Shown here: in pieces, positions 1 through 64,000 of the stretch | Numbering within the stretch: the first letter of the stretch is position 1 | Layout of the letters: every line of letters starts with the position of its first letter | From: Chitinophagales bacterium | Lineage (GTDB): Bacteria > Bacteroidota > Bacteroidia > Chitinophagales > UBA10324 | Length of the DNA: 64,000 nt | Reading direction: 5' to 3' | Assembly (NCBI GenBank): GCA_044227805.1 | Contig: JBGAWA010000005.1 | Span: forward strand, 6,818-70,817 | Notes under the pieces: model-generated | What the model saw: the letters and a program-made list of their open reading frames with translations, nothing else | Databases searched by the model: none | What the model was told of the DNA's origin: nothing | Translations under genes and position numbers: made by a program

Positions 1-48
1 GACATATGCTTTCATCACGCGATGCAACCGGCAAGTTTCAGGGCATGA

Positions 49-981
49 TTATTTTTCCTCCTGCATCAGCTTCCACAATACCCCTTCTTTTAACGCATAA
101 GCGGATTGAGTGATCTTTTGAATGTGGAATTGCTGAAGTACCACATCGGTAAGAATGGCTGCCACCACCATCATCGCGGCACGGAATGGTTTCATGCCCT
201 TCATCTGCAACCGTTGTTGCAGATTGCTCTTGATGAGTTGCTGATAAAGTTTTTGAAATTGTTCTTCTGAAAAATCGAAACTGGTAACCGGTCCGGGATG
301 CTCCGTATAAGCGGTTTCCGGTGCTATCATATTTGCGAAAGTATCAAATGAACCGGACGCGCCGATGAGCTGTGTGATCTTATAATGCTGCTTTTGCAGA
401 AAAAGTGGTTGCAGCATTTCTTCCAGGAATGCCTTCAACTGCAGGATTTCCTGCGGATGAATCGGTTCATGTTGCTGAAATTGTTTCAACAACACGGAAG
501 CACCTATCGGGAAACTTTGCTTCCAGAATATCTCATCTTCATTGGCAATAATAAACTCAGTGCTACCTCCGCCGATGTCCATGATCAGCAGCGGTACAGA
601 TGATAATTTTACGGCCTGCTTTACACCCAGGAATATCAACTCCGCTTCTTCCTCCCCAGATATTTTCCGCACTTCCATCGGGCAAATGGCGCTGATCTGC
701 TCCATAAAATCATTGCCATTGGAGGCGGTTCTGATGGCCGCCGTTCCAAAAGCGACGACTTGTTGCGGCTGAATTTCGTCTATCACGGCTTTATATTGCC
801 GGATCTGCTGCAATCCGCGCGCGAATGGTTTTTCACCAATTTGCTGCAGTCCATCTTCACCCAATTGTACAAATTCTTCCGCCTTGTACAACACATTCAC
901 CCTGCTGTCATTAAAGACATCGGCAATCAGCAGGTGAAAGGTATTGGTACCAAGATCCAGAATGGCCACACGTTTATTCAT
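49..981 (-). CDS. Ppx/GppA family phosphatase (exopolyphosphatase-like)
   Basis: 310-aa ORF. ILDLGTNTFHLLIA near the N-terminus and IMDIGGGSTEF later are typical ASKHA-fold Ppx/GppA motifs. Confidence 0.8.
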   Translation of the reverse strand: MNKRVAILDLGTNTFHLLIADVFNDSRVNVLYKAEEFVQLGEDGLQQIGEKPFARGLQQIRQYKAVIDEIQPQQVVAFGTAAIRTASNGNDFMEQISAICPMEVRKISGEEEAELIFLGVKQAVKLSSVPLLIMDIGGGSTEFIIANEDEIFWKQSFPIGASVLLKQFQQHEPIHPQEILQLKAFLEEMLQPLFLQKQHYKITQLIGASGSFDTFANMIAPETAYTEHPGPVTSFDFSEEQFQKLYQQLIKSNLQQRLQMKGMKPFRAAMMVVAAILTDVVLQQFHIQKITQSAYALKEGVLWKLMQEEK

Positions 982-1108
982 GACCTAATAGTAAGGAATT
1001 AGGACGGAATGGAGAGTGTGGTGCGAAAGCTTCCCAACAAAAATTGTAAGCAAGATTACAAAGTGAAGAAACAGTTTCTATTTTTGAAGCACATAACTGA
1101 TCACGCTC

Positions 1109-1555
1109 ATGACAGAACTCTCCCGCAGGAAATTTATCAGGCAAGCTTCAGCACTTGGTGCAGGTGCCTGCTGCCTCGGTGCCCTTTCCACGATTGAAAG
1201 CTGCACTACCTCACTCGAGGCAATTGGCACAGAAAAATCAATTGTAGAAACTCCCGGTCAAATCTCCATCCTAAAATCTTCTGTGGCCGGGCAAACCTAT
1301 ACTAAACTAAGTTCCAGCAAATTCAGGGATCCCATTTTTCTGAACATGAATGCGGATGGCAGTTATACTGCAGTGCTCATGAATTGTACCCACAAAGGAT
1401 GCAGCCTTGGCGCCTCGCAGGGTAAATTTGTTTGTCCTTGCCATGGTTCCGAATTTGACCTGACCGGACATGTATTAAAAGGCCCCGCCAAAACGGATCT
1501 GCAAAGCTTTCAGGTTACAACCGATGATTTGCATATTATTGTCAAGTATCAATAA
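1109..1555 (+). CDS. Rieske [2Fe-2S] domain protein with twin-arginine signal peptide
   Basis: SRRKFIRQ Tat motif at the N-terminus. CTHKGC and CPCHGS are Rieske cluster-binding boxes. Confidence 0.85.
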   Translation: MTELSRRKFIRQASALGAGACCLGALSTIESCTTSLEAIGTEKSIVETPGQISILKSSVAGQTYTKLSSSKFRDPIFLNMNADGSYTAVLMNCTHKGCSLGASQGKFVCPCHGSEFDLTGHVLKGPAKTDLQSFQVTTDDLHIIVKYQ

Positions 1556-1729
1556 ACAGCTGGCAGCACAGGATCATTAACCCGGAAAGGCCCGGTTAAT
1601 TTCCGCTACATACCTTCTTGCTGAAGGAGGATTTTTTGTGTGAAATGGCTGCCGCCTGCTATCTATTGCATCCCCTTTTTCACACACTCATTAAAGCTTC
1701 ATTCTTCCGATTACATTTGCAGTGCTTTC

Positions 1730-2602
1730 ATGAGTCATCCACCTACCTTCACTGACTGGATTTTACTGGCGCTGCTGGCGCTTATCTGGGGCAGTTCCTT
1801 TATACTGATGAAAAAAGGGTTGGAAGTCTTTCAACCTGAACAGGTGGCGGCACTTCGTATTGTGATTACTGCCACAGTACTGCTACCCATAACCGTGCTA
1901 CATCTCCGGACCGTGCAAAAGGAGAAGGTCAGGTACATTGTGCTGCAGGGTTTGTTTGGCAATTTTATTCCAGCCTTTCTGTTTACTGCCGCGCAACAAC
2001 ACATCAACAGCTCACTGGCGGGCATTCTTAATTCGTTGTCCCCCGTTTTTGTGCTGCTGCTGGGCATCCTTTTTTTCAATACCGGTTATACGTTTTGGAG
2101 AATCGGAGGGATGACGGTGGCATTTGCCGGTTCCATCCTCTTGTTGCTTTTTCAGGATGGCAGCGGCATACAATTCAAGGGCGCCTATGGCTGGCTGATT
2201 GTGCTCGCAACGGTCTCCTACGGCATCAGTTCCAACATCATCAAAAAATTTCTGCATGATGTAAAACCTGTCACGATCAATGCGCTGGCTTTTTCCTTCA
2301 TGCTGCTTCCGGCACTCCTGGTCTTATACCTGACACATCTGCCACAGACCTTTACAGTAAATAACGAGTCACTTGCCGCACTGGGTTACATTGCCCTGTT
2401 AGGCATCGTGGGATCAGGTGTTGCTTCCATTATCTATTTCCGGTTGATTCACCATACAACGGCTTTATTTGCATCGTCAGTAACCTACCTCATTCCAATT
2501 GTCGCTTTGTTTTGGGGCCTTTTGGCAGGGGAGTCCATCGGCCTTATCGACTATGCCGGTATGGCGTTGATTCTTTCCGGTGTTTACCTCGTGGGGAAAT
2601 GA
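1730..2602 (+). CDS. EamA/DMT family transporter
   Basis: Lies in ORF 1640-2602. The ATG at 1730 (MSHPPTFTDWILLALLALIWGSSF) gives a multi-TM protein with two EamA-like halves. Start is uncertain. Confidence 0.8.
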   Translation: MSHPPTFTDWILLALLALIWGSSFILMKKGLEVFQPEQVAALRIVITATVLLPITVLHLRTVQKEKVRYIVLQGLFGNFIPAFLFTAAQQHINSSLAGILNSLSPVFVLLLGILFFNTGYTFWRIGGMTVAFAGSILLLLFQDGSGIQFKGAYGWLIVLATVSYGISSNIIKKFLHDVKPVTINALAFSFMLLPALLVLYLTHLPQTFTVNNESLAALGYIALLGIVGSGVASIIYFRLIHHTTALFASSVTYLIPIVALFWGLLAGESIGLIDYAGMALILSGVYLVGK

Positions 2603-2729
2603 GTTGTAGTAAAATTGCCTTTTCTCTTTCGTTGATCCCGGATTTACCAATGGAAAAATCCCTCTTCGCTGCGACGGGAAACTGCTACCGGCGGGCTGAA
2701 AAGCAATTTTCCATCTCGCCGTAATGAAA

Positions 2730-3110
2730 TCACCGGCAGGCAATCATCGAAATCTCAACGTTCACATTCAGGGGCAACCCGGATACGGCTACTGTCTCTC
2801 TGGCCGGGTAATCGCCCGTGAAGAAACTTCCGTAGACTTCATTCACGGCGGCAAACAGTTTCATATCGGAAAGAAAAATGGTGGTCTTCACCACCTGTGA
2901 GAAGTCATAACCGGCAGCAGACAATATTGCCTGCAGGTTTTCCATCACCTTCCGTGTTTCGCTGGCGGTGTCAGCGGTAATGAGCTCGCCGCTAATGGCA
3001 TCCTTGGCAACCTGTCCGGAGATAAACAGCATATCTCCGGTATTCACAGCCTGGCTGTAAGGCCCGATAGGTGCCGGTCCTTTATCGGTTACTACAATTT
3101 GTTTTTTCAT
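2730..3110 (-). CDS. RidA/YjgF/L-PSP family protein
   Basis: The internal ATG at 3110 gives 126 aa starting MKKQIVVTDKGPAPIGPYSQAV. The C-terminal PARETVAVSGLPLNVNVEI is a typical RidA signature. Confidence 0.85.
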   Translation of the reverse strand: MKKQIVVTDKGPAPIGPYSQAVNTGDMLFISGQVAKDAISGELITADTASETRKVMENLQAILSAAGYDFSQVVKTTIFLSDMKLFAAVNEVYGSFFTGDYPARETVAVSGLPLNVNVEISMIACR

Positions 3111-3174
3111 GACAGTGGTTGATTGAAAGGGAAAAGATAGCACTCTTTTCTCGCTGATAACAAGGGCCGTTACG

Positions 3175-3966
3175 ATGATTGCAAAAGCCTCAACAGTGTC
3201 AATCATCAGGAAAAGATTATCCGCCAACGGTTACCTTTGCAGGCACCATCGAATTCATCCTGATTCCTTGAAAATATTTGCCACCGGACATCCAAGACGC
3301 CTTGCCGAATTGAAAGAAAAAATCGGTACGGCTCATACAGTGCACCTGCACGAAGGTCCCGGTGCAGCAGCAAGCCTATTAGATGCATTTGATCTCTTGT
3401 TTGATCTTAGTTTTGATGACAACCCTTCCGGACTTGCTGCTTATGCAGTTCTTCAAAACAAACCGGTGTTGGTTTGCGCTGTAAAAAAATCACTCACGCA
3501 ATTAATTTCGCTTTACGATGGTGATATAGGTTGTCACCTCATTGGTTTCAACGCACTGCCTACGTTTATTAATCGTTCGAGGTCAGAAGTTTCCTTTTTA
3601 AATGATGCCGCTGCACATGCATGGCAACAAATATCGCAGGCCCTTGGCTGGGAATACGATACGGTGGAAGACAGGCCGGGCATGGTTTCTATTAAGGTAA
3701 TAGCCATGCTGATTAATGAAGCTTGTTTTACACTGGAGGAACAGACTGCCAGTATGCATGACATTGATAGGGCCATGAAACTGGGACTTAATTATCCATG
3801 GGGCCCGTTTGAATGGTGCGACCGAATTGGAGTCAAGGAGGTATATGAAACGCTGCAAGCCATTGCCGCTGCTTCATCAGATGCCCGCTATAAGATTTGT
3901 GAATTGCTGAGAGAAAAGTACCTGTCGCAAAAACCATTTTACATACACACCACCAATCTTACTTAA
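3175..3966 (+). CDS. 3-hydroxyacyl-CoA dehydrogenase family protein (C-terminal domain conserved, N-terminal domain degenerate)
   Basis: The C-terminal part (INEACFTLEEQTASMHDIDRAMKLGLNYPWGPFEWCDRIG) matches the 3HCDH C-terminal domain. No GxGxxG motif is seen at the N-terminus. Start is uncertain (a possible TTG lies near 3268). Confidence 0.55.
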   Translation: MIAKASTVSIIRKRLSANGYLCRHHRIHPDSLKIFATGHPRRLAELKEKIGTAHTVHLHEGPGAAASLLDAFDLLFDLSFDDNPSGLAAYAVLQNKPVLVCAVKKSLTQLISLYDGDIGCHLIGFNALPTFINRSRSEVSFLNDAAAHAWQQISQALGWEYDTVEDRPGMVSIKVIAMLINEACFTLEEQTASMHDIDRAMKLGLNYPWGPFEWCDRIGVKEVYETLQAIAAASSDARYKICELLREKYLSQKPFYIHTTNLT

Positions 3967-3970
3967 CAGG

Positions 3971-5323
3971 ATGGAGGCAAAACAGTTGCTGATCTATTCA
4001 CCTCGCGATTCGCCGCGGTTGCAGTACACACTGCAATTGGTGTTCTTTCAATTGCTGGGTGTGGCTTATGAATTCACTGTTGAAGGGCAACGGTACGCCG
4101 CTTATGATGGTCCCAAACTAATTTACGGGCCGAAAAATACAGGCGATGGCGTATTCATTTACGCGGATGAGCTGTTGTTTACCGCAAACATCCAACCGCC
4201 CATTATTCATACAGGCAGCTTCCGGGATATTACCACCCTTTTTCATCACGGTCATGAAGCAGCACTTCCGTTTGATCCTTTTGCTGCCGCATTTTATCTT
4301 GTTTCCAGGTATGAAGAATACCTTCCTTTTCAGGGAGATGCGCATGACCGGTTTCCTGCAGAAGTGAGCCTGAACTACCGGCTGGGATTTCACCAGGTGC
4401 CGGTGGTAAATCACTATGCGCTTTTTATCCGGCAACAATTGCTTCATTATTTTCCTGAAATGATTTTTCCCGGAAGGAACTATCAATTTCAACTTACCTA
4501 CGATATTGATATGGCTTTTGCCTTTCGCGAAAAAGGATTGCTGCGGAATGCCGTCAATCTGTTGCGATCGGCAATACTGCTGAATGTGCCTGCATTAGTC
4601 ACGCGTTTGAAGGTGCTTTGCGGTTTTGAACAAGATCCGTTTGACACATTCGATTACCAGCGGTCGTTGCATGATCAGTTTACGATGCAGCCCGTTTACT
4701 TCTTCCTGCTCGGAGATCACAGTCGTTATGACAAAAACATAAGCTGGAAGAATCCTGTGTTGAAGCGGTTGGTGCAAGATATTTCCGGAAAGTATCCAAC
4801 CGGCATACACGCCAGCTACGCCTCAAACCGCTTTCCCGGAAAAATAACAACCGAAAAAGAACGGCTCGAAAAAATCAGCGGCAGAAATGTCTTTCGAAAC
4901 AGGCAACACTATTTGAAACTGAAGATGCCTGTCACCTATCAGAGGCTCCTGGCTGCAGGCATCACAGAAGACTATACCATGGGCTATGCATCACAAACAG
5001 GATTTCGTGCCGGTATTGCATCCGCATTTTATTTTTATGACCTGCAAAACGAAACATCCACGAACCTGTTGATTCACCCTTTTGCGGCTATGGATGCGGC
5101 CCTGTTTTATCATCTTAAAATGGATGCTTCCGCTGCATTGGCACAGGCAAAACACCTTGCCGATGAAGTCAAAAAAGTGAATGGCACTTTTACATTTCTA
5201 GCACACAATGATCTGATAAGTGATCAGGGGCCTTGGCAAGAATGGCGGACGCATTTCGAAAAACTGATCTGCTATTGTTGCGCTACTGCTGAAAATAATC
5301 AGGGAAACTTTATTCAATCGTGA
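3971..5323 (+). CDS. Hypothetical protein, possibly polysaccharide deacetylase-like
   Basis: Long 450-aa ORF with good coding appearance. The LTYDIDMAF segment resembles NodB-type deacetylase-like folds. Function not established. Confidence 0.55.
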   Translation: MEAKQLLIYSPRDSPRLQYTLQLVFFQLLGVAYEFTVEGQRYAAYDGPKLIYGPKNTGDGVFIYADELLFTANIQPPIIHTGSFRDITTLFHHGHEAALPFDPFAAAFYLVSRYEEYLPFQGDAHDRFPAEVSLNYRLGFHQVPVVNHYALFIRQQLLHYFPEMIFPGRNYQFQLTYDIDMAFAFREKGLLRNAVNLLRSAILLNVPALVTRLKVLCGFEQDPFDTFDYQRSLHDQFTMQPVYFFLLGDHSRYDKNISWKNPVLKRLVQDISGKYPTGIHASYASNRFPGKITTEKERLEKISGRNVFRNRQHYLKLKMPVTYQRLLAAGITEDYTMGYASQTGFRAGIASAFYFYDLQNETSTNLLIHPFAAMDAALFYHLKMDASAALAQAKHLADEVKKVNGTFTFLAHNDLISDQGPWQEWRTHFEKLICYCCATAENNQGNFIQS

Positions 5324-5377
5324 TGCTGATTTCGGAAAACCGTTACCTTTCGAACACGAACCTCCTTTCTCCCTCTT

Positions 5378-6031
5378 ATGCCGGTAATTAATTTAAGCGA
5401 CACCCACTCTTTGGTGAGTCAGTTCCTTTCTGAAATACGTGATGCAGCCGTTCAGAAGGACAGGATGCGATTTAGAAAAAACATGGAGCGATGCGGAGAA
5501 ATTCTGGCCTATGAGATAAGCAAAGTATTACCCTACCGGGAAAAAAAAGTCATCACGCCATTGGGTACAGCTAATGTTCCGGTACTTGAATCTCCTCCGG
5601 TGATTGGTGCCATTTTAAGGGCAGGCGTTATTCTTCACCAGGGAATGCTGAATTATTTTGATCATGCTGATAATGCATTCATCTCCGCTTACCGCAAGCA
5701 TCAGCCGGATGGGACATTTGAGATCCTGCTGGAATATGTATCGTCTCCCAGCTTACACAACCGCATACTTATCTTAGCCGATCCTATGCTGGCCACAGGC
5801 CAATCGATGGTAAAAACGATGGAACAGCTTTTTGCATCCGGTCAGCCACGGCATATTCACCTTGCCTGTGTAATTGCAGCACAAGCCGGCATTGACCTGG
5901 TGTTACAGCATTTTCCCGAGGTTACTATTTGGGCATGTGCCATAGATGCTGACCTCGATGAAAAATCATATATCGTTCCCGGATTAGGCGATGCAGGAGA
6001 CCTGGCGTATGGTTCTAAAATGCAGCATTAG
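5378..6031 (+). CDS. upp: Uracil phosphoribosyltransferase
   Basis: 217 aa. PRPP-binding loop ILILADPMLATGQS and C-terminal YIVPGLGDAGDLAYGSK are characteristic of Upp. Confidence 0.9.
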   Translation: MPVINLSDTHSLVSQFLSEIRDAAVQKDRMRFRKNMERCGEILAYEISKVLPYREKKVITPLGTANVPVLESPPVIGAILRAGVILHQGMLNYFDHADNAFISAYRKHQPDGTFEILLEYVSSPSLHNRILILADPMLATGQSMVKTMEQLFASGQPRHIHLACVIAAQAGIDLVLQHFPEVTIWACAIDADLDEKSYIVPGLGDAGDLAYGSKMQH

Positions 6032-6148
6032 CCTGCTAAAAATGTTAAAATTGCATTTGCTTGTAGCATTTTAATAAAACTATACTAATTTTAGAATCCT
6101 TTATTCCGAAACGGTCCGGCATAACTGAGAACTTAAACCGATTGGTAG

Positions 6149-7174
6149 ATGAAAAAAACTATACGCTTCACTTTTGCTTTACTGCTGGCAATCACCACTG
6201 CAGTCAGTGCGCAGGATGTACACTTTTCGCAGTTTTACTATTCACCGTTCACGCTCAATCCGGCTTTGGCTGGATCAATGGATGGACAATATCGTATAGG
6301 CGGTATTTACAAAAATCAATGGGGCAGTGTTTCATCACCTTATGTTTATTCCACTCCTTCTGTATTCGCCGATTTCAAATTGTTTGCCGGTGGGTATTCC
6401 TACAATTACCTCGGACTGGGTGTATTATTGCTGAATGACAAATCAGGCGATGGCGGTCTTTCCAACATTACCGGCATGTTGTCGGCTTCCTATCACCAGG
6501 CATTGGACAGAGAGGGAAATTATCACATCGCTGTCGGATTGCAGGGTGGTTTCGTTCAGAAAAAAATCGATTTCGGCAAGTTGGATTTTTATGATGAGTT
6601 TGATGGGCTGGGATTCAATGGCATCACATCCGAACACTTCGATTATTACCAGATCGGTTATGCTGATTTTGCTGCCGGCGCATCCTTTGATGGAATGGTT
6701 AGCCGTTCCAGCCGTGTGCAATTCGGGGCTTCTGCGTTTCATCTTACCACCCCTACGGAATCTTTCTTTGTATCCAGCGATAACGTACTCAACATGCGTT
6801 ATGTAGTACATGCCAATGCCACTTTTGGAATCAATAACAAGTACTACATTTTTCCTTTCCTTCAGTACCAGATGCAGAACAACGATAATGAATTTGTGCT
6901 GGGATCCAATTTCGGTATCAACCTCAACAGCAATCCGCGCGGTTTGCCCAGCGTGTTCTACATTGGTGCCTTCAGCCGTGCCGGTGTTGACCTCATTCCA
7001 ACTATTGGTATCATGATGAAAGGAGTGCAGGCCGGCTTAAGCTATGACGTTACCACATCCAGCGATTTAAGTGCCGCTACCAATGGTAAAGGCGGTTTTG
7101 AACTCGCCATCGTTTATACGGGCAACAATCAGCCTCCCCGCCACTACAAGAGGATTTATTGCCCTTCTTTCTGA
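6149..7174 (+). CDS. PorP/SprF family type IX secretion system membrane protein
   Basis: Signal peptide followed by QDVHFSQFYYSPFTLNPALAG, the hallmark N-terminal motif of PorP/SprF beta-barrels. 341 aa. Confidence 0.8.
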   Translation: MKKTIRFTFALLLAITTAVSAQDVHFSQFYYSPFTLNPALAGSMDGQYRIGGIYKNQWGSVSSPYVYSTPSVFADFKLFAGGYSYNYLGLGVLLLNDKSGDGGLSNITGMLSASYHQALDREGNYHIAVGLQGGFVQKKIDFGKLDFYDEFDGLGFNGITSEHFDYYQIGYADFAAGASFDGMVSRSSRVQFGASAFHLTTPTESFFVSSDNVLNMRYVVHANATFGINNKYYIFPFLQYQMQNNDNEFVLGSNFGINLNSNPRGLPSVFYIGAFSRAGVDLIPTIGIMMKGVQAGLSYDVTTSSDLSAATNGKGGFELAIVYTGNNQPPRHYKRIYCPSF

Positions 7175-7471
7175 TTGTAACGGACTATTGATGCTTTGCG
7201 ACACCGTGATCACGCGGTTGGCGCACTTATGCAGTTGAATAAGTGAGGCGGTTCAATCAAACATCTTTCAATTTTAAATCCTCATTTTTCAATGTATAGC
7301 AACAATGTGTTTCACTCCGAAACAGTGGTGTAAAATGCGGTTTCGGCTAACAGTTTGCGCTCTTGCATTCCGATGGGATTGTCAGCCTCTGCCTTTCTAC
7401 GAAGATCCGCTTTCAAAAATACACAGCAACGTCAAACGGAACCCGAGGCCCCGCCTGACGCAATACCACTG

Positions 7472-7633
7472 TTAAACCCACATTTTGCAGTTCAAAGCGG
7501 CATCGGGTTTAACCCCGACGTAGAGCTGCTTAGGGTTTGTGAAACATTTTCTTTTCTTGACAAATTGAGCAAACCCTTAGCAGCTCTAAGTCGCAGCGAA
7601 GCGGGATTTTTCCACTGAAAAATCCGGGTTAAA
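7472..7633 (+). repeat. Full-length copy A of the ~162-bp three-hairpin intergenic element (MITE/REP-like)
   Basis: Aligns end to end with 48920-49081 and 62453-62613. Contains hairpins TTAAACCC-N25-GGGTTTAA, a 17-bp stem with a 30-nt loop, and GGATTTTTC-CACT-GAAAAATCC. The ends are imperfect inverted repeats. Confidence 0.9.
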
Positions 7634-7643
7634 ACGGGTCTTA

Positions 7644-8135
7644 TTATTTTCTGGGTGCGGTCTTGTTAAACATGTACCGGGCAATTTTCCAGTCATCATT
7701 TACTTTTTCAAACACAAACAATTCTCTATTCGCTTCAGGAACCGTATCGCCTGTTGCGCGAATCAATGTTGTGCCTTTTGAACTGGTAACAGCAAAAGCC
7801 ATATTTCCTTCTACCTGAATTTCTTCAATGAAGAATTCAATATTCAGCTGGATTTGTGAAAAGACAAATTCATATGATTTTAGAATTCCTTCTGATCCAA
7901 CTCCGGATGGGGCTTCTGTTGGCATAAAAATCCCATCCTTTGTGTATAAAGACTGAGCTAATTTTGCATCTGAAGTATTTAGTGACTTCTGATACTCACT
8001 TAAAAGAGTTTCGATTCTTTGTTTTTCTTGCTTATCCATTTTTTCAGTTGTGTTGATTTTTAAATCTGAATTTTCGTTTTGAACACATGAAATAATCACT
8101 GTCATCATTAATACGATTATCGTTATGCTTCTCAT
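7644..8135 (-). CDS. SnoaL-like/DUF4440-type (NTF2 fold) lipoprotein
   Basis: Lipoprotein signal peptide MRSITIIVLMMTVIISC. Size and C-terminal pattern (FVFEKVNDDWKIARYMFN) are typical of NTF2-like proteins. Confidence 0.6.
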   Translation of the reverse strand: MRSITIIVLMMTVIISCVQNENSDLKINTTEKMDKQEKQRIETLLSEYQKSLNTSDAKLAQSLYTKDGIFMPTEAPSGVGSEGILKSYEFVFSQIQLNIEFFIEEIQVEGNMAFAVTSSKGTTLIRATGDTVPEANRELFVFEKVNDDWKIARYMFNKTAPRK

Positions 8136-8136
8136 G

Positions 8137-9021
8137 TTAGTTTTGATTTTGCTTAATCCATTCCACTAAGGAGGTAAATTTTCCTGTCGAAATTTCATTG
8201 GCCATTCTAATTTGGGTATCCGAATTGGGTCCCATATAAGTGCTTTCTTCGAAATAAGAAAACATTTGAGTAAGTTCTTCAGCACCTTTAAATGGAAACT
8301 TTGAAAACACTTCGCCAGGAACGTATGTAAAACTATAGTCCTTACCATTTGCTTTAAAAGCTGATATGATATCATCGAAACTGTAGCAACCTGCCGCAAG
8401 TGATAAGTAATTCCCTTTACCAACTTTTTCAGGGTTTAAAAAGGCACCCGTAACCACTTTTCCCAGGTCATTGATGTCTGCCATGTGTATTACCTTTTTT
8501 GAAGGGTCAACCGGAAGTGCCCAGCCCAATGACCCGTCTTGTTGCTTTTGGGCGCCTAATTGGCCAACCAGGTTTTGAAAATAGAATGGAGGCTGCACAA
8601 AAGTGTAATAGGTGAAACCCGCTGTTTTCACTATTTCATCTACCCTTGCTTTTCCGGTAAAATGCGGTACTTCAAATTTGCCCTCGCTAATCGCTGCAAC
8701 ATTGGGTAAGGTAGACCAAATGAAATGAGTGACATTCGCTTTTTTTGAAGCCTCTATTGCATTTCTTCCTTGTTTTGGTTCGTCGGCTCCTTCCCAAAAA
8801 TTTGTCACTACAAATACGCCATAAGCGTCCTTAAAGGCATTTGCCAATGAATCAAGGTTCGTCAGGTCACCTGCTACAACTTCATCTGCATTTCCATTGT
8901 ATTTATCCGGGTTTCGGGTTATAGCTCTTACATGAAAAGAACCTTCCTTTTTTAAAGCGTTTACAACGCCTTTACCTTGAAGCCCCGTTGCTCCTACAAC
9001 GGCAATTATTTTCTTTTCCAT
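8137..9021 (-). CDS. NmrA family NAD(P)-binding protein
   Basis: N-terminal Rossmann motif IAVVGATGLQGKGVV. About 294 aa, NmrA/isoflavone reductase-like. Confidence 0.8.
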   Translation of the reverse strand: MEKKIIAVVGATGLQGKGVVNALKKEGSFHVRAITRNPDKYNGNADEVVAGDLTNLDSLANAFKDAYGVFVVTNFWEGADEPKQGRNAIEASKKANVTHFIWSTLPNVAAISEGKFEVPHFTGKARVDEIVKTAGFTYYTFVQPPFYFQNLVGQLGAQKQQDGSLGWALPVDPSKKVIHMADINDLGKVVTGAFLNPEKVGKGNYLSLAAGCYSFDDIISAFKANGKDYSFTYVPGEVFSKFPFKGAEELTQMFSYFEESTYMGPNSDTQIRMANEISTGKFTSLVEWIKQNQN

Positions 9022-9116
9022 ACTGTGATGTTTTTAAAGTTTAATTACAACACAAAGATCCGGAAGGCGGGAGGTTTCTGCTTATAAGGTATCTTAAGAA
9101 ATAATCTTACTGTATC

Positions 9117-9698
9117 TTAAGATTCAACGATTCTCCTGCGAATGGAGCTGAGAAATTCGGGTGTTACGCCAAGGTATGACGCAATTTGAACATTGCTTAT
9201 TCTGTTAAAAAAGTGTGGGTATCGTTCAACAAAATCAAGATATCGTTCTTCAGCGGTAGAGCTTATGTTCTGTAAGATTCTATTTTGCATACTAACCATG
9301 GCGTTTTCAGCCAGAACCCTGAAAATCCGGTTGAATTTGGGATACGTTACAAATAGCCTTATTTGATCCTCCTTATTACATTGAAGAATAATGGAATTCT
9401 CCATTGCTTCAACATTAAGTTTGCTTGGCTTTTCTGAATGGAAACTGCCAAGGTCGCCAATCCACCAATTTTCAACTGCAAACTGAAGGTTGTGTTCTTT
9501 GCCTTTATCATCAACCATATACATTCTGAAACAGCCCTCCACAATAAATGTATTTTTATTGCATATATCACCTTCTTGCAGGATGAACTGCTTCCGTTTA
9601 ATTCTTCGTTCTTTAAAAACTTCTTCTACACTTAATTTCTCGTCCTCATCCAAAGGCAGAAGCTTTTCAAAATAATCTATTAAAGGTTTTGTCGTCAT
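9117..9698 (-). CDS. Crp/Fnr family transcriptional regulator
   Basis: 193 aa. Cyclic-nucleotide-binding beta-roll region followed by a C-terminal HTH (ISNVQIASYLGVTPEFLSSIRRR). Confidence 0.8.
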   Translation of the reverse strand: MTTKPLIDYFEKLLPLDEDEKLSVEEVFKERRIKRKQFILQEGDICNKNTFIVEGCFRMYMVDDKGKEHNLQFAVENWWIGDLGSFHSEKPSKLNVEAMENSIILQCNKEDQIRLFVTYPKFNRIFRVLAENAMVSMQNRILQNISSTAEERYLDFVERYPHFFNRISNVQIASYLGVTPEFLSSIRRRIVES

Positions 9699-9710
9699 TT
9701 TAAATTCGTT

Positions 9711-10325
9711 TTAACGTTTTATTCGCCCGGATACCCACCGATTTCCTTTCAGATAAAAACGATACGGTAGTAACGCATCTTCCCCTGCATAGTCAACACC
9801 AATACGCGGACCGGATAATATTTGTTTGCGAGGCGGCCTAATCCCCCTGTCTTCCAGCCAGATCGTATCGGAAAGCAGGCTGCAACCGGTATGCATGGTT
9901 TTGATACCAAGTGCCTGAGCAACGGCACCCGGACCGGCTGTCAATGAAAATGCAAGTCTTGATTTTTTCCTGCGCTCCAGCATCGTGTCAATTCCTTCTA
10001 CCGGCTCTATGGCTCTGATGAGTATGGCATGTGGAATACCGCTTTGGTTGGTCACCACATTGAACAAGTGATGAATACCATAGCATAAATAGACATAGGC
10101 TGTTCCGCCGGGAGCATACATCACTGCCGTTCGCCTGGTTTTGCGGTGATTGTAAGCATGTGACGCCCGATCGGTTATTCCCGCATATGCTTCAACTTCC
10201 GTAATCATCCCCGAAGTTAAATTTTCATCAAACTGCGTGACAATAACTTTTCCCAACAGCTCCCGCGCAATCTGCAAAACATTTTTGCGGAGATAAAAAG
10301 CCGTTGGAAGTTTCTGCTTATCCAT
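9711..10325 (-). CDS. DNA-3-methyladenine glycosylase (MPG/AAG family)
   Basis: LLGKVIV...GMITEVEAYAGITDRASHAY and PGGTAYVYLCYGIHHLFNVV match the MPG family. The ORF extends to 10427, but the ATG at 10325 (MDKQKLP) fits the family length. Confidence 0.8.
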   Translation of the reverse strand: MDKQKLPTAFYLRKNVLQIARELLGKVIVTQFDENLTSGMITEVEAYAGITDRASHAYNHRKTRRTAVMYAPGGTAYVYLCYGIHHLFNVVTNQSGIPHAILIRAIEPVEGIDTMLERRKKSRLAFSLTAGPGAVAQALGIKTMHTGCSLLSDTIWLEDRGIRPPRKQILSGPRIGVDYAGEDALLPYRFYLKGNRWVSGRIKR

Positions 10326-10510
10326 CAATGTGTGAAGAAGCGGTTTCATGTACACAATCTTTCCATCCTTAAATGATGCTGCCATATCGCAAGATACATC
10401 ATCAACAAAGACCATCGCCGCAGACAATGGCGCCGATATGGGAATCTGTCACCATCTGGTTTCCTGACAGGTGATTCTTAAAAAATACCCGTGAGGAAAG
10501 TTTATATCCG

Positions 10511-10569
10511 CCACTTGCATTGCTAAATCAAAGTACAATGGGTTTTCCGTTGAAATATTCAGGGTTAAA
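10511..10569 (+). repeat. Short or internally deleted derivative of the three-hairpin element
   Basis: CCACTTGCATTGCTAAATCAAAGTACAATGGGTTTT resembles hairpin 1, and it is directly followed by CCGTTGAAATATTCAGGGTTAAA, which resembles the 3' end. Confidence 0.45.
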
Positions 10570-10618
10570 TTCCTAATTGCTATTTTAACGATTATTTTCC
10601 TCCTTCATCCTTGCAAAT

Positions 10619-11335
10619 TTGTCCCGGGAAACAAAAGGCCGTCTGTATTTGATTCCGTCTTCGCTTGGCGACAATGGTACTGCGGTCATTGCTGAAGCGA
10701 ACCGGCAATGCATAGAAGAGATCCGTTTTTTTATAGTGGAAAATGAACGCTCGGCACGCAGATTTTTAAGAAGTGTCGGGTATAAAAAGAACTTTGATGA
10801 GGGACACCTGTATGCATTCGCGAGGGATGAAGATTTTATCGCACCGCCACTGTTGCTGCCACACCTCTCGGAAGGCAATGATGTGGGCGTGATCTCCGAA
10901 GCCGGTTGCCCGGGTATTGCTGATCCCGGAGCGGGCGCTGTGCTGTGGGCGCATCAGCACGGCGTGAGGGTGATTCCGCTGGTGGGACCATCATCATTGT
11001 TTCTTGCACTAATGGCCAGTGGATTAAACGGACAGCAATTCGCATTTCATGGTTACCTGCCGGTGCATGCGGCTGACAGAAAAAGCAGGCTGAAACAGCT
11101 GGAAGAAGAATCGCTGCGCAGAAATCAAACACAGCTTTTTATGGAGACCCCCTACCGGAATATGTCTTTGCTGAAAGATCTGCTGGCAACCTGCAGGCCG
11201 AATGATCTGCTTTGCATCGCATCAGACATCACACTGCCCAGTGAAAAAATCCTTACGATGAATGTTGGCCACTGGAAAAATCAACCCATTGACCTCCGCA
11301 ACAAACCAACTGTTTTTTTGCTGCTGGCCAGGTAA
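10619..11335 (+). CDS. SAM-dependent methyltransferase, tetrapyrrole-methylase (RsmI-like) superfamily
   Basis: 238 aa. GRLYLIPSSLGD at the N-terminus, and ISEAGCPGIADPG matches the TP-methylase fold motif. TTG start in the ORF track. Confidence 0.7.
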   Translation: MSRETKGRLYLIPSSLGDNGTAVIAEANRQCIEEIRFFIVENERSARRFLRSVGYKKNFDEGHLYAFARDEDFIAPPLLLPHLSEGNDVGVISEAGCPGIADPGAGAVLWAHQHGVRVIPLVGPSSLFLALMASGLNGQQFAFHGYLPVHAADRKSRLKQLEEESLRRNQTQLFMETPYRNMSLLKDLLATCRPNDLLCIASDITLPSEKILTMNVGHWKNQPIDLRNKPTVFLLLAR

Positions 11336-11345
11336 CTGATGGCAT

Positions 11346-11630
11346 TCAGGACAGGCCCCGTTTCACTTCAAAGGAAGAAAAGTTTTTCAGTGGCCCTTCT
11401 GCTATCTCCAGATTAGTTACCTCGGCACGTTCCGGCCCCTCATGACACCATGCGATAAACAGCGACAGGTTCTGCTCAGCACCTTCCGCTTCAATATACA
11501 CGGAACCATCCTGTTCATTTTTAGTAAAGCCTGTTAAATCCAGTAACTGTGCACGGTGCCGGGCACTGGCACGAAAGAAAACACCCTGTACTTTTCCATA
11601 AACCCTGATATCATAATGTTTGGTTTTCAT
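11346..11630 (-). CDS. acyP: Acylphosphatase
   Basis: The internal ATG at 11630 gives 94 aa. VYGKVQGVFFRASARHRA is the acylphosphatase signature. Confidence 0.8.
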   Translation of the reverse strand: MKTKHYDIRVYGKVQGVFFRASARHRAQLLDLTGFTKNEQDGSVYIEAEGAEQNLSLFIAWCHEGPERAEVTNLEIAEGPLKNFSSFEVKRGLS

Positions 11631-11762
11631 AAGCGACTCCGTGAACTGAAAGATATACAAAATCATGATTTGTTGCGCTGGAGCTGCGCCGCGCAACGGA
11701 TCGGATATCACAGGGTAATGTTGCAGCAGATACTGTTTTGCACTGCAAAATGAGGGTTAAAT

Positions 11763-12437
11763 TTGCTGTCAGGCAACATGCCTTCGAGGATGATGAATCA
11801 CATTGTACTATTTCCCGGTCTGGCAGCGGATGAGCGTTTGTTTTCGTTGCTTCAGTTGGATTTGCCTGCTGTAAAAGTCATTTCTTATTTGTCACCCGGC
11901 AAGAATGAATCTCTTTCCCATTACGCGCAAAGAATCGCGGCAACCATACCTGAACAGGGCAACCCCATATTCATTGGTGTTTCCTTTGGCGGCATCCTGG
12001 CACAGGAAGTAGCGCATTATATTCCGGTCCGACTAATCATCCTCATCTCTTCCATTTCAGCTTGCTCCCAATTAACAGCCCCACTGCATCTGCTCAGAAA
12101 ATTTCCTGTATATGACTGGCTTTCAGAAAGCCAATTGAAAAAAATAGTGCTTTGGGCCGGCCGTAGTTTCACCAGCAAGAATACTTCGGAAACCGCATTG
12201 TTTGAAGCGATGGTTAGGGATGCGGATATTCAAATGATTCGTTGGGGCATCCGCATGACCTTGCACTGGGAACAAAAAATTATTCCTGCCAATGTCATCC
12301 ACATTCATGGTTCCCGCGACCGTTTATTTCCTGCCAGCAGAATTCCGGCCGATATTATGATTGAAGGCGGGCAACACTTCATGATTGTTCAACGTGCTGG
12401 AGAAATAAGAACAAGACTGCTGCAGCTGCTGACATGA
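11763..12437 (+). CDS. Alpha/beta hydrolase fold protein
   Basis: GVSFGG nucleophile-elbow-like motif and a late HGSRD motif. Start is uncertain (ATG candidates at 11778 and around 11790). Confidence 0.6.
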   Translation: MLSGNMPSRMMNHIVLFPGLAADERLFSLLQLDLPAVKVISYLSPGKNESLSHYAQRIAATIPEQGNPIFIGVSFGGILAQEVAHYIPVRLIILISSISACSQLTAPLHLLRKFPVYDWLSESQLKKIVLWAGRSFTSKNTSETALFEAMVRDADIQMIRWGIRMTLHWEQKIIPANVIHIHGSRDRLFPASRIPADIMIEGGQHFMIVQRAGEIRTRLLQLLT

Positions 12438-12550
12438 TTACCCAGCGATTTCCATTTTGCTCCGGGAACGGCCGGCCATCTGTTACGCAAGCTCATTACC
12501 ATGCGTCGCGGGCTTTGTATGAGCAGATCGCGCTACGCAATAATTTGGAA

Positions 12551-12650
12551 CGGATTATTTTTTTCAAAATTGAAAATCTTTCACCACCCTGCTCAGTGCT
12601 CCGCCGGGGTTAAACCCATGGCTGTTTTGAACTGAAAAATGTGGGTTTAG
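12551..12650 (-). repeat. Truncated inverted copy of the three-hairpin element (hairpin 3-like plus hairpin 1, central hairpin missing)
   Basis: GGGGTTAAACCCATGGCTGTTTTGAACTGAAAAATGTGGGTTTAG (12607-12650) matches the reverse complement of the hairpin-1 module. CGGATTATTTTTTTCAAAATTGAAAATC is hairpin-3-like. Confidence 0.65.
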
Positions 12651-12695
12651 GCTGCTAAGTGTTACATTCGTTTACGAAAAACACCACCGCATTTT

Positions 12696-13184
12696 ATGAG
12701 CATTAAAATTCTGATAACAGGAGGAACATTTGACAAAGAATACGATGAATTGAATGGCACCCTCTATTTTAATGAAACACACCTGCCGGAAATGCTGAAA
12801 CTAGGACGCTGCACTGTTAAAGTGGAGGTTAAAACTGCGATGATGATTGACAGCCTGGAGATGACAGATATTCAGCGTCGGATTATTGTTGATATGTGCG
12901 ACCGGTGCGAACAAGATAAAATCGTCATCACCCATGGCACGGATACCATGGCTATCACGGCGCAGGTTTTGGGAGAAGCGAACCTTTCCAAGACCATTGT
13001 GCTGACAGGCGCCATGATTCCCTATAAATTTGGCAGCTCCGACGGATTTTTCAATCTGGGCAGTGCCCTTGCTTTTGCGCAGGCTCTCCCTTCAGGCGTT
13101 TATGTTGCGATGAACGGCCGCTACTTTAACTGGAACAATGTCAGGAAAAATAAAAAAACAGGGATGTTTGAAGAACTCTCGTAG
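12696..13184 (+). CDS. Asparaginase N-terminal-domain-only protein
   Basis: 162 aa. ILITGGTFDK and ITHGTDTM resemble the two threonine-containing active-site motifs of the L-asparaginase N-terminal domain. No C-terminal domain is present. Confidence 0.6.
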   Translation: MSIKILITGGTFDKEYDELNGTLYFNETHLPEMLKLGRCTVKVEVKTAMMIDSLEMTDIQRRIIVDMCDRCEQDKIVITHGTDTMAITAQVLGEANLSKTIVLTGAMIPYKFGSSDGFFNLGSALAFAQALPSGVYVAMNGRYFNWNNVRKNKKTGMFEELS

Positions 13185-13412
13185 CATTCTTTGCCGGACA
13201 CTGCGCTGATTTCCCATAAAAAATTTCTGCATGACCAACTGTGCGCATGGCCTGCGCAACCTTACTTCAACAGGCTTTTGCTGATTGCATTAATAAATTT
13301 GTGAATATTTTTTCATTGAAAATACCGCATAGCGGCAGAAGAGTCCTGCTGATGCTTTTCTCAATTATGAAAAAAATAAATAATTCCAACCCCTCTCAGC
13401 AGTGCCCACACA

Positions 13413-13455
13413 GGCTTAACCCTGTTTCCTTTTGAACTATAAATTGCGCGATTAA
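13413..13455 (-). repeat. Solo hairpin-1 module of the repeat family (inverted orientation)
   Basis: GGCTTAACCCTGTTTCCTTTTGAACTATAAATTGCGCGATTAA is colinear with the reverse complement of the hairpin-1 consensus. It lies 28 nt upstream of the wzm ATG. Confidence 0.5.
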
Positions 13456-13483
13456 CTTTACCAACCGAATCGGGAAAAGATTC

Positions 13484-14299
13484 ATGAAAACAATCATAGA
13501 AGCAGGCCGGCCGGGGCTGGCTATACAGCTCAAAGAAATTATTCAATACCGTCATTTACTGATGATGCTGGCCTACCGTGATTATCGCGTACGGTATGCA
13601 CAAACGTTATTAGGCTTTTCATGGGCATTTCTACAGCCGCTGCTGACACTCCTGATTTTTATTCTTGTATTTGACAAAACGGTGAAGGTGGATACCGGTA
13701 GCATTCCTTATCCCCTCTTTGCGCTCACCGGTATGTGGGGATGGTCGTATTTCTCGTATGTCATAACACAGGCGGGGCAGTCTATCGTAAACTCGCAGGC
13801 ACTAGTGACAAAGATTTATTTCCCACGGCTTATTATTCCTGTTTCCAAAAGCATTGTTGGTTTTATTGATTTTATCATCGTGCTTTTTTTATTGTTAATG
13901 TTGATGGTTTGGTATCGCTTTCTGCCAGGCAGTCATCTGTATGCTCTTCCTATGGTGATCGCCGCCGTCATCATTTTTTCCATGGCTGTGGGAATATGGT
14001 TCAGTGCGCTCACGATCCGTTTCCGTGACCTGCAGTATGTAATTCCCTTTCTCGTGCAGATTGGATTGTACCTATCACCGGTTGGTTATCCTTCTTCACA
14101 AATCCCTGCTGCTTACAAAAATATTTACTACCTCAATCCGATGGCAGGCATCATTGACGGGTTTCGCTGGTGCCTGTTTGATACGCCATTGCCTGCAACA
14201 AATTACCTGCTGTACAGTGCCCTCATCATTGTCGTTTTACTTTTTAGCGGCGTGTATTACTTTCAACGCACGGAGCGGGTGATTGCAGATGTTATATAA
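13484..14299 (+). CDS. wzm: ABC-2 type polysaccharide/O-antigen export permease
   Basis: 271 aa with six predicted TM segments. The N-terminal YRDYRVRYAQTLLGFSWAFLQPLL motif is typical of Wzm/TagG/KpsM permeases. Followed by its ATPase. Confidence 0.85.
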   Translation: MKTIIEAGRPGLAIQLKEIIQYRHLLMMLAYRDYRVRYAQTLLGFSWAFLQPLLTLLIFILVFDKTVKVDTGSIPYPLFALTGMWGWSYFSYVITQAGQSIVNSQALVTKIYFPRLIIPVSKSIVGFIDFIIVLFLLLMLMVWYRFLPGSHLYALPMVIAAVIIFSMAVGIWFSALTIRFRDLQYVIPFLVQIGLYLSPVGYPSSQIPAAYKNIYYLNPMAGIIDGFRWCLFDTPLPATNYLLYSALIIVVLLFSGVYYFQRTERVIADVI

Positions 14300-14406
14300 A
14301 CAGACCATCCGTCTATGTGTGAATGCCGCTGGATCAGTTTGCCGAATACCTGTCGCGCGGCGGAATGAGTAATGATTTTTAACTAATGAATAAAACCTGA
14401 CCACTT

Positions 14407-15663
14407 TTGTCGAGGCAAGCAGTCATCATCGCTGAACACGTTTCCAAGATTTACCGGCTTGGCCGGAAGCGCAGTGGCAGCTTCCGTGAAACAATCAGCG
14501 ATCGTTTCAGCAGCCTGTTCACAAAAAATGCGGCGACGGGCGCCGGGGATTTCCGCGCGCTCAACGATATCTCCTTTCGTGTAAACCCAGGTGAAGTGAT
14601 GGGGATTATCGGTAAAAACGGAGCAGGCAAAAGCACCCTCTTAAAAATATTGTCGCGCATTACTGCTCCTTCCAATGGCAAAGTGGAAATCAATGGACGG
14701 GTATCGTCCCTGCTGGAGGTCGGCACAGGTTTCCATCCCGAACTTACCGGGCGCGAAAACATTTTTATGAATGGCGCCATACTCGGCATGAAGAACGGAG
14801 AAATAAAAAACAAGTTCGATGAAATCGTAGCATTCGCCGGTATCGGGTCGTTTCTCGACACACCCGTGAAGCGATACAGCAGCGGAATGTATGTGAGACT
14901 CGCCTTTGCGGTAGCGGCGCATCTTGAACCGGAGATCCTCATCATCGATGAAGTGCTGGCTGTTGGTGATTCGGAGTTTCAGAAAAAATGCCTGGGTAAA
15001 ATGAAATCCGTAAGTGAAAAGGATGGCAGAACCGTTTTATTCGTAAGTCATAATATGGGAGCTATTGCACGGCTTTGTCAGCGTGCCATGATATTGGAGC
15101 AAGGCAACATCCTGTTTGACGGCCATTCCATGGAGGCTATTCAACGGTATCATCGTACCGTGAATTCCGCAGACGGAAACCTGCTCCTGCGCAACCGCAT
15201 GAACCTGACTGGCCTCGCAGCCTATGCTTTTTCGGAGTATTTCATTGCCGACAGCGATGGCAGTAAAGCGAATACCATCATCACTGGCAGCAACGTCAGC
15301 TTCCATGTTTTTCTTCAACAAAGAAAAGCTGTTCCGCTCCAGGCATACATCACGCTGTCACTGAAAGACAGCGCTGGCAACAGGCTGCTGAGCCTCGCCT
15401 CCGGATTATATGGCCGTCAAATCCACTGCAATGGTAATGCAGAAGTTATCTGGACCATCGAACGTTGCCAACTGGCACCGGATGAATACTCCTGCGACCT
15501 GTTTTTATATGAAGCCGAAGGCGGCGCGGGAATGATTGATTGCCTGGAAGATGCATTCAGCCTTACGGTGGAAGAAGGTGATTATTTTCATTCAAACATG
15601 ATACAAACACGGGGACGCGACAAGTTCTTTTGTGAATTTAAACTGGAAGTCCGTGAAGCGTGA
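14407..15663 (+). CDS. wzt: Polysaccharide/O-antigen ABC transporter ATP-binding protein with C-terminal extension
   Basis: Walker A GKNGAGKST, signature YSSGMYVRLAF and Walker B ILIIDE. About 160 extra C-terminal residues, as in Wzt proteins that carry a glycan-terminus-binding domain. TTG start in the ORF track. Confidence 0.85.
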   Translation: MSRQAVIIAEHVSKIYRLGRKRSGSFRETISDRFSSLFTKNAATGAGDFRALNDISFRVNPGEVMGIIGKNGAGKSTLLKILSRITAPSNGKVEINGRVSSLLEVGTGFHPELTGRENIFMNGAILGMKNGEIKNKFDEIVAFAGIGSFLDTPVKRYSSGMYVRLAFAVAAHLEPEILIIDEVLAVGDSEFQKKCLGKMKSVSEKDGRTVLFVSHNMGAIARLCQRAMILEQGNILFDGHSMEAIQRYHRTVNSADGNLLLRNRMNLTGLAAYAFSEYFIADSDGSKANTIITGSNVSFHVFLQQRKAVPLQAYITLSLKDSAGNRLLSLASGLYGRQIHCNGNAEVIWTIERCQLAPDEYSCDLFLYEAEGGAGMIDCLEDAFSLTVEEGDYFHSNMIQTRGRDKFFCEFKLEVREA

Positions 15664-16549
15664 ATTACCCAACCTGTTTATACCAGGCGCCGGAAAATCC
15701 GGTACGACCTCGCTGCACCTTTATCTCGGTCAGCATCCGGCTATCAGGATGATGAAGGTAAAAGAGCCCCACTTTTTTTCAAGAGATGAATACTATAACA
15801 AAGGTTGGGATGCATACCTCCAGGGGCAACATACCGGAAACTTCACGTACCGCTACTTGGGTGAATCCAGCACCACCTATTTAATTTCAGAAAAAGCGAT
15901 CAGCAGAATTCAGGCAGACATACGACAACCTAAATTCATTTTTCTGTTAAGAAATCCGATTGACCGGATACTATCTCACTACAATTGGATACGCACGATC
16001 GGCGAACCGTTACGTCCGTTCAGAGAAGAAATTGCGGATGACATGGATATTCCTTTTGATGCCGGTCATCCGATGCAAGGTTACTACTACAAAAGTTATC
16101 TTGAATTTAGCCGTTATGGTAAGTGGTTGCACCATTTTTTTTCCGCCTTTGAAAAATCAAACTGCCACATTTTGCTGGCCGGGCAACTGGAAGCAGACCC
16201 GCTTTCAGCGCTGAATGCATGCTTCCGCTTCCTGAACCTGCCGGAGATGGCTGCCATTGTGCCCCTTACTGAAAATAAAACGAAGGATTTCTTTTTCACG
16301 GAACACCCACGGGCCATTACCAGGCTGGGAAAAAAATTGCTGCCGTCACAAGTCAGGAAGAAGATTATTGCAGCAGGTGTTTTACCTTTCCCCACAACAA
16401 AAAAAGTCAAGGTTCCTGCTTTGCCTTATATCGCTTCCGCTGAAGAACGAAAATGGTTGCGATCGTTGCTGCAGGATGATTTCCTTCATTTAAAAAAAAT
16501 TACGGAACTTGATTACTCATCCTGGACGGACTTTTATGACGCTGTTTAA
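15632..16549 (+). CDS. PAPS-dependent sulfotransferase family protein
   Basis: 5'-PSB loop PGAGKSGTTSL and 3'-PB motif LLRNPIDRILSHY. No ATG is present. GTG candidates at 15632 and 15653 overlap the wzt stop. Confidence 0.8.
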   Translation: MNLNWKSVKRELPNLFIPGAGKSGTTSLHLYLGQHPAIRMMKVKEPHFFSRDEYYNKGWDAYLQGQHTGNFTYRYLGESSTTYLISEKAISRIQADIRQPKFIFLLRNPIDRILSHYNWIRTIGEPLRPFREEIADDMDIPFDAGHPMQGYYYKSYLEFSRYGKWLHHFFSAFEKSNCHILLAGQLEADPLSALNACFRFLNLPEMAAIVPLTENKTKDFFFTEHPRAITRLGKKLLPSQVRKKIIAAGVLPFPTTKKVKVPALPYIASAEERKWLRSLLQDDFLHLKKITELDYSSWTDFYDAV

Positions 16550-16955
16550 ACCACACCTCATTACTTTTCAAAAGATCGGGCAACTGGAGCAAGGTTATAT
16601 CTCTGTCTTTGAATTTGAGAAATTTCTTTCTTATCCCATCAAGCGGCTTTTCTGGACCTACTTCACTCCGGAAAGTGTCATCAGGGGCAATCACGCGCAT
16701 TATGAAAATGAGCAGGTGCTGATTGCAGCAGCGGGCAGTATTCATGTTACCACAGAAACTATAGAGGGAGAAACAACAGGCTGGACGCTGGATAATCCCA
16801 ATACAGGTCTCTACGTGCCACCACTTACCTGGACAGTGCTGCAGTACTCACATAATGCCGTGCAGATGGCATTGTGTTCCGCTTTATACCTTGAAGAAGA
16901 TTATATACGGGACTATGAACAGTTCCGGTTGCTGGTAAAAAAACATGCTGAATGA
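16536..16955 (+). CDS. WxcM/FdtA-like sugar 3,4-ketoisomerase (cupin)
   Basis: About 139 aa from the ATG at 16536. YISVFEFEKFLSYPIKRLFWTY...RGNHAHYENEQVLIAAAGS resembles dTDP-4-keto-6-deoxyhexose 3,4-isomerases (FdtA/QdtA). Confidence 0.75.
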   Translation: MTLFKPHLITFQKIGQLEQGYISVFEFEKFLSYPIKRLFWTYFTPESVIRGNHAHYENEQVLIAAAGSIHVTTETIEGETTGWTLDNPNTGLYVPPLTWTVLQYSHNAVQMALCSALYLEEDYIRDYEQFRLLVKKHAE

Positions 16956-17887
16956 TTTCCGTTGTTCGATACGAGAGCGGTATGAAAGAGAGGTGGAACA
17001 GTTTTGTTGCCGCAAGTAAAAATGCCACCTTCCTCCTGGATCGTCATTACATGGAATACCATGCTGACCGGTTTGAAGATCATTCCCTTGTCTTTCTGGA
17101 GAAAGACAAAATCATTTCGGCGATAGCCATGAACCGGTCTGAAAACAGTTTCATTTCCCATCAGGGTCTCACCTATGGCGGATTGCTGAGCGGCAACGGA
17201 ATGAAGCAGGAAAAAATGGATCGTTGTTTTGATGCCTTGCTGACATATGCGCAGCAGTGTGGCATCGGCGAAATTATTTACAAAACAATACCACACATCT
17301 ATCATCGCTATCCTGCCGAAGAAGATCTTCATTGCCTGTTTAAAAGAGGATTCCGGCTTTCACGGCGCGATGTAATGGCAACCATATTTATTGCCGGACT
17401 GAATAAAACCATCAGGGACCGGCAACAGGAAGTGCTGCGCGCCAAAAGAAACAACCTGAATGTGCAGTTATCAAACGACCTGGCAGGTTATATGGGAATT
17501 GTCAAGGCGCTGACCAATAAAAAATTCAACCGCGATCCGGTACATACCGCTGAAGAGATCATTCAGCTTGCTTCCGCCTTTCCGGAAAACATAAAATTGT
17601 ATGCTGCTTTTTTTAATAACATCATGCTGGGTGGTGTTCTCATTTATGAAACCGCCACCGTGGCACATGCACAATATATTGCCGCTACCAGCGACGGAGA
17701 GCAAAGCGGCGCAGTTGACCTGGTAATTGATTACCTGATTCAGGAGGTTTATCAGCACAAACAATATCTTGATCTGGGCAATTGTGCGGAAAACGACGGG
17801 TTGCAGCTGAATAACGGGCTGATGTCATTTAAAGAGCGCTGTGGCGGACGAGCTGTAGCGCACGATTTTTATACTCTCAAATTTTGA
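16952..17887 (+). CDS. GNAT/FemAB-like two-domain acyl- or aminoacyl-transferase
   Basis: 311 aa. ATGA overlap with the upstream gene. The C-terminal half (AHAQYIAATSDGEQSGAVDLVIDYLI...SFKERCGG) resembles the FemAB-like GNAT fold. Confidence 0.6.
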   Translation: MISVVRYESGMKERWNSFVAASKNATFLLDRHYMEYHADRFEDHSLVFLEKDKIISAIAMNRSENSFISHQGLTYGGLLSGNGMKQEKMDRCFDALLTYAQQCGIGEIIYKTIPHIYHRYPAEEDLHCLFKRGFRLSRRDVMATIFIAGLNKTIRDRQQEVLRAKRNNLNVQLSNDLAGYMGIVKALTNKKFNRDPVHTAEEIIQLASAFPENIKLYAAFFNNIMLGGVLIYETATVAHAQYIAATSDGEQSGAVDLVIDYLIQEVYQHKQYLDLGNCAENDGLQLNNGLMSFKERCGGRAVAHDFYTLKF

Positions 17888-17888
17888 T

Positions 17889-18638
17889 ATGGGCCGCAAC
17901 TTAGATCAATATTTTCATACGTACCGGCAGCATGAATTTGAAAACGTACAGGCACATTACCGCCGGAAAAAAGTATTGGAGATCATTGCCGGACTTTCAC
18001 CCGATTCAATACTGGAAGTCGGTTCGGGTAATCATCCCCTTTTTACCGACATTGAAATGTTTGACCGTTTTGGCGTCGTGGAACCCGCTGATGGTTTTTT
18101 TCAGGAGGCAGTCCTCCTCAAGCAGCAACTGCCGGAAAAGACACAGGAAAAGATAACGCTGCATCACACTAATTTTGAAACTTACGCATATCACACAAAG
18201 GATACCTTTGATCTTATTGTCATCAGCGGCTTGTTGCACGAGGTGGAACTGCCTGAAAAAATACTGGAAGCGGCAGCCCATATCTGTACAGCATCTACCA
18301 TCGTTCATGTCAATGTTCCTAATGCTTACTCGTTCCACCGGATGTTGGCCGTTTCCGCAGGACTGATTCCATCGGTGTTTACACCTTCTGTTTCGCAACA
18401 GCAATTGCAGCAACATCATACTTTTGACATGGATGCGCTGTCGGCACTCGTCATTAAAAGCGGTTTTACCATTGTCGATCAGGGCTCTTATTTCCTAAAA
18501 CCTTTTACACACAGCCAGCTGCAACAAATGCTGATGAATAACATCATTGATAAAAAGATACTGGACGGCCTGTTTGCTTTAGCCGATCAGTTTCCACTGA
18601 ATGGATCAGAAATATTCGTTAACATAAAACTCTCATAG
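17889..18638 (+). CDS. Class I SAM-dependent methyltransferase
   Basis: Motif I ILEVGSGNHP and post-I/II region DLIVISGLLHEV. 249 aa. Confidence 0.75.
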   Translation: MGRNLDQYFHTYRQHEFENVQAHYRRKKVLEIIAGLSPDSILEVGSGNHPLFTDIEMFDRFGVVEPADGFFQEAVLLKQQLPEKTQEKITLHHTNFETYAYHTKDTFDLIVISGLLHEVELPEKILEAAAHICTASTIVHVNVPNAYSFHRMLAVSAGLIPSVFTPSVSQQQLQQHHTFDMDALSALVIKSGFTIVDQGSYFLKPFTHSQLQQMLMNNIIDKKILDGLFALADQFPLNGSEIFVNIKLS

Positions 18639-18690
18639 CAGCTGCAATGGTGCGATAGCGCCACACAATTGTCTCATTCTATAACTTCTG

Positions 18691-19797
18691 ATGCGTGTAC
18701 CTTTCCAAAATCTGACATTATCGTTACGCCCGATGGCCGGAGAGATTAACGCCGCCATGCAGACAACAATTGAAAGCGGCTGGTATATCCTTGGAAAACA
18801 GGTCAGCCGTTTTGAGCAGGAGTATGCTTCCTTTACCGGCGCTGGCTATTGCGTTGGAGTCAGTAATGGCCTTGATGCCCTTCATCTGTGTTTGCTGGCG
18901 CTGGAAATCGGTGATGGTGATGAGGTAATTGTACCGTCCAATACTTATATCGCTACACTGCTGGCAGTATCTCAGGCTCATGCGAGGCCTGTGCTGGTTG
19001 AGCCGGAACTCGACACCTATAATATAGATCCACTCAAAATCGAAGAAAAAATAACACCGCGCACGCGGGCTATTATGCCGGTGCACCTCTATGGCCGTTC
19101 CTGCGATATGGATGCAATTGTTGCCCTGGCAAGGAAGCACCGTTTGTACATCATCGAAGACAATGCACAGGCACATGGAGCCCGACACCATGGCCGGATG
19201 ACCGGTTCTTTTGGTGATGTGAACGCGACAAGTTTCTATCCTACAAAAAATCTCGGCGCTCTGGGTGATGCCGGCGCCGTTACCACTCCATCTGAAGAGC
19301 TGGCTAACCGCATCCGGCTGCTGCGTAATTATGGGTCTGAAAAAAAATACATTAACACGGTTATCGGCTACAATAACCGGATGGATGAGCTGCAGGCCGC
19401 TATGCTGCTGGTGCGATTACGGCACTTGGAGCAAGACAACACCGAAAGAAACAGTATCGCGGCCTCGTATTTTGATCAGCTAAAAAATGTGCCTGCCATC
19501 ATCCTGCCGGCAGACAGTGCTGAAGGCGCCAACGTCTTTCATCTTTTTGTGATCCGAACGGAAAAGAGGGACGCTTTGCAAAAATACCTGCTGGAAAAAA
19601 ATATTGAAACTATTGTACATTATCCGGTTCCGCCACACCTCCAAAAAGCATATGCTCACCTTGGCTACAAAAAAGGTGACTTCCCCATGAGCGAAAAAAT
19701 CGCCGGCACCTGCCTCAGCCTTCCGCTTTATCCGGGCCTCGGCGAGGAGGCAATAGCTTATATTTGTGAAAGTATTCACCAGTTTTTTGATGCCTGA
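18691..19797 (+). CDS. DegT/DnrJ/EryC1/StrS family sugar aminotransferase (FdtB/QdtB-like)
   Basis: 368 aa. GVSNGLDALHL and FYPTKNLGALGDAGA (PLP lysine region) are typical of this family. Lies in a module with the FdtA-like isomerase. Confidence 0.85.
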   Translation: MRVPFQNLTLSLRPMAGEINAAMQTTIESGWYILGKQVSRFEQEYASFTGAGYCVGVSNGLDALHLCLLALEIGDGDEVIVPSNTYIATLLAVSQAHARPVLVEPELDTYNIDPLKIEEKITPRTRAIMPVHLYGRSCDMDAIVALARKHRLYIIEDNAQAHGARHHGRMTGSFGDVNATSFYPTKNLGALGDAGAVTTPSEELANRIRLLRNYGSEKKYINTVIGYNNRMDELQAAMLLVRLRHLEQDNTERNSIAASYFDQLKNVPAIILPADSAEGANVFHLFVIRTEKRDALQKYLLEKNIETIVHYPVPPHLQKAYAHLGYKKGDFPMSEKIAGTCLSLPLYPGLGEEAIAYICESIHQFFDA

Positions 19798-20800
19798 TCA
19801 ATTGCCCGTTGTAACTGTCTGCACGCTGATCTATAATTCGGGGCACTGGGTTATTGAAGCATTAAAATCCGTTCAGGCACAGTCATACGAAAAAACATCC
19901 ATTCAAAATATCGTCATCGATGATGGATCGGCTGACAATTCCGCCGACCTGGTATCGGAATGGATCCGGCTAAATAATTTTCAATGCCTCTTTATCAGGC
20001 ATGGGGTTAATCAGGGCATTTGCAAAAGCCTGAATGAAGCACTGCGTCATACGACCGGCAAATATTTTACCTCACTGGGCGACGACCTCTGGAAAGCGAA
20101 CCGGCTTGCCACGATGGTGTCGGTATTTGAAAAACTACCAGACGACTTTGCGTTAATTCATACACCGGTTGATTTCTGTGATGAAAGCGGCAACGTAACC
20201 CGGTACAACTATCAGCGAAAGAACCGTGTAAGGGAAGGAACTGTATTTACCGAAATAGTGGCGAATGGCAGCATGGTTATACCACCATCCGCCATTTATA
20301 AAACAGCCTGCATCCGGAAAGCAGGTGGTTATAATGAAGAAATGGTGTTTGAAGATCTTGATATGATGCTAAAGCTTTCCTTTCTGTATAAGTTTAAATG
20401 GTTACCCGAAGCGCTGACCGTTTACCGGATACAAAACAAAAACAGCAGCAGTAATACTGATTTTTTTATCAAGGAAGGTGCGTTCACCTTACCGCTCTAT
20501 TATATCCAGAGCACTTCCCCATTTATCGGCAGAGAAAAAAAAATCGACAGGATCATCCTAAAAAACCAGGCCGCGGCGAAACGGGCGTATCATTTATCGA
20601 AAGACAAGAAAGATATCGGGCCTGTCAACATTTTTTATTATGCGGTATTTGACTCTTATGTACTTGATTTCTTGCGGGAAGAAAGGCTCCTGATGCGGTA
20701 CTTGTTGCAGCTGACAAAACTATTCCTGTTCAGGAAGAGAGCAGGTTATTCCATCAGAGACATTGCTTACCTGTTCAGGATATATTTCAATACAGGATGA
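19790..20800 (+). CDS. Glycosyltransferase family 2
   Basis: VTVCTLIYNSGHWVIEALKSVQAQ...IVIDDGSADNS is a GT-A/GT2 N-terminus. The ATG at 19790 overlaps the upstream stop (ATGCCTGA). Confidence 0.8.
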   Translation: MPDQLPVVTVCTLIYNSGHWVIEALKSVQAQSYEKTSIQNIVIDDGSADNSADLVSEWIRLNNFQCLFIRHGVNQGICKSLNEALRHTTGKYFTSLGDDLWKANRLATMVSVFEKLPDDFALIHTPVDFCDESGNVTRYNYQRKNRVREGTVFTEIVANGSMVIPPSAIYKTACIRKAGGYNEEMVFEDLDMMLKLSFLYKFKWLPEALTVYRIQNKNSSSNTDFFIKEGAFTLPLYYIQSTSPFIGREKKIDRIILKNQAAAKRAYHLSKDKKDIGPVNIFYYAVFDSYVLDFLREERLLMRYLLQLTKLFLFRKRAGYSIRDIAYLFRIYFNTG

Positions 20801-20827
20801 TGGTTGATGGTTATCGTTGCCAGCCCG

Positions 20828-20978
20828 TGATTGATTTGCAGTTCAAAAACAGCAGCAGGTTAACTACTACGTTGTGCTGCTTTGTGTTTGTAAAACATTT
20901 TCATTTATGAAAAAAATGAACGAACCCGTAGCTGCGCTACGTCGAACCCGCATTACTCTATTGAAAAATCAGGGCTAA
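20828..20978 (+). repeat. Diverged colinear copy of the three-hairpin element
   Basis: GATTTGCAGTTCAAAAACAGCAGCAGGTTAAC ... TTTGTAAAACATTTTCATTT ... TTGAAAAATCAGGGCTAA follows the consensus order. Lies between convergent genes. Confidence 0.6.
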
Positions 20979-20995
20979 TAAAAATTTACAGGGCA

Positions 20996-22123
20996 TTAGT
21001 GCTTGCCGATGAAGGCAGTACGCTGTGAGTCAGTATAAAAGACATCGGCATCAGGCCACCAGGCAGGATCTTCCAGTCCTGAAATATAATCCAGGGTGTA
21101 CTTATCCGCTTCATTTTTCAGCACTCGTAAAAATGGCTTGTTATCGCGATACAGCACGATATACGGTGACTGGAAAACTATACCCGTGTTGGTTATTTCA
21201 TCTTCATAAGCCTTGTTTACCCGCTCGCACATGACCGCTATCAGCCGTGCCATACGAAACTCAATCACCTCATCATTGGCTGACTGAAAGACATGTCGTA
21301 TCCATTTGCTTTCAAACGTCGCAAAATCCATGGGCTGTCGCTGCTTATTAGCATACTCACGGTAGTCGAGGTAACAAGTGCGGTAGAAAATTCTCCTGTT
21401 TGATTTGCAAAAATTTGCATGCAGCAGCCCAACTGCTTTCTTCCGTTGCAACCGGTAGTAGATCGGAATGCGCGCATGTTCAATCCGTCCAAAAAATTCT
21501 TCATAGCGGATATCACTTTCAAATGACCGCAGGTAGTATTCACCCGGCCGGATGAAGCGTACATATTTGTTACCATGCTGCTCATCACCAAAAAGCTCGA
21601 TCAGTTGCAGCGAAACAGCTCCCGGCCTGCCGCTTTTTAAAATACCTTTTCCAAGCTGCTTAAATGCCGGCAGCAAAATAAAATCACCATCACCACGGAA
21701 AAACCATGTTCGCGTTACATAGTCGAGACAAAGCTGGCGGCACTCGCTGAGATTCAGATCAGGTCGTTGAAGCACGGTGATATCCATGTTACCGCCATGC
21801 TGTTCCTTAAATCGAAGCATCTTATCAAACGTATCATCTGACGAGCCGTTGTCAACGGCTACGAGCTGATCTGCAAAACCAATAACGCTTTGCAGGCATG
21901 CATCAATTGTAAAGGCCTCATCCCTTGCCACGAGACAAAATGCGATACCGTCCTTCAGGGTAAGCCCGTTCTTTGATCTTTGTTTTGCTTTGTGTTGGAA
22001 TTTATAGTAAAGGCAGAAGCTGAGCCATGATATAACAGGCCGGAGCAAAACATACCGTATAAATGAAACGGTTATGGCCACCCGTTTCAACCAGTCCTTA
22101 GTTTCAAACCTGACATGCAACAT
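20996..22123 (-). CDS. Glycosyltransferase family 2
   Basis: N-terminal TM region, then FCLVARDEAFTIDACLQSV...VAVDNGSSDDT, a GT2 motif. 375 aa. Confidence 0.75.
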   Translation of the reverse strand: MLHVRFETKDWLKRVAITVSFIRYVLLRPVISWLSFCLYYKFQHKAKQRSKNGLTLKDGIAFCLVARDEAFTIDACLQSVIGFADQLVAVDNGSSDDTFDKMLRFKEQHGGNMDITVLQRPDLNLSECRQLCLDYVTRTWFFRGDGDFILLPAFKQLGKGILKSGRPGAVSLQLIELFGDEQHGNKYVRFIRPGEYYLRSFESDIRYEEFFGRIEHARIPIYYRLQRKKAVGLLHANFCKSNRRIFYRTCYLDYREYANKQRQPMDFATFESKWIRHVFQSANDEVIEFRMARLIAVMCERVNKAYEDEITNTGIVFQSPYIVLYRDNKPFLRVLKNEADKYTLDYISGLEDPAWWPDADVFYTDSQRTAFIGKH

Positions 22124-22150
22124 GCTTCAAAGATTGGAATTACTGCTTAC

Positions 22151-22236
22151 AACCGCATTGAACCGGGTAAAACAGCAACGGGTTTAACGGCAACATGGTA
22201 TTGCTGCTTTTTGTAATGGAAAAAATCAGGGTTAAA
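22151..22236 (+). repeat. Truncated copy of the three-hairpin element (hairpin-1 end plus hairpin-3 end)
   Basis: AACAGCAACGGGTTTAAC followed by TTTTTGTAATGGAAAAAATCAGGGTTAAAC. Lies between divergent glycosyltransferase genes. Confidence 0.55.
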
Positions 22237-22293
22237 CATCGCAATAATAGCAGGCAATAAAAATCATTCTTGCAAATTGTGCAAATTTGTAAC

Positions 22294-23463
22294 ATGCAAA
22301 AAATCAGGGTGGCGCATGTTATTTACAACCTGCAGCGTGGCGGAGCGGAAAGACTTACCCTGGATATTTGCCATGAATTGAATAAAAGAGAAACCGTTGA
22401 ATCACTGCTGATAGTTTTTGATGATCAAAATGATTTTCCTGAAATAAGTGAGGGGCTTACTATTATTAAATGCAGCAGCAGTGTCTACCTGAAATTTCCA
22501 TGGAAAGTGATGAGCGACCTGGAAAACTGGAACCACCTGATGACGCAGTATGAGCCGGACATCATTCATTCTCATCTTTTCTATGCGGATTGGGTCAGCA
22601 GGGAAAACCTGTATAATGACAAAGCATACTTTTCGCACATTCATGGAATTACGACACAGTATGAACGGATGCCCTACCGGAAGTGGCTGAGCCGCGAGCA
22701 TGCCATCCGGCTGATCACCGGAACGCATATTCAGAAAAAATACAAAGCCTGCCATAATCAGTTTATTGCCAATTCACAGGCTACCCTGCAATACCTGTTC
22801 AGCACATTACAATGTCATCCCAACGATGTGCACCTGCTGCCGAATGCTGTCGACCGGTTAAGATTCAGCAGGAAAAAAAACGACTTTTCACAGCGACTGA
22901 TCAGACTGGTGAGTACCGGCACCTTAAATGAAAACAAGAACCATGCATTCCTCCTTTCAGTAGTTAAGCAATTATTGGCCAAAGGAAGACAGGTAAGACT
23001 TGATATCCTCGGTGACGGTCCTTTGTTTAGGCCGCTGGAGAAGCAAATAAGATCATACAACCTTGAAAATATCGTTCATCTGCATGGTATGACGCAGCAT
23101 GTCGAGTACTTTTTACAAAACGGAGATGTATATGTTCACGCTTCCGTCAAAGAATCATTCGGGCTTGCACTGGCGGAAGCGCTTTCGGTAGGACTGCCCG
23201 TCGTCAGTCTCGATGCCAAAGGCAACCGTGACATAGTGGAGGAAGGCAGCAATGGATTCCTGGTAAGCAGTCATGACCCGGAAATATTTGCCGATAAAAT
23301 TCTAGCCGTTGTAAAGGATGAAAACACATACATTGAGTTTTCAAACCGGGCGTTTGAAAGCGCCGGGAAATATGAAATCACACAATATGCCGATAACCTG
23401 GAAAGGTTATACAGGAAGGAGTTGAAGTTTAGAAGACAAGATCGTGAAGGGCACTTCAATTAA
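22294..23463 (+). CDS. Glycosyltransferase family 4 (GT-B)
   Basis: The ATG at 22294 gives MQKIRVAHVIYNLQRGGAE. The C-terminal SVKESFGLALAEALSVGLPVVSLDAKGNRDIVEEGSNGFL carries the E-x7-E motif. Confidence 0.85.
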   Translation: MQKIRVAHVIYNLQRGGAERLTLDICHELNKRETVESLLIVFDDQNDFPEISEGLTIIKCSSSVYLKFPWKVMSDLENWNHLMTQYEPDIIHSHLFYADWVSRENLYNDKAYFSHIHGITTQYERMPYRKWLSREHAIRLITGTHIQKKYKACHNQFIANSQATLQYLFSTLQCHPNDVHLLPNAVDRLRFSRKKNDFSQRLIRLVSTGTLNENKNHAFLLSVVKQLLAKGRQVRLDILGDGPLFRPLEKQIRSYNLENIVHLHGMTQHVEYFLQNGDVYVHASVKESFGLALAEALSVGLPVVSLDAKGNRDIVEEGSNGFLVSSHDPEIFADKILAVVKDENTYIEFSNRAFESAGKYEITQYADNLERLYRKELKFRRQDREGHFN

Positions 23464-23560
23464 TGAATGCGGCTGAGGAGCCGCCATCCATCACAAAAAA
23501 TAACAGCTCAGGATTAACCAACATCAACAAAAAAAACTGGAACAATCTGAAACATATCAA

Positions 23561-24478
23561 TTGCCTGTATGGCAAGTTCCGCTCTTTCATCAGCCCTTTT
23601 GGCTGGATGCAGTAGCGCCGGGTGCATGGCATGCTGTGGAGATAAAAGAAGATGGCAAACTGGTTGCCTCCTCGCCGTATGTATGGAAGAAGAGTTGGCT
23701 CGGCACAGAGCTTATTATGCCAAAACTCACACAGTTTCTCGGACCCAATCTTCTTCTCCCACAGGGTGACTACAGGGAAACGCTTGCTAAAGAAATGCAG
23801 CTGCTTGAAGAAATCCTCCGGCAGTTACCGGCCCATGACTCCTTTTTACAGCGGTGGCATTATAGGTTTCAGAACTGGCTCCCGTTTTATTGGCAAGGCT
23901 ACCATCAAACAACGAGATATACCTATGTGCTGCACGACCTTGCTCATCCTCACAAACTGTTTACACAGTTTAGCGATAAGGTGAAAAGAGAAATAAATAA
24001 ATCAGAAAAGCAATTTATTGTGAAACGGAGCAATGAGGTGCAGGCTTTCTATGAGCTGCTTGCTCAGAATTTTAGAAGCAAAGCGATGGATATCCCGTTT
24101 GACGCGGCATTGCTTCAAAGGATTTATGAAGCCTGCATAAAGCATCATGCCGGCGATATCTGGTTATCCAAAAATGCCGACGGAATTGTTGCCGGAGGAA
24201 TATTGGTGGCCTGGGATACTGAAACAGCCTATTACATTATTGGCGGAAAGAACAATGTTTTTGGTAATGCCGGTGTCATGAGTCATCTTTTCTGGAACTG
24301 CTTCAATGACATACATACGACCGTGAAGCGATTCGATTTCGAGGGATCAATGATCAAAGGAGTAGAAAATTATTTCCGTTCATTCGGCGCGGTGCAGCAG
24401 GGCTTTTTTGAAGTGTCAAAAATCAGCTCCGTGTTGCAATCGCTAAAATCCGGGTTGCGCCAACAGTTCAGGAGGTAA
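23561..24478 (+). CDS. FemAB/GNAT-like acyl- or aminoacyl-transferase
   Basis: 305 aa. AYYIIGGKN...RFDFEGSMIKGVENYFRSFGA resembles FemAB-like (Acetyltransf_6-type) proteins. TTG start in the ORF track, so the start is uncertain. Confidence 0.6.
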   Translation: MPVWQVPLFHQPFWLDAVAPGAWHAVEIKEDGKLVASSPYVWKKSWLGTELIMPKLTQFLGPNLLLPQGDYRETLAKEMQLLEEILRQLPAHDSFLQRWHYRFQNWLPFYWQGYHQTTRYTYVLHDLAHPHKLFTQFSDKVKREINKSEKQFIVKRSNEVQAFYELLAQNFRSKAMDIPFDAALLQRIYEACIKHHAGDIWLSKNADGIVAGGILVAWDTETAYYIIGGKNNVFGNAGVMSHLFWNCFNDIHTTVKRFDFEGSMIKGVENYFRSFGAVQQGFFEVSKISSVLQSLKSGLRQQFRR

Positions 24479-25745
24479 CCGGTAACATCAGCAGTTCTTG
24501 CACAAATTCAGGATAATTCACGCCAGCATTGTATTCTTGCTTCCAGGACGCATACGCATGCCTTCTGAATTCCATGATCTCCGCTTCGCTCCTCGCATGG
24601 AATTTTTCCAATGCAGTCGCCACTTCGCCGGGCGATGGATGGGGCGTCAATAAGATCCCGTTGAAGCCATCCTTGACAATTTCCGGAACGCCGCCCACTG
24701 CTGTTGCCATCACCGGAATGCCGGCCGACATACACTCCATCATACTCACCGGCACACCTTCCAGCGCACTCAGGTTGATCAGCAGGTCAAATACTGTTGA
24801 TGCATAGAGCTCCGCAAGCTGGCTGTGATTGAGATTTCCGGTAAACTGAAGATGAACAGCGGGGTTGGTGGCGATCAATGAAGCCACGATTTTTTCATAA
24901 CGACTTTGATCATGCATGGCTGTTCCCACATGCTTCCACTGTACTTCCAGTCCTGAAACAGCTGCCAGTGATTTCGCCAGCAGCTCAATCCTTTTGATGG
25001 AATAGTTATAGCCGATGCTCACGATCCGGATGCAGGCCGCCAGCTTTGAATAGGGAGCGCCTGGCATTTCAAAACAACCGAGCCTTGAAATCCGGCAGCG
25101 GTCAAAGTTCAAGGCAGGAAAACGCCGCCGGATATAGTTCAGTCCAAAAGAAGAGATAAAAAAAATTTGATTCAGCGTGTCGAATTTGATTTTTTGAAAC
25201 GGGATATAATTCATCGCATGCCGCTCATCATAAATTTCAAAAGCATGTGCACGTGAAAAAACCCGTATAGCCGGATACCTGTTCTTCAGTAAGGCAAGGG
25301 CAACAGCGGAAAGATCGTTCCAATAAGAATAAAGGTGAATGGTATAGCCTTTGGCTGCATATTGCTTTACCACAGGAGCCAGCTTTTTTTCCAGGTCTGT
25401 TGCGATCAGCAACGACCCAAACATGTTGCGCAACATGGCCATGGCAGGCCATCGATTAAAATTTGTTTTGACAAATTTCACTTCTTGCCGAAGCACTTTC
25501 CAGTCCAGCTGTATCAGAGCTTTCCATTTTGACGCCCATGATATCCTGAACGGGATAGCCATGATTTTTACATGCTGCGGCAATAACCGTGTTTGCTGTT
25601 TGACGGCCGAGCGCGGAACGACAATGATCTCCGCAGCCATTTCACTGAGCACCTTTAGCTCATCTTCAAAGTGATCATCGCCAATATCGAAAGGAAAAGA
25701 GTGTGTAATGCAGATAAGCACAGCAGGTGCAATGGCTTCAGGCAT
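24468..25745 (-). CDS. Glycosyltransferase family 4 (GT-B)
   Basis: LINLSALEGVPVSMMECMSAGIPVMATAVGGVPEIVKDGFNGILL carries the E-x7-E motif. 425 aa. Confidence 0.8.
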   Translation of the reverse strand: MPEAIAPAVLICITHSFPFDIGDDHFEDELKVLSEMAAEIIVVPRSAVKQQTRLLPQHVKIMAIPFRISWASKWKALIQLDWKVLRQEVKFVKTNFNRWPAMAMLRNMFGSLLIATDLEKKLAPVVKQYAAKGYTIHLYSYWNDLSAVALALLKNRYPAIRVFSRAHAFEIYDERHAMNYIPFQKIKFDTLNQIFFISSFGLNYIRRRFPALNFDRCRISRLGCFEMPGAPYSKLAACIRIVSIGYNYSIKRIELLAKSLAAVSGLEVQWKHVGTAMHDQSRYEKIVASLIATNPAVHLQFTGNLNHSQLAELYASTVFDLLINLSALEGVPVSMMECMSAGIPVMATAVGGVPEIVKDGFNGILLTPHPSPGEVATALEKFHARSEAEIMEFRRHAYASWKQEYNAGVNYPEFVQELLMLPVTS

Positions 25746-25868
25746 GGCAGGGTTGTGAGAAAAGCGATAACGGAACGATGGAAAAAGCGTGCGTAATTTT
25801 ACTCAAGTTTCAACTATCTTTCACGAAATTCTTGATGGGAGCATAGCAGCCGGTAATTGGTAAGCATC

Positions 25869-27191
25869 ATGGGCAAACAGAAAGTACTGATCCTCTCTTA
25901 TTTCTTTTTTCCCTGCAATCTTCCCGGAGCACATCGCACCTTTTCATGGGCCCGCCATCTTCATGACTTCGATTTATGGCCAGTTGTCGTCACACGCAAC
26001 TGGGACCGGCCATTAAAAAACAGGAATGACCTTTTCATGCCTACGGGAACTTCTGTAGTATATAAACAGGAAGACGGATATGAAGTGTATTACCTCCCGT
26101 TCAAAGGCGGTATCCGCGATATGGTACTCAACCGGTTTGGTGAAAACAGAATGGTATTGCTCAGAAAAACATTGACTTTCATTGAGCTGATAGCGCAGAA
26201 TTTTACGATTCGCCTGCTTGCCTACCGTAATTTTTACACGTTTGCGAAGGAGTTAATCAGAAAAGATCCTTCCATAAAAATTATTGTCACTTCCGCCATG
26301 CCATTTGGCTTGTTCAGTATTTGTCATAAGCTGAATAAGGCAACCGGCATTCCATGGATTGCTGATTACCGCGATGACTGGAATACGACATCCTGGACAT
26401 CCAACTATACTATTGCCAGCCACATCACGGGCAAAAAATCCATGGCAGACCGTATCCTGTCTTTCTTTGAAAGCAGGAGTGAGAAAAGGTGGCTATCGTC
26501 GGCGAGCATGGTGACTACTGTTTCGCGGTATTTCGTTGATAAAATTTCCAACTATGTATTACGGCCGGCCAGGGTCATTTACAATGGTCACGATGTGGAT
26601 CTGTCGAAACTGAAACCGGCCGTCCATAAAAAATTTACGATCACCTATATTGGAAATCTTTACTGGAAGCAGCCAATAGAAATATTTTTTGACGGCATAG
26701 CGAAAATGATGGAAGCGCTCCATATGAGTGACATAGAAATTATTTTCGCAGGCACCGCATATGATCTGCAGCAAGGTGACAGGATCAAGAAATGCGCGGA
26801 GAGCAGGCATGTTCCGGTTACTGTTACCGGCTGGCTGAGTGAGCAGGAGGTGCTGGATATTGTCAACGCATCGCACCTGTTGCTGAGCATCGGTTATCAT
26901 GGCGTGAAAGGGGTAATCCCCAGCAAAGTGTTTAACTACCTGGCTTTCCGGAAACCGGTCTTGCTTTGTCCTTCTGATTATGATGAACTGGAGGATACCT
27001 TGAACCGGTCGGGCCTCGGCATCGTAGCTAACGATGCTGAAAGTTGCGGCAGAAAGGTGGCGGAAGTATACAACAACTATGTTTCCGGCTCTTCCTCCGT
27101 TCAGCCGGATGAGGCTGTTATCGAAAGCTTTTCGCGCCACAGCCAGGCAAAAAAACTGGCATCCATTATTCATGCAATTACGGGTTCCTGA
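25869..27191 (+). CDS. Glycosyltransferase (GT-B, GT4-like)
   Basis: The ATG at 25869 gives MGKQKVLILSYFFFP. The C-terminal half has a GT-B Rossmann pattern (FTITYIGNLYW...KVFNYLAFRKPVLL). Confidence 0.65.
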   Translation: MGKQKVLILSYFFFPCNLPGAHRTFSWARHLHDFDLWPVVVTRNWDRPLKNRNDLFMPTGTSVVYKQEDGYEVYYLPFKGGIRDMVLNRFGENRMVLLRKTLTFIELIAQNFTIRLLAYRNFYTFAKELIRKDPSIKIIVTSAMPFGLFSICHKLNKATGIPWIADYRDDWNTTSWTSNYTIASHITGKKSMADRILSFFESRSEKRWLSSASMVTTVSRYFVDKISNYVLRPARVIYNGHDVDLSKLKPAVHKKFTITYIGNLYWKQPIEIFFDGIAKMMEALHMSDIEIIFAGTAYDLQQGDRIKKCAESRHVPVTVTGWLSEQEVLDIVNASHLLLSIGYHGVKGVIPSKVFNYLAFRKPVLLCPSDYDELEDTLNRSGLGIVANDAESCGRKVAEVYNNYVSGSSSVQPDEAVIESFSRHSQAKKLASIIHAITGS

Positions 27192-28181
27192 ATGGCAATG
27201 AAAAACATTCTTTCCCAGCTGTTAAGGAGTGGCGGAGTGGCGCATCTGCTACGGGTCAATAAAAAAGAAACCATTACGATCCTGTGCCTGCATCGCGTCA
27301 GCAATGAGTTGAATCATGTATGGGCACCGATGAAGGTGGACCTCTTCCGCAACCTCATGCTATATTGTAAAAAGCATTATGCGGTGATACTGCCTTCACA
27401 ATGGAAGGAAAGAACATCTTCCCCCAAACTGATGATAACATTTGACGATGGCTTTCATGATTTCATGGAAAATGCAGTACCTATCCTCGCAGAAAATAAT
27501 TTATCGGCTGTTCACCATGTATTAATTTCATCCATGCTGGATAACCGTCCAAACTGGACTTACCGGCTTAACCTTGTTGTTGAAGACCATTTAAAAACCA
27601 GGCGGGAATTTTCGCTGTCGGAATTCATGATACCTTATACCATGACCGTAACGCAAAAAAATGCGCCGAAAGTTGCATTGGATGCGATGCTCCTCCTGAA
27701 GGATCTTCCGATACAACAAACGGAAAAAATAGTTACGCAGCTGGAACAGGCCTGTATCGGCGATCTCTACTACCCAAAAATGATGAGTGAAAGCGATGTC
27801 AGAAGTTGCGAAGCCGCCGGTATAGAGATCGGATCACATGGCTGGACACATGTTATTTTGCGCGCGGCGCTCGGCGCGGAAGTATTAACGCATGAAATCA
27901 GCGAATCAAAAACAACACTTGAAAAAATACTGGGACATGAGGTGCAATGCTTTGCATTTCCCGCCGGGCAGTATGATAGCGAAGTGCTTCATTATGCAAG
28001 GCTGGCCGGCTACAAATATGTATTTTCGGCAGGCGATGCTTTTTTTCATCCGGAAGGGATGAATGCGAAGCCTGTATTATTTCCCAGGATTACTCCTTCC
28101 GCAGGCGGCATCAACATGAATGTGCTGAAAATGGAAGGATTTAACCGGATATTGAAAAAAAGACCGGCGGAACATGGATAA
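27192..28181 (+). CDS. Polysaccharide deacetylase (NodB/CE4-like) family protein
   Basis: The MITFDDGFHDF motif and IGSHGWTHV are typical CE4 motifs. The ATG directly follows the upstream TGA. Confidence 0.8.
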   Translation: MAMKNILSQLLRSGGVAHLLRVNKKETITILCLHRVSNELNHVWAPMKVDLFRNLMLYCKKHYAVILPSQWKERTSSPKLMITFDDGFHDFMENAVPILAENNLSAVHHVLISSMLDNRPNWTYRLNLVVEDHLKTRREFSLSEFMIPYTMTVTQKNAPKVALDAMLLLKDLPIQQTEKIVTQLEQACIGDLYYPKMMSESDVRSCEAAGIEIGSHGWTHVILRAALGAEVLTHEISESKTTLEKILGHEVQCFAFPAGQYDSEVLHYARLAGYKYVFSAGDAFFHPEGMNAKPVLFPRITPSAGGINMNVLKMEGFNRILKKRPAEHG

Positions 28182-28941
28182 GAACAAAGAAGTGTACGAA
28201 GATCAAAAGATCTCTTCCAGGTACTTTGGCTGGAATTGGCTGTTTCCACCCGAAAAAAAATTCCTGCAGACTTTAGATAAAAGCACGGCGCCTTTGCATA
28301 TGCTGGATGTTGGTATTGGTGGCGGCCGCACTACCTATTCCTTTGCTCCTAAAGTAGCTCGTTATACGGGGATTGATTATTCAGGCGCTATGATCCGCTA
28401 TTGTAAACGCAAATACAAATCATTGAATAATGTTGAGCTGTTTGAGATGGATGCCAGGGATTTATCAGCTTTTCCGGATGAACACTTTGACATTGTTCTT
28501 TTTTCCTTTAATGGAATAGACTGCGTGGATTATGAAGGCAGGACGCTTATTCTTTCTGAATTCAGGCGCGTCCTAAAGCCGGGTGGCACCTTGCTATTTT
28601 CATTTCATAATGTGCGGCATCTGTATAACTTATATTCATTTCAGATGCCTAACAGCCCTTTCACCATTCCTTGGGAACTGAAACGGATAAAAATGCTGCA
28701 TAAGTTGAATGGCCCCCCGAGCCAATATGTGGGCAAAGAGATATTCTCCATGTACGATGGCGCTGATAATTTTCATACGCTGATCTTCTACCTCCTTCCC
28801 GAAAAGCAACTGAAAGACCTACACCAGGCAGGATTTGAATTGATGCAATGGTGGGATCTTAAATCAGGCAAAACGATTGAATCACATCAGCTGATTGATA
28901 CCGTCATTCCGTGGATATTTGTCCAGGCTCATAAGTTATGA
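28174..28941 (+). CDS. Class I SAM-dependent methyltransferase
   Basis: Motif I MLDVGIGGGRTT and later DIVLFSFNGI...LKPGGTLLFS. 8-nt overlap with the upstream gene. Confidence 0.8.
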   Translation: MDKNKEVYEDQKISSRYFGWNWLFPPEKKFLQTLDKSTAPLHMLDVGIGGGRTTYSFAPKVARYTGIDYSGAMIRYCKRKYKSLNNVELFEMDARDLSAFPDEHFDIVLFSFNGIDCVDYEGRTLILSEFRRVLKPGGTLLFSFHNVRHLYNLYSFQMPNSPFTIPWELKRIKMLHKLNGPPSQYVGKEIFSMYDGADNFHTLIFYLLPEKQLKDLHQAGFELMQWWDLKSGKTIESHQLIDTVIPWIFVQAHKL

Positions 28942-29987
28942 GGTATCAGTATCAACTGCTCGACGGCTGGACGGAAGAGTTTTTTGTTCCCGCAAAAAAT
29001 ATCTTCGAACATGCCCTGCACCGTTTCTTTTACCAGGATCCCGAATGGATCCGGCTCGATCCTCATCCGAAAAAACTGCTGGTGGTTTCAGAGGAGTCCG
29101 GCCACCTGCTGGCGTATGCCACCGTGGAAACAAAAAGGCCGCGCACCCTGCAGCTTGCCTTTGGTCCCGTAACCGTGTATCAGGACGATCTGCCGCAAAT
29201 CATTGCCGGCATGGCCCATTGGCTGAAAGAAAAAGGCTGGTGGCGCTTTTCTGTTCAACTTCCTGTTCCTGCTCATGATGGTGGTGGCGAGATCGTTGAC
29301 AGCATCAGCAAGTTGGCTGCGTTCCGACAGTCAGCACGCTTGTTCAACTGGAAAAGCTGGTGGCTTACCCTTGACCTGGAACCGGAGCAGCTCTTGAAAG
29401 CCTTCAGCCATCACCATCAAAAAAGCGTGAAGCAGGGATTAAAACAACCGATCCGCTATACGCCGGTAACAACAGAAGAGCAGGCACAAAGAATTGCGGC
29501 ACTTTATATTGAGATGTATCATCACCGCAAATTACCGGTGAATGAAATGGATGCCCGAAAACTCTTTTCAGCAATTAGCCAGTACATTCAACAACGGCAA
29601 AAAGGGATCATGCTTGAAGCGGTGCTGGATGGCCGCACGGTAGGTGGCATCGTGATTATTTTTCAGGGGAGCACCGCTTATTATTATCTCGGCGTTACCA
29701 CGGTCAGTTACAAAAGAAGCATCCCCATTCTTTACGCGGCGTTCTATCATGCTATGGCACTATGCCGTGATGCGGGAGTCACCACACTTGATTTTGGGGG
29801 CATTGCCATTGACAGCAGAGAAGGCGAATCGCTGCATAATATCAATCGCTTCAAGATGGGATTCGGAGGAACAGCCGTAGAATATCCCGGGCAAATAATA
29901 TTTGACCTGAACCCATTGCTATCGCGATGCATAGAAACTGCAGTGCATTGGAGAAACCGTTTCAGGAAATGGAAGGCGCGGCAATAA
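28938..29987 (+). CDS. FemAB family (aminoacyl-tRNA-dependent peptidyltransferase-like) protein
   Basis: 349 aa. STAYYYLGVTT...GVTTLDFGGIAIDSREGESLHNINRFKMGFGG resembles FemA/FemB/FemX-type proteins. ATGA overlap with the upstream gene. Confidence 0.65.
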   Translation: MRYQYQLLDGWTEEFFVPAKNIFEHALHRFFYQDPEWIRLDPHPKKLLVVSEESGHLLAYATVETKRPRTLQLAFGPVTVYQDDLPQIIAGMAHWLKEKGWWRFSVQLPVPAHDGGGEIVDSISKLAAFRQSARLFNWKSWWLTLDLEPEQLLKAFSHHHQKSVKQGLKQPIRYTPVTTEEQAQRIAALYIEMYHHRKLPVNEMDARKLFSAISQYIQQRQKGIMLEAVLDGRTVGGIVIIFQGSTAYYYLGVTTVSYKRSIPILYAAFYHAMALCRDAGVTTLDFGGIAIDSREGESLHNINRFKMGFGGTAVEYPGQIIFDLNPLLSRCIETAVHWRNRFRKWKARQ

Positions 29988-30000
29988 GGCCGCCCGCTCA

Positions 30001-30891
30001 TCATTCATTCCAATGCTCCAGTTTCATCCCTGTCATTAATTCGAGTTCCTTGTTGTATGGCTTAAAAAATGCAAGCAGTGCTTCCCTGATTTCCGGTGGC
30101 ATGGGTGGCTGCGCAACAACAATCGAAGACGTATTGATGCTGAAAAGCCAGTTTCGAATTGTAATAAACGTGTTCATTGGCAACAACTTCTTGGCAAATA
30201 TTTTTACGGGATTATCATTTTCCATCAGCCAGATTAACATCCTTCCCAAACCCTTCGACCTCAACTTGTTTGTCGGGTTATGAATGGCCGATGTATCAAC
30301 CTTCACGGTATCATCCACTGCAAGCAAGCGGAACAACCGGGTGCAGACTGCCGCCGGATCCGACTTCAATTCATCAAATAAAATTATGTGGCACTGTTGC
30401 CGGGGGAAAATGCGCCGTATTTTTTTAAGTTGTTCAGCATACAAGCCCAACTCAATAAAAAGTCTGAACATCTGATCCTTCTCACCATTCTTAAATTTGT
30501 TGATTGACTCGGTTATATCGGACCAGGGGGTTTTGAACCATCCGCTTTCACGTTCCATATTAAATGATGAATAAGCCCGTTCTACAGGATGGCGGATAAT
30601 GAATACCACGATACAATCCGGGTTATGATCATACAGACGCTGCAAGGCCTTATCGTTAATATACAGTCCGGCATTCTTCGCAATGATTTTCTTGCCGGCA
30701 CCAACCGCTGCACCTGGAAAATATTTCTTCATGGCATGAGGAAACCCTTCGTTGTATTCTTCCTCATTCACAAAAAATGCGAATTCTGTCATGGCATGGG
30801 TGACCAAGGCAGGATGCTTCCCCAAATAGTTTTTTAAGGAAGTAGTACCTGCCTTTTGGGCACCGGCAATCATCAGGTCAATACGTTCCAT
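30001..30891 (-). CDS. PAPS-dependent sulfotransferase family protein
   Basis: 5'-PSB loop AGAQKAGTTSL and 3'-PB motif IIRHPVERAYSSF. The ORF extends to a GTG at 30930, and the ATG at 30891 is the likely start. Confidence 0.8.
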   Translation of the reverse strand: MERIDLMIAGAQKAGTTSLKNYLGKHPALVTHAMTEFAFFVNEEEYNEGFPHAMKKYFPGAAVGAGKKIIAKNAGLYINDKALQRLYDHNPDCIVVFIIRHPVERAYSSFNMERESGWFKTPWSDITESINKFKNGEKDQMFRLFIELGLYAEQLKKIRRIFPRQQCHIILFDELKSDPAAVCTRLFRLLAVDDTVKVDTSAIHNPTNKLRSKGLGRMLIWLMENDNPVKIFAKKLLPMNTFITIRNWLFSINTSSIVVAQPPMPPEIREALLAFFKPYNKELELMTGMKLEHWNE

Positions 30892-31053
30892 GCAGTATGC
30901 CCAGGTTCTGAATAAAGCAATACTCCGCACTAAGACTGCGCCGCGATTTTTTCCATTGAAAAACCAGGCAGTGTTACGACGGAGAACCGCTTATGGTTTG
31001 CTCATTTTGTTCAAAAAAATAACCGGCTTACAAACCGTTGACGGTGCTGTGAA

Positions 31054-31098
31054 GGGGTTAAGTTGGTTACTGTTTTGCAAGCCAAATTGTGGGTTTAA
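31054..31098 (-). repeat. Solo hairpin-1 module of the repeat family (inverted orientation)
   Basis: GGGGTTAAGTTGGTTACTGTTTTGCAAGCCAAATTGTGGGTTTAA matches the reverse complement of hairpin 1. Lies 56 nt upstream of the asnB-like ATG. Confidence 0.55.
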
Positions 31099-31154
31099 TA
31101 TAGTCAGAAACCTGTGAATAGTAGTACATTCGTCATTCACCTTGTAAACATATC

Positions 31155-33002
31155 ATGTGCGGCATTGCAGGCTACTTTGCACCCAACCAACCGGCTGGCG
31201 CAGAAGTTTTAAGGCAAATGGTCCGCAGCCTTGCTCACCGCGGACCTGATGCGGAAGGATTCTATACCGATCACCTTGCCGGCCTTGGTCATCGCCGGCT
31301 CAGTATTATTGATGTTTCAGCAGCAGCCAATCAGCCGATGACCTCGCGCGACAGCAGATGGATTATGGTATACAACGGTGAAGTGTACAACTTCCGCGAG
31401 ATTGCGAAGGAGCTGGCAACAACGCTGCGCACCCATTCAGATACTGAAGTGATACTGGAAGCCTTTGCAAAATGGGGACCTTCCGCCGTCAGCCGGTTCA
31501 ATGGCATGTTTGCCATAGCATTGTATGATGTGGAAGAAAAGGGGTTATATCTCTTTCGCGACCGTATCGGTGTAAAACCATTATACTACGTGACTTTCGG
31601 CAACAAGTTTTTCTTTGCTTCCGAACTGAAAGCCATCACCTGCCTACAGGAAATAGCGCGTGAACTGCAACCCGATCAGGAAGCCATTGCGCTCTACCTG
31701 CAGCTTGGTTATATCCCGCAACCCTATACAATCTGGCAACAGGTGAAGAAATTTCCCAGTGGCAGCTATATGAAGATAACGGCGGACGGTCAGCAAATCA
31801 TCCGCTGGTGGAAACCCGAAGAAGCCATTCATCCTGCTGTGATCAGTGATGTAAAAAGCGCGAAGGATCAGTTGTTGCAGCTATTGAGCAGCGCTGTCAG
31901 CTATCGCATGATCAGCGATGTGCCTTTCGGCACCTTTCTCAGCGGCGGTGTTGATTCATCACTTATTGCGGCACTTGCCCAGCGAAACAGCGCCTCCAAA
32001 ATCAACACATTCACCATTGGCTTTCATGAAAAACAATTTAATGAAGCCACGCATGCCAAACAGATCGCGCAGCATCTGCACACTGATCACCACGAGCTGA
32101 TGGTTACCCAGGAGGAAGCGATGGAACTGCTGGAAACATTTATTGATACCTATGACGAACCCTTCGCGGATTCATCGGGCTTCCCTACACTGCTCATTTC
32201 GAGATGGGCCAGCCGCCAGGTGAAAATGGTGCTCACCGGCGACGGCGGTGATGAACTGTTTATGGGATATGGTATGTACCGGTGGCCGCAATGGTTGCAA
32301 AACCCATTGGTGAGAATGGGGCGAATACCGATTGGCGCAGCACTCCAGGCACTGGGTGGCAAGTATGCACGTATTGCCTGGATGTTCAGGTATAGCAACA
32401 CGGAGCTGATGAAACAACATATCTTTTCACAGGCACCCTATTTTTTTACAGACACGGAAATTGAATCACTGTTGATGCACCCCGCCAGTGTGCCGGTGTT
32501 ACCTTCCTTTGCCACCACCGCCGGCAGGCACATGACGCCTGCGGAAGAACAGTCATTTTTCGATCTTGAATATTACCTCAAAGATGACCTGCTGGTAAAG
32601 GTAGACCGCGCCAGTATGAAGTACGGTCTCGAATGCCGTACGCCATTCCTTGATTACCGGGTGGTTGAATTTGCTTTGAATGTTTCGCCGAAAATGAAGA
32701 TGAACCGGTCCCGCCTAAAAATTTTACCTTCCTTGGTATTAAAAGAGCTGCTGCCGCCTGAACTGTTTCAGCGTCCGAAACGCGGATTCTCCATCCCTTT
32801 GCTCCAATGGATGCAGCATGAATGGCATCACCTGCTGGATGATTATCTGTCGGAAGAAATTATCAGTCGTCATGGTGTGGTGCGCTATGCAACGGTCAGT
32901 TCACTGAAGAAAAAATTTCTTGCCGGTGAACATTATCTTTATAACCGCCTGTGGAATCTGGTGGTTCTTCACCGGTGGTTTGAACAACACATCCGTAAAT
33001 GA
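31155..33002 (+). CDS. asnB: Asparagine synthase (glutamine-hydrolysing) family amidotransferase
   Basis: N-terminal MCGIAGYF (Ntn Cys2) and PP-loop FLSGGVDSS. 615 aa. Confidence 0.9.
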   Translation: MCGIAGYFAPNQPAGAEVLRQMVRSLAHRGPDAEGFYTDHLAGLGHRRLSIIDVSAAANQPMTSRDSRWIMVYNGEVYNFREIAKELATTLRTHSDTEVILEAFAKWGPSAVSRFNGMFAIALYDVEEKGLYLFRDRIGVKPLYYVTFGNKFFFASELKAITCLQEIARELQPDQEAIALYLQLGYIPQPYTIWQQVKKFPSGSYMKITADGQQIIRWWKPEEAIHPAVISDVKSAKDQLLQLLSSAVSYRMISDVPFGTFLSGGVDSSLIAALAQRNSASKINTFTIGFHEKQFNEATHAKQIAQHLHTDHHELMVTQEEAMELLETFIDTYDEPFADSSGFPTLLISRWASRQVKMVLTGDGGDELFMGYGMYRWPQWLQNPLVRMGRIPIGAALQALGGKYARIAWMFRYSNTELMKQHIFSQAPYFFTDTEIESLLMHPASVPVLPSFATTAGRHMTPAEEQSFFDLEYYLKDDLLVKVDRASMKYGLECRTPFLDYRVVEFALNVSPKMKMNRSRLKILPSLVLKELLPPELFQRPKRGFSIPLLQWMQHEWHHLLDDYLSEEIISRHGVVRYATVSSLKKKFLAGEHYLYNRLWNLVVLHRWFEQHIRK

Positions 33003-33877
33003 CGAGCGAATCCACACATGAGCGCTGCCTGCTTTGTAATCATTCAAATCTTCGGTTAATGAAACGTTATGCAGCGCAACACCTCGTACAATGCGCCAAC
33101 TGCGGTTTTGTGTTTGCGGGCCGCATTCCCGGCACCGACACCCTGATTCAGCACTATGAAGGCTACGGCAGAAAAAATTACCGGTCACCTGTCACCGTCA
33201 AACGATATGAAGAGTTGCTGACCATTTTTGAAAAGTTCAGAAAGAGCAACAGGATGCTCGATGTCGGTTGCGGCATCGGCTATTTTCTGGAGGTGGCGAA
33301 AGCAAACAGATGGGAAGTGCAGGGTACCGAATACACTGATGAAGCCATTCGTATTTGCCGTGAGAAAGGATTACCCGTGCATCAGGGAGTGCTGCAGGTC
33401 GAAAACTATGAACCCTCCTCTTTTGATGTCATCACTTCTTTTGAAGTAATAGAACACATCAATAATCCGAAAGAAGAAGTCAGCAAGTTTCATTCATTGC
33501 TGCGGAAAGGAGGCATCGTGTATGTTACCACACCTAACTTCCGGTCGCTGTCGAGGTTATTGCTCCGCGAAAAATGGAATGTCATCGCCTATCCTGAACA
33601 TTTATCGTACTATACACAGGCCACATTAAATCGTTTATTTAGCGAAGCAGGATTCTCTTTGTTGACGATCCGGACGACAGGCCTGAGTATAACACGTTTA
33701 AAAACAAGCCTTAGCCTCTCCGGGCAATCCTTCATCTCGGCTACTTCTGATGATGAAAGGATAAGAGAAACGCTGGAATCTAACCGCTTGCTGAAAATGT
33801 TTAAATCAATGACCAATCAATTATTATCCTGGTTCAGTATCGGCGACTCCATTAAAGCTACCTTCATTAAAAACTGA
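32999..33877 (+). CDS. Class I SAM-dependent methyltransferase with N-terminal zinc-ribbon
   Basis: CLLCN...CANCG (two CxxC pairs), then motif I MLDVGCGIGYF and FDVITSFEVIEH. 4-nt overlap with asnB. Confidence 0.8.
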   Translation: MTSESTHERCLLCNHSNLRLMKRYAAQHLVQCANCGFVFAGRIPGTDTLIQHYEGYGRKNYRSPVTVKRYEELLTIFEKFRKSNRMLDVGCGIGYFLEVAKANRWEVQGTEYTDEAIRICREKGLPVHQGVLQVENYEPSSFDVITSFEVIEHINNPKEEVSKFHSLLRKGGIVYVTTPNFRSLSRLLLREKWNVIAYPEHLSYYTQATLNRLFSEAGFSLLTIRTTGLSITRLKTSLSLSGQSFISATSDDERIRETLESNRLLKMFKSMTNQLLSWFSIGDSIKATFIKN

Positions 33878-35091
33878 TGGGGAAAACCATTCTATACATC
33901 TCCTACGATGGCCTCACCGATCCGCTTGGGCAGTCGCAGGTAATTCCATATCTCGCCGGCCTTGCAGCACGGGAACACATCATTCACGTCGTGAGTGCAG
34001 AAAAAAAGGACCGCTTCGCCGGAAGCAGCTTCCTGCGAAGGAGACTGAAAGAAATGAAAATCCATTGGCATCCGGTTTCATATTCCAATAAGTATCCCGG
34101 GCTATCCGCTTATCTCACCTACAGGCGTTTGCGCAGTGAGGCAGTGCAGCTGCTGATCAGCAGTCGCCCACATATTGTTCATTGCCGCAGCTATATTCCC
34201 GCATTGATCGGGCTGGAGTTCAAAAAAGAATCCGCCATCAAGTTCCTCTTTGATATGCGCGGATTCTGGGCCGATGAACGGGTAGAAGGCGGTATTTGGA
34301 ACATGCAGCATTGGTGGTACAGAAAGGCCTATGATTTTTTCAAACGCAAGGAAGCAGCGTTCTTATCGGCGAGTGATGCCATTATCAGCCTTACTGAAAA
34401 TGCACGCATGGATTTGCTGCAACGTCACCTGCCGTCGCTGACGGCGGAAAAGATTACCGTGATTCCCTGCTGTGCTGATCTTGATTTTTTCTCTGAAAAG
34501 AATGCTGCGCCAAACCGGATCGCTCTTCGTAACGAAATCGGTATTGGGGCGGAGGATTATATTCTTTGTTATGCAGGCTCCGTTGGTAGCTGGTACCTGT
34601 TAAAAGAGATGTTGCAGTTTTATAAACACCTGCATGATATACTTCCTGCAGCGAAGTTCCTCATTATTACGCTCGACAATCCCGAACTGATCCGGCAACA
34701 GGCCAGCCAGTTACAGCTGCCACCCGGCTGCCTATTTATCAGGGAGTCGGCCAGGATCATGATGCCCCGTTATCTAAGTATTGCCAATGCCGCTGTCTTC
34801 TTCATAAAAAATTCATTTTCAAAAAAAGCATCTTCGCCCACCAAGATGGGTGAATTTATGAGCATGGGAATTCCTATGGTTTGCAATGCAGGCATCGGTG
34901 ATGTTGATTCGATCATGCAGACAACACAGGCCGGTATCGTATTGTCAGCCCTCGACGATGCGTCCATGAAGGAAGGTGCGGCCCGATTGCTAAACACTAC
35001 TTTCTCCCGGCAGGCCATAATAAGCGCCGCACAGTATTATTCGCTTAAAAAAGGAATTCAGCTCTATCACCAGGTTTATACTTCCTGCTGA
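33877..35091 (+). CDS. Glycosyltransferase family 4 (GT-B)
   Basis: MGKTILYISYDGLTDPLGQSQVIPYL at the N-terminus. C-terminal PTKMGEFMSMGIPMVCNAGIGD. TGATG overlap with the upstream gene. Confidence 0.8.
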   Translation: MGKTILYISYDGLTDPLGQSQVIPYLAGLAAREHIIHVVSAEKKDRFAGSSFLRRRLKEMKIHWHPVSYSNKYPGLSAYLTYRRLRSEAVQLLISSRPHIVHCRSYIPALIGLEFKKESAIKFLFDMRGFWADERVEGGIWNMQHWWYRKAYDFFKRKEAAFLSASDAIISLTENARMDLLQRHLPSLTAEKITVIPCCADLDFFSEKNAAPNRIALRNEIGIGAEDYILCYAGSVGSWYLLKEMLQFYKHLHDILPAAKFLIITLDNPELIRQQASQLQLPPGCLFIRESARIMMPRYLSIANAAVFFIKNSFSKKASSPTKMGEFMSMGIPMVCNAGIGDVDSIMQTTQAGIVLSALDDASMKEGAARLLNTTFSRQAIISAAQYYSLKKGIQLYHQVYTSC

Positions 35092-35097
35092 ACGAAG

Positions 35098-36201
35098 ATG
35101 GCCACCGCTCCGGTTCACATATTATTCATCGGCCCTCACCGGCCTGACAGAAATGCCAGCCAGCGTTTCAGGATAGAGCAGTTCATTCCATACCTCGAAG
35201 CGGCAGCCTTCAAATGTGACTACTCCTGGTTTCTGAATGAAAAAGACGACCGAATTTTTTACCGTCGTGGCAGCATGTTGCAAAAAGGACTGGTTTTTCT
35301 GAAAGCGATCATGATCCGCGCACGCGATGCGATGCAAGCGGGCAGATATGATATCATTTTTGTTCAGCGGGAAGCGCTGATGACCGGTTCGGTATTCTTT
35401 GAAAAACAATTTGCGCGCTCAAAGGCAAAAATGGTTTTTGATTTTGATGATGCTATCTGGCTGGAAGATACCAGCGAAGCCAACCAGTCATTCAGATGGC
35501 TGAAACGACCCGCAAAAACCGCAGAAATAATTGCCATGGCGGATCATGTTATTGCCGGCAACAGTTACCTCGCACGTTATGCACAACAGTATAACATTCA
35601 TGTCACCATCGTTCCGACAGTAGTGGATACCACGCGTTATTCCGACACCGGTACCGCCTATCGCCCCGATAAGCCGGTGGTGATCGGCTGGATGGGAAGC
35701 CACTCCACCATGAAGCATTTTCGCCTGCTGCTGCCTGTGCTGAAAAAACTGAAGGAAAAGTATCAAGAACAAATCATGATTAAAGTGGTTACCGACAAAA
35801 GCAGCAATGCCATCGAGCCCTGGATAGTGCAGGAACCATGGAGCAGTGAACGGGAGCTGGAGCTCCTTCGCAGTTTCGATATTGGAGTGATGCCACTGCC
35901 GGATGATGAGTGGTCGAAAGGAAAATGCGGTTTCAAAGCCATTCAATACATGGCCATGAAAATTCCTGCTGTGGTTGCCGCCGTTGGCGTTAATACGTCT
36001 ATCATCACACAGGGTGTTAATGGATTTATTGCCGCTCATGATGAAGAATGGGAGAAATACCTGTCGATACTGATTGATGATCACGGCACCAGGCAAGCAA
36101 TAGGACTGGCAGCCAGAAAAACAGTGGAACAACATTATTCTGTGCAGTCACAGCTTCCCATATTGGAAGCCCTTTTTCGGTCATTGGCCGGCAAGCCATA
36201 A
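35098..36201 (+). CDS. Glycosyltransferase family 4 (GT-B)
   Basis: VMPLPDDEWSKGKCGFKAIQYMAMKIPAVVAAVGVNTSIITQGVNGFI is a typical GT-B C-terminal motif. 367 aa. Confidence 0.8.
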   Translation: MATAPVHILFIGPHRPDRNASQRFRIEQFIPYLEAAAFKCDYSWFLNEKDDRIFYRRGSMLQKGLVFLKAIMIRARDAMQAGRYDIIFVQREALMTGSVFFEKQFARSKAKMVFDFDDAIWLEDTSEANQSFRWLKRPAKTAEIIAMADHVIAGNSYLARYAQQYNIHVTIVPTVVDTTRYSDTGTAYRPDKPVVIGWMGSHSTMKHFRLLLPVLKKLKEKYQEQIMIKVVTDKSSNAIEPWIVQEPWSSERELELLRSFDIGVMPLPDDEWSKGKCGFKAIQYMAMKIPAVVAAVGVNTSIITQGVNGFIAAHDEEWEKYLSILIDDHGTRQAIGLAARKTVEQHYSVQSQLPILEALFRSLAGKP

Positions 36202-36232
36202 TAGCCGCAAGCTGCCTGTCAACATCGTGCCC

Positions 36233-37663
36233 TTATTCAGCTGTCGCAAGCGGAACATCAATGGCTGCAGGTATAAACGGTGGTTTTTTACGCATCTGTT
36301 TCTTTTCTTTCAGCTGCTGCTGACGCTCCACCCTGGTGAGATGGTTCAGCACAATCAGACCCACGAGGAAAAATGGAATACACGGAATTTTATACCGCAC
36401 AAGGGCGCCAAAATTATACGAGGTGAATCCGACAGCAAAAGAAAAGACAATAGCGAAGAAAAAGCAGAAGAACAGATCTGGATGCGAAAAGATGGAGATT
36501 ACTATTCTTCCGATGCCGTTCTTATAAAAAATATACAAGGTAAAGCCCATAATAAAAATACTCTCCAGCGCAGCAATCAGCATCACCGAGTTATTAGCTT
36601 CCCACAAATAGGGGCGGAAGAGTGTCACATTCACGGCCACCGGTATCTTGCTGATGATACTCGTCCAGCTTCCATCCATATGTCCCAAACTATAGCCGGA
36701 AGCATTGGCATTTTCGGCAAGATAGCCATGCCACTGCTGAAACCGTTCGGATGTGCTGATTACATTGTTGAGCGAGAACTGTTCAAATTCTGCTCCCAAC
36801 CGGTTAACCATCAGGAATCCAAACCCGATCGCTGTTGCCAGCACGGAAGGGCCGGCGATAACCCGCAGGAACTGGTTGCGGATTTTTTTCCGGTAGGTTA
36901 AAAAAATCCACAGCAGAAGAGCAGGGATAAAGCTGATGATGATGTAGGCCTTTACTTCCAGCGCAATGTAACCGGTGATAAAAAGTATCAGGCTGTTGCG
37001 GATAATATTTTTTCGCTTAAAAAATATCTGGTGTGAAGAGTAGGTTACCCATCCCAAGCAGCCAAACGTTATCGAATCTTTGAGTATGCCGGATCCCCAG
37101 AAGAAAACCGATGGAACAAATAACACAGCCCAGGCCAGCGGTGTGGTGAGTTGCGGATACATGGAAACAAATGTTTTGAGCAACACCCAGGCACCGGTGA
37201 AGGACAACGCGGCAATCATCACTGACATGGCAGGATAAGAATGAAAAGTCAACACGCTCAGTAATCCGTAAATCTTATCAGACATCCAGCCGGAAGGATC
37301 GTGAAAGTAAGTAACGCCCCGTGTAAATTCATACGTGTTCATGGTGATCTCATTAGAACGCAGCATCAATAAATCGAAAAAGGCACCGTACGATCGCTGC
37401 AGGGCAAGATTAAACGCATTGGCATCTTTATAATAGTAAAAAGTATCGCCACCGCCATTGTAATAAAAGAGGTAGATAATGCCCAATGAAAGCGCACCAA
37501 CAATCCTGATAGCGAGGCCAGGAATGAAATACTTTCTCAGTGGCGAGTGATCATAGCGAAAATTCCGGTAGAGATACGCTATCAGGAAGATCGCTATCAA
37601 ATAGACCGGCAGCAGGAAGATATCCTGAAAATAAAAAACTTTTATGCCTTCACCCCTGAACAT
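36233..37663 (-). CDS. Multi-pass integral membrane protein, possibly Wzy/EpsG-like polymerase or GT-C-type modifier
   Basis: 476 aa with more than 10 hydrophobic segments and a YYNGGGDTFYYY loop early in the protein. Function is inferred only from context at the edge of the glycan locus. Confidence 0.7.
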   Translation of the reverse strand: MFRGEGIKVFYFQDIFLLPVYLIAIFLIAYLYRNFRYDHSPLRKYFIPGLAIRIVGALSLGIIYLFYYNGGGDTFYYYKDANAFNLALQRSYGAFFDLLMLRSNEITMNTYEFTRGVTYFHDPSGWMSDKIYGLLSVLTFHSYPAMSVMIAALSFTGAWVLLKTFVSMYPQLTTPLAWAVLFVPSVFFWGSGILKDSITFGCLGWVTYSSHQIFFKRKNIIRNSLILFITGYIALEVKAYIIISFIPALLLWIFLTYRKKIRNQFLRVIAGPSVLATAIGFGFLMVNRLGAEFEQFSLNNVISTSERFQQWHGYLAENANASGYSLGHMDGSWTSIISKIPVAVNVTLFRPYLWEANNSVMLIAALESIFIMGFTLYIFYKNGIGRIVISIFSHPDLFFCFFFAIVFSFAVGFTSYNFGALVRYKIPCIPFFLVGLIVLNHLTRVERQQQLKEKKQMRKKPPFIPAAIDVPLATAE

Positions 37664-37675
37664 CCTGAAATAAAA

Positions 37676-37714
37676 TTAACCCTCATTTTGAAATTCAAAA
37701 CAGAAATGGGTTGA
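37676..37714 (+). repeat. Solo hairpin-1 module of the repeat family
   Basis: TTAACCCTCATTTTGAAATTCAAAACAGAAATGGGTTGAA. Lies 12 nt from the start codon of the minus-strand membrane-protein gene. Confidence 0.55.
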
Positions 37715-37742
37715 ATGCTGATGTATCCTGCATAAAGAAACC

Positions 37743-38900
37743 CTATACTTTCTGCAGCCGCTCAGCAGCTTTTTCCAATGTTTCATTTTCCTTCGCGAAA
37801 CAAAACCGCAACATCTTCCTGTCAATACCATGATGATAAAAAACCGACGTAGGAATGGCCGCTACTCCTGCTTCCTTTGTCAGACGCACCGCAAAGTCTG
37901 TATCTTTTTCATTGCTGATTACTTTGTAGCTCAACAGCTGAAAGTAACTGCCGGCGGCTGGCTTTGCTTTGAATCTTGACCCTTCCGTCAGTTTCAGAAA
38001 ATAGTTGCGCTTCTCTTCATAGAAGGTACGGAGTCCCAGATAGTGCATGGGATCCTTCATCATCTCAGCAAAGGCATATTGAACAGGTGTATTGGCGGAG
38101 AAAACAATAAACTGATGTGCCTTTCTGAACTCTCTCATCAATTCTGCCGGTGCAAGGCAATAACCCATTTTCCAGCCGGTGTTATGATATGTTTTGCCGA
38201 AGGAGAAAACGACGAAGCTTCTTTCTGCAAGCTTCGGATAACGCATCACGCTCTGGTGTTCCAGGCCATCAAAAATGATGTGCTCATAGACTTCATCACT
38301 CAGGATAATGATGTCGGTATTTTGAGTCAGCTTCTGCAGTTGTTTCATATCCTGCGCCGTCATCACCATACCGCTTGGGTTGTGGGGCGTATTGATGATG
38401 ATCATCTTCGTGCGCTGGTTGATGAGTTTCTTTACGGCGTTCCAGTCAATAACATAGTCAGGTACTTCCAGCTCCACGTAGATGGCAATACCTCCGTTCA
38501 GCTCAACAGATGGCGCATAACAATCATATGCGGGTTCAAAGATGATAACCTCATCACCTTCCTCCACCACTGCGGTGATGGCTGCATAGATGGCTTCGGT
38601 GCCTCCTGCCGTAACGGTCACCTCTGTTTCCGGGTGATAATTCGCGGCATAAAGACTTTCAGCCTTCGCTGCAATAGCTTCGCGAAGCGGCAATATACCC
38701 GGCATAGGCGCGTATTGATTCAGCCCTTTGCGCATGAATTGCTCCACCAGGGAGATCAATCGCGCATCACACATAAAATCAGGAAAGCCCTGCGACAGAT
38801 TGATGGCGCCATGTTCCTGTGCAAGGGCTGACATAATCGTAAAAATAGTAGTGCCGGTTTTGGGCAGTTTTGATTTTACATGTGCAGGATAATCAGGCAT
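37743..38900 (-). CDS. Class I/II PLP-dependent aminotransferase (methionine aminotransferase YbdL-like)
   Basis: 385 aa. NLSQGFPDF at the N-terminus, NPHNPSG, and the PLP-lysine motif SFGKTYHNTGWKMGY. Confidence 0.8.
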   Translation of the reverse strand: MPDYPAHVKSKLPKTGTTIFTIMSALAQEHGAINLSQGFPDFMCDARLISLVEQFMRKGLNQYAPMPGILPLREAIAAKAESLYAANYHPETEVTVTAGGTEAIYAAITAVVEEGDEVIIFEPAYDCYAPSVELNGGIAIYVELEVPDYVIDWNAVKKLINQRTKMIIINTPHNPSGMVMTAQDMKQLQKLTQNTDIIILSDEVYEHIIFDGLEHQSVMRYPKLAERSFVVFSFGKTYHNTGWKMGYCLAPAELMREFRKAHQFIVFSANTPVQYAFAEMMKDPMHYLGLRTFYEEKRNYFLKLTEGSRFKAKPAAGSYFQLLSYKVISNEKDTDFAVRLTKEAGVAAIPTSVFYHHGIDRKMLRFCFAKENETLEKAAERLQKV

Positions 38901-39146
38901 CGTAGTATCTATAGTTTATGAAAAGTTTTATTACATGTACTGCTTTCAAAACAAGCCGATCCGTAAGAGCCATACCGCTGCAATATTGATAATATTTGCC
39001 GCATGCTATAAAAAGATAAGGTTCAGCATGAAAACAATTAAAGCAAGTATGAAAAAATTATGGTGATCAGGTGAGAATTCTCTTTCTTTGCTTTGATCGC
39101 CAACAAGTTTCTGACTGCAAGTTAAATTCAGGAAACGAACTGACCA

Positions 39147-39884
39147 ATGTTTTTTATTATCATCCTGACCACATTGCTGCTCACTTCTCCCGGTTACCTG
39201 ACTGACACTTCTACTGCTATAGATGCCACTGCCGGATATGAATGGTGGGATCAGTGGCTAAAAAAAAATGTGTCCGGTAAAGGCGAGGTGAATTACAAAA
39301 ACATGAAGCCCGAGTTGGCTGCCCTGCAGTCATTCATTGCCGAAATGGGCAGAAAGGTGCCCGCCGCCGAAGCCAGCAGGAATGAACAACTGGCCTACTG
39401 GATCAACCTGTACAATGCCGCTACCATTCAGCTTGTGCTTCAGTCTTACCCGGTTAAAAGTATCCGCGACATCAGCAATGGCAAACCGTGGGACGATGTT
39501 TTTATTACGGCAGGTGCCAGAAAATATTCGCTCAATAATATTGAACATGATATTCTGCGAAAACAATTTGCCGATCCGCGTATCCATTTTGCCATTAACT
39601 GTGCAGCCAAATCATGCCCCAAGCTGCTGAATGCCGCTTTTGACAAGGACCGGCTCGATATGCAACTGAACAGTCTTGCCAAATCATTCGTCAATGACCC
39701 CTCCAAAAATAAAATCACCGCTACACAAATTGATATTTCAGAAATATTCAACTGGTATCGGCAGGACTTCACACAGCAGGGCAGTCTGATAGACTTTCTC
39801 AATACCTGGTCGGCTGTTAGAATATCAGCTTCCGCATCCATCCATTATCTGAACTATGACTGGAGTTTAAACGAATTACCATGA
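39147..39884 (+). CDS. DUF547 domain protein with N-terminal signal/TM segment
   Basis: INLYNAATIQLVL and HFAINCAAKSCPKL are DUF547 hallmarks. Hydrophobic N-terminus MFFIIILTTLLL. Confidence 0.75.
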   Translation: MFFIIILTTLLLTSPGYLTDTSTAIDATAGYEWWDQWLKKNVSGKGEVNYKNMKPELAALQSFIAEMGRKVPAAEASRNEQLAYWINLYNAATIQLVLQSYPVKSIRDISNGKPWDDVFITAGARKYSLNNIEHDILRKQFADPRIHFAINCAAKSCPKLLNAAFDKDRLDMQLNSLAKSFVNDPSKNKITATQIDISEIFNWYRQDFTQQGSLIDFLNTWSAVRISASASIHYLNYDWSLNELP

Positions 39885-40486
39885 AGCAGCACGACAGTTT
39901 ACTGATGATTTTTGTAAAGAACCCTGTGCCGGGAAAAGTGAAAACCCGCCTGGCAAAGACGATGGGTGAAGAAAAAGCGATGGAGATTTACCGGCAATTG
40001 CTCGATCACACCCATAAGACAACACAGAAACTGGCAATGGATAAAATCGTTTTTTATTCAGATGAAATATTGAACGAGGACATTTGGGAAGAAAAAAATT
40101 ATGGCAAGAAGCTGCAGGAAGGAAGTGATCTCGGGAAGCGTATGGCAAATGCGTTCAAGTATGCTTTCAGCAAAGCCTATCGCAAAGCCATTATCATTGG
40201 CAGCGATTGTTTCGATATTACTCCTAAAATTATCAATGAAGCATTCGCCGCTTTGCCGGCCAATAATTTTGTAATTGGTCCTTCTCACGATGGCGGCTAC
40301 TATCTGCTGGGCATGTCAACTTTTTATGCCTCCCTTTTCAAAAACAAAAGATGGAGCTCAGATGAAGTGTTGCATGATACCCTGGTAGATATCCGTAATA
40401 TCAACGGCTCCTATAAATTACTCAAGGAGCTCACCGATATTGACACCGAAGCAGATCTGGAGGCTGTAGGAAAAGGAATTTCCTGA
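39881..40486 (+). CDS. DUF2064/TIGR04282-type glycosyltransferase-like protein (arsenosugar-cluster associated)
   Basis: LLMIFVKNPVPGKVKTRLA at the N-terminus, IIIGSDCFDIT and GPSHDGGYYLLG. ATGA overlap with the DUF547 gene. Confidence 0.75.
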   Translation: MKQHDSLLMIFVKNPVPGKVKTRLAKTMGEEKAMEIYRQLLDHTHKTTQKLAMDKIVFYSDEILNEDIWEEKNYGKKLQEGSDLGKRMANAFKYAFSKAYRKAIIIGSDCFDITPKIINEAFAALPANNFVIGPSHDGGYYLLGMSTFYASLFKNKRWSSDEVLHDTLVDIRNINGSYKLLKELTDIDTEADLEAVGKGIS

Positions 40487-40501
40487 AGACAGAGCAGGAT
40501 A

Positions 40502-40530
40502 GAGCAACACTCCGTGTTACTCACTTTTTT
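40502..40530 (+). terminator. Putative intrinsic terminator
   Basis: GAGCAACAC-TCC-GTGTTACTC is a 9-bp stem with one mismatch, followed by ACTTTTTT. Lies 16 nt after the stop at 40486. Confidence 0.4.
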
Positions 40531-40610
40531 CATTGTTATCGTGCGGAAGGAGTCCGCTGAAATATCTAATTCATTCCATTGATGATGAATAGCAACAATT
40601 CTTATTTCTG

Positions 40611-41429
40611 ATGACTTTACCGGAACAGCTCCAGGAGACAGTTGATTTTCTTCACGCGAAAAATATCAGTGTGCCCGCAGCCGGAATCATTTTGGGAACA
40701 GGCCTGGGTAATCTTGCCACGCGCATTGTGAAGGAAGTGGAAATCGACTACAGGGACATTCCGCATTTTCCACTTTCTACGGTGGAATATCACAAGGGAA
40801 AAATGATCTATGGTATGCTGGGCGGCAAAAAAGTGGTGGCCCTGCAGGGACGATTTCATTTGTATGAAGACTATACCATCCAGCAAATCACTTTCCCTGT
40901 CAGGATTTTGAAGCTACTGGGTATTCAGTACCTGTTGATCTCCAATGCCGCAGGAGGATTGAACCCGTTGATCAAGAAAGGATCGCTCATGGCGATTGAT
41001 GATCACATAAATATGCAACCGTTTAATCCGCTGAGCGGAAAAAATTATGAAGAGCTCGGCCCGCGTTTTCCGGATATGAGTTGTCCATACGATCCCGGCC
41101 TGTTGGAAAAAATGGAACAGTGTGCCGAACAACTGCAAATCACATTACACAAAGGTGTTTACGTTGCTGTGAACGGACCCAATCTCGAAACGAGGGCTGA
41201 ATACCGATTCCTGAGAATGATCGGTGCTGATGCGGTAGGCATGTCTACGGTACCGGAAGTAATTGTTGCCAATCATATGTCGCTGCCCGTTGCTGCCGTT
41301 TCTGTTATTACCGATGAATGCGATCCTGATAACTTAAAACCGGTTAACATTGCAGAAATAATTGAAACGGCTGGCAAAGCAGAAGTGCAGCTGACAGCAC
41401 TTTTCGAAAACCTGGTACGCACACTTTGA
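40611..41429 (+). CDS. Purine nucleoside phosphorylase, trimeric PNP/MTAP family
   Basis: ILGTGLG, ALQGRFHLYE, SNAAGGLN, GPNLETRAEYRF and VGMSTVPEV motifs. 272 aa. Confidence 0.9.
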   Translation: MTLPEQLQETVDFLHAKNISVPAAGIILGTGLGNLATRIVKEVEIDYRDIPHFPLSTVEYHKGKMIYGMLGGKKVVALQGRFHLYEDYTIQQITFPVRILKLLGIQYLLISNAAGGLNPLIKKGSLMAIDDHINMQPFNPLSGKNYEELGPRFPDMSCPYDPGLLEKMEQCAEQLQITLHKGVYVAVNGPNLETRAEYRFLRMIGADAVGMSTVPEVIVANHMSLPVAAVSVITDECDPDNLKPVNIAEIIETAGKAEVQLTALFENLVRTL

Positions 41430-41516
41430 AATCGTAAGGGATAGGCCGGGCTGACAGCTTACTATTTGAAAAGCGAAAATATTACAGAAAATAAATTATA
41501 TGACTAAATCCAACAG

Positions 41517-41849
41517 ATGAAAACCTACTACAATCCTGAAGACCTGAAAAAATTTGGAAATATCGCCGAGTTCGACAAGCCACTGGCAGACCAGTTTTTC
41601 CGCTGGTATGGCGATGTGTTTAGTGAGGGCGCACTTACCGCCCGCGAAAAATCGCTGATCGCTCTCGCTGTAGCGCATGCCATTCAATGCCCTTACTGCA
41701 TTGAAGCCTATACCGAAGACACACTCACAAAAGGATACACCGAAGAACAGATGATGGAAGCCGTGCATGTTGCCGCTGCCATCCGCAGCGGCGCAAGTCT
41801 TGTGCATGCCACCCAGATGATGAATAAGGCAAAGGAGTTAACAATGTGA
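41517..41849 (+). CDS. AhpD/carboxymuconolactone decarboxylase-fold peroxidase-like protein (TIGR04169-type, arsenosugar-cluster associated)
   Basis: 110 aa. CPYCIEAY CxxC motif in an AhpD-like context. Immediately upstream of the ArsS-like gene. Confidence 0.75.
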   Translation: MKTYYNPEDLKKFGNIAEFDKPLADQFFRWYGDVFSEGALTAREKSLIALAVAHAIQCPYCIEAYTEDTLTKGYTEEQMMEAVHVAAAIRSGASLVHATQMMNKAKELTM

Positions 41850-41919
41850 TCGTTTCAACTCCCGACATTTTAATCCGCTATTGATCAAACATTCATCGCA
41901 CGCCATTCAAAAATTCCAC

Positions 41920-42969
41920 ATGAAGTCACTACATGCACAGCATCATGAACTCTCTGACAGCGGCAGACAGCTGCAGTTGTTGAACGATGTTGTGCACACA
42001 TCCGCCATCACGTCCTTCCGTCAAAAACTGGAAACATTGGGATTCTATCCGCTGAAGCCCTCTGCCACTGAAATTTTGCAGGTGAATATTGGCAAGATGT
42101 GCAACCAGACCTGCAAACACTGCCACGTAGATGCCGGTCCGGACCGGCAGGAAATCATGACAAGGCAAACGATGGAGCAATGCCTGCAGGTGTTGCAATC
42201 TTCATCCATACCGGTAGTTGATATCACCGGTGGCGCTCCCGAGCTGAATCCCAACTTCCGCTGGTTTGTTGAAGAGTGCGCCAAACTGGGGGTGAAAGTG
42301 ATTGACCGCTGTAACCTCACCATCATTCTTTCCAACAAGAAATATCATGACCTCCCTGAATTTTTTGCACGGCATAAAGTGGAACTGGTGAGCTCACTGC
42401 CTTTCTACCATGCCGACAGAACGGACAGGCAACGTGGAGAAGGGGTGTTTGATGCCTCTGTAAAAGCATTGAAAATGCTGAATGATCACGGTTATGGTAA
42501 GGAAAGAAGCGGACTCATCCTGAACCTGGTGTATAACCCTGCAGGTGCCTTTCTGCCTGCAGGCCAACAAATGCTGGAATCGCAATTCAAAAAAGTGTTG
42601 CATGATGAATATGCAATCACCTTCAACAACTTGTTTACGATTACCAATATGCCGATCAGCCGATTTCTTGATTACCTTATTACAAGCGGAAACTATGAAT
42701 CATATATGGAAAAATTACTGGCGGCTTTTAATCCGGCAACAATCAGCGGATTGATGTGCCGCAATACCATTTCTGTTGGTTGGGATGGCTACCTGTATGA
42801 CTGTGATTTTAACCAGATGCTCGACTTGAAAACAGGCAGCGATAATGCTATGCACATCAGTACTTTTGACAGCATCGCGGCACAAAATCGCGAAATAATA
42901 ATATCACAACATTGCTATGGATGCACCGCCGGCGCCGGATCGAGCTGTGGCGGGGAAGTGGTGACATAA
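41920..42969 (+). CDS. arsS: Radical SAM/Cys-rich-domain protein, ArsS-like (arsenosugar biosynthesis)
   Basis: CNQTCKHC radical SAM CX3CX2C box and C-terminal Cys-rich tail CYGCTAGAGSSCGG. The ORF begins at a TTG at 41881, and the ATG at 41920 is likely. Confidence 0.8.
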   Translation: MKSLHAQHHELSDSGRQLQLLNDVVHTSAITSFRQKLETLGFYPLKPSATEILQVNIGKMCNQTCKHCHVDAGPDRQEIMTRQTMEQCLQVLQSSSIPVVDITGGAPELNPNFRWFVEECAKLGVKVIDRCNLTIILSNKKYHDLPEFFARHKVELVSSLPFYHADRTDRQRGEGVFDASVKALKMLNDHGYGKERSGLILNLVYNPAGAFLPAGQQMLESQFKKVLHDEYAITFNNLFTITNMPISRFLDYLITSGNYESYMEKLLAAFNPATISGLMCRNTISVGWDGYLYDCDFNQMLDLKTGSDNAMHISTFDSIAAQNREIIISQHCYGCTAGAGSSCGGEVVT

Positions 42970-43152
42970 GCCAGTATTTTTAAATGGAAAAAGGCGGGTG
43001 GACTGCAAAATGCAGGTCTAACGTTACTTCCGTTCTTCTCACATGCAGGGCACTGTCCAGTCAGGCCTTCCGCTTTCCAGGGAAGAATTCCCCATTTCCG
43101 GTGTTCCTGTTCAATTATATAAATTTACCACCACCAATAATTATACAATTGC

Positions 43153-44148
43153 ATGATGTCAACTACCGAGGTAACCGAACTGAATGAAAAAATCCGAAAG
43201 CAAAGCACGTTTATCGATTCCTTAAAAAATGAAATGGCCAAAGCCATTATCGGACAACAATACATGGTGGACAGGCTCATACTTTCCCTGCTCTCCAATG
43301 GGCATATATTGCTGGAAGGCGTGCCCGGGCTTGCCAAAACGCTGGCGATAAAAACAATGGCCGCTGCCATTCGGGCCGGCTTCAGTCGTATACAATTTAC
43401 ACCCGACCTGTTACCCGCCGACTTGTTGGGCACTATGATCTATAACCAGCAAAAAAATGAATTCACCGTAAAGAAGGGACCGGTTTTTTCCAACCTGATA
43501 CTGGCGGATGAAATCAACCGTGCCTCTGCTAAAGTGCAAAGCGCTTTACTGCAGGCCATGCAGGAACGACAGGTAACTATCGGGGATCAGACCTATAAAC
43601 TTGAGGAACCGTTCCTGGTTCTGGCAACACAAAATCCATTGGAACAGGAAGGAACCTATCCGCTGCCCGAAGCACAAGTGGACAGGTTTATGATGAAAGT
43701 AATTATCACTTACCCGGAAAGGGAGGACGAAAGGCAAATTATCCGTCAACAAATTGCTGATGCGCCAACGTTTATACAACCGGTCATCACACCGCAAGAT
43801 ATCTTAAGTGCACGGCACCTGGTACGCGACATTTACCTCGATGAAAAAATTGAACAATACATTCTCGACATTGTATTGGCTACCCGTAACCCGGCTGAAT
43901 TTAAATTGGAAAAACTCAAAGGCCTGTTGCGGTATGGCAGCTCACCGCGCGGAAGCATCAGCCTGGCAATCGCCGCAAAATCAATAGCCTTTATACAACA
44001 CCGCGGCTTTGTGATACCAGATGATATCAAAAACGTTTGCCTGGATGTGTTGCGTCATAGAATCGGTATCACTTATGAAGCGGAAGCGGAAAACGTGACC
44101 ACAGATGAAATCATCCGCGAAATCATCCGGAAAGTGGAAGTGCCTTAG
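43153..44148 (+). CDS. MoxR family AAA+ ATPase
   Basis: Walker A LLEGVPGLAKT and Walker B ILADEINRA. 331 aa. First gene of the Bat-type operon. Confidence 0.9.
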   Translation: MMSTTEVTELNEKIRKQSTFIDSLKNEMAKAIIGQQYMVDRLILSLLSNGHILLEGVPGLAKTLAIKTMAAAIRAGFSRIQFTPDLLPADLLGTMIYNQQKNEFTVKKGPVFSNLILADEINRASAKVQSALLQAMQERQVTIGDQTYKLEEPFLVLATQNPLEQEGTYPLPEAQVDRFMMKVIITYPEREDERQIIRQQIADAPTFIQPVITPQDILSARHLVRDIYLDEKIEQYILDIVLATRNPAEFKLEKLKGLLRYGSSPRGSISLAIAAKSIAFIQHRGFVIPDDIKNVCLDVLRHRIGITYEAEAENVTTDEIIREIIRKVEVP

Positions 44149-44196
44149 TGATGAAAAAATGCAGCCTTAACTTTGTAACCCTACCAAACAGCAGAC

Positions 44197-45072
44197 GTGG
44201 AAACCGCTGAGCTTATTAAGAAAGTCCGGAAGCTGGAGATCAAAACAAAAGGCATGGTAAGCCAGCTTTTTTCAGGCGAATACCACAGCGCTTTTAAAGG
44301 ACGTGGCATTTCTTTCAGCGAAGTGCGTGAATATGAATTGGGTGATGAAATCCGGTCTATCGACTGGAATGTTACTGCCCGCATGAATCACCCCTATGTT
44401 AAAGTGTTTGAAGAAGAACGCGAACTGGCGGTAATGCTGATGGTGGATGTAAGTCAATCAGCGATGTTCGGCACACAGCAACAATCCAAGTATGACCTGA
44501 TCGCTGAGGTGAGCGCCTTGCTGGCCTATTCCGCCATTCGCAATAACGACAAAGTGGGCATGATTCTTTTCAGCGATAAAATCGAAAAATTCATTCCTCC
44601 CCAAAAAGGCAGTTCACACATTTTGCGGATCATCAGGGAGCTGCTGGACGTTTCACCGGCTTCCCCAAAAACTAACATCGCCTCGGCGTTGCAGTATCTC
44701 AACAACGTGATAAAAAAAAGATGCGTAGTGTTCCTGCTGTCGGATTTTATCACTTCCGGGTACGAACCCATGCTGATGATCACAGCACGAAGGCATGATG
44801 TGGTGGGAATTCATGTATTCGATCGCCGTGAAACGGAAATACCCGATATCGGTTTGCTGCAGGTGCAGGATGCGGAAACCGGCAAGATCCTATGCATTGA
44901 TACCGGCAATGGTACCCTACGGAAAAATTACGCACAAAAATACCAGCACCATCTTCTGCAGTTGACAGTCGTGTTGCAGCGATGCGGCATTGACTCCATC
45001 AGCATTCAGACAGGCAATCCATACATACGGGCGCTGATGTTATTGTTCGAAAGAAGAAGCAAAAAAGTTTAA
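44197..45072 (+). CDS. DUF58 domain protein
   Basis: GEYHSAFKGRGISFSEVREYELGDEIRSIDWNVTAR is the DUF58 hallmark. GTG start in the ORF track. Confidence 0.85.
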   Translation: METAELIKKVRKLEIKTKGMVSQLFSGEYHSAFKGRGISFSEVREYELGDEIRSIDWNVTARMNHPYVKVFEEERELAVMLMVDVSQSAMFGTQQQSKYDLIAEVSALLAYSAIRNNDKVGMILFSDKIEKFIPPQKGSSHILRIIRELLDVSPASPKTNIASALQYLNNVIKKRCVVFLLSDFITSGYEPMLMITARRHDVVGIHVFDRRETEIPDIGLLQVQDAETGKILCIDTGNGTLRKNYAQKYQHHLLQLTVVLQRCGIDSISIQTGNPYIRALMLLFERRSKKV

Positions 45073-45101
45073 TCCAGATCAATCAGCAGGACACGAGGAG
45101 T

Positions 45102-46055
45102 ATGACCAGAAAATGTAAGTGGCTTACCGTAGTGATGATCATGGCGCCGCTGTTGTTCCTGCACGCTCAATCCATCCGCATCACTGCCACACTCGATTCC
45201 ACCAATTACCGGGTAGGTGACTGGATCCGCATTCAACTATCCGCCGAACATCCTTTCGAAACAAAAATGCGCTGGAACCGGCCGGTGGTGATAGATGCAC
45301 CCGGTTTTGAAAAGCTGGCGGAATCTGCTATTGACTCTATTGAGCATAATGATTTTCTCACCGAAAGGAAGATGATCACCGTCACTACATTTGACACCGG
45401 CGTATGGCAGATTCCGCCGATTACCTGCTACTACGAGCAAAAGGGCGTTATAGACAGTGCTTCATCAAATCCACTGTCAGTTTATATTGCGGCTGTTGCC
45501 ATCGACACTGCTGCCGCTGCCCGCCCGCTGAAAGGGATATTTACTATTGCGGCGACCGGTCAAAGTATAGCATGGTACCTTTTGCCATTCCTTTTATTAA
45601 TCTTGATTGCATTGGCCGCCTGGAACTATTTCCATCAAAAAACGAAATTAAATAAACACCAATCACAGCCTGAGGCGGATACACGGTTACCCCATGAAAA
45701 AGCTTATGACCTCCTTATGTCGCTGGAATTAGAAAAACCATGGGAACACGATCTGGTAAAGGAATACTATGTGCAAGTGACGCAAATTTTAAGGGAATAC
45801 ATTGAAACGGGGCTGGAACTGCCGGCACTCGAAAACACCACGCAGGAACTGCTTGTTTCCCTGCGAAAAAAATCACTGGATGAAAAATTAATCCTCCAGC
45901 TAAGTGATGACCTGAACCTGGCTGATCTCGTGAAGTTTGCCAAAGTACAACCGGCAACAGCTTCACACCTGCGAATTTTACATACGGTGAAAGACTTCAT
46001 TCAAAAAACAACACCTGTCACCCACTTACCGGCACCGGAGGGCCAGGCTGAATGA
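45102..46055 (+). CDS. Bat-operon membrane protein (BatD-like N-terminal domain plus TM plus DUF4381-like C-terminal region)
   Basis: Signal peptide, one central TM (WYLLPFLLLILIALAAW), then a helical C-terminal part. Its position between DUF58 and BatA is typical of Bacteroidota Bat operons. Domain naming is tentative. Confidence 0.6.
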   Translation: MTRKCKWLTVVMIMAPLLFLHAQSIRITATLDSTNYRVGDWIRIQLSAEHPFETKMRWNRPVVIDAPGFEKLAESAIDSIEHNDFLTERKMITVTTFDTGVWQIPPITCYYEQKGVIDSASSNPLSVYIAAVAIDTAAAARPLKGIFTIAATGQSIAWYLLPFLLLILIALAAWNYFHQKTKLNKHQSQPEADTRLPHEKAYDLLMSLELEKPWEHDLVKEYYVQVTQILREYIETGLELPALENTTQELLVSLRKKSLDEKLILQLSDDLNLADLVKFAKVQPATASHLRILHTVKDFIQKTTPVTHLPAPEGQAE

Positions 46056-47032
46056 TTCACTTCGCGAATCCAGAATGGTTTTGGTTGCTGAATAGCATTC
46101 CGTTGCTGATTATTTGGTATATCCTGCGCCACCATACACTGCAGCAATCATTACGTCTCTCTACTATTTCTTTTTTCGATGCGCCCCGTTCAGTCGTCAT
46201 TTATCTGCGTCACAGTCTCTTTGTTTTGCGGTTGTTGGCTATTGCAGCATTGATTATCGCCTTGGCGAGGCCACAGGCTGTACTCTCAAAAACCAGCATT
46301 GCCAGTGAAGGGCTCGATATTGTATTGGCGATGGATATATCAGGGAGTATGCTGGCCCGTGATTTTGTTCCCAGCAGGTTAGAAGCTGCCAAAAAGGTGG
46401 TCGTTGAATTTATTGAAAAGAGACCCAATGATCGCATCGGAGTAGTATTCTTTGCAGGGGAAGCATACACCGGTTGCCCGACCACTATCGATCACCATGC
46501 CTTACAGCAGATTATCACAAATGTGAAAACAGGATCGATAGAAGATGGAACCGCTCTTGGACTCGGCCTTGGCACTGCAGCCAGCCGGCTGACAGAGAGT
46601 AAGTCCGCGACAAAGATCATTATCCTCGTCAGCGATGGTGAGAACAATGCCGGTGCAGTGAAACCCCTGGAAGCCGCGCAACTCGTGAAATCATTAGGCA
46701 TTCATACTTATTGCATTGGTATCTTTTCGCCGGCTGCTGAAAAAAAGCCGGTTACCGCCAATGACAGTGCCTATGCTGCTATGGGCGGTCCTACTGCTGA
46801 AACCACCTTGTTGCAGATAGCCGAAATAACAGGCGGTCACTATTTTCGAGCCGGTAATGAAAAAACACTGCAGGACATCTACCGGCAAATTGATGTGATG
46901 GAAAAAACGAAATTAGATGTCGCTGCTTTTCACCGGTATGAAGAACGTTTTTTCCTGCTGGCCATCATCGCAGCACTGGCACTGCTGGCAGAAATATTTC
47001 TTCGTTATACCCTATTCCGCACAACGCCCTGA
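46052..47032 (+). CDS. batA: VWA domain protein BatA
   Basis: N-terminal TM helices followed by a VWA MIDAS motif (DIVLAMDISGSM). ATGA overlap with the upstream gene. Confidence 0.85.
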   Translation: MIHFANPEWFWLLNSIPLLIIWYILRHHTLQQSLRLSTISFFDAPRSVVIYLRHSLFVLRLLAIAALIIALARPQAVLSKTSIASEGLDIVLAMDISGSMLARDFVPSRLEAAKKVVVEFIEKRPNDRIGVVFFAGEAYTGCPTTIDHHALQQIITNVKTGSIEDGTALGLGLGTAASRLTESKSATKIIILVSDGENNAGAVKPLEAAQLVKSLGIHTYCIGIFSPAAEKKPVTANDSAYAAMGGPTAETTLLQIAEITGGHYFRAGNEKTLQDIYRQIDVMEKTKLDVAAFHRYEERFFLLAIIAALALLAEIFLRYTLFRTTP

Positions 47033-48054
47033 TGCAGTTAGAACATCCATATTATCTTTTGGGTTGGCTGTTGCTGCCAGCGGTGGTGTTACTGTTTATA
47101 CATTACCGCAACTGGCGCAAGAAAGGGTTGAGACAATTTGGGGACTGGCCATTAGTCGCGCAGTTGATCGCAGCCAACAGTATTTCCCGGCCTGTTATTA
47201 AATTCTGCTTGCTGCTCACCGCATTCACACTCATCATCTTCGCATTGGCGAATCTTCAATATGGAACAGCATCGCGCAACATTCGCCATGAAGGTATTGA
47301 CCTTGCCATCCTGCTTGATGTCTCCAACAGTATGCTCGCTGCAGATGTGCCCCCCAACCGGCTGGAACTGGCCAAAAAGGCTGCCGCGCAATTGATAGCG
47401 GAAATGCCCGATGCACGGATTGCCTTCATCACCTTTGCCGCTATTCCGGTAATGCAAACACCGCTGACCATTGATCACCGCGCCGCACAATTACTGATCA
47501 GTGCTATCAGCGCTGAAGATGTGCCCGAACAGGGAAGTGATATCGGTGCTGCCTTGCTGGAAGGCATTCGGTCGCTTCCCGAAAATCAAAATCACTATCG
47601 TGCCATCGTTCTCATCAGCGACGGAGAAGACCAGGAAGGAGCACTGAAACAGGCCATTGACGCCGCAAGGGAAAACCAGGTGGTGGTCTGCACCGCAGGG
47701 TTGGGAAGTGAAAATGGCACCACCATTCCCATGAGTGAAGATGGAATCATCACTCAGAAAAAAGATCAGGAGGGTAATGTGATCGTCACCAAATTCAATC
47801 CTTCAACATTAAAAGCCATTGCCGGAAGTAATCATGGGATTTTTGTGAAGATGCAAACCGGCCACCGGGAAGCGGTGCGCAGCATTGTACAACACCTTGA
47901 CGCCCTCAATAAAAATCAGTTGGATGAACAGTTGCTGGTACAATATGAGTCGAGGTTTCAGTGGTTCCTATGCGCTGCATTGCTGTTGCTGACGATGGAA
48001 TTGCTGATAAGCAATCGAAAAATGGTTGGGTGGAGAAATCGAAAAGCATCATGA
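47032..48054 (+). CDS. batB: VWA domain protein BatB
   Basis: TM helices followed by a VWA MIDAS motif (DLAILLDVSNSM) and a C-terminal TM. TGATG overlap with batA. Confidence 0.85.
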   Translation: MQLEHPYYLLGWLLLPAVVLLFIHYRNWRKKGLRQFGDWPLVAQLIAANSISRPVIKFCLLLTAFTLIIFALANLQYGTASRNIRHEGIDLAILLDVSNSMLAADVPPNRLELAKKAAAQLIAEMPDARIAFITFAAIPVMQTPLTIDHRAAQLLISAISAEDVPEQGSDIGAALLEGIRSLPENQNHYRAIVLISDGEDQEGALKQAIDAARENQVVVCTAGLGSENGTTIPMSEDGIITQKKDQEGNVIVTKFNPSTLKAIAGSNHGIFVKMQTGHREAVRSIVQHLDALNKNQLDEQLLVQYESRFQWFLCAALLLLTMELLISNRKMVGWRNRKAS

Positions 48055-48689
48055 AAGACAAATTCATTCTCTATGCTGTCTGCTTGCTGCCGCTGCTGAT
48101 GATGACAGGGTGCTATTCAGCAATCGCACAAACACCGGAAGAACTGATGGTGAAAGGAAACCTTGCCTACGAAGCAAAAAACTTCGGTGAAGCGCAGCGC
48201 TTCTATGAAACAGCATTGTCACAATCCGGCGTGCTGCGTTTTCCGGAATGGCAATTTAACCTGGGCAATGCACTTTATCAGCAGCAGAAATTTACGGAAG
48301 CTTCTGTGCAGTTCAACCAGCTGGCCGCTGCGCACGTGTCCACCGCTCTAAAAGCTGCATCCTATTTTAATGCAGGCAATTGTTATCTCCAGCAAAAAAA
48401 TTATGCCGCCGCCCTTGCTGCCTACAAAAACACTTTGCGTCTTAACCCGCTGGATGAGGATGCACGGTACAATCTCACTTTCGTAACTGCCTTGATGGCA
48501 AAGAATGCACCTGCCGGCAAAGTGGCGGCCTCTATGTCAAAAGAAATTTATCAGCCGCCGCCGGAAGCCAACCTTACGCCGGAAGAACAACGCCGCCTGC
48601 TCGACCAACTCAATGCCGCTGAAAATCAAACCCTGCAGCAACGACCGAAAAAGCTGCAGCAACAAAAGAAGAATCTGAAAGACTGGTAG
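48051..48689 (+). CDS. batC: TPR-repeat protein BatC
   Basis: The ATG at 48051 overlaps the batB stop. Lipoprotein-like signal (LLMMTGC), TPR repeats (GNLAYEAKNFGEAQRFYETAL; GNCYLQQKNYAAALAAYKNTLRLNP) and a Gln/Lys-rich tail. Confidence 0.8.
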   Translation: MKDKFILYAVCLLPLLMMTGCYSAIAQTPEELMVKGNLAYEAKNFGEAQRFYETALSQSGVLRFPEWQFNLGNALYQQQKFTEASVQFNQLAAAHVSTALKAASYFNAGNCYLQQKNYAAALAAYKNTLRLNPLDEDARYNLTFVTALMAKNAPAGKVAASMSKEIYQPPPEANLTPEEQRRLLDQLNAAENQTLQQRPKKLQQQKKNLKDW

Positions 48690-48865
48690 CCGGTCTTCCC
48701 AAACAGCGCAACCGGCTTAATTCTGCCGGGTTTAGGTTGGCACCCTTAACCTATCTATCGCATTGCTGAACGGTAGCAGCAATATCGGAGGATAAAAGTT
48801 GTGTTTGATACATTGCTTGCGGCATTCAGGATTGCACCCGCTCGATTAATACTTTAAGGATACTG

Positions 48866-48919
48866 TTTTCGTTTTGAACCCTGCAAATGCTACATTTTAT
48901 AGTTCAAAACAGTTTTGCC
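48866..48919. repeat. Head-to-head pair of hairpin-1 core motifs
   Basis: GTTTTGAACCCTGCAAATG is immediately followed by CTACATTTTATAGTTCAAAACAG. It abuts full copy B. Confidence 0.45.
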
Positions 48920-49081
48920 TTAAACCCACATTTTGCAGTTCAAAGCGACAACGGGTTTAACCCCGACATAGAACTGCTTAGGGTTTGTGAAACATTTTCT
49001 TTTCTTGACAAATTGAGCAAACCCTTAGCAGTTCTGAGTCGTAGCGAAGCGGGATTTTTCCACTGAAAAATCCGGGTTAAA
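48920..49081 (+). repeat. Full-length copy B of the ~162-bp three-hairpin element
   Basis: Differs from copy C (62453-62613) at about 3 positions and from copy A at about 7, by manual alignment. Confidence 0.9.
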
Positions 49082-49190
49082 CCGGATCTTGATTAAAATA
49101 CTGCCTCATAGAGTAAAAGAAATGGACACGCCGGCAAGAAAGTATTAGTCTGCTCCTTAAGATTTGGTGGTTTTGTCGCTTACAGTAACT

Positions 49191-49230
49191 TTAGCCCATA
49201 TTTTACAGTTCAAAACAGCAGCGGATTTAC
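49191..49230 (+). repeat. Solo hairpin-1 module of the repeat family
   Basis: TTAGCCCATATTTTACAGTTCAAAACAGCAGCGGATTTAC is colinear with the hairpin-1 consensus. Confidence 0.5.
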
Positions 49231-49263
49231 CTATTGATTCAATACGTGACTAATTTTCCAGAC

Positions 49264-50856
49264 ATGATCGTAATGCGCATCTCCTTTGTGTTATTAATGC
49301 TGCTTCAGTTTTTTATGCCGCCATTCGCACATGCACAGGAAGTGGTTCGATGCGGCACTCAACAGATGCTGGATCAATACGAGCTACAACAACCTGGCAC
49401 TAAACAAGATGTTGAAAAAACTGCGATGGAGTCCCGCGAATGGTTGAAAAACAATCCCGGTGGAACAAGATCTGTTATTACCATACCCGTGGTAGTGCAT
49501 GTGATCTATAAAACAAGTTCCCAGAATATTTCCGACAAACAGGTGCAATCGCAAATTGATGTGTTGAATGAGGACTTTTTAATGGGCAATCCGGATACAT
49601 CAAAAATACCGGATGCCTTCAAGCCGCTGGCGGCCAATTGCCAGATACAGTTTTGCCTTGCCGCTTATGATCCCAATGGTGATTCCACCAGCGGCATCGT
49701 TCGGACAAGTACGACAGTGAGTCTGTTTACCACGGGGGACAGCATGAAGTTTACCGCGAAAGGCGGCGATGATGCCTGGCCGGCGAAGCACTATCTTAAT
49801 ATTTGGACGTGCAACCTCGGAGGAGGAGTATTAGGATATGCAACACTACCGCAGGGGAATTCGGGTAACTCAAAAACCGATGGTGTGGTAATTCTTTACC
49901 GTGCTTTTGGAAGAGAAGGCACCGTTGTGTATCCTTATAACCAGGGCAGAACATGCACCCATGAAGTAGGTCATTGGCTGGGCTTATCGCATACCTGGGG
50001 TGATGATAACGGCACCTGCAGCGGCAGTGACAACATCGATGATACGCCCAACCAGGCTGATGCTAATTTCGGCTGCCCTACTTATCCGTTGACTGATAAT
50101 TGTTCGCCCGTCGCTCCCGGTGTAATGTTTATGAATTACATGGATTATACAGACGATCGTTGTATGTATATGTTTACTAACGATCAGTCGGCTGTGATGA
50201 ATGCCACACTGAACGGAACGCGCAAGAGCATCTTAATTTCTCCGGCAGGCTGTCAGGGCGTTTATTTTGCCAATGATGCCGCGGTTTCCAAAATCATCCA
50301 TGCCACAGATACCATCAACTTTCTTTCATTCATACCACAGGTTCAACTCACCAACCGTGGATCAGGCGTGCTAAACAATGCCACCGTTTATTACCAGGTT
50401 GACGGACAGGATGCCGCCGTTAAATCATTCAATGGAACGCTTAACACCGGTGAGTCGGAGCTGATTGTTTTCGATGAATTGTATTTCACCAGTGAAGGCG
50501 ATCATATTGCCACAGCCTGGAGCACGCAACCCAACAATCAAACTGATGAGTTTATTTTTAATGATACGGCTTCGAACAGTTTTTCCGTGATCAGTACCAT
50601 CGGCAAAAACACATTCACCGTTACTCCCAGTTTTACGCACGGCCCCATCACCCTGCTTATTCAGAATCCTGCCGCCGGGGATATGGATCTGCGAGTGATC
50701 AACATGCTTGGCCAGGTCATGCAGCATCATTTTGTTACACTCGATTCACAATCTACACTTACCATCGACCTTTCAGATCTCTCGCCCGGTGTATATATCC
50801 TGTTTTCAAAAATCGGGTATGACTATGTACGCAATAAGGTGATGGTGCAGAGATAG
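49264..50856 (+). CDS. M43 (pappalysin/cytophagalysin-like) zinc metalloprotease with T9SS-type C-terminal sorting domain
   Basis: HEVGHWLGLSHTWGDD zinc motif. The C-terminal ~80 aa end in LSPGVYILFSKIGYDYVRNKVMVQR, which resembles a Por secretion tail. The ORF starts at a TTG at 49234, and ATGs lie at 49264 and 49273. Confidence 0.85.
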   Translation: MIVMRISFVLLMLLQFFMPPFAHAQEVVRCGTQQMLDQYELQQPGTKQDVEKTAMESREWLKNNPGGTRSVITIPVVVHVIYKTSSQNISDKQVQSQIDVLNEDFLMGNPDTSKIPDAFKPLAANCQIQFCLAAYDPNGDSTSGIVRTSTTVSLFTTGDSMKFTAKGGDDAWPAKHYLNIWTCNLGGGVLGYATLPQGNSGNSKTDGVVILYRAFGREGTVVYPYNQGRTCTHEVGHWLGLSHTWGDDNGTCSGSDNIDDTPNQADANFGCPTYPLTDNCSPVAPGVMFMNYMDYTDDRCMYMFTNDQSAVMNATLNGTRKSILISPAGCQGVYFANDAAVSKIIHATDTINFLSFIPQVQLTNRGSGVLNNATVYYQVDGQDAAVKSFNGTLNTGESELIVFDELYFTSEGDHIATAWSTQPNNQTDEFIFNDTASNSFSVISTIGKNTFTVTPSFTHGPITLLIQNPAAGDMDLRVINMLGQVMQHHFVTLDSQSTLTIDLSDLSPGVYILFSKIGYDYVRNKVMVQR

Positions 50857-50945
50857 CCTTCGCCATTTTCTTTTGTTAGCAATAGAAATTCGTAAAGCTG
50901 TGAAATTGGTTTCAGATTTTAGACGCGGAAAAGGAACCGCCTCTT

Positions 50946-51467
50946 CTATTTATATGCAGGATGTGCGTCAATGAATTTATACAGCGCCGCATCCGCTTTC
51001 TTTCTGATTTGATGGTGCAACAAAGTACTCCAGCCTAAAAAAATTCCGGTACTGCCTAATGCCATGCGTGACCACCTCCAAAGGTCAAAGTGATCTGTAT
51101 GCCGGTATATTTTACCATCCCTGAATTCAAAAGTCGCGTCAATCACATTCAGCACTTTACGGCCGCTGCCTGAAAAGGTATACGCGGCTTCCCAATGGCA
51201 GCTTCCCTTATTGCCATCTGCATACACATCGTGAAAGGTGAGCCGCAGGTCTCTGCCATTCAAAACCAACATGTGCCACATAGCCTTTGCTTCCTTTCCC
51301 ACCAGGTGCCGGAAAACAGGATCGGAAAAAATCACTTCCTCATGGTAACAGGCTTGCATAGAACGGTAGTCGCCGGACTGAAAGGCGCGGTAAAACTGAT
51401 CAATGACAAGAGAGGTCACCGCCGCGATACTGTCCGGTGGTTGCAGAAATTCCGATTGCTCTTTCAT
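50946..51467 (-). CDS. NTF2-fold (SnoaL-like) protein
   Basis: 173 aa. FYRAFQSGDYRSMQACYHEEVIFSDPVF and later EFRDGKIYRHTDHFD are typical of SnoaL-like/ketosteroid isomerase-like proteins. Confidence 0.7.
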   Translation of the reverse strand: MKEQSEFLQPPDSIAAVTSLVIDQFYRAFQSGDYRSMQACYHEEVIFSDPVFRHLVGKEAKAMWHMLVLNGRDLRLTFHDVYADGNKGSCHWEAAYTFSGSGRKVLNVIDATFEFRDGKIYRHTDHFDLWRWSRMALGSTGIFLGWSTLLHHQIRKKADAALYKFIDAHPAYK

Positions 51468-51500
51468 GGTGGTTGAAATTACGGAATGAGGATGGAATGC

Positions 51501-51655
51501 AACCCGGAATTTTCAATAGAAAAATCCTGCTTCGCTGCGAAGAACTGCTTAGGGTTTGTTCATCTTTACAAGAAAAGAAAATGTTTCGCAAACCATAAGC
51601 AGCTCTACGTTGGGGTTAAACCCGTTTTTGTCCTGATCGGCAAAAGGTGGGATTA
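51501..51655 (-). repeat. Diverged full-length copy of the three-hairpin element, inverted orientation
   Basis: AACCCGGAATTTTCAATAGAAAAATCC ... GAACTGCTTAGGGTTTG ... CAAACCATAAGCAGCTC ... GGGGTTAAACCCG ... GGTGGGATTAA is colinear with the reverse complement of the consensus. Confidence 0.75.
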
Positions 51656-52063
51656 ACGGCTGCTGACGAGACCGGCTCCATTTTTTTCCAGCACGATAGT
51701 GGTAATGCCATGCATACCATTCATGTCAACCGTTTTTAAACGATAAAAAAGTTTCATGCCCGGCTGCAACACAATTTGCGAATCAATAACCTGGTAGTGT
51801 GCACCAACGGCATAACGGTTTTTGGCGGGTACCATGGCCATCATCTCATAGTTGATGCCATCCAGCGAACGTTCAAGAACGAAACAATGGATATTTTTTT
51901 CGCGCTCGGTATCCCATTCAATGGTCACCTCATCGTCCGTAACATTGCTTTGCAGTCTGGCTACCACTTCATTGGTAACGGCATTTTTTGTCGTCTGTGC
52001 TGCTGATGGCTGAAAAGCCATCGTTATCACAAACAGGAGCGAAAGGCAGAATTGATGTTTCAT
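51653..52063 (-). CDS. Small secreted hypothetical protein (Ig/FN3-like beta-sandwich suspected)
   Basis: The ATG at 52063 gives the signal peptide MKHQFCLSLLFVITMAFQPSAAQ. 136 aa. No recognisable catalytic motif. Confidence 0.55.
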   Translation of the reverse strand: MKHQFCLSLLFVITMAFQPSAAQTTKNAVTNEVVARLQSNVTDDEVTIEWDTEREKNIHCFVLERSLDGINYEMMAMVPAKNRYAVGAHYQVIDSQIVLQPGMKLFYRLKTVDMNGMHGITTIVLEKNGAGLVSSR

Positions 52064-52281
52064 TGTATGAATTTTAAAAATGACCTGATAGTCCAGCAAA
52101 AGTAACCGGAGGCAGGAGGCACGACAAGTCCACTAAATGGGGACAACCGGCTGATGGCCTGGAGCAGGCACGAGCAGCCGCGGAGCGGTTTTCAGCCGTA
52201 ACGCAACTCAGTGGATAAATAATGTAATTTGAAATGAGGGCATTCGATGATGCTCAAACGCAAATTTGATCAGCATCAGTT

Positions 52282-53106
52282 TCAGAATGCGTAACTCAGG
52301 TATAATCCCTTACCGTTACCAAACATCGGGGAAATGCTCAGCCTGTCACCTTTATCAATACGGTGCAATTGAGGAATCAGGTAACCGATGCCGGCCCCCA
52401 CAATATAACCGGCCACCACATCACTCGGAAAATGCTTACCCGCCTTATACCGGGCGAAACCGATAAAAGCCGGAAAGGTAACGGCAACCGTCCATACTAC
52501 GGGTTTCAGCTTTGAATGTGGGTGAAAATCATTAAAAATTTTTGCGCCGCAGAATGAAGCACAGGCAGAGATGCTGGTATGCCCACTGAAAAATGATTCC
52601 TTCACATTGGAAGCGGTTCTTTCTTCAATGGTGAAGTCTTTGGTATTATAGGTTAGTGGCCGTCTTCTGTTTACAATCCCGGAGGTAAGGTTATAAGCGC
52701 CGGATCCTATCGTAATAGTTTCAACATACAGCAAAATCGTTGTAACCGCATTATCGTTAATGCGTCCGTCAGCAAGTGAGATCAGCGGTAACGCCAGGGC
52801 TGTATACAAAGCATAGTTGCTGGCATTGAGGTAAGATTGATTCGACTGGGTGACGGCGCTGATGTCAAAAGAAGGAATCTTGTCGGTATTGGTATCAGTG
52901 AGTGCCTGTTGCGTGGTAAAAGGTGTTTTACCGGTGCGGGCCAGCAATCCGCCCACATTCATTACTACGCCCGCAGTAAAATAGGCGAGCTCTTTGTTCA
53001 TCTTCAATTCATATGGATTATACGAATCCTGCGCTATGCATGGATGCATGATTCCGGGCACCAGCAAAATCAACCATATCACCTTTAAGGCAAAATTACT
53101 GCTCAT
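52282..53106 (-). CDS. PAP2 family phosphatase (membrane-associated)
   Basis: PAP2 motifs SFFSGHTS and KHFPSDVVAGYIVG. The ATG at 53106 lies within the ORF that reaches 53118. Confidence 0.8.
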   Translation of the reverse strand: MSSNFALKVIWLILLVPGIMHPCIAQDSYNPYELKMNKELAYFTAGVVMNVGGLLARTGKTPFTTQQALTDTNTDKIPSFDISAVTQSNQSYLNASNYALYTALALPLISLADGRINDNAVTTILLYVETITIGSGAYNLTSGIVNRRRPLTYNTKDFTIEERTASNVKESFFSGHTSISACASFCGAKIFNDFHPHSKLKPVVWTVAVTFPAFIGFARYKAGKHFPSDVVAGYIVGAGIGYLIPQLHRIDKGDRLSISPMFGNGKGLYLSYAF

Positions 53107-53274
53107 GAAAACTGTCACTCAAGTGATGAAAAGAAATAGTAAGAGATTTTGAGTTGATATCCCGTTGACCGTAATGACGAAAGGCATTCCGGCTGTGAGC
53201 TTGTTGTCGTCTTACTTTGTTGTGATTGATACTTCAGGAATAGCCCATAAAGAATTTGGTGCACATTTACCGGG

Positions 53275-53775
53275 CTACTTCAATTCAACCAGCACCTGAT
53301 TTTTCTCGACAGCATCCTTTGCCACTACCTTGATAGCTTTCACAATTCCGGCACCCGGTGATTTAATTACATTTTCCATTTTCATGGCCTCCAGTATCAG
53401 CACAGAATCGCCTTCTTTAATTTCCTGATCTACCTGTACCATCACTTTTAAAACCAAACCAGGCATAGGGGCCTTTATGGAATTCACCTTATGTACTGCC
53501 GCGCCTTCCATCCCCAGTTCCTTCAGCAAGGCATCAAACCGGTCTTTCACCTTCACCTGGTAAATATTTCCATTGACACGAATAGTAAAAGTCTTTTTTT
53601 CCTTGACCGCCTGAAGCACTTCACAGGTAAAAGAGCGGTTATCCTTAACAATGTGAAACCGCCGGTCACCGATAGAGATCTTATCCCAGCTACCCTGCAT
53701 GCCGTCTATGGTGAAATCGTTGCCGGATAACTCGATATCACGTTCTTTATCATGATCGACAGTTACTTTGTACAT
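53275..53775 (-). CDS. Biotin/lipoyl attachment domain protein (biotin carboxyl carrier-like)
   Basis: C-terminal biotinyl domain with LEAMKMEN. 166 aa. Confidence 0.8.
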   Translation of the reverse strand: MYKVTVDHDKERDIELSGNDFTIDGMQGSWDKISIGDRRFHIVKDNRSFTCEVLQAVKEKKTFTIRVNGNIYQVKVKDRFDALLKELGMEGAAVHKVNSIKAPMPGLVLKVMVQVDQEIKEGDSVLILEAMKMENVIKSPGAGIVKAIKVVAKDAVEKNQVLVELK

Positions 53776-54044
53776 GAATTACTTTTTTAGTCCGTTTGGA
53801 TTCACAAAGCAAACGATAAAATTGATAATTGTACATCCCGGCAAAAAGATTAATCTACCCGAAAAAAATGTTGCAGTCGGTCTTTATGCCATTGCCAGAC
53901 AGGAATCTATTCAATGGAAACCCTGAAACCGGCGTAGTTATCCGCAGTCACCGTTTAATTCTATTTTTGTTTATTCACGGGGAATTCACTGCCGGTAAGG
54001 TTGCCGGTGAGTGAAGCAGTGAATGAAGTGGCTAAATTAATCGA

Positions 54045-56744
54045 ATGCCCATGAAAAAAATCGTTTTCTATTATGGCCTGCTGCTTTTGGCTTCGGTAGT
54101 GATGAGTTGTTCTGTGAAGCAAAAGCTGGCTGCTTCCTGGGAAACCGGCGCAGATTCCACCGTCGTTGCTGATCCATATTCACTGGAACCGGCAGATAGC
54201 ATTTCCTATGATTTCAGTGATGATGCCATTGTGGTTACGCCGCAGGATTACCGGCCATCCTATTCCATCATCAATGACCTGGTTCATACTAAACTCGATG
54301 TCAGTTTCGACTGGGACAAAACACAGCTCAATGGAAAAGCATGGATCACGCTTTCTCCTCATTTCTATACAACGGATTCATTATGGCTCGATGCAAAAGG
54401 TTTTGATATTCATAAGCTGGAACTGGTGCGCAAGCAGGGTAATCTCCCGCTGTCCTATACCTATGATTCATTAGGCGTAAATATTAAGCTGGACAGGATG
54501 TATGATGATGATGATCAGTACACTGTTTACATCGACTATACTGCCAAACCCAATGAGCTGAAGGTGAAGGGATCGGCAGCCATCACGGATGCAAGAGGAT
54601 TATACTTCATTAATCCTGACGGAAAAGACCCTGACAAGCCAAGGCAGCTTTGGACACAGGGTGAGACTGAAAGCAACTCCTGTTGGTTTCCAACCATTGA
54701 TAAACCAAATATGAAAATGACAACCGAGCTGTCAATGACGGTTGAAAAAGGATTTGTCACGCTTTCAAACGGCCTGATGATCGCTACCAGGGATAATGGC
54801 AATGGAACGCATACTGATACCTATAAACTCGACCTCCCATATGCACCCTATCTCGTCATGATGGCAGCCGGTCCGTTTGCAGTAGTTAAAGATCGCTGGA
54901 AGAATATGGAAGTCAACTACTATGTAGATAAAAAATATGAACCCTATGCAAAAGCTATCTTTGGCAATACGCCGGAGATGATCGACTTCTTTTCCACGCG
55001 GTTGGGGGTTCCCTATCCATGGCCCAAATATGCGCAGGTGGTGGTACACGACTATATTTCCGGTGCCATGGAAAATGTATCTGCCACGGTGTTTTATGAC
55101 AGGATGCACCAGACAACAAGGGAAATGATTGACGGAAAGAAAGAGGATATAATCTCTCATGAATTGTTTCATCATTGGTTTGGCGACCTGGTAACCTGCG
55201 AATCATGGTCTAATATTTCTCTGAATGAATCCTTTGCAACCTATGGGGAGTATCTGTGGCTTGAACATAAATATGGAAGAGATGAAGCAGACAATCATCT
55301 TAACGATGACCTTGAACAATATCTCTATATGGCGCGGTTGGGCAATGAACCGCTTGTGCGGTATAACTATAAGAACAGGGAAGATGTGTTTGATGTCATC
55401 AGCTATCAGAAAGGCGGCAGAGTGCTTCACCTGCTGCGTAATTATGTTGGTGATGAAGCCTTCTTTCATGCTTTGAATAAATACCTTACCGATCATCGCT
55501 TGGGTACCGTGGAAGTGGCACAGCTGCGGCTGGCCTTTGAAGAAGTGACAGGCATGGATTTAAACTGGTTTTTCAATCAGTGGTTTTTCGCCAGCGGCCA
55601 TCCGGAACTGGATATCGATTACGAGTACGATACTGACGCAAAGCAAGTAACGGTGACCATTCGGCAATTGCAGGATACCTACGACGGGACGCCGGTTTTC
55701 AGATTACCTGTCGATATTGATGTATATGAAGGAGGAAAAGTAACCCGTTATGCAAAGGTGATAACGGATGCCATGCAGAAGTTTTCATTCAGTTGTGAAA
55801 CGCCACCCGACCTCGTGAATGTAGATGCAAGAAAGACGCTCATTTGTGAAAAGACGGATCATAAATCTGATTCCGCCTTTGCCTTTCAGTTGGAGCATGC
55901 CCCGCTATTTATGGACAGGCTTGAGTCAATCGGCTACTTTGCCCAACATGCTGCAAGCCCTTTGTATGAGCAGGCTTTGCTGCGTGGCATGAATGACCGT
56001 TATGCGCCTATTCGCAGACTGGCAGTGGAAAGTGTCCCTCCCGAGGTAGCTGCACAAAGCGGAAATTCCTTTGCGAAAAAAATCAAGGACATGGCCCTGC
56101 AGGATTCAAGCTCTGCCGTGCGTGCCGCAGCCATCGAAAACATGGCAGGTTGGTCTGATACCTCCGTGATCAGCGTGTTGGAAAACGGGCTACGCGACAG
56201 TTCCTTCCTCGTGATCTCGTCAGCGTTAAAGGCGATGGTGGAGGTAGATTCCGTGAAGGCGTACGAAGCTGCCGGCTTGCTGGAAAAAGATTCATCCGAA
56301 CAGGTGAGAGATGGTCTCGAAACTGTTTACGCGCGGATGGGCCGCCCTGAGAAGAATGATTTTTTTATGTCGCAACTGAGTGGAACCGATGTATCATATT
56401 ATTCCACTGTTAACTATGGGGAATTTCTTGCCCGGTGGGCTAGCGACACGGAAGTGATTGAAAAGGCGCTGCCGCTGTTGTATGAGATAGCTGCAAAAAA
56501 TGCGCGCTGGTATGTACGGCTTGCAGCCACCAATGCGCTTGAAAATGTGTATTCGGCGATGGATCTTCAGAAGGAGAACGATACCAATAGATTAATGCAG
56601 GCAGAAATGAGTGCAGATGAAAAACAACGCCTGATGGAGGAACTGGAATGGATCAATAAACAGATGACGGACCTGGAAGTCAAGGTGGGCGCCATCAAGG
56701 CGGCTGAAACCAATGAACACCTGAAGATGATTTACGGAAATTAA
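54045..56744 (+). CDS. M1 family aminopeptidase lipoprotein with long helical (HEAT-like) C-terminal extension
   Basis: GAMEN exopeptidase motif, HELFHHWFGD plus the downstream LNESFATY zinc site. Lipoprotein signal LLLASVVMSC. 899 aa. Confidence 0.9.
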   Translation: MPMKKIVFYYGLLLLASVVMSCSVKQKLAASWETGADSTVVADPYSLEPADSISYDFSDDAIVVTPQDYRPSYSIINDLVHTKLDVSFDWDKTQLNGKAWITLSPHFYTTDSLWLDAKGFDIHKLELVRKQGNLPLSYTYDSLGVNIKLDRMYDDDDQYTVYIDYTAKPNELKVKGSAAITDARGLYFINPDGKDPDKPRQLWTQGETESNSCWFPTIDKPNMKMTTELSMTVEKGFVTLSNGLMIATRDNGNGTHTDTYKLDLPYAPYLVMMAAGPFAVVKDRWKNMEVNYYVDKKYEPYAKAIFGNTPEMIDFFSTRLGVPYPWPKYAQVVVHDYISGAMENVSATVFYDRMHQTTREMIDGKKEDIISHELFHHWFGDLVTCESWSNISLNESFATYGEYLWLEHKYGRDEADNHLNDDLEQYLYMARLGNEPLVRYNYKNREDVFDVISYQKGGRVLHLLRNYVGDEAFFHALNKYLTDHRLGTVEVAQLRLAFEEVTGMDLNWFFNQWFFASGHPELDIDYEYDTDAKQVTVTIRQLQDTYDGTPVFRLPVDIDVYEGGKVTRYAKVITDAMQKFSFSCETPPDLVNVDARKTLICEKTDHKSDSAFAFQLEHAPLFMDRLESIGYFAQHAASPLYEQALLRGMNDRYAPIRRLAVESVPPEVAAQSGNSFAKKIKDMALQDSSSAVRAAAIENMAGWSDTSVISVLENGLRDSSFLVISSALKAMVEVDSVKAYEAAGLLEKDSSEQVRDGLETVYARMGRPEKNDFFMSQLSGTDVSYYSTVNYGEFLARWASDTEVIEKALPLLYEIAAKNARWYVRLAATNALENVYSAMDLQKENDTNRLMQAEMSADEKQRLMEELEWINKQMTDLEVKVGAIKAAETNEHLKMIYGN

Positions 56745-56786
56745 TATTTTCAATCGCCCATTAACAAAACAGATCACCGCGATAAT

Positions 56787-57302
56787 ATGGCCATCATCAA
56801 ACCCATCAAAGGCATTGCGCCGCAATTTGGCAAAAATTGTTACCTCGCTGATAATGCGGTAGTCATTGGTGATGTAATCATGCAGGATGATTGTACGATC
56901 TGGTTCAACGCTGTTGTGAGGGGAGACGTACATTCCATACGGATGGGCCACAAGGTGAACATTCAGGATGGTGCCGTGATCCATTGCACGTACCAGAAGG
57001 CCAGTACAACGATCGGCAACAATGTTTCCATCGGCCACCGCGCTATCGTGCATGGCTGCACGCTGGAAGATAATGTGGTGGTGGGCATGGGCGCCATTGT
57101 AATGGATCATGCCGTGGTGGAAAAAAATTCACTCATTGCGGCGGGATCCGTGGTGCTTGAAAATACGCGGGTGGAATCAGGCTGTATTTATGCAGGTATT
57201 CCGGCCAAAAAAGTTAAAGAACTTTCACCGGAGCATTTTGAACAAATCAACCTTCGGATTGCGAATAATTATGTGATGTATGCCGAATGGTATAAGGAAT
57301 GA
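56787..57302 (+). CDS. Gamma-carbonic anhydrase family (left-handed beta-helix, YrdA/PaaY-like) protein
   Basis: 171 aa with hexapeptide repeats. The pattern VIGDV...IWFNAVVRGD...IGHKVNIQDGAVIH is typical of gamma-CA-like proteins. Confidence 0.85.
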   Translation: MAIIKPIKGIAPQFGKNCYLADNAVVIGDVIMQDDCTIWFNAVVRGDVHSIRMGHKVNIQDGAVIHCTYQKASTTIGNNVSIGHRAIVHGCTLEDNVVVGMGAIVMDHAVVEKNSLIAAGSVVLENTRVESGCIYAGIPAKKVKELSPEHFEQINLRIANNYVMYAEWYKE

Positions 57303-57367
57303 ATAACGTAGTAAAATGTACGCAACCAGAATTGTTGTAATACTGTTAACAGAGTTGCCCGATAACC

Positions 57368-58642
57368 ATGCAGATGAAATTTGAAAATACGTTGTCCTTT
57401 GCGGAAGAAATGGACTCGAACGACTCCTTGCGGAAATTTCGCGGCAGTTTTCATATCCCGGCCATCCATGGAAAACAAACCATCTATTTAACCGGCAACT
57501 CACTGGGCCTGCTTCCGGTAAAGGCCCGGGAATATGCGGAGCAGGAATTTCTCGACTGGGAGCATCATGGTGTGGAGGGCCACTTTAATGCGAAAAATCC
57601 GTGGTTATACTACCATCACTTTTGTGGTGAAGCCCTGGCTAAAATGGCCGGCGCAAAAAAATCAGAAGTGGTGGCCATGGGCTCTTTGACGGCCAATCTT
57701 CACCTGTTGATGGTTTCCTTCTATCAGCCATCATCATCACGTTTCAAAATCATGATGGAAGCAAATGCTTTTCCTTCTGATCAGTATGCGATGGAGACAC
57801 AGGTGCGGTATCATGGTTATTCTCCTGATGACGCGATCATTGAATTGAAACCTCGTCGCGGAGAATTCACTTTGCGGACCGAGGATATTCTGCAGGCTAT
57901 CCACGAGCATCGTGATCAGCTGGCAACAATTATGTTTGGCGGAGTAAACTACCTCAATGGTCAGCTGTTCGATATGCAGGCCATTACCGAAGCCGGTCAC
58001 CGTGCCGGCGCAATGGTTGGTTTTGATCTTGCCCATGCCATGGGAAATGTGCCACTGCACCTGCATCAGTGGCAGGTTGATTTTGCATGCTGGTGCAGTT
58101 ATAAATACCTCAACAGCAGTCCAGGCGGCGTTGCCGGAATTTTCGTGCATGAAAAACACGGCAATAATCCGTCACTGCCCCGTTTCGCGGGATGGTGGGG
58201 CAACGAGGAATCAACAAGGTTCAAAATGGAAAAGGGATTTCACCCACAGCAGGGTGCGGCAGGATGGCAGGTTAGTAATGCGCCTGTTTTTCCGATGGCT
58301 ATTCATCGTGCATCACTGGAATTGTTTGAAGAGGCCGGAATGGAAAACCTTCGCAACAAAAGCCGGCAGCTAACTGCTTACCTCGAATTCATCGTGGACG
58401 ACTTCAACCATCATCATCCCGATAAGTCATTGCAAATCATTACACCGCGAGATGTGGCATGGCGCGGCTGCCAGTTATCCCTTGTCGCATCTTCGGATGG
58501 AAAGAAAATTTTCAATCGCCTGACGGAAGCGGGCGTCATCACCGATTGGCGCGAACCCAATGTCATTCGCATGGCACCGGTACCTTTGTACAATTCCTTT
58601 CAGGATGTATGGAAGGTAGGAAGAGTGTTACGGGAATTATGA
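57368..58642 (+). CDS. kynU: Kynureninase
   Basis: 424 aa. IYLTGNSLGL, DLAHAMGNVPLHLHQW and WCSYKYLNSSPGGVAG (PLP lysine region) match kynureninase. Confidence 0.85.
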   Translation: MQMKFENTLSFAEEMDSNDSLRKFRGSFHIPAIHGKQTIYLTGNSLGLLPVKAREYAEQEFLDWEHHGVEGHFNAKNPWLYYHHFCGEALAKMAGAKKSEVVAMGSLTANLHLLMVSFYQPSSSRFKIMMEANAFPSDQYAMETQVRYHGYSPDDAIIELKPRRGEFTLRTEDILQAIHEHRDQLATIMFGGVNYLNGQLFDMQAITEAGHRAGAMVGFDLAHAMGNVPLHLHQWQVDFACWCSYKYLNSSPGGVAGIFVHEKHGNNPSLPRFAGWWGNEESTRFKMEKGFHPQQGAAGWQVSNAPVFPMAIHRASLELFEEAGMENLRNKSRQLTAYLEFIVDDFNHHHPDKSLQIITPRDVAWRGCQLSLVASSDGKKIFNRLTEAGVITDWREPNVIRMAPVPLYNSFQDVWKVGRVLREL

Positions 58643-58743
58643 ATGAAGACGCTCACACCGTATGATCATTAATCGTTTTTTACCGAATACACGCTTACAA
58701 TATTAATCCATCACAATCTTTAACCGCCACATTCCCTTATACC

Positions 58744-60081
58744 ATGTCAAAACAAATCACCATCCTCGGTGCCGGACTTGTCGGCTCACTGTTGGCAGTG
58801 CTGCTTGCCAAGCGAAACAACAACGTTACCATTTATGAACGCCGTGCTGATATGCGCAGGGAAAAAATGCAGGCAGGCCGTTCCATCAATCTCGCCCTAA
58901 GTGACCGCGGATGGAAAGGGTTGCAGGCTGCCGGACTGGAAGCGGCCATTCGTAAAATAGCAATTCCCATGCATAGCAGGATGATTCATGCGGTGGATGG
59001 AACATATAACCAACAACCTTACGGCAAAGAAGGGCAGGCTATTTATTCTGTCTCCCGCGGGGCGTTAAATATGGCACTGATGGATCTTGCCGAACAGCAG
59101 GAAGGAGTTAAAATTTATTTCAACCAGCGTGCGGAAACCATTGACCTGGAGAAGCCGGAAGTGAAATTCGACACGCATAGCGCGCAGCCCTATGCGGAAA
59201 GCGATCTGATCTTCGGCGCCGATGGCGCTTACTCTGCACTACGGCATACGATGCAGTTCCTCGACAGGTTTAATCTGTCACAATCCTATATAGAGCACGG
59301 CTATAAAGAATTGACGATTCCGGCCGCACCCGACGGCACACATCAGCTGTACAAAAATGCTTTGCACATCTGGCCAAGAAAAAATTTCATGCTGATCGCA
59401 TTGCCTAACCTCGACGGAAGTTTTACCTGTACCTTATTCTTTCAGTTTGACGGACCGGTTTCTTTTTCATCGCTGAAAACAGAAGAGGATATCGAAGACT
59501 TCTTCCGCACCTACTTTCCGGATGCCCTACCTTTAATGCCTACTTTCAAAGAAGACTTTGCACGCAACCCAACTGCTTCACTCGTTACGGTCCGTTGTTT
59601 TCCCTGGACTTATAAAGACAAGGCCTGCCTGATTGGCGATGCAGCCCATGCCATTGTACCATTTTTCGGGCAGGGCATGAATTGTGGCTTTGAAGATTGT
59701 ACGGTATTGAATGAGCTGATGAATGAATATGCTGATGACTGGAATAAAATTCTGCCGGCTTTCGAACAATCAAGAAAACCCAATGCCGATGCCATTGCAG
59801 AACTGGCGCTGAATAATTTTATTGAGATGCGCGACCTCGTGGCAGACCCGCATTTTCTGCATAAGAAAAAAATTGAACGGCTGATAGCGGCCGCTTTCCC
59901 CGACCGTTTTATTTCACCCTATCAGATAGTATCATTCTCCAACATTCCGTATGCTGAAGCCCTGCAAAAAGGGAAAGCCATCAATGAGGTAACGGAATGG
60001 CTCACCAGAGTTGAAAACCTGGAAGAAAAAATGCTCTCCGCCGAAATACAACAGGTGATTCAACCGGTACTGTTTGGATAA
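58744..60081 (+). CDS. kmo: Kynurenine 3-monooxygenase (FAD-dependent)
   Basis: ITILGAGLVGSLLA FAD motif and LIGDAAHAIVPFFGQGMNCGFEDC. 445 aa. Adjacent to kynU. Confidence 0.85.
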   Translation: MSKQITILGAGLVGSLLAVLLAKRNNNVTIYERRADMRREKMQAGRSINLALSDRGWKGLQAAGLEAAIRKIAIPMHSRMIHAVDGTYNQQPYGKEGQAIYSVSRGALNMALMDLAEQQEGVKIYFNQRAETIDLEKPEVKFDTHSAQPYAESDLIFGADGAYSALRHTMQFLDRFNLSQSYIEHGYKELTIPAAPDGTHQLYKNALHIWPRKNFMLIALPNLDGSFTCTLFFQFDGPVSFSSLKTEEDIEDFFRTYFPDALPLMPTFKEDFARNPTASLVTVRCFPWTYKDKACLIGDAAHAIVPFFGQGMNCGFEDCTVLNELMNEYADDWNKILPAFEQSRKPNADAIAELALNNFIEMRDLVADPHFLHKKKIERLIAAAFPDRFISPYQIVSFSNIPYAEALQKGKAINEVTEWLTRVENLEEKMLSAEIQQVIQPVLFG

Positions 60082-60205
60082 TTTGGATCGTATCGCAGGG
60101 CGATGTCTGCAGATCAATCTTTACATGCTGGCGATAACAGTGCCTTTATTATAAACCCAGCGCACTATTTCCTTTACCATGCGCTGTGAATCCATTGATT
60201 TGGAT

Positions 60206-60688
60206 TTAGTCTGCTCTTACAAGTACTCTCTTCCACGTTTTATTGTCGCCAATGATAAGCGTATCCCCTTTTAGTGTAAATACTCTTTGCTGATCTGTGT
60301 CAATATAATAGGGAATGCAACCTCCTTTGACATGATGGGTCACCACTGAGTTTTTTAAGTCGACTGAATAAGTCCCAAAATACCCGAAGGAATTTTGCCA
60401 GATGTAATCATATAAATTAATGGTGTATTTCATTGAAGAATCCTTTGAAATCATCAAGGGGAATTCTGAAGAAATATTTATGTTGACAATATTGCTTTTG
60501 GTATAGGTGAAATACCCTTTTGGATTTTTACCATAGGGATATTTCCACCTGCCTGTTGTCGAATCCAAATCGGCAAATTCAATTAATTGCCATGTACCTA
60601 CAATTGTATTTTCCTTAGCAGTCGTTTGTCCGAATAAGTAAGTATTAGCGCATCCGGTCAATACGATGCATAGAATGAATCTTTTCAT
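60206..60688 (-). CDS. Lipocalin-like domain lipoprotein
   Basis: The ATG at 60688 gives the lipoprotein signal MKRFILCIVLTGC. IVGTWQLIEF is typical of lipocalin-like (DUF4923/YceI-like) small beta-barrels. Confidence 0.6.
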   Translation of the reverse strand: MKRFILCIVLTGCANTYLFGQTTAKENTIVGTWQLIEFADLDSTTGRWKYPYGKNPKGYFTYTKSNIVNINISSEFPLMISKDSSMKYTINLYDYIWQNSFGYFGTYSVDLKNSVVTHHVKGGCIPYYIDTDQQRVFTLKGDTLIIGDNKTWKRVLVRAD

Positions 60689-60734
60689 ATGTTGATTTTG
60701 TTTGGAGGCATCAGCCTTGACAGGCTTACTGCAT

Positions 60735-61337
60735 TCAGTTATCCGAAGGAGAACCAATCACATTATCCAATGGCTGCTCAAGGTCCTTCAGCTTAGGCAG
60801 ATCATTCACCGAGTTGATGCCAAAATAATTCATAAAAAAATTGCTGACACCATATAGCAGCGGTTTTCCCACTTCTTCGCTTCTGCCGATAATGGCAATC
60901 AGTTCCTTCTCCAGCAATTTCTGAATAGTATAGTCGCAGTTTACTCCCCTGATACGCTCAATATCCGGCTTGGAGATCGGTTGGCGATAGGCGATGATTG
61001 CCAGCGTTTCCAGCGAGTTGGTGGACAGCCTCTTATTCAGTTTACTTTTTAAAAACTCGCTGACGGTGGGCTGATAAGCCGGCTTGGTCAGAAACTGGTA
61101 ACCACCGGCAATTGGCACCATCTCAAAAGCAAAATCGCCATCGTGGTATTTCTGTACGAGCGCTTCCACATGCGATTCAATTTCTTCCTTGCTGAGTTCA
61201 AGCCCTACGAGGCGAATAAGGCATTCCTGCAAATCCTTTATGGAAATCGGTTGCTCCGCTACGAAGATCAAGGCTTCAATATGTGACTGTATTCCTTCCA
61301 AGGCCATTTTTATTTCGCGCAAATATAATTGTTTCAT
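60735..61337 (-). CDS. scpB: SMC-Scp complex subunit ScpB
   Basis: IEALIFVAEQPISIKDL, ETLAIIAYRQPISKPDIERIRGV and LLEKELI match the ScpB winged-helix repeats. Confidence 0.85.
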   Translation of the reverse strand: MKQLYLREIKMALEGIQSHIEALIFVAEQPISIKDLQECLIRLVGLELSKEEIESHVEALVQKYHDGDFAFEMVPIAGGYQFLTKPAYQPTVSEFLKSKLNKRLSTNSLETLAIIAYRQPISKPDIERIRGVNCDYTIQKLLEKELIAIIGRSEEVGKPLLYGVSNFFMNYFGINSVNDLPKLKDLEQPLDNVIGSPSDN

Positions 61338-61509
61338 ATGGGTAAATGGACGCAGGACGCTATTGTTTTACAATGGCTATTGCTGTCCGGACAATGGCAT
61401 GACACCGTGAATTCACTAAAATATTTAGCATAGACAACCGTCTGATAGCGCGATGCATTGAACAATGATTGGTATCTTTGCGTTAACAAAACCAAACTTC
61501 TACCCAACT

Positions 61510-62196
61510 ATGCAAATGTTGTTTTTTGTTGTGATGATCGTTTTGCTGCTTGTCGGCTTTCTCGTTCAGGCACGATTGCGTTCCCGGATGTCAGAATATA
61601 GCAAGTATCCAACTCCCAACGGCTGGAGTGGTGCTGATGTGGCGGAGAAAATGCTTCGCGACAATGGCATCTATGATGTTAAGATCATCTCCGTGCCCGG
61701 CCAGTTGACGGATCATTACAATCCTGTGGATAAAACGGTCAACCTCAGCCCCGATGTATTCGAAGGCAGAAGCGTGATGGCTGCGATGATCGCCGCACAT
61801 GAATGCGGACATGCGGTTCAGCATGCAACGGCTTACAGCTGGCTCAATCTGAGATCGAGGCTTGTACCCATCGTGAGTTTCTCTTCACAGTGGATGCAGT
61901 GGATATTGCTGGCCGGCATCCTGACATTACAGTTTTTCCCCCAGCTGTTGTTAGTAGGTATTGTCTTATTTGCGATGACCACATTGTTCAGCTTCGTTAC
62001 TTTACCCGTAGAATTTGACGCCAGCCGCCGTGGGTTAGCCTGGATCAATCAAAGCGGTTTTATGGCCGGTGCCGACAGTGAAAAAGCCAAAGACGGATTG
62101 TGGTGGGCTGCCATGACCTATGTTGTTGCCGCGCTTTCCTCGCTGGCAACACTGGTGTACTACATCATGATTTTTATGGGCGGAAGAAGGAATTAA
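61510..62196 (+). CDS. Zinc metallopeptidase, YugP-like membrane protein
   Basis: HECGHAVQH zinc motif with flanking TM helices. The ATG at 61510 lies within the ORF starting at 61465. Confidence 0.8.
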   Translation: MQMLFFVVMIVLLLVGFLVQARLRSRMSEYSKYPTPNGWSGADVAEKMLRDNGIYDVKIISVPGQLTDHYNPVDKTVNLSPDVFEGRSVMAAMIAAHECGHAVQHATAYSWLNLRSRLVPIVSFSSQWMQWILLAGILTLQFFPQLLLVGIVLFAMTTLFSFVTLPVEFDASRRGLAWINQSGFMAGADSEKAKDGLWWAAMTYVVAALSSLATLVYYIMIFMGGRRN

Positions 62197-62210
62197 TCCT
62201 GCCATTAGTG

Positions 62211-62357
62211 TTAAACCAACCATTGCAGTTCAAAACATCCGTGAGCATAACCCCGATGTAGTTCTGTTTAAGGTGTGTGAAATATTTTTTTGTAAAATGC
62301 GCAACCCCTTATCGGTTTTCAGCCGTAGCTGATCGGATTTTTTTTATTGAAATATGA
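62211..62357 (+). repeat. Diverged copy of the three-hairpin element
   Basis: TTAAACCAACCATTGCAGTTCAAAACATCCGTG ... CCCCGATGTAGTTCTG ... GATCGGATTTTTTTTATTGAAATATGAAG is colinear with the consensus but much diverged. Confidence 0.6.
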
Positions 62358-62362
62358 AGACT

Positions 62363-62403
62363 AAAAGCCCTGCAGCGAAAAATATCGCTGCAGGGCTTTT
62401 TTG
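62363..62403 (+). terminator. Intrinsic (rho-independent) terminator
   Basis: AAAAGCCCTGCAGCGA-AAAATA-TCGCTGCAGGGCTTTTTTG has a perfect GC-rich stem of at least 12 bp flanked by an A-tract and a T-tract. Downstream of the + strand gene ending at 62196. Confidence 0.8.
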
Positions 62404-62452
62404 TCCCGCTGATAGTTCAGTCTGCTTTTCTGAAAATACAATCCTGTATTTT

Positions 62453-62613
62453 TTAACCCACATTTTGCAGTTCAAAGCGGCAACGGGTTTAACCCCGACG
62501 TAGAACTGCTTAGGGTTTGTGAAACATTTTCTTTTCTTGACAAATTGAGCAAACCCTTAGCAGTTCTGAGTCGCAGCGAAGCGGGATTTTTCCACTGAAA
62601 AATCCGGGTTTAA
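62453..62613 (+). repeat. Full-length copy C of the ~162-bp three-hairpin element
   Basis: Near-identical to copies A and B. The 3' end is GAAAAATCCGGGTTTAA. Confidence 0.9.
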
Positions 62614-62766
62614 TGCATGAATCCCGCTTTTCCCCGACGTTACGTTGCTAACGGTCAGCCTGTTTTCACCAGCAAAAAAGAATGATTCTCAAATCCGGAG
62701 CAAAGCTGCAAATACGGCGGTTTCTTGTTTCTCACCCTACAATCTTATTTTTGCCGTTCTTCTCGC

Positions 62767-64000
62767 ATGCCGAAAAAAATTCTCTGTTATCTCGCAATGA
62801 CCATTCTGTTGAACGCCTGTGCCAGCCAGATGGCGCCAACAGGTGGCGAAAAGGATGTTACACCGCCGGTGCCGGTCCGCAGCAATCCGGATAATTTATC
62901 GATTCATTTCAAATCGCAAAAAATCACCATCACCTTCAATGAATTTATCCAGGCAGGAGATTTTGGTTCACAGGTATTTTTTTCACCGGCACTCAAAATC
63001 AAACCACAATACCGCGTACATGGGAAAACACTGAGCATCACCTTAAGGGATACGCTGAAATCCCACACCACCTATACAGTAAATTTTGGAGCTGCCGTGA
63101 AGGACATTACTGAAGGAAATATTATGATCAACTACCAGTATGTATTTTCTACCGGCGATTATATTGATTCGATGTATATACAAGGCGTCATCAAATGCGC
63201 GGAGGATGGATTGCCAAAAGAAAATGTGCTGGCCATGTTGTACAGCGACCTTACGGACTCAGTGATTGCGAAAGAAAGGCCGGCCTATTACGCGCACACT
63301 GATAAAAACGGGCATTTTGAAATCAGTCATTTGAAAGAGGGCGCTTATAAGTTGATCGGACTGCGGGATCAGGATGCAGATCTCCAATACGGTCCGGCAG
63401 ATGACATTGCCTTTCTCGACTCCGCTGTTGAAATCAGGGACAGTGCCGGGTTCTTCTCCATGCTGCTGTTCAGGCCTGTTGCCGAGCACCAGAAAATGCT
63501 GAGTGCACATGCTTCACAACCTGGCAGGGTGTCCATTGCATTTGCCAAGCCGGTGCGCCAGTTGCAGGTAACACCGCTAATGGGCAATGCTGCCGAAGGC
63601 CTGTTGCAATACAATGCAGCGAGAGACACCGCCATCTTTTTTCTGAATGATCTTGTTTCCGACAGTATGCGCCTGCAAATAGTTGACGGTGATTTTTCTG
63701 ATACTGCGCGAGTGAGAATGAAACCGGTGAATGAAAAAGAGAAAGTGTTTCTTCCGAAGCTCGCCATCACCTCCGTGTTGAAAGGCGGACGAAGCAGCCA
63801 ACAGCAGGAACCGGACAAACCTTTCCTGTTGCAATTTTCTACACCGGTAACCTCAGTAACTCCCGGCAGAATGCTGTTGCTGACCAATGACACCACCAAG
63901 GTCAGCCTGCCTGCAGAAGCAAAACTGATCGCCGATACGATAACACTCAGGAAACGCGCGGCGATATATTTTCCATTTAACGAGAAGACGAATTACACAT
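62767..64000 (+). CDS. Ig-like domain lipoprotein (partial, continues past window end)
   Basis: This frame is open from the ATG at 62767 to the window end and is absent from the ORF track because no stop is reached. It starts MPKKILCYLAMTILLNACASQMAPTGGEKDVTPP, a lipoprotein signal plus a motif common in Bacteroidota Ig-like/SbsA-type proteins. Confidence 0.7.
   Translation, partial: MPKKILCYLAMTILLNACASQMAPTGGEKDVTPPVPVRSNPDNLSIHFKSQKITITFNEFIQAGDFGSQVFFSPALKIKPQYRVHGKTLSITLRDTLKSHTTYTVNFGAAVKDITEGNIMINYQYVFSTGDYIDSMYIQGVIKCAEDGLPKENVLAMLYSDLTDSVIAKERPAYYAHTDKNGHFEISHLKEGAYKLIGLRDQDADLQYGPADDIAFLDSAVEIRDSAGFFSMLLFRPVAEHQKMLSAHASQPGRVSIAFAKPVRQLQVTPLMGNAAEGLLQYNAARDTAIFFLNDLVSDSMRLQIVDGDFSDTARVRMKPVNEKEKVFLPKLAITSVLKGGRSSQQQEPDKPFLLQFSTPVTSVTPGRMLLLTNDTTKVSLPAEAKLIADTITLRKRAAIYFPFNEKTNYT

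Follow-up and report, generated by a model that had tools for sequence, protein, structure and literature searches.

Among the short dispersed repeats described in bacteria, those closest in general organization to the element analyzed here are the Correia/NEMIS elements of Neisseria, the RUP elements of Streptococcus pneumoniae and the ERIC/IRU elements of enterobacteria. These are noncoding sequences of about 100–160 nt with inverted ends and a short AT-rich duplication, present as hundreds of intergenic copies that form stable transcribed hairpins and occur in variants with or without a central module. To our knowledge, no transposase has been identified for Correia. The present element shows no sequence similarity to any of these families, duplicates a TTAAA pentamer rather than TA, and resides in a member of the Chitinophagales; its copy number equals or exceeds the highest ones seen among them. 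A comparable distribution is displayed by the REP/REPIN repeats served by RAYTs, which are likewise present as hundreds of intergenic palindromic repeats, restricted to particular lineages and often clustered. REPs are 20–40-bp palindromes with stems of 5–13 bp, loops of 2–20 bp and an unpaired GTAG/CGTC tag (PMC3733652). Unlike the present element, they lack inverted ends and a duplication, and they are served by a single-copy tyrosine transposase. The remaining relevant group comprises the transposons that insert into TTAA-type targets. In the ISfinder table the IS1380 family is characterized by a 4–5-bp AT-rich duplication and CC(C)...(G)GG termini. The ends of piggyBac elements start with CCC and duplicate TTAA, and IS1380 forms their prokaryotic outgroup (PMC10813416).

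The 64-kb stretch of Chitinophagales DNA studied here in its entirety (hereafter the window) contains a dispersed 152-nt sequence which is very probably a MITE of the TIR type, that is, a non-autonomous DNA transposon whose enzyme is supplied from elsewhere and which expanded in one Chitinophagales species. MITEs are a well-known kind of element with well-described general features (PMC11602168, PMC3733652), and what sets the present family apart is its copy number and its piggyBac-like end and target signature. We found no description in the literature of this family or of its relatives in Persicobacter and in JGI metagenomes, nor of MITEs derived from IS1380, and a literature string search with the end sequences returned only unrelated primers.

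Anatomy and copies of the element

Three near-identical copies lie on the forward strand of the window at 7472–7633 (196.5 bits with a covariance model), 48920–49081 (element proper 48925–49076) and 62452–62613 (element proper 62457–62608). The sequence-only reading had reported three such copies of about 162 bp in a single orientation, differing at some 3–7 positions; they are indeed present at these coordinates and align without gaps, with pairwise differences at 7, 6 and 5 of 162 positions and zero indels. In the first copy, the sequence and the covariance model delimit an element proper of 152 nt (7477–7628, forward strand), which begins with CCC and ends with GGG and is bounded on the left (7472–7476) and right (7629–7633) by TTAAA, in direct rather than inverted orientation. 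Its left terminal inverted repeat, CCCACATTTTGCAGTTCAAAGCGGC, occupies 7477–7501 and agrees, at 15 of its first 20 positions, with the right terminal inverted repeat at 7604–7628 taken as reverse complement; the right repeat includes the 3' arm of hairpin 3 (left end CCCACATTTTGCAGTTCAAA; right end, read as reverse complement, CCCGGATTTTTCAGTGGAAA). The central inverted repeat, corresponding to hairpin 2, spans 7517–7594 at the midpoint of the element and consists of a 17–22-bp stem with a loop of about 30 nt. The inverted ends noted previously are thus real, although the outermost five bases on either side are direct repeats and the inverted part starts only with CCC; furthermore, the reverse complement of the 3' end had been given as TTAAACCC, whereas in the copies at 7472 and 48920 it actually reads TTTAACCC....

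The three hairpins described in the sequence-only reading are all present, with hairpins 1 and 3 being local pairings inside the two end regions. However, the architecture is better understood as one long imperfect palindrome extending from end to end, with terminal inverted repeats of about 20–25 nt and small local hairpins in the ends. Over its full length, the left half can be aligned with the right half read in reverse complement (49 identical columns), with a palindrome score of 13 as against −12.6 ± 4.3 for shuffled sequences, the maximum among which was 4. The folding energy is likewise well below that of shuffles (z of about −6.6 to −7.3) for either strand, folded as RNA or as DNA, and since both strands fold alike as either molecule, the fold does not distinguish between them. 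The hairpins are a by-product of the palindromic ends and center; they may affect the mRNAs that bear a copy, while selection for such an effect has no support. The element has no coding capacity: the sole overlapping ORF (7355–7618) is an artefact of choosing the longest ORF and merely crosses it. A variant of the family without the central 71 nt, i.e. the hairpin 2 region, is present in metagenome contigs. Readings of the end motif as a sigma-54 promoter or as a Bacteroidota −7 promoter (TAnnTTTG) were considered and gave no fit by eye.

A covariance model built from seven copies and run on the window without filters recovered many further members, bringing the family to at least 16 copies and fragments, namely three young copies, five or more full copies that have diverged, and some eight fragments. 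The best preserved of the diverged full copies, at 51495–51657 on the reverse strand (167.5 bits), is 81.5% identical to the young ones. The others are found at 30934–31099 (reverse strand, 141.3 bits), 62210–62368 (forward, 133.3 bits, about 64%), 20827–20982 (forward, 130.9 bits, about 64%) and, strongly diverged, 13294–13455 (reverse, 39.1 bits). The diverged copies that had been listed near 51501–51655, 20828–20978 and 62211–62357 are hence all full copies, but that list was too short, lacking among others the one at 30934. The fragments include a 5' third comprising the left end and the start of hairpin 2 (12479–12650, reverse, 56 bits), a 3' part with the right end and hairpin 3 (2629–2715, reverse, 28.8 bits), a short form in which the left end is joined to the right end without hairpin 2 (22147–22238, forward), and a mini-element of two facing ends (37675–37715, forward; 37675–37739 as detected by the covariance model). 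Isolated left ends occur at 49190–49235 (forward), at 48884–48918 (forward) immediately 5' of the second young copy, and at 11720–11761 (reverse) upstream of an acylphosphatase gene, and a degenerate one lies at 7274–7337 (forward). A degenerate 26-nt core pattern has five matches in the window as against 0.00 expected from shuffles. Together, the copies and fragments account for 1,904 bases, or 31% of the intergenic portion of the window (6,170 bases).

When compared with the longest-ORF set, each of the 16 copies and fragments proves to be intergenic, as had been claimed. Outside the elements, the window contains 139 genic and 22 intergenic TTAAA/TTTAA sites, and the restriction of all copies to intergenic DNA despite mostly genic free sites shows that genes evidently do not tolerate insertions. 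In several cases a copy occupies nearly the whole gap between two genes. In the copy at 51495–51657, the outer TTAA overlaps the stop codon (51653–51655) of the ORF at 51653–52099, whereas the copy at 62210–62368 is located within a 3' UTR, with the stop of a Zn-peptidase gene (62196) on one side and, on the other, a hairpin with a T-run that resembles a terminator (62365–62402). The genes around the copies belong to housekeeping and polysaccharide functions, along with PorP/SprF and a protein bearing a sorting domain of type IX secretion. The closest database proteins carry the name Chitinophagales bacterium (MAG), and exact-protein look-ups with two proteins of the window gave no match, probably because the starts of longest ORFs deviate from those of called genes or because the source genome lies outside the collection.

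Target-site duplication, empty allele and expansion

The pentamers immediately beside CCC and GGG are TTAAA/TTAAA in the copies at 7472 and 48920 and TTTAA/TTTAA in that at 62452, thereby forming perfect 5-bp direct repeats in all three young copies. The same holds for a related element in a JGI metagenome contig (TTAAA/TTAAA; see below), and two older copies retain matches at four of five positions (TTACA/TTAAA at 22147 and TTAAA/CTAAA at 62210). If the pentamer belonged to the inverted repeat, TTAAA at one end would be matched by TTTAA at the opposite end; instead, both sides are identical, and in one copy both have changed to the reverse complement, so that the outer pentamer is a target duplication. 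This is the pattern expected from a CCC...GGG element that enters TTAAA sites in both orientations and causes their duplication. A 4-bp TTAA duplication combined with two forms of the element would be a less economical alternative. The duplication had been guessed as TTAA or TA, which is close, but it is most simply described as the pentamer TTAAA/TTTAA.

Empty sites, whose comparison had been suggested as a check, were sought in metagenomes; those of activated sludge and wastewater from many studies contain 95–98% of the words sampled from the window. Contigs of 14 DNA metagenomes were mapped on the window, and those of 12 cover at least one of the three young copies. At the 48920 locus, one of these metagenomes (X4) contains both a filled junction (101-nt contig, depth 9.3) and an empty allele (5.2-kb contig, depth 11). 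The filled allele reads GCC-TTAAA-(152 nt)-TTAAA-CCGGATC, whereas the empty one reads ...TTTTGCC-TTAAC-CCGGATCTTGATTA..., with a single pentamer, no element and a joint from 48923 to 49095; the element is missing with single-base precision. The empty pentamer is one base off TTAAA and the 70 nt to its left show four mismatches, so that this allele is a diverged haplotype. Polymorphism was thus seen at one of the three young copies and in one of the 12 DNA metagenomes covering them. The other two young copies are filled in every population in which both flanks are covered: contigs of three metagenomes enter the copy at 7472 from both flanks, and the copy at 62452 is filled in X20, X9 and X14. 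The diverged copies are fixed in all populations examined, as is also indicated by a 25-kb contig from X4 that crosses all those lying between 7607 and 32686. No new insertions were detected in 17.6 kb across four populations. Given that copies differ from each other by 3–4% and strains by only about 0.6%, most of the expansion predates the sampled strains.

The suggestion that the family might be abundant throughout the genome is supported by metagenome depth over the element, which exceeds that of the flanks 200- to 1,100-fold. In the 14 DNA metagenomes, the ratio of element to flank is about 500–1,100 for the mean of bins, a value that may be inflated up to about twofold as neighboring unitigs overlap by 30 nt, and 200–600 for the lowest bin. 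This implies roughly 200–1,100 copies per genome, with "several hundred" being the safe statement. The ratio is alike across samples in which the depth of the organism ranges from 5 to 75, indicating that the copies travel with the organism. Hundreds of contigs exit the element into unlike sequence, and an agreement of only 0.4–0.6 between loose ends points to diverse flanks; several tail-to-head joints show that copies commonly occur as tandem pairs. Breaks in the contigs are confined to the three young copies, the diverged ones being assembled through.

The family has a narrow phyletic distribution. Relatives with 86–92% protein identity and 72–77% DNA identity yielded no match to the covariance model in 78 kb, which includes regions syntenic with positions 43–48 kb and 52–62 kb of the window. 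A search of 241 million JGI metagenome records for the core pattern gave 0 exact matches. These two results indicate that the family is confined to one species or a narrow lineage. Among the matches listed for the core pattern in genome contigs there is a single one, in a Melioribacter MAG, which is at chance level, and three pattern scans of viral contigs produced matches near the chance rate and no inverted pairs.

The above features, namely a short noncoding sequence with inverted ends, a target duplication, dispersed copies with unrelated flanks and an empty site, are those of a MITE, and of the options raised by the sequence-only reading the non-autonomous transposon is favored by the ends, the duplication, the empty allele, the hundreds of copies and the restriction to a single lineage. 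Under this explanation, a transposase of the DDE type, with its gene at another place in the genome, would bind both ends and either cut out or copy the element, which would enter TTAAA in either orientation, with the pentamer being duplicated as a result. Insertions in genes would be purged by selection, leaving copies to pile up between genes, often beside or inside older ones. The expansion to several hundred copies would have occurred in one species, after its split from relatives at about 75% DNA identity, and the older copies would have decayed in place.

Competing explanations

The stable hairpins raise the question of whether the copies might instead be structured small RNAs or cis-acting RNA modules such as stabilizers, terminators or riboregulators, whose spread was secondary to their function. 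The fold is certainly very stable (z of about −6.8), a few stem pairs change on both sides, and one copy lies within a 3' UTR; nevertheless, both strands fold equally well, and the covariation does not rise above that of shuffles, of which 57/500, 76/500 and 192/500 reach the observed values. In an alignment of seven copies 85% of cells pair, as against 31–48% with the partners slid, which is to be expected when the structure comes from the very sequences examined. Rfam returned 0 matches at the gathering score and below it only generic hairpin matches of the miRNA type, and neither this nor the covariation lends support to the small-RNA option of the sequence-only reading. A scan of the copy at 62452–62613 revealed no sigma-70-type promoter in or around it and no hairpin with a T-run within it. 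Furthermore, the element is absent from the orthologous sites in relatives, and in one-directional gene contexts four copies are in sense and three in antisense orientation. Element sequence was recovered in four metatranscriptome assemblies in which the flanks of this locus are at zero depth, and the depth profile in X43 (9/16/131/248/58) differs from that of DNA, with the center and 3' arm of hairpin 2 being over-represented. These data are, however, unstranded contigs and may reflect read-through; the signal argues against pure carry-over of DNA and fits read-through of some of the several hundred copies. The copies are therefore transcribed in places, with no evidence for a selected RNA, and we regard an RNA family as improbable. 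A still less probable origin is that of a REP/BIME-like or REPIN element mobilized by a RAYT, i.e. a tyrosine transposase of the IS200/IS605 type. The family resembles such repeats in being high-copy, intergenic, palindromic and often clustered or in tandem, and a GTAG is found at the foot of hairpin 2, but this GTAG is base-paired inside the stem rather than forming an unpaired tag. Neither arm of hairpin 2 is a palindromic unit of 20–40 bp in its own right, and the 17–22-bp stem and loop of about 30 nt of this hairpin fall outside the ranges of REPs (PMC3733652). Terminal inverted repeats with a 5-bp duplication are not made by REP/RAYT or IS200/IS605 systems, which insert beside their target in a single orientation, whereas the element occurs in both orientations relative to the pentamer. 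The REP option of the sequence-only reading is hence not supported, there being a duplication and no 20–40-bp unit with an unpaired tag; no RAYT gene was found in the window. An IS200/IS605-derived PATE, which would lack both features and sit in one orientation 3' of a target oligonucleotide, is contradicted by the inverted repeats, the duplication and the pentamer in both orientations.

Least probable of all, to the point of being barely credible, is that the copies represent pieces of some larger unit, be it an annotated IS, a prophage or an integron cassette array. Isolated end fragments do exist, and GTTTAAC/GTTAAAC resemble the core sites of integron attC. However, the young copies end sharply at the pentamer, their flanks are unrelated (loose-end agreement 0.4–0.6), their neighbors are housekeeping and polysaccharide genes, and phage and viral collections contain no matches beyond chance. 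The attC reading in particular was rejected because the copies are dispersed and form no cassette arrays. A more serious alternative, which we consider unlikely but by no means negligible, accepts that the element was once mobile and holds that it is now dead, the empty allele having arisen by deletion between the two TTAAA repeats and not by non-insertion or excision. Such a loss of activity is suggested by the divergence of 3–4% between copies as against about 0.6% between strains, by the fixation of nearly all insertions and by the detection of zero new ones. This alternative is nonetheless compatible with the MITE explanation with regard to origin and mechanism, and differs from it only with respect to current activity.

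Related elements and the candidate transposase

A search of JGI metagenome records with the left-end pattern produced three matches, of which only one is a real relative. This contig (L013) contains at 409–588 a 180-nt element with ends CCCGCATTTTGCAGTTCAAA and CCCAGATTTTGCAGTTGAAA (17/20) and TTAAA on both sides, and additionally bears a 69-nt mini-element. It shares with the element of the window the end consensus CCCnnATTTTGCAGTTsAAA, and the left-end type of the copy at 7472 thus recurs both there and in the isolated end fragments. In two other contigs, L011 and L012, the left-end 21-mer is located just upstream of start codons.

A second, more abundant relative emerged from plasmid BLAST searches against unannotated PLSDB records. 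Persicobacter sp. JZB09 (Cytophagales) carries a MITE of about 225 nt, with ends consisting of TTAA followed by CCCGRATTATTCA, in at least 175 places on seven replicons. Like the element described here, it has ends of the form TTAA followed by CCCGRATT.TTCA..., a high copy number and a distribution that looks intergenic, and the right ends of the two are 86% identical over 41 nt. It differs in length and internal sequence, and a group II intron or an IS of the IS4 family is found inside some of its copies. As its outer bases form the palindrome TTAA, duplication and inverted repeat are indistinguishable there. Differing interiors combined with a single end type are what would be expected of separate MITE families served by related transposases. 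Larger Persicobacter sequences were also considered as full-length elements: a 2.26-kb candidate, present in three copies, proved to be the MITE carrying the group II intron, a 1.2-kb candidate turned out to be the MITE interrupted by an IS4-family IS with a 9-bp duplication, and the 462 kb of Persicobacter DNA examined include five further multi-copy IS elements, whose ends are unrelated.

The absence of a transposase from the window, which had been noted previously, agrees with the present searches, though these were not exhaustive: none was found by a Pfam scan of 20 ORFs (the other ORFs being judged by reading their translations), or among the Pfam labels of the syntenic genes in relatives for the 43–48 kb and 52–62 kb portions of the window. 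A tblastn search with the ISEcp1 transposase gave no match in the window or in the other DNA collected for the analysis. An autonomous element with these ends was likewise not seen in the window, in the 462 kb of Persicobacter DNA, or in scans of viral and metagenome sequences. We infer, tentatively and at somewhat less than even probability, that the source might be an IS1380-family, piggyBac-related enzyme, on the grounds of the TTAA(A) duplication of 4–5 bp and the CCC/GGG termini. CCC...GGG is present in all intact copies of the window, as in termini of the IS1380/piggyBac type, and both IS1380/ISEcp1 and piggyBac resemble the present family in their CC(C)...(G)GG termini and their AT-rich TTAA-type duplication of 4–5 bp. 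As read in an E. coli record, ISEcp1 has a left end (CCTAGATTCTACG...TTCAAAAAG / CCTAGATTCTAC...TTCAAAAAG, in full CCTAGATTCTACGTCAGTACTTCAAAAAG) that begins with CCTAG and shares a TTCAAA motif with the end of the element (CCCACATTTTGC..TTCAAAG), though the resemblance is weak (8/14 anchored), and the right ends agree at 6/14 (anchored) in this sole IS1380-family IS compared. ISEcp1 is also unlike the present element in being coding and 1.6 kb in length. A broader proposal, speculative and less likely than not, is that this family and its Persicobacter and JGI relatives mark a Bacteroidota clade of transposases with a piggyBac-like mode of action, namely a TTAA(A) target, CCC...GGG ends and footprint-free excision, in keeping with the exact empty allele, and that a single such enzyme drove one of the largest bursts of MITEs known in bacteria.

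Several hundred near-identical copies of 152 nt would make up about 1–3% of a genome of typical size, this size being assumed, and one third of the DNA between its genes. The organism is common in activated sludge, and its short-read contigs are interrupted at the young copies; knowledge of the repeat should help in assembly and binning, while the presence or absence of individual copies provides a ready marker for strain typing. With copies located in UTRs and between operons, their strong hairpins could alter mRNA stability or termination. If the enzyme were indeed of the IS1380/piggyBac kind, it would connect a burst of MITEs in a bacterium with the TTAA-specific transposons that serve as tools of genome engineering, and, should the wider proposal of a piggyBac-like clade in Bacteroidota hold true, these organisms would offer a bacterial model for TTAA-specific, seamless cut-and-paste transposition.

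Insertions within the Persicobacter MITE

The Persicobacter MITE, a ~225-nt element of Persicobacter sp. JZB09 with the same type of ends as the family in the window, has itself received larger genetic elements. One copy is interrupted by an IS4-family IS (L015:36702-37922), which encodes a 375-aa transposase matching the NCBIfam model transpos_IS4_2 at 151.7 bits (cut-off 152) and is accompanied by a 9-bp duplication, ATTCGGGCT. The ends of this IS, CATACAnCTAGACATTT, show no kinship with those of the MITE. Three further copies on replicons of this strain (L018:45226-47482, L040:12965-15223 and L036:3430-5687), which are 95-97% identical to each other, each contain the same 2-kb group II intron, with an ORF for a 452-aa reverse transcriptase/maturase. 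The Persicobacter MITE appears to be either the homing site of a group II intron or part of a MITE-intron composite that is copied as a unit.

Left-end matches in metagenome contigs

Exact matches to the left-end 21-mer of the window's MITE, AACCCnCATTTTGCAGTTCAAA, were recovered in two GC-rich and mutually unrelated JGI metagenome contigs (L011:320-341 and L012:3563-3584). Both lie 10-20 nt 5' of start codons, and in one of them AGGAGG follows. Chance, solo ends of the element or a common regulatory motif might each account for them.

Gene neighborhoods and a terminator-like hairpin in the window

A long gene cluster for polysaccharide biosynthesis and export (13484-37663) is broken up by four copies of the element; its gene identities come mostly from translations read by eye rather than from scans. 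It encodes an ABC-2 permease and ATPase, sulfotransferases, several glycosyltransferases, FemAB/GNAT-like proteins, methyltransferases, a DegT-type aminotransferase, asparagine synthase and a polysaccharide deacetylase. A further gene run (43153-48689; MoxR ATPase, DUF58, BatA/VWA and TPR), syntenic with a contig of a relative (L009), resembles the Bacteroides aerotolerance (Bat) operon. At 62365-62402, 3' of the Zn-peptidase gene, an 11-bp GC-rich hairpin precedes the run TTTTTT and has the appearance of a classical intrinsic terminator; its absence from the list of a simple terminator scan is probably due to flanking A/T bases, which lengthen the stem.

Metagenomic variation in and beside the copies

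In the wastewater metagenome X4, the contig to the left of the copy at 62452 breaks off at 62401, and positions 62410-62435 have zero depth (window 62402-62451); therefore, the X4 population differs at this site, perhaps through a different allele of the insertion region. Contigs from two other metagenomes, X3 and X14, skip from 48964 to 49036 and from 62496 to 62568, revealing a family variant that lacks exactly the 71-nt central hairpin. The short copy at 22147-22238 in the window is of this same type. The existence of this variant implies that the element can persist without its center, and perhaps also move without it.

What the first reader, a model, noticed from the sequence alone, without database searches (positions are those of the whole stretch)
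40611..41429. Embedded PNP/MTAP-family phosphorylase with Asp at the human-PNP Asn243 position: candidate adenine-removal step
The proposed arsenosugar route needs adenine removed from 5'-deoxy-5'-dimethylarsinoyl-adenosine, a close chemical analogue of 5'-methylthioadenosine. The phosphorylase inside this cluster aligns with trimeric PNPs (VGMSTVPEVIVA...). Where human PNP has LITN (Asn243, which dictates 6-oxopurine preference), this protein has VITDECD. The Asp is residue 235, encoded at 41313-41315. MTAP has T-D-x-D at this site, and the N243D change in human PNP is known to shift specificity toward adenosine. Phosphorolysis would give a 5-arsinoyl-ribose-1-phosphate. That is a plausible activated donor for the adjacent DUF2064 transferase-like protein. 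This would fill two unassigned steps. It could equally be an ordinary adenosine-accepting salvage PNP that happens to lie here.
Basis: partly seen in the sequence, partly recalled or inferred. Interest (0 to 1): 0.7.

Follow-up and report, generated by a model that had tools for sequence, protein, structure and literature searches.

The report
Phosphorylase embedded in arsenosugar gene cluster
A purine nucleoside phosphorylase gene sits inside an arsenic-sugar biosynthesis operon, and comparison across hundreds of genomes makes it, together with an unrelated MTAP-like cousin in Proteobacteria, the best candidate for the still-unidentified enzyme that removes adenine during arsenosugar synthesis.

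Summary
ORF 40611-41429 (+) encodes a 272-aa trimeric-type purine nucleoside phosphorylase (PNP), and Asp235 aligns with human Asn243. The operon-like row is DUF547, TIGR04282, PNP, an AhpD-like gene and ArsS.

The Asp is not a special mark. All but one of about 100 close Bacteroidota PNPs have it, including 54 with no arsenosugar gene nearby. The clade also has Ile/Leu/Val in place of human His257, which binds the 5'-OH, and Leu in place of Phe200. Both changes resemble S-methyl-5'-thioadenosine phosphorylase (MTAP).

The linkage is real but lineage-bound. In 88 non-redundant Bacteroidota ArsS loci the PNP is a neighbour in 33, about as often as ArsM (31). The window's other flanking genes are neighbours in 1-3. 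The PNP usually lies within 200 bp of TIGR04282, in many gene orders. In 64 ArsS loci from other phyla no PNP of this type was found near ArsS.

One of those loci had an MTAP-like gene directly after ArsS. Of that protein's 80 nearest relatives, mainly from Proteobacteria, 57 sit among ArsS, TIGR04282, TIGR04283 or ArsM-like genes.

Two non-orthologous phosphorylases in the same kind of cluster support phosphorolysis of dimethylarsinoyl-adenosine. HpnH/HpnG in hopanoid synthesis is the precedent. No enzyme has been assayed.

The parts
39147..39884 (+). DUF547 protein, first gene of the co-directional row; its end overlaps the TIGR04282 start by 4 bp
   Evidence: Pfam PF04784 97 bits. It is a recurrent ArsS neighbour, in 20 of 88 Bacteroidota and 7 of 64 other loci.
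39881..40486 (+). TIGR04282 / DUF2064 protein, CofC-like; NCBI names it 'arsenosugar biosynthesis glycosyltransferase'
   Evidence: TIGR04282 212.6 bits (cut-off 134). It also matches CofC guanylyltransferase models TIGR03552 (40.6 bits) and PF01983. PDB 3cgx 'putative nucleotide-diphospho-sugar transferase', E = 3.5e-26. It is the PNP's immediate neighbour (gap under 200 bp) in 31 of 42 loci that hold both.
40611..41429 (+). Trimeric-type purine nucleoside phosphorylase, 272 aa; the finding
   Evidence: The identical protein in the same gene order is on 12 metagenome contigs.
41313..41315 (+). Codon GAT for Asp235, equivalent to human PNP Asn243
41349..41351 (+). Codon ATT for Ile247, equivalent to human PNP His257 (the 5'-OH ligand)
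   Evidence: BLASTP aligns NIAEI with NHEEV. HMMER aligns the same stretch without gaps to 'SHEEV' of 8swt. Ile, Leu or Val is present here in all close relatives.
41184..41189 (+). Codons for Leu192 and Glu193, equivalent to human Phe200 and Glu201
   Evidence: The Glu that reads 6-oxopurines is kept; Phe is replaced by Leu.
41517..41849 (+). AhpD/CMD-family 'arsenosugar biosynthesis-associated peroxidase-like protein'
   Evidence: TIGR04169 175.7 bits (cut-off 120). It lies next to ArsS in 80 of 88 Bacteroidota loci.
41923..42969 (+). ArsS, the radical SAM enzyme that adenosylates dimethylarsenite; likely start ATG 41923 (349 aa)
   Evidence: TIGR04167 454.3 bits (cut-off 300), plus DUF3641 and Radical_SAM. 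It is called as 349 aa on four independent contigs. Function is from PMC13598754.

Best explanation
The gene encodes the Bacteroidota form of the trimeric purine nucleoside phosphorylase. Its base and 5' sub-sites have moved toward MTAP: Asp for Asn243, Ile for His257, Leu for Phe200, with Glu201 kept. Such an enzyme should accept adenine nucleosides that lack a 5'-OH.

In this operon its most likely job follows ArsS. ArsS joins the 5'-deoxyadenosyl group of SAM to dimethylarsenite and gives 5'-deoxy-5'-dimethylarsinoyl-adenosine (DDMAA). The phosphorylase would then cleave DDMAA with phosphate into adenine and 5-deoxy-5-dimethylarsinoyl-alpha-D-ribose-1-phosphate. This sugar phosphate would pass to the adjacent CofC-like TIGR04282 protein, probably to be joined to a nucleotide. 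Where a TIGR04283 GT2 transferase is present, it would then form the beta-riboside.

Shown here: family membership, the residue substitutions, the gene order, and the comparative linkage in two phyla. Inferred: the substrate, the phosphorolytic product and the hand-over to TIGR04282.

The enzyme is probably not dedicated. The same ortholog serves lineages without ArsS, so in Bacteroidota a general adenosine / 5'-deoxyadenosine-type phosphorylase appears to have been drawn into the cluster. In Proteobacteria, a distinct MTAP-like subfamily is what lies in these clusters.
For: 1. Linkage in Bacteroidota. In 88 non-redundant ArsS loci the PNP is a neighbour in 33. For comparison, ArsM is a neighbour in 31, TIGR04283 in 26 and TIGR04282 in 50. 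The window's other flanking genes serve as synteny controls: MoxR in 3 and Met aminotransferase in 1.

2. Persistence through rearrangement.
- 49 non-redundant loci hold PNP and ArsS, in about 35 gene orders.
- In several the PNP lies between two pathway genes, as in L024: AhpD-ArsS-ArsM(NF038099)-PNP-TIGR04282-TIGR04283-FAD oxidoreductase.
- The median PNP-TIGR04282 gap is 51 bp, and they share a strand in 35 of 42 loci.
- The PNP tree needs at least 9 gains or losses of linkage.

3. Independent recruitment.
- An MTAP-like gene follows ArsS directly in L192 (Rhodospirillales).
- Of its 80 nearest relatives (52-100% identity; alpha-, beta- and gamma-Proteobacteria, Desulfobacterales), 57 have cluster genes within 8 kb: TIGR04282 in 48, TIGR04283 in 44, ArsS in 15, ArsM-like in 16. 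Members were validated above NCBIfam cut-offs.
- Ten of the eleven members scored fall below every MTAP equivalog cut-off; L264 passes only TIGR01694 (289.5 against 274.85). All keep the MTAP catalytic residues.

4. Active site. Asp235 and Ile247 are shown. The human double mutant E201Q:N243D uses adenosine-type substrates (PMC2799393). His257 binds O5' in human PNP, and MTAP's preference for 5'-deoxy and 5'-substituted nucleosides is attributed to a hydrophobic site without H-bond partners (PMC5147791).

5. Precedent. HpnH, an adenosylating radical SAM enzyme, is followed by HpnG, a PNP homologue. hpnG knockouts accumulate adenosylhopane (PMC13459092).

6. The step is open. ArsS makes DDMAA (PMC13598754), and only a hypothetical 'adenosyl nucleosidase' has been proposed for adenine removal (PMC10456119). 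Four literature searches found no paper linking PNP or MTAP to arsenosugar synthesis.

7. Operon-like layout in the window. All genes are on one strand, with gaps of 124, 87 and 73 bp and a 4-bp overlap.
Against: - No biochemistry exists for any member.
- The PNP's signature residues are identical in 54 relatives with no cluster gene nearby, mostly Bacteroidales and Lentimicrobiaceae. They are therefore not an adaptation to arsenic.
- 55 of 88 Bacteroidota ArsS loci lack the PNP within the DNA held for each locus.
- All 64 ArsS loci from other phyla lack a PNP of the window's type nearby, and only one of them has an MTAP-like gene next to ArsS.
- A cyanobacterium, the group where arsenosugar synthesis by ArsS was demonstrated, has only arsM-arsS.
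- Replacing His257 with Ile makes the 5' pocket apolar, whereas the dimethylarsinoyl oxide is polar.
- The window lacks ArsM and TIGR04283 anywhere in its 64 kb.
- I could not establish whether these genomes carry a second PNP.
- The 'arsenosugar' names of TIGR04282 and TIGR04283 come from NCBI's family models; I found no experimental evidence for them.
Confidence: 0.55

Rival explanations
1. It is an ordinary purine-salvage PNP. It is the lineage's housekeeping enzyme, which accepts adenosine as well as inosine and guanosine. Its position next to ArsS is inherited gene order without functional meaning.
For: - It passes the 'inosine and guanosine-specific' equivalog TIGR01700 and keeps Glu201.
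- The same ortholog with the same site residues occurs in 54 loci without any cluster gene.
- The tree follows taxonomy and does not show a dedicated paralogue.
- Most Bacteroidota ArsS loci (55 of 88) lack it nearby.
Against: - The window's true flanking genes lose their linkage at the same divergence (MoxR 3 of 88, Met aminotransferase 1 of 88), while the PNP keeps it in 33 of 88.
- No other housekeeping-type family is enriched near ArsS.
- The gene stays inside the cluster through about 35 gene orders, often between two pathway genes.
- In ArsS-less lineages its neighbours are unrelated genes with no conserved salvage context.
- Proteobacteria show a parallel association with a different member of the family.
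Confidence: 0.2
2. It is a clean-up enzyme for SAM by-products. The phosphorylase removes 5'-deoxyadenosine, from abortive SAM cleavage by ArsS, or methylthioadenosine. These inhibit radical SAM enzymes. It would not act on the pathway intermediate.
For: The apolar residue at the His257 position and the Asp at 243 fit 5'-deoxyadenosine or MTA at least as well as DDMAA (PMC5147791). The gene lies two genes upstream of a radical SAM gene. A methionine aminotransferase gene (585 bits on NF006569, the enzyme type of the last step of methionine salvage) lies just upstream on the other strand.
Against: - The tightest linkage is to the transferase genes, not to ArsS. The median PNP-TIGR04282 gap is 51 bp, against 686 bp to ArsS.
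- 48 of 80 MTAP-like loci have TIGR04282 but only 15 have ArsS within 8 kb.
- The productive ArsS reaction consumes the adenosyl group and releases no 5'-deoxyadenosine (PMC13598754).
- The aminotransferase is a neighbour in only 1 of 88 Bacteroidota ArsS loci and in a few of the PNP-centred loci.
Confidence: 0.17
3. It serves arsenate handling. PNP can use arsenate in place of phosphate, and with thiols this yields arsenite. The enzyme could then feed As(III) to ArsM and ArsS.
For: PNP-dependent arsenate reduction has been seen in vitro with mammalian enzyme (PMC12608789). Thiol and redox genes (AhpD-like, rhodanese, FAD disulfide oxidoreductase) recur in the clusters.
Against: The same review says it is unknown whether this reduction occurs in vivo. 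It would not explain the adjacency to TIGR04282, the MTAP-type replacement in Proteobacteria, or the changes at the base and 5' sub-sites. Any PNP would do.
Confidence: 0.03

Closest known systems
Trimeric (low-molecular-mass) purine nucleoside phosphorylase, PunA / PNP-I type (human PNP; PDB 4lna from structural genomics; 4m1e from Planctomyces limnophilus)
   Same: Full-length homology: 45% identity to human PNP, and E = 3e-91 to 4lna. It scores above the curated HMM cut-offs. The phosphate site (His61, Arg81, His83), the ribose site (Tyr85, Met211) and Glu193 (human Glu201) are conserved.
   Different: Asn243 is Asp, His257 is Ile and Phe200 is Leu. It is embedded in an ArsS operon. I found no substrate data for any enzyme with these substitutions; the one paper found that cites 4m1e uses it only as a modelling template.
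S-methyl-5'-thioadenosine phosphorylase (MTAP)
   Same: Same superfamily. It has Asp at the position that reads adenine and an apolar residue where PNP has the 5'-OH ligand. MTAP's substrate MTA is the thio analogue of DDMAA. An MTAP-like subfamily lies in the equivalent clusters, mainly in Proteobacteria.
   Different: The window protein scores 93.5 bits against a cut-off of 274.85. It has Glu where MTAP has Ser178, and its motif is T-D-E-C-D, not T-D-x-D. It is not an MTAP.
HpnH / HpnG pair of hopanoid side-chain synthesis
   Same: The logic is the same. A radical SAM enzyme transfers the whole 5'-deoxyadenosyl group to a substrate, then a PNP-superfamily enzyme encoded nearby removes the adenine (PMC13459092). 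ArsS and the PNP give weak hits to the HpnH and HpnG models (35 and 24 bits).
   Different: They are different subfamilies: HpnG scores 24 bits against a cut-off of 187. The acceptor is arsenic rather than a terpene carbon. A phosphorylated HpnG product has also never been observed.
Aminofutalosine synthase MqnE followed by MTA nucleosidase in the modified futalosine pathway (from my own knowledge of the menaquinone literature, not checked here)
   Same: It is a second case where an adenosylating radical SAM step is followed by purine removal by a PNP_UDP_1-superfamily enzyme that is also the cell's general MTA enzyme.
   Different: That enzyme is a hydrolase of the MtnN type, not a phosphorylase, and its gene is not clustered with the pathway.

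Membership tests
Trimeric PNP (NCBIfam NF006054 / TIGR01697 / TIGR01700) | Whole-protein HMM score above the curated cut-off | tested here: met
   351.5 against 218, 301.7 against 197.1, and 305.6 against 293.35
Trimeric PNP | Phosphate- and ribose-site residues (human His64, Arg84, His86, Tyr88, Asn115, Met219, Ser220) | tested here: met
   All are conserved in the window protein and in 26 cluster-linked relatives. Ser33 is Thr.
Trimeric PNP | 6-oxopurine-reading pair Glu201 / Asn243 | tested here: not met
   Glu is kept (Glu193) but Asn243 is Asp235. This fails the 'inosine/guanosine-specific' description, not membership of the family.
Trimeric PNP | His257 hydrogen bond to the 5'-OH | tested here: not met
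   Ile247. It is Ile, Leu or Val in all close relatives.
Trimeric PNP | Homotrimeric assembly | not testable with these tools
   Inferred only from close similarity to solved PNP homologues (4lna, E = 3.4e-91). Phe159, which in human PNP comes from the neighbouring subunit, is conserved.
MTAP (TIGR01694 and related equivalogs) | HMM score above the cut-off | tested here: not met
   93.5 against 274.85. The other MTAP models score lower still.
MTAP | Thr219-Asp220-x-Asp222 motif with Ser178 | tested here: not met
   The window has T-D-E-C-D, and Glu at the Ser178 position.
HpnG hopanoid-associated phosphorylase (TIGR03468) | HMM score above the cut-off | tested here: not met
   24 bits against 187.1.
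Arsenosugar (ArsS) gene cluster component | Recurrent co-location with ArsS, TIGR04282, TIGR04283 or ArsM beyond what shared gene order gives | tested here: met
   33 of 88 Bacteroidota ArsS loci against 1-3 of 88 for control neighbours, in about 35 gene orders. This holds only within Bacteroidota; the count is 0 of 64 in other phyla.
Arsenosugar (ArsS) gene cluster component | Catalytic activity on 5'-deoxy-5'-dimethylarsinoyl-adenosine | not testable with these tools
   This needs an enzyme assay. No published data were found.

The most novel reading that the evidence does not exclude
The whole second half of arsenosugar synthesis may be encoded here as a three-step relay:
1. A PNP- or MTAP-type phosphorylase converts dimethylarsinoyl-adenosine to the alpha-ribose-1-phosphate.
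2. The CofC-like TIGR04282 protein couples this to a nucleotide, giving an NDP-activated 5-deoxy-5-arsinoyl-pentose, a kind of sugar nucleotide not known so far.
3. The GT2 enzyme TIGR04283, assumed to invert as GT2 enzymes usually do, delivers it to glycerol or a lipid. That restores the beta configuration found in natural arsenosugars.

The phosphorylase slot would have been filled twice independently, by a PNP in Bacteroidota and by an MTAP-like subfamily in Proteobacteria.
Probability: 0.25. Interest if true: 0.8.

Novelty: new variant of a known kind. Interest (0 to 1): 0.65.

Why it matters
Arsenosugars are the main arsenic compounds in seaweeds, and arsenic from seafood is a major part of human dietary exposure. 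Only the first committed steps, ArsM and ArsS, have enzymes assigned. How adenine is removed and how the riboside bond is made remain open.

This analysis gives specific, clonable candidates in two phyla. It also gives a stereochemically coherent order of steps and a clear knockout phenotype to look for: accumulation of dimethylarsinoyl-adenosine, as adenosylhopane accumulates without HpnG.

It also flags a Bacteroidota-wide PNP clade whose annotation as 'inosine and guanosine-specific' is probably wrong. And it identifies an MTAP-like subfamily that has no NCBIfam model of its own.

Tried and rejected
- The large-database protein search with ArsS returned only relatives of 65% identity or more, so it gave nothing across phyla. 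I switched to the 50%-representative library and an alignment-seeded locus scan.
- The sigma-70 promoter and terminator scan of 38800-43300 gave counts at shuffle level. It says nothing about operon boundaries.
- Searching papers for the PDB codes of the nearest solved homologues, in the hope of substrate data, found only one use of 4m1e as a modelling template.
- Four literature searches for PNP, MTAP or a nucleosidase in arsenosugar synthesis found only a hypothetical 'adenosyl nucleosidase'.
- I looked for ArsM, TIGR04283, the FAD oxidoreductase and the rhodanese in the 64-kb window and found none.
- I looked for an informative 'native' context of the PNP in ArsS-less lineages. The neighbours are unrelated genes, such as an RNase Y-like gene, a Nudix-like fusion and a small conserved protein, identified by eye only.
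- I rejected Asp235 as a marker of an arsenic-specific enzyme.
- I rejected the arsenate-reductase reading as the main role.
- I did not run structure prediction. The models cannot be inspected residue by residue here, and the fold is already fixed by the E = 3e-91 match to 4lna.
Full report
**What is at the coordinates**

The ORF at 40611-41429 (+) encodes 272 residues. It scores above the curated cut-offs of three PNP models: NF006054 (351.5 against 218), TIGR01700 (305.6 against 293.35) and TIGR01697 (301.7 against 197.1). It is far below the MTAP model TIGR01694 (93.5 against 274.85).

Its best solved relatives are structural-genomics PNPs: 4lna (E = 3e-91), 4m1e (from Planctomyces limnophilus, PMC10900210) and 8swt. 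Mammalian PNPs follow at about 1e-64 to 1e-66, and human MTAP at 8e-16.

The gene lies in a co-directional row:
- DUF547, 39147-39884
- TIGR04282/DUF2064, 39881-40486
- PNP, 40611-41429
- TIGR04169 AhpD-like, 41517-41849
- ArsS, 41923-42969

The gaps are 124, 87 and 73 bp, and the first two genes overlap by 4 bp. The identical protein in the same gene order is found on 12 contigs from other metagenomes. A MoxR/BatA-type operon follows downstream. A methionine aminotransferase gene lies upstream on the other strand.

**The residue claim**

I checked my human PNP sequence against PDB 1pf7_E, and it is identical over 289 residues. I did the same for human MTAP against 1cb0_A.

BLASTP of the window protein against human PNP gives 45% identity. 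It aligns Asp235 (GAT, 41313-41315) with Asn243, with no gap from the VGMSTVPEVIVA motif onward.

Human His257, which binds the 5'-OH, corresponds to Ile247 (NIAEI against NHEEV), and Phe200 corresponds to Leu192. Glu201 is kept. The His257 assignment is backed by the gap-free HMMER alignment to 8swt, which has SHEEV at that place.

The literature attributes MTAP's preference for 5'-deoxy and 5'-substituted nucleosides to an apolar site without hydrogen-bond partners, and notes the His257-O5' contact in PNP (PMC5147791). The human double mutant E201Q:N243D accepts adenosine-type substrates (PMC2799393). The enzyme is therefore predicted to take adenine nucleosides that lack a 5'-OH. This is an inference.

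**Is the Asp special?**

No. I collected 100 non-redundant close relatives (58-72% identity) from ArsS-centred and PNP-centred scans of one genome per species. All but one have Asp, and all have Ile, Leu or Val at the His257 position.

The 54 relatives with no arsenosugar gene in up to 10 kb of flank have the same residues. They are mostly Bacteroidales and Lentimicrobiaceae. The three best PDB homologues also have Asp.

A neighbour-joining tree groups the sequences largely by lineage. The cluster-linked and unlinked genes are one ortholog family. In ArsS-less lineages the neighbours of the PNP are unrelated genes.

**Is the linkage to ArsS real?**

Within Bacteroidota, yes. Counts for 88 non-redundant ArsS loci:

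| Neighbour of ArsS | Loci (of 88) |
|---|---|
| AhpD-like | 80 |
| TIGR04282 | 50 |
| PNP | 33 |
| ArsM | 31 |
| TIGR04283 | 26 |
| DUF547 | 20 |
| MoxR (window flank, control) | 3 |
| Met aminotransferase (window flank, control) | 1 |

The two flanking genes control for inherited gene order, and they lose their linkage. An unbiased clustering of all ORFs within 6 kb of ArsS found no other housekeeping-type family enriched.

Across all loci, 49 hold both PNP and ArsS, in about 35 gene orders. The PNP often lies between two pathway genes. In L024 the order is AhpD-ArsS-ArsM(NF038099, 561 bits)-PNP-TIGR04282-TIGR04283-FAD oxidoreductase.

The closest partner is TIGR04282. The median gap is 51 bp, the gap is under 200 bp in 31 of 42 loci, and the strand is shared in 35 of 42. 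The tree requires at least nine changes of linkage state.

**Across phyla**

I seeded a scan with an alignment of diverse ArsS representatives. It returned loci from Omnitrophota, Binatia, Nitrospirota, Acidobacteriota, Planctomycetota, Verrucomicrobiota, Gemmatimonadota, several classes of Proteobacteria and others.

In the 64 non-Bacteroidota ArsS loci, none carried a PNP of the window's type. One Terriglobia locus (L195) has a human-type PNP homologue about 9 kb away on the other strand. A cyanobacterial locus (Calothrix) has only an ArsM-like methyltransferase gene and arsS.

One locus, from a Rhodospirillales MAG (L192), has an MTAP-like gene starting 24 bp after the ArsS reading frame. 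I used that protein as a query.
- Of its 80 nearest relatives (52-100% identity; alpha-, beta- and gamma-Proteobacteria and a Desulfobacterales MAG), 57 have cluster genes within 8 kb.
- TIGR04282 is present in 48, TIGR04283 in 44, ArsS in 15 and ArsM-like methyltransferases in 16, again in many gene orders.
- Spot checks confirmed these neighbours above NCBIfam cut-offs. In L260, ArsS scores 451.6, TIGR04283 270.7 and TIGR04282 210.2.
- The subfamily keeps every MTAP catalytic residue, with Phe177 to Leu, Ser178 to Gly and Thr93 to Ser.
- Ten of the eleven members scored fall just below the TIGR01694 cut-off; one (L264) passes it. All are far below the cut-offs of the other, more specific MTAP models, so the subfamily has no model of its own.
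- Phe177 of MTAP and Phe200 of PNP occupy the same alignment position, and both cluster-linked clades carry Leu there.

**Interpretation**

Two non-orthologous members of one enzyme family have entered the same kind of cluster, each most closely tied to the TIGR04282/TIGR04283 pair. That is the classic comparative-genomics sign of a required catalytic step.

ArsS makes 5'-deoxy-5'-dimethylarsinoyl-adenosine (PMC13598754). The adenine-removing enzyme has only been postulated (PMC10456119). The precedent is direct: HpnH adenosylates diploptene, and the PNP homologue HpnG then removes adenine, with adenosylhopane accumulating in hpnG mutants (PMC13459092).

From established enzymology, phosphorolysis by this family inverts the beta-nucleoside to the alpha-1-phosphate. 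TIGR04282 resembles the guanylyltransferase CofC and a 'nucleotide-diphospho-sugar transferase' structure, 3cgx. GT2 enzymes are generally inverting. A relay of phosphorylase, then nucleotidyl transfer, then inverting transfer would regenerate the beta-riboside of natural arsenosugars. These downstream steps are inference.

**Caveats**

- There is no biochemistry for any member.
- The Bacteroidota enzyme looks like a general enzyme that has been co-located with the cluster, not a dedicated paralogue.
- Most ArsS loci in most phyla have no phosphorylase nearby, so a housekeeping MTAP or nucleosidase would have to serve there.
- The apolar Ile247 is not an obvious partner for a polar arsinoyl oxide.
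- The window lacks ArsM and TIGR04283.
- I could not count PNP-family paralogues per genome.

**Rivals**

- An ordinary salvage PNP held in place by inherited gene order (0.20).
- Clearance of 5'-deoxyadenosine or MTA (0.17). The tighter linkage to the transferases than to ArsS argues against this.
- Arsenate reduction by arsenolysis (0.03; PMC12608789).

**Verdict**

The protein is a variant of a known enzyme kind with a probable new pathway role. Interest is 0.65, because a long-open step in arsenosugar synthesis becomes directly testable with named candidates.

Noticed in passing
L235-L314 (for example L260:8001-8840, L241:8001-8846): A proteobacterial MTAP-like subfamily scores about 259-290 bits on TIGR01694 (cut-off 274.85) and far below the cut-offs of the other, more specific MTAP models. 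It has Phe177 to Leu, Ser178 to Gly and Thr93 to Ser. It has no NCBIfam model of its own, and 57 of 80 members lie among TIGR04283, TIGR04282, ArsS or ArsM-like genes.
   Followed up: yes
window 41184-41186; MTAP-like loci: The position of human PNP Phe200, which is the same alignment position as human MTAP Phe177, is Leu in both the Bacteroidota PNP clade and the proteobacterial MTAP-like clade. This may be a convergent change near the 5' sub-site.
   Followed up: partly
L245:10157-11083 (-), and similar ORFs in nine other MTAP-like loci, including L251, L265, L283, L310, L312 and L314: Some MTAP-like/TIGR04283/TIGR04282 clusters lack ArsS. Instead they carry a divergent 308-aa radical SAM protein on the other strand. 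It scores 96 bits on the Rv1681-family model and 70 bits on the N-terminal half of ArsS, with no match to the ArsS C-terminal half.
   Followed up: partly
window 1-64000: The window holds no ArsM, TIGR04283, FAD disulfide oxidoreductase or rhodanese, which complete the cluster in many relatives. The cluster here is a reduced five-gene version.
   Followed up: yes
window 37743-38900 (-): A methionine aminotransferase gene (NF006569, 585 bits), the enzyme type of the last step of methionine salvage, lies divergently upstream of the cluster. This adjacency is seen only in the nearest relatives (L081).
   Followed up: partly
L110, L112, L115, L153: Weak DUF547-like ORFs (26-29% identity) adjoin the PNP in four Bacteroidales loci that have no ArsS. 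This hints at a PNP-DUF547 link independent of arsenic.
   Followed up: no
L060:13690-14436 (-): One Bacteroidota ArsS locus has a different PNP (45% identity) with Asn at the 243 position but still Ile at the 257 position. It lies 2.6 kb from ArsS on the opposite strand, so a second PNP type exists in the phylum.
   Followed up: partly
window 41881-42969: The mechanical ORF list starts ArsS at TTG 41881. Four independent gene calls and the family model favour ATG 41923 (349 aa). The C-terminal CTAGAGSSCGG motif contains only cysteine, although NCBI's name for the family allows a selenoprotein form.
   Followed up: partly
L024:14205-15659, L229:10971-11480, L229:13786-14682 and many other loci: A FAD-dependent pyridine-nucleotide disulfide oxidoreductase, a rhodanese (NF045521) and a protein with a weak match to an ornithine-lipid hydroxylase model (OlsE, 97 bits, below its cut-off) recur in the clusters. 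They are candidates for arsenic redox handling and possibly for lipid-linked products.
   Followed up: no
L319:269-2427: In the cyanobacterium Calothrix rhizosoleniae, ArsS is paired only with an ArsM-like methyltransferase gene. No transferase or phosphorylase is within 10 kb.
   Followed up: yes
window 30001-36201 and 43153-48689: The cluster is flanked by a polysaccharide-type gene set (sulfotransferase, asparagine synthase, methyltransferase, two GT4 glycosyltransferases) and by a MoxR/DUF58/BatA-type operon. Neither is conserved next to ArsS elsewhere.
   Followed up: partly
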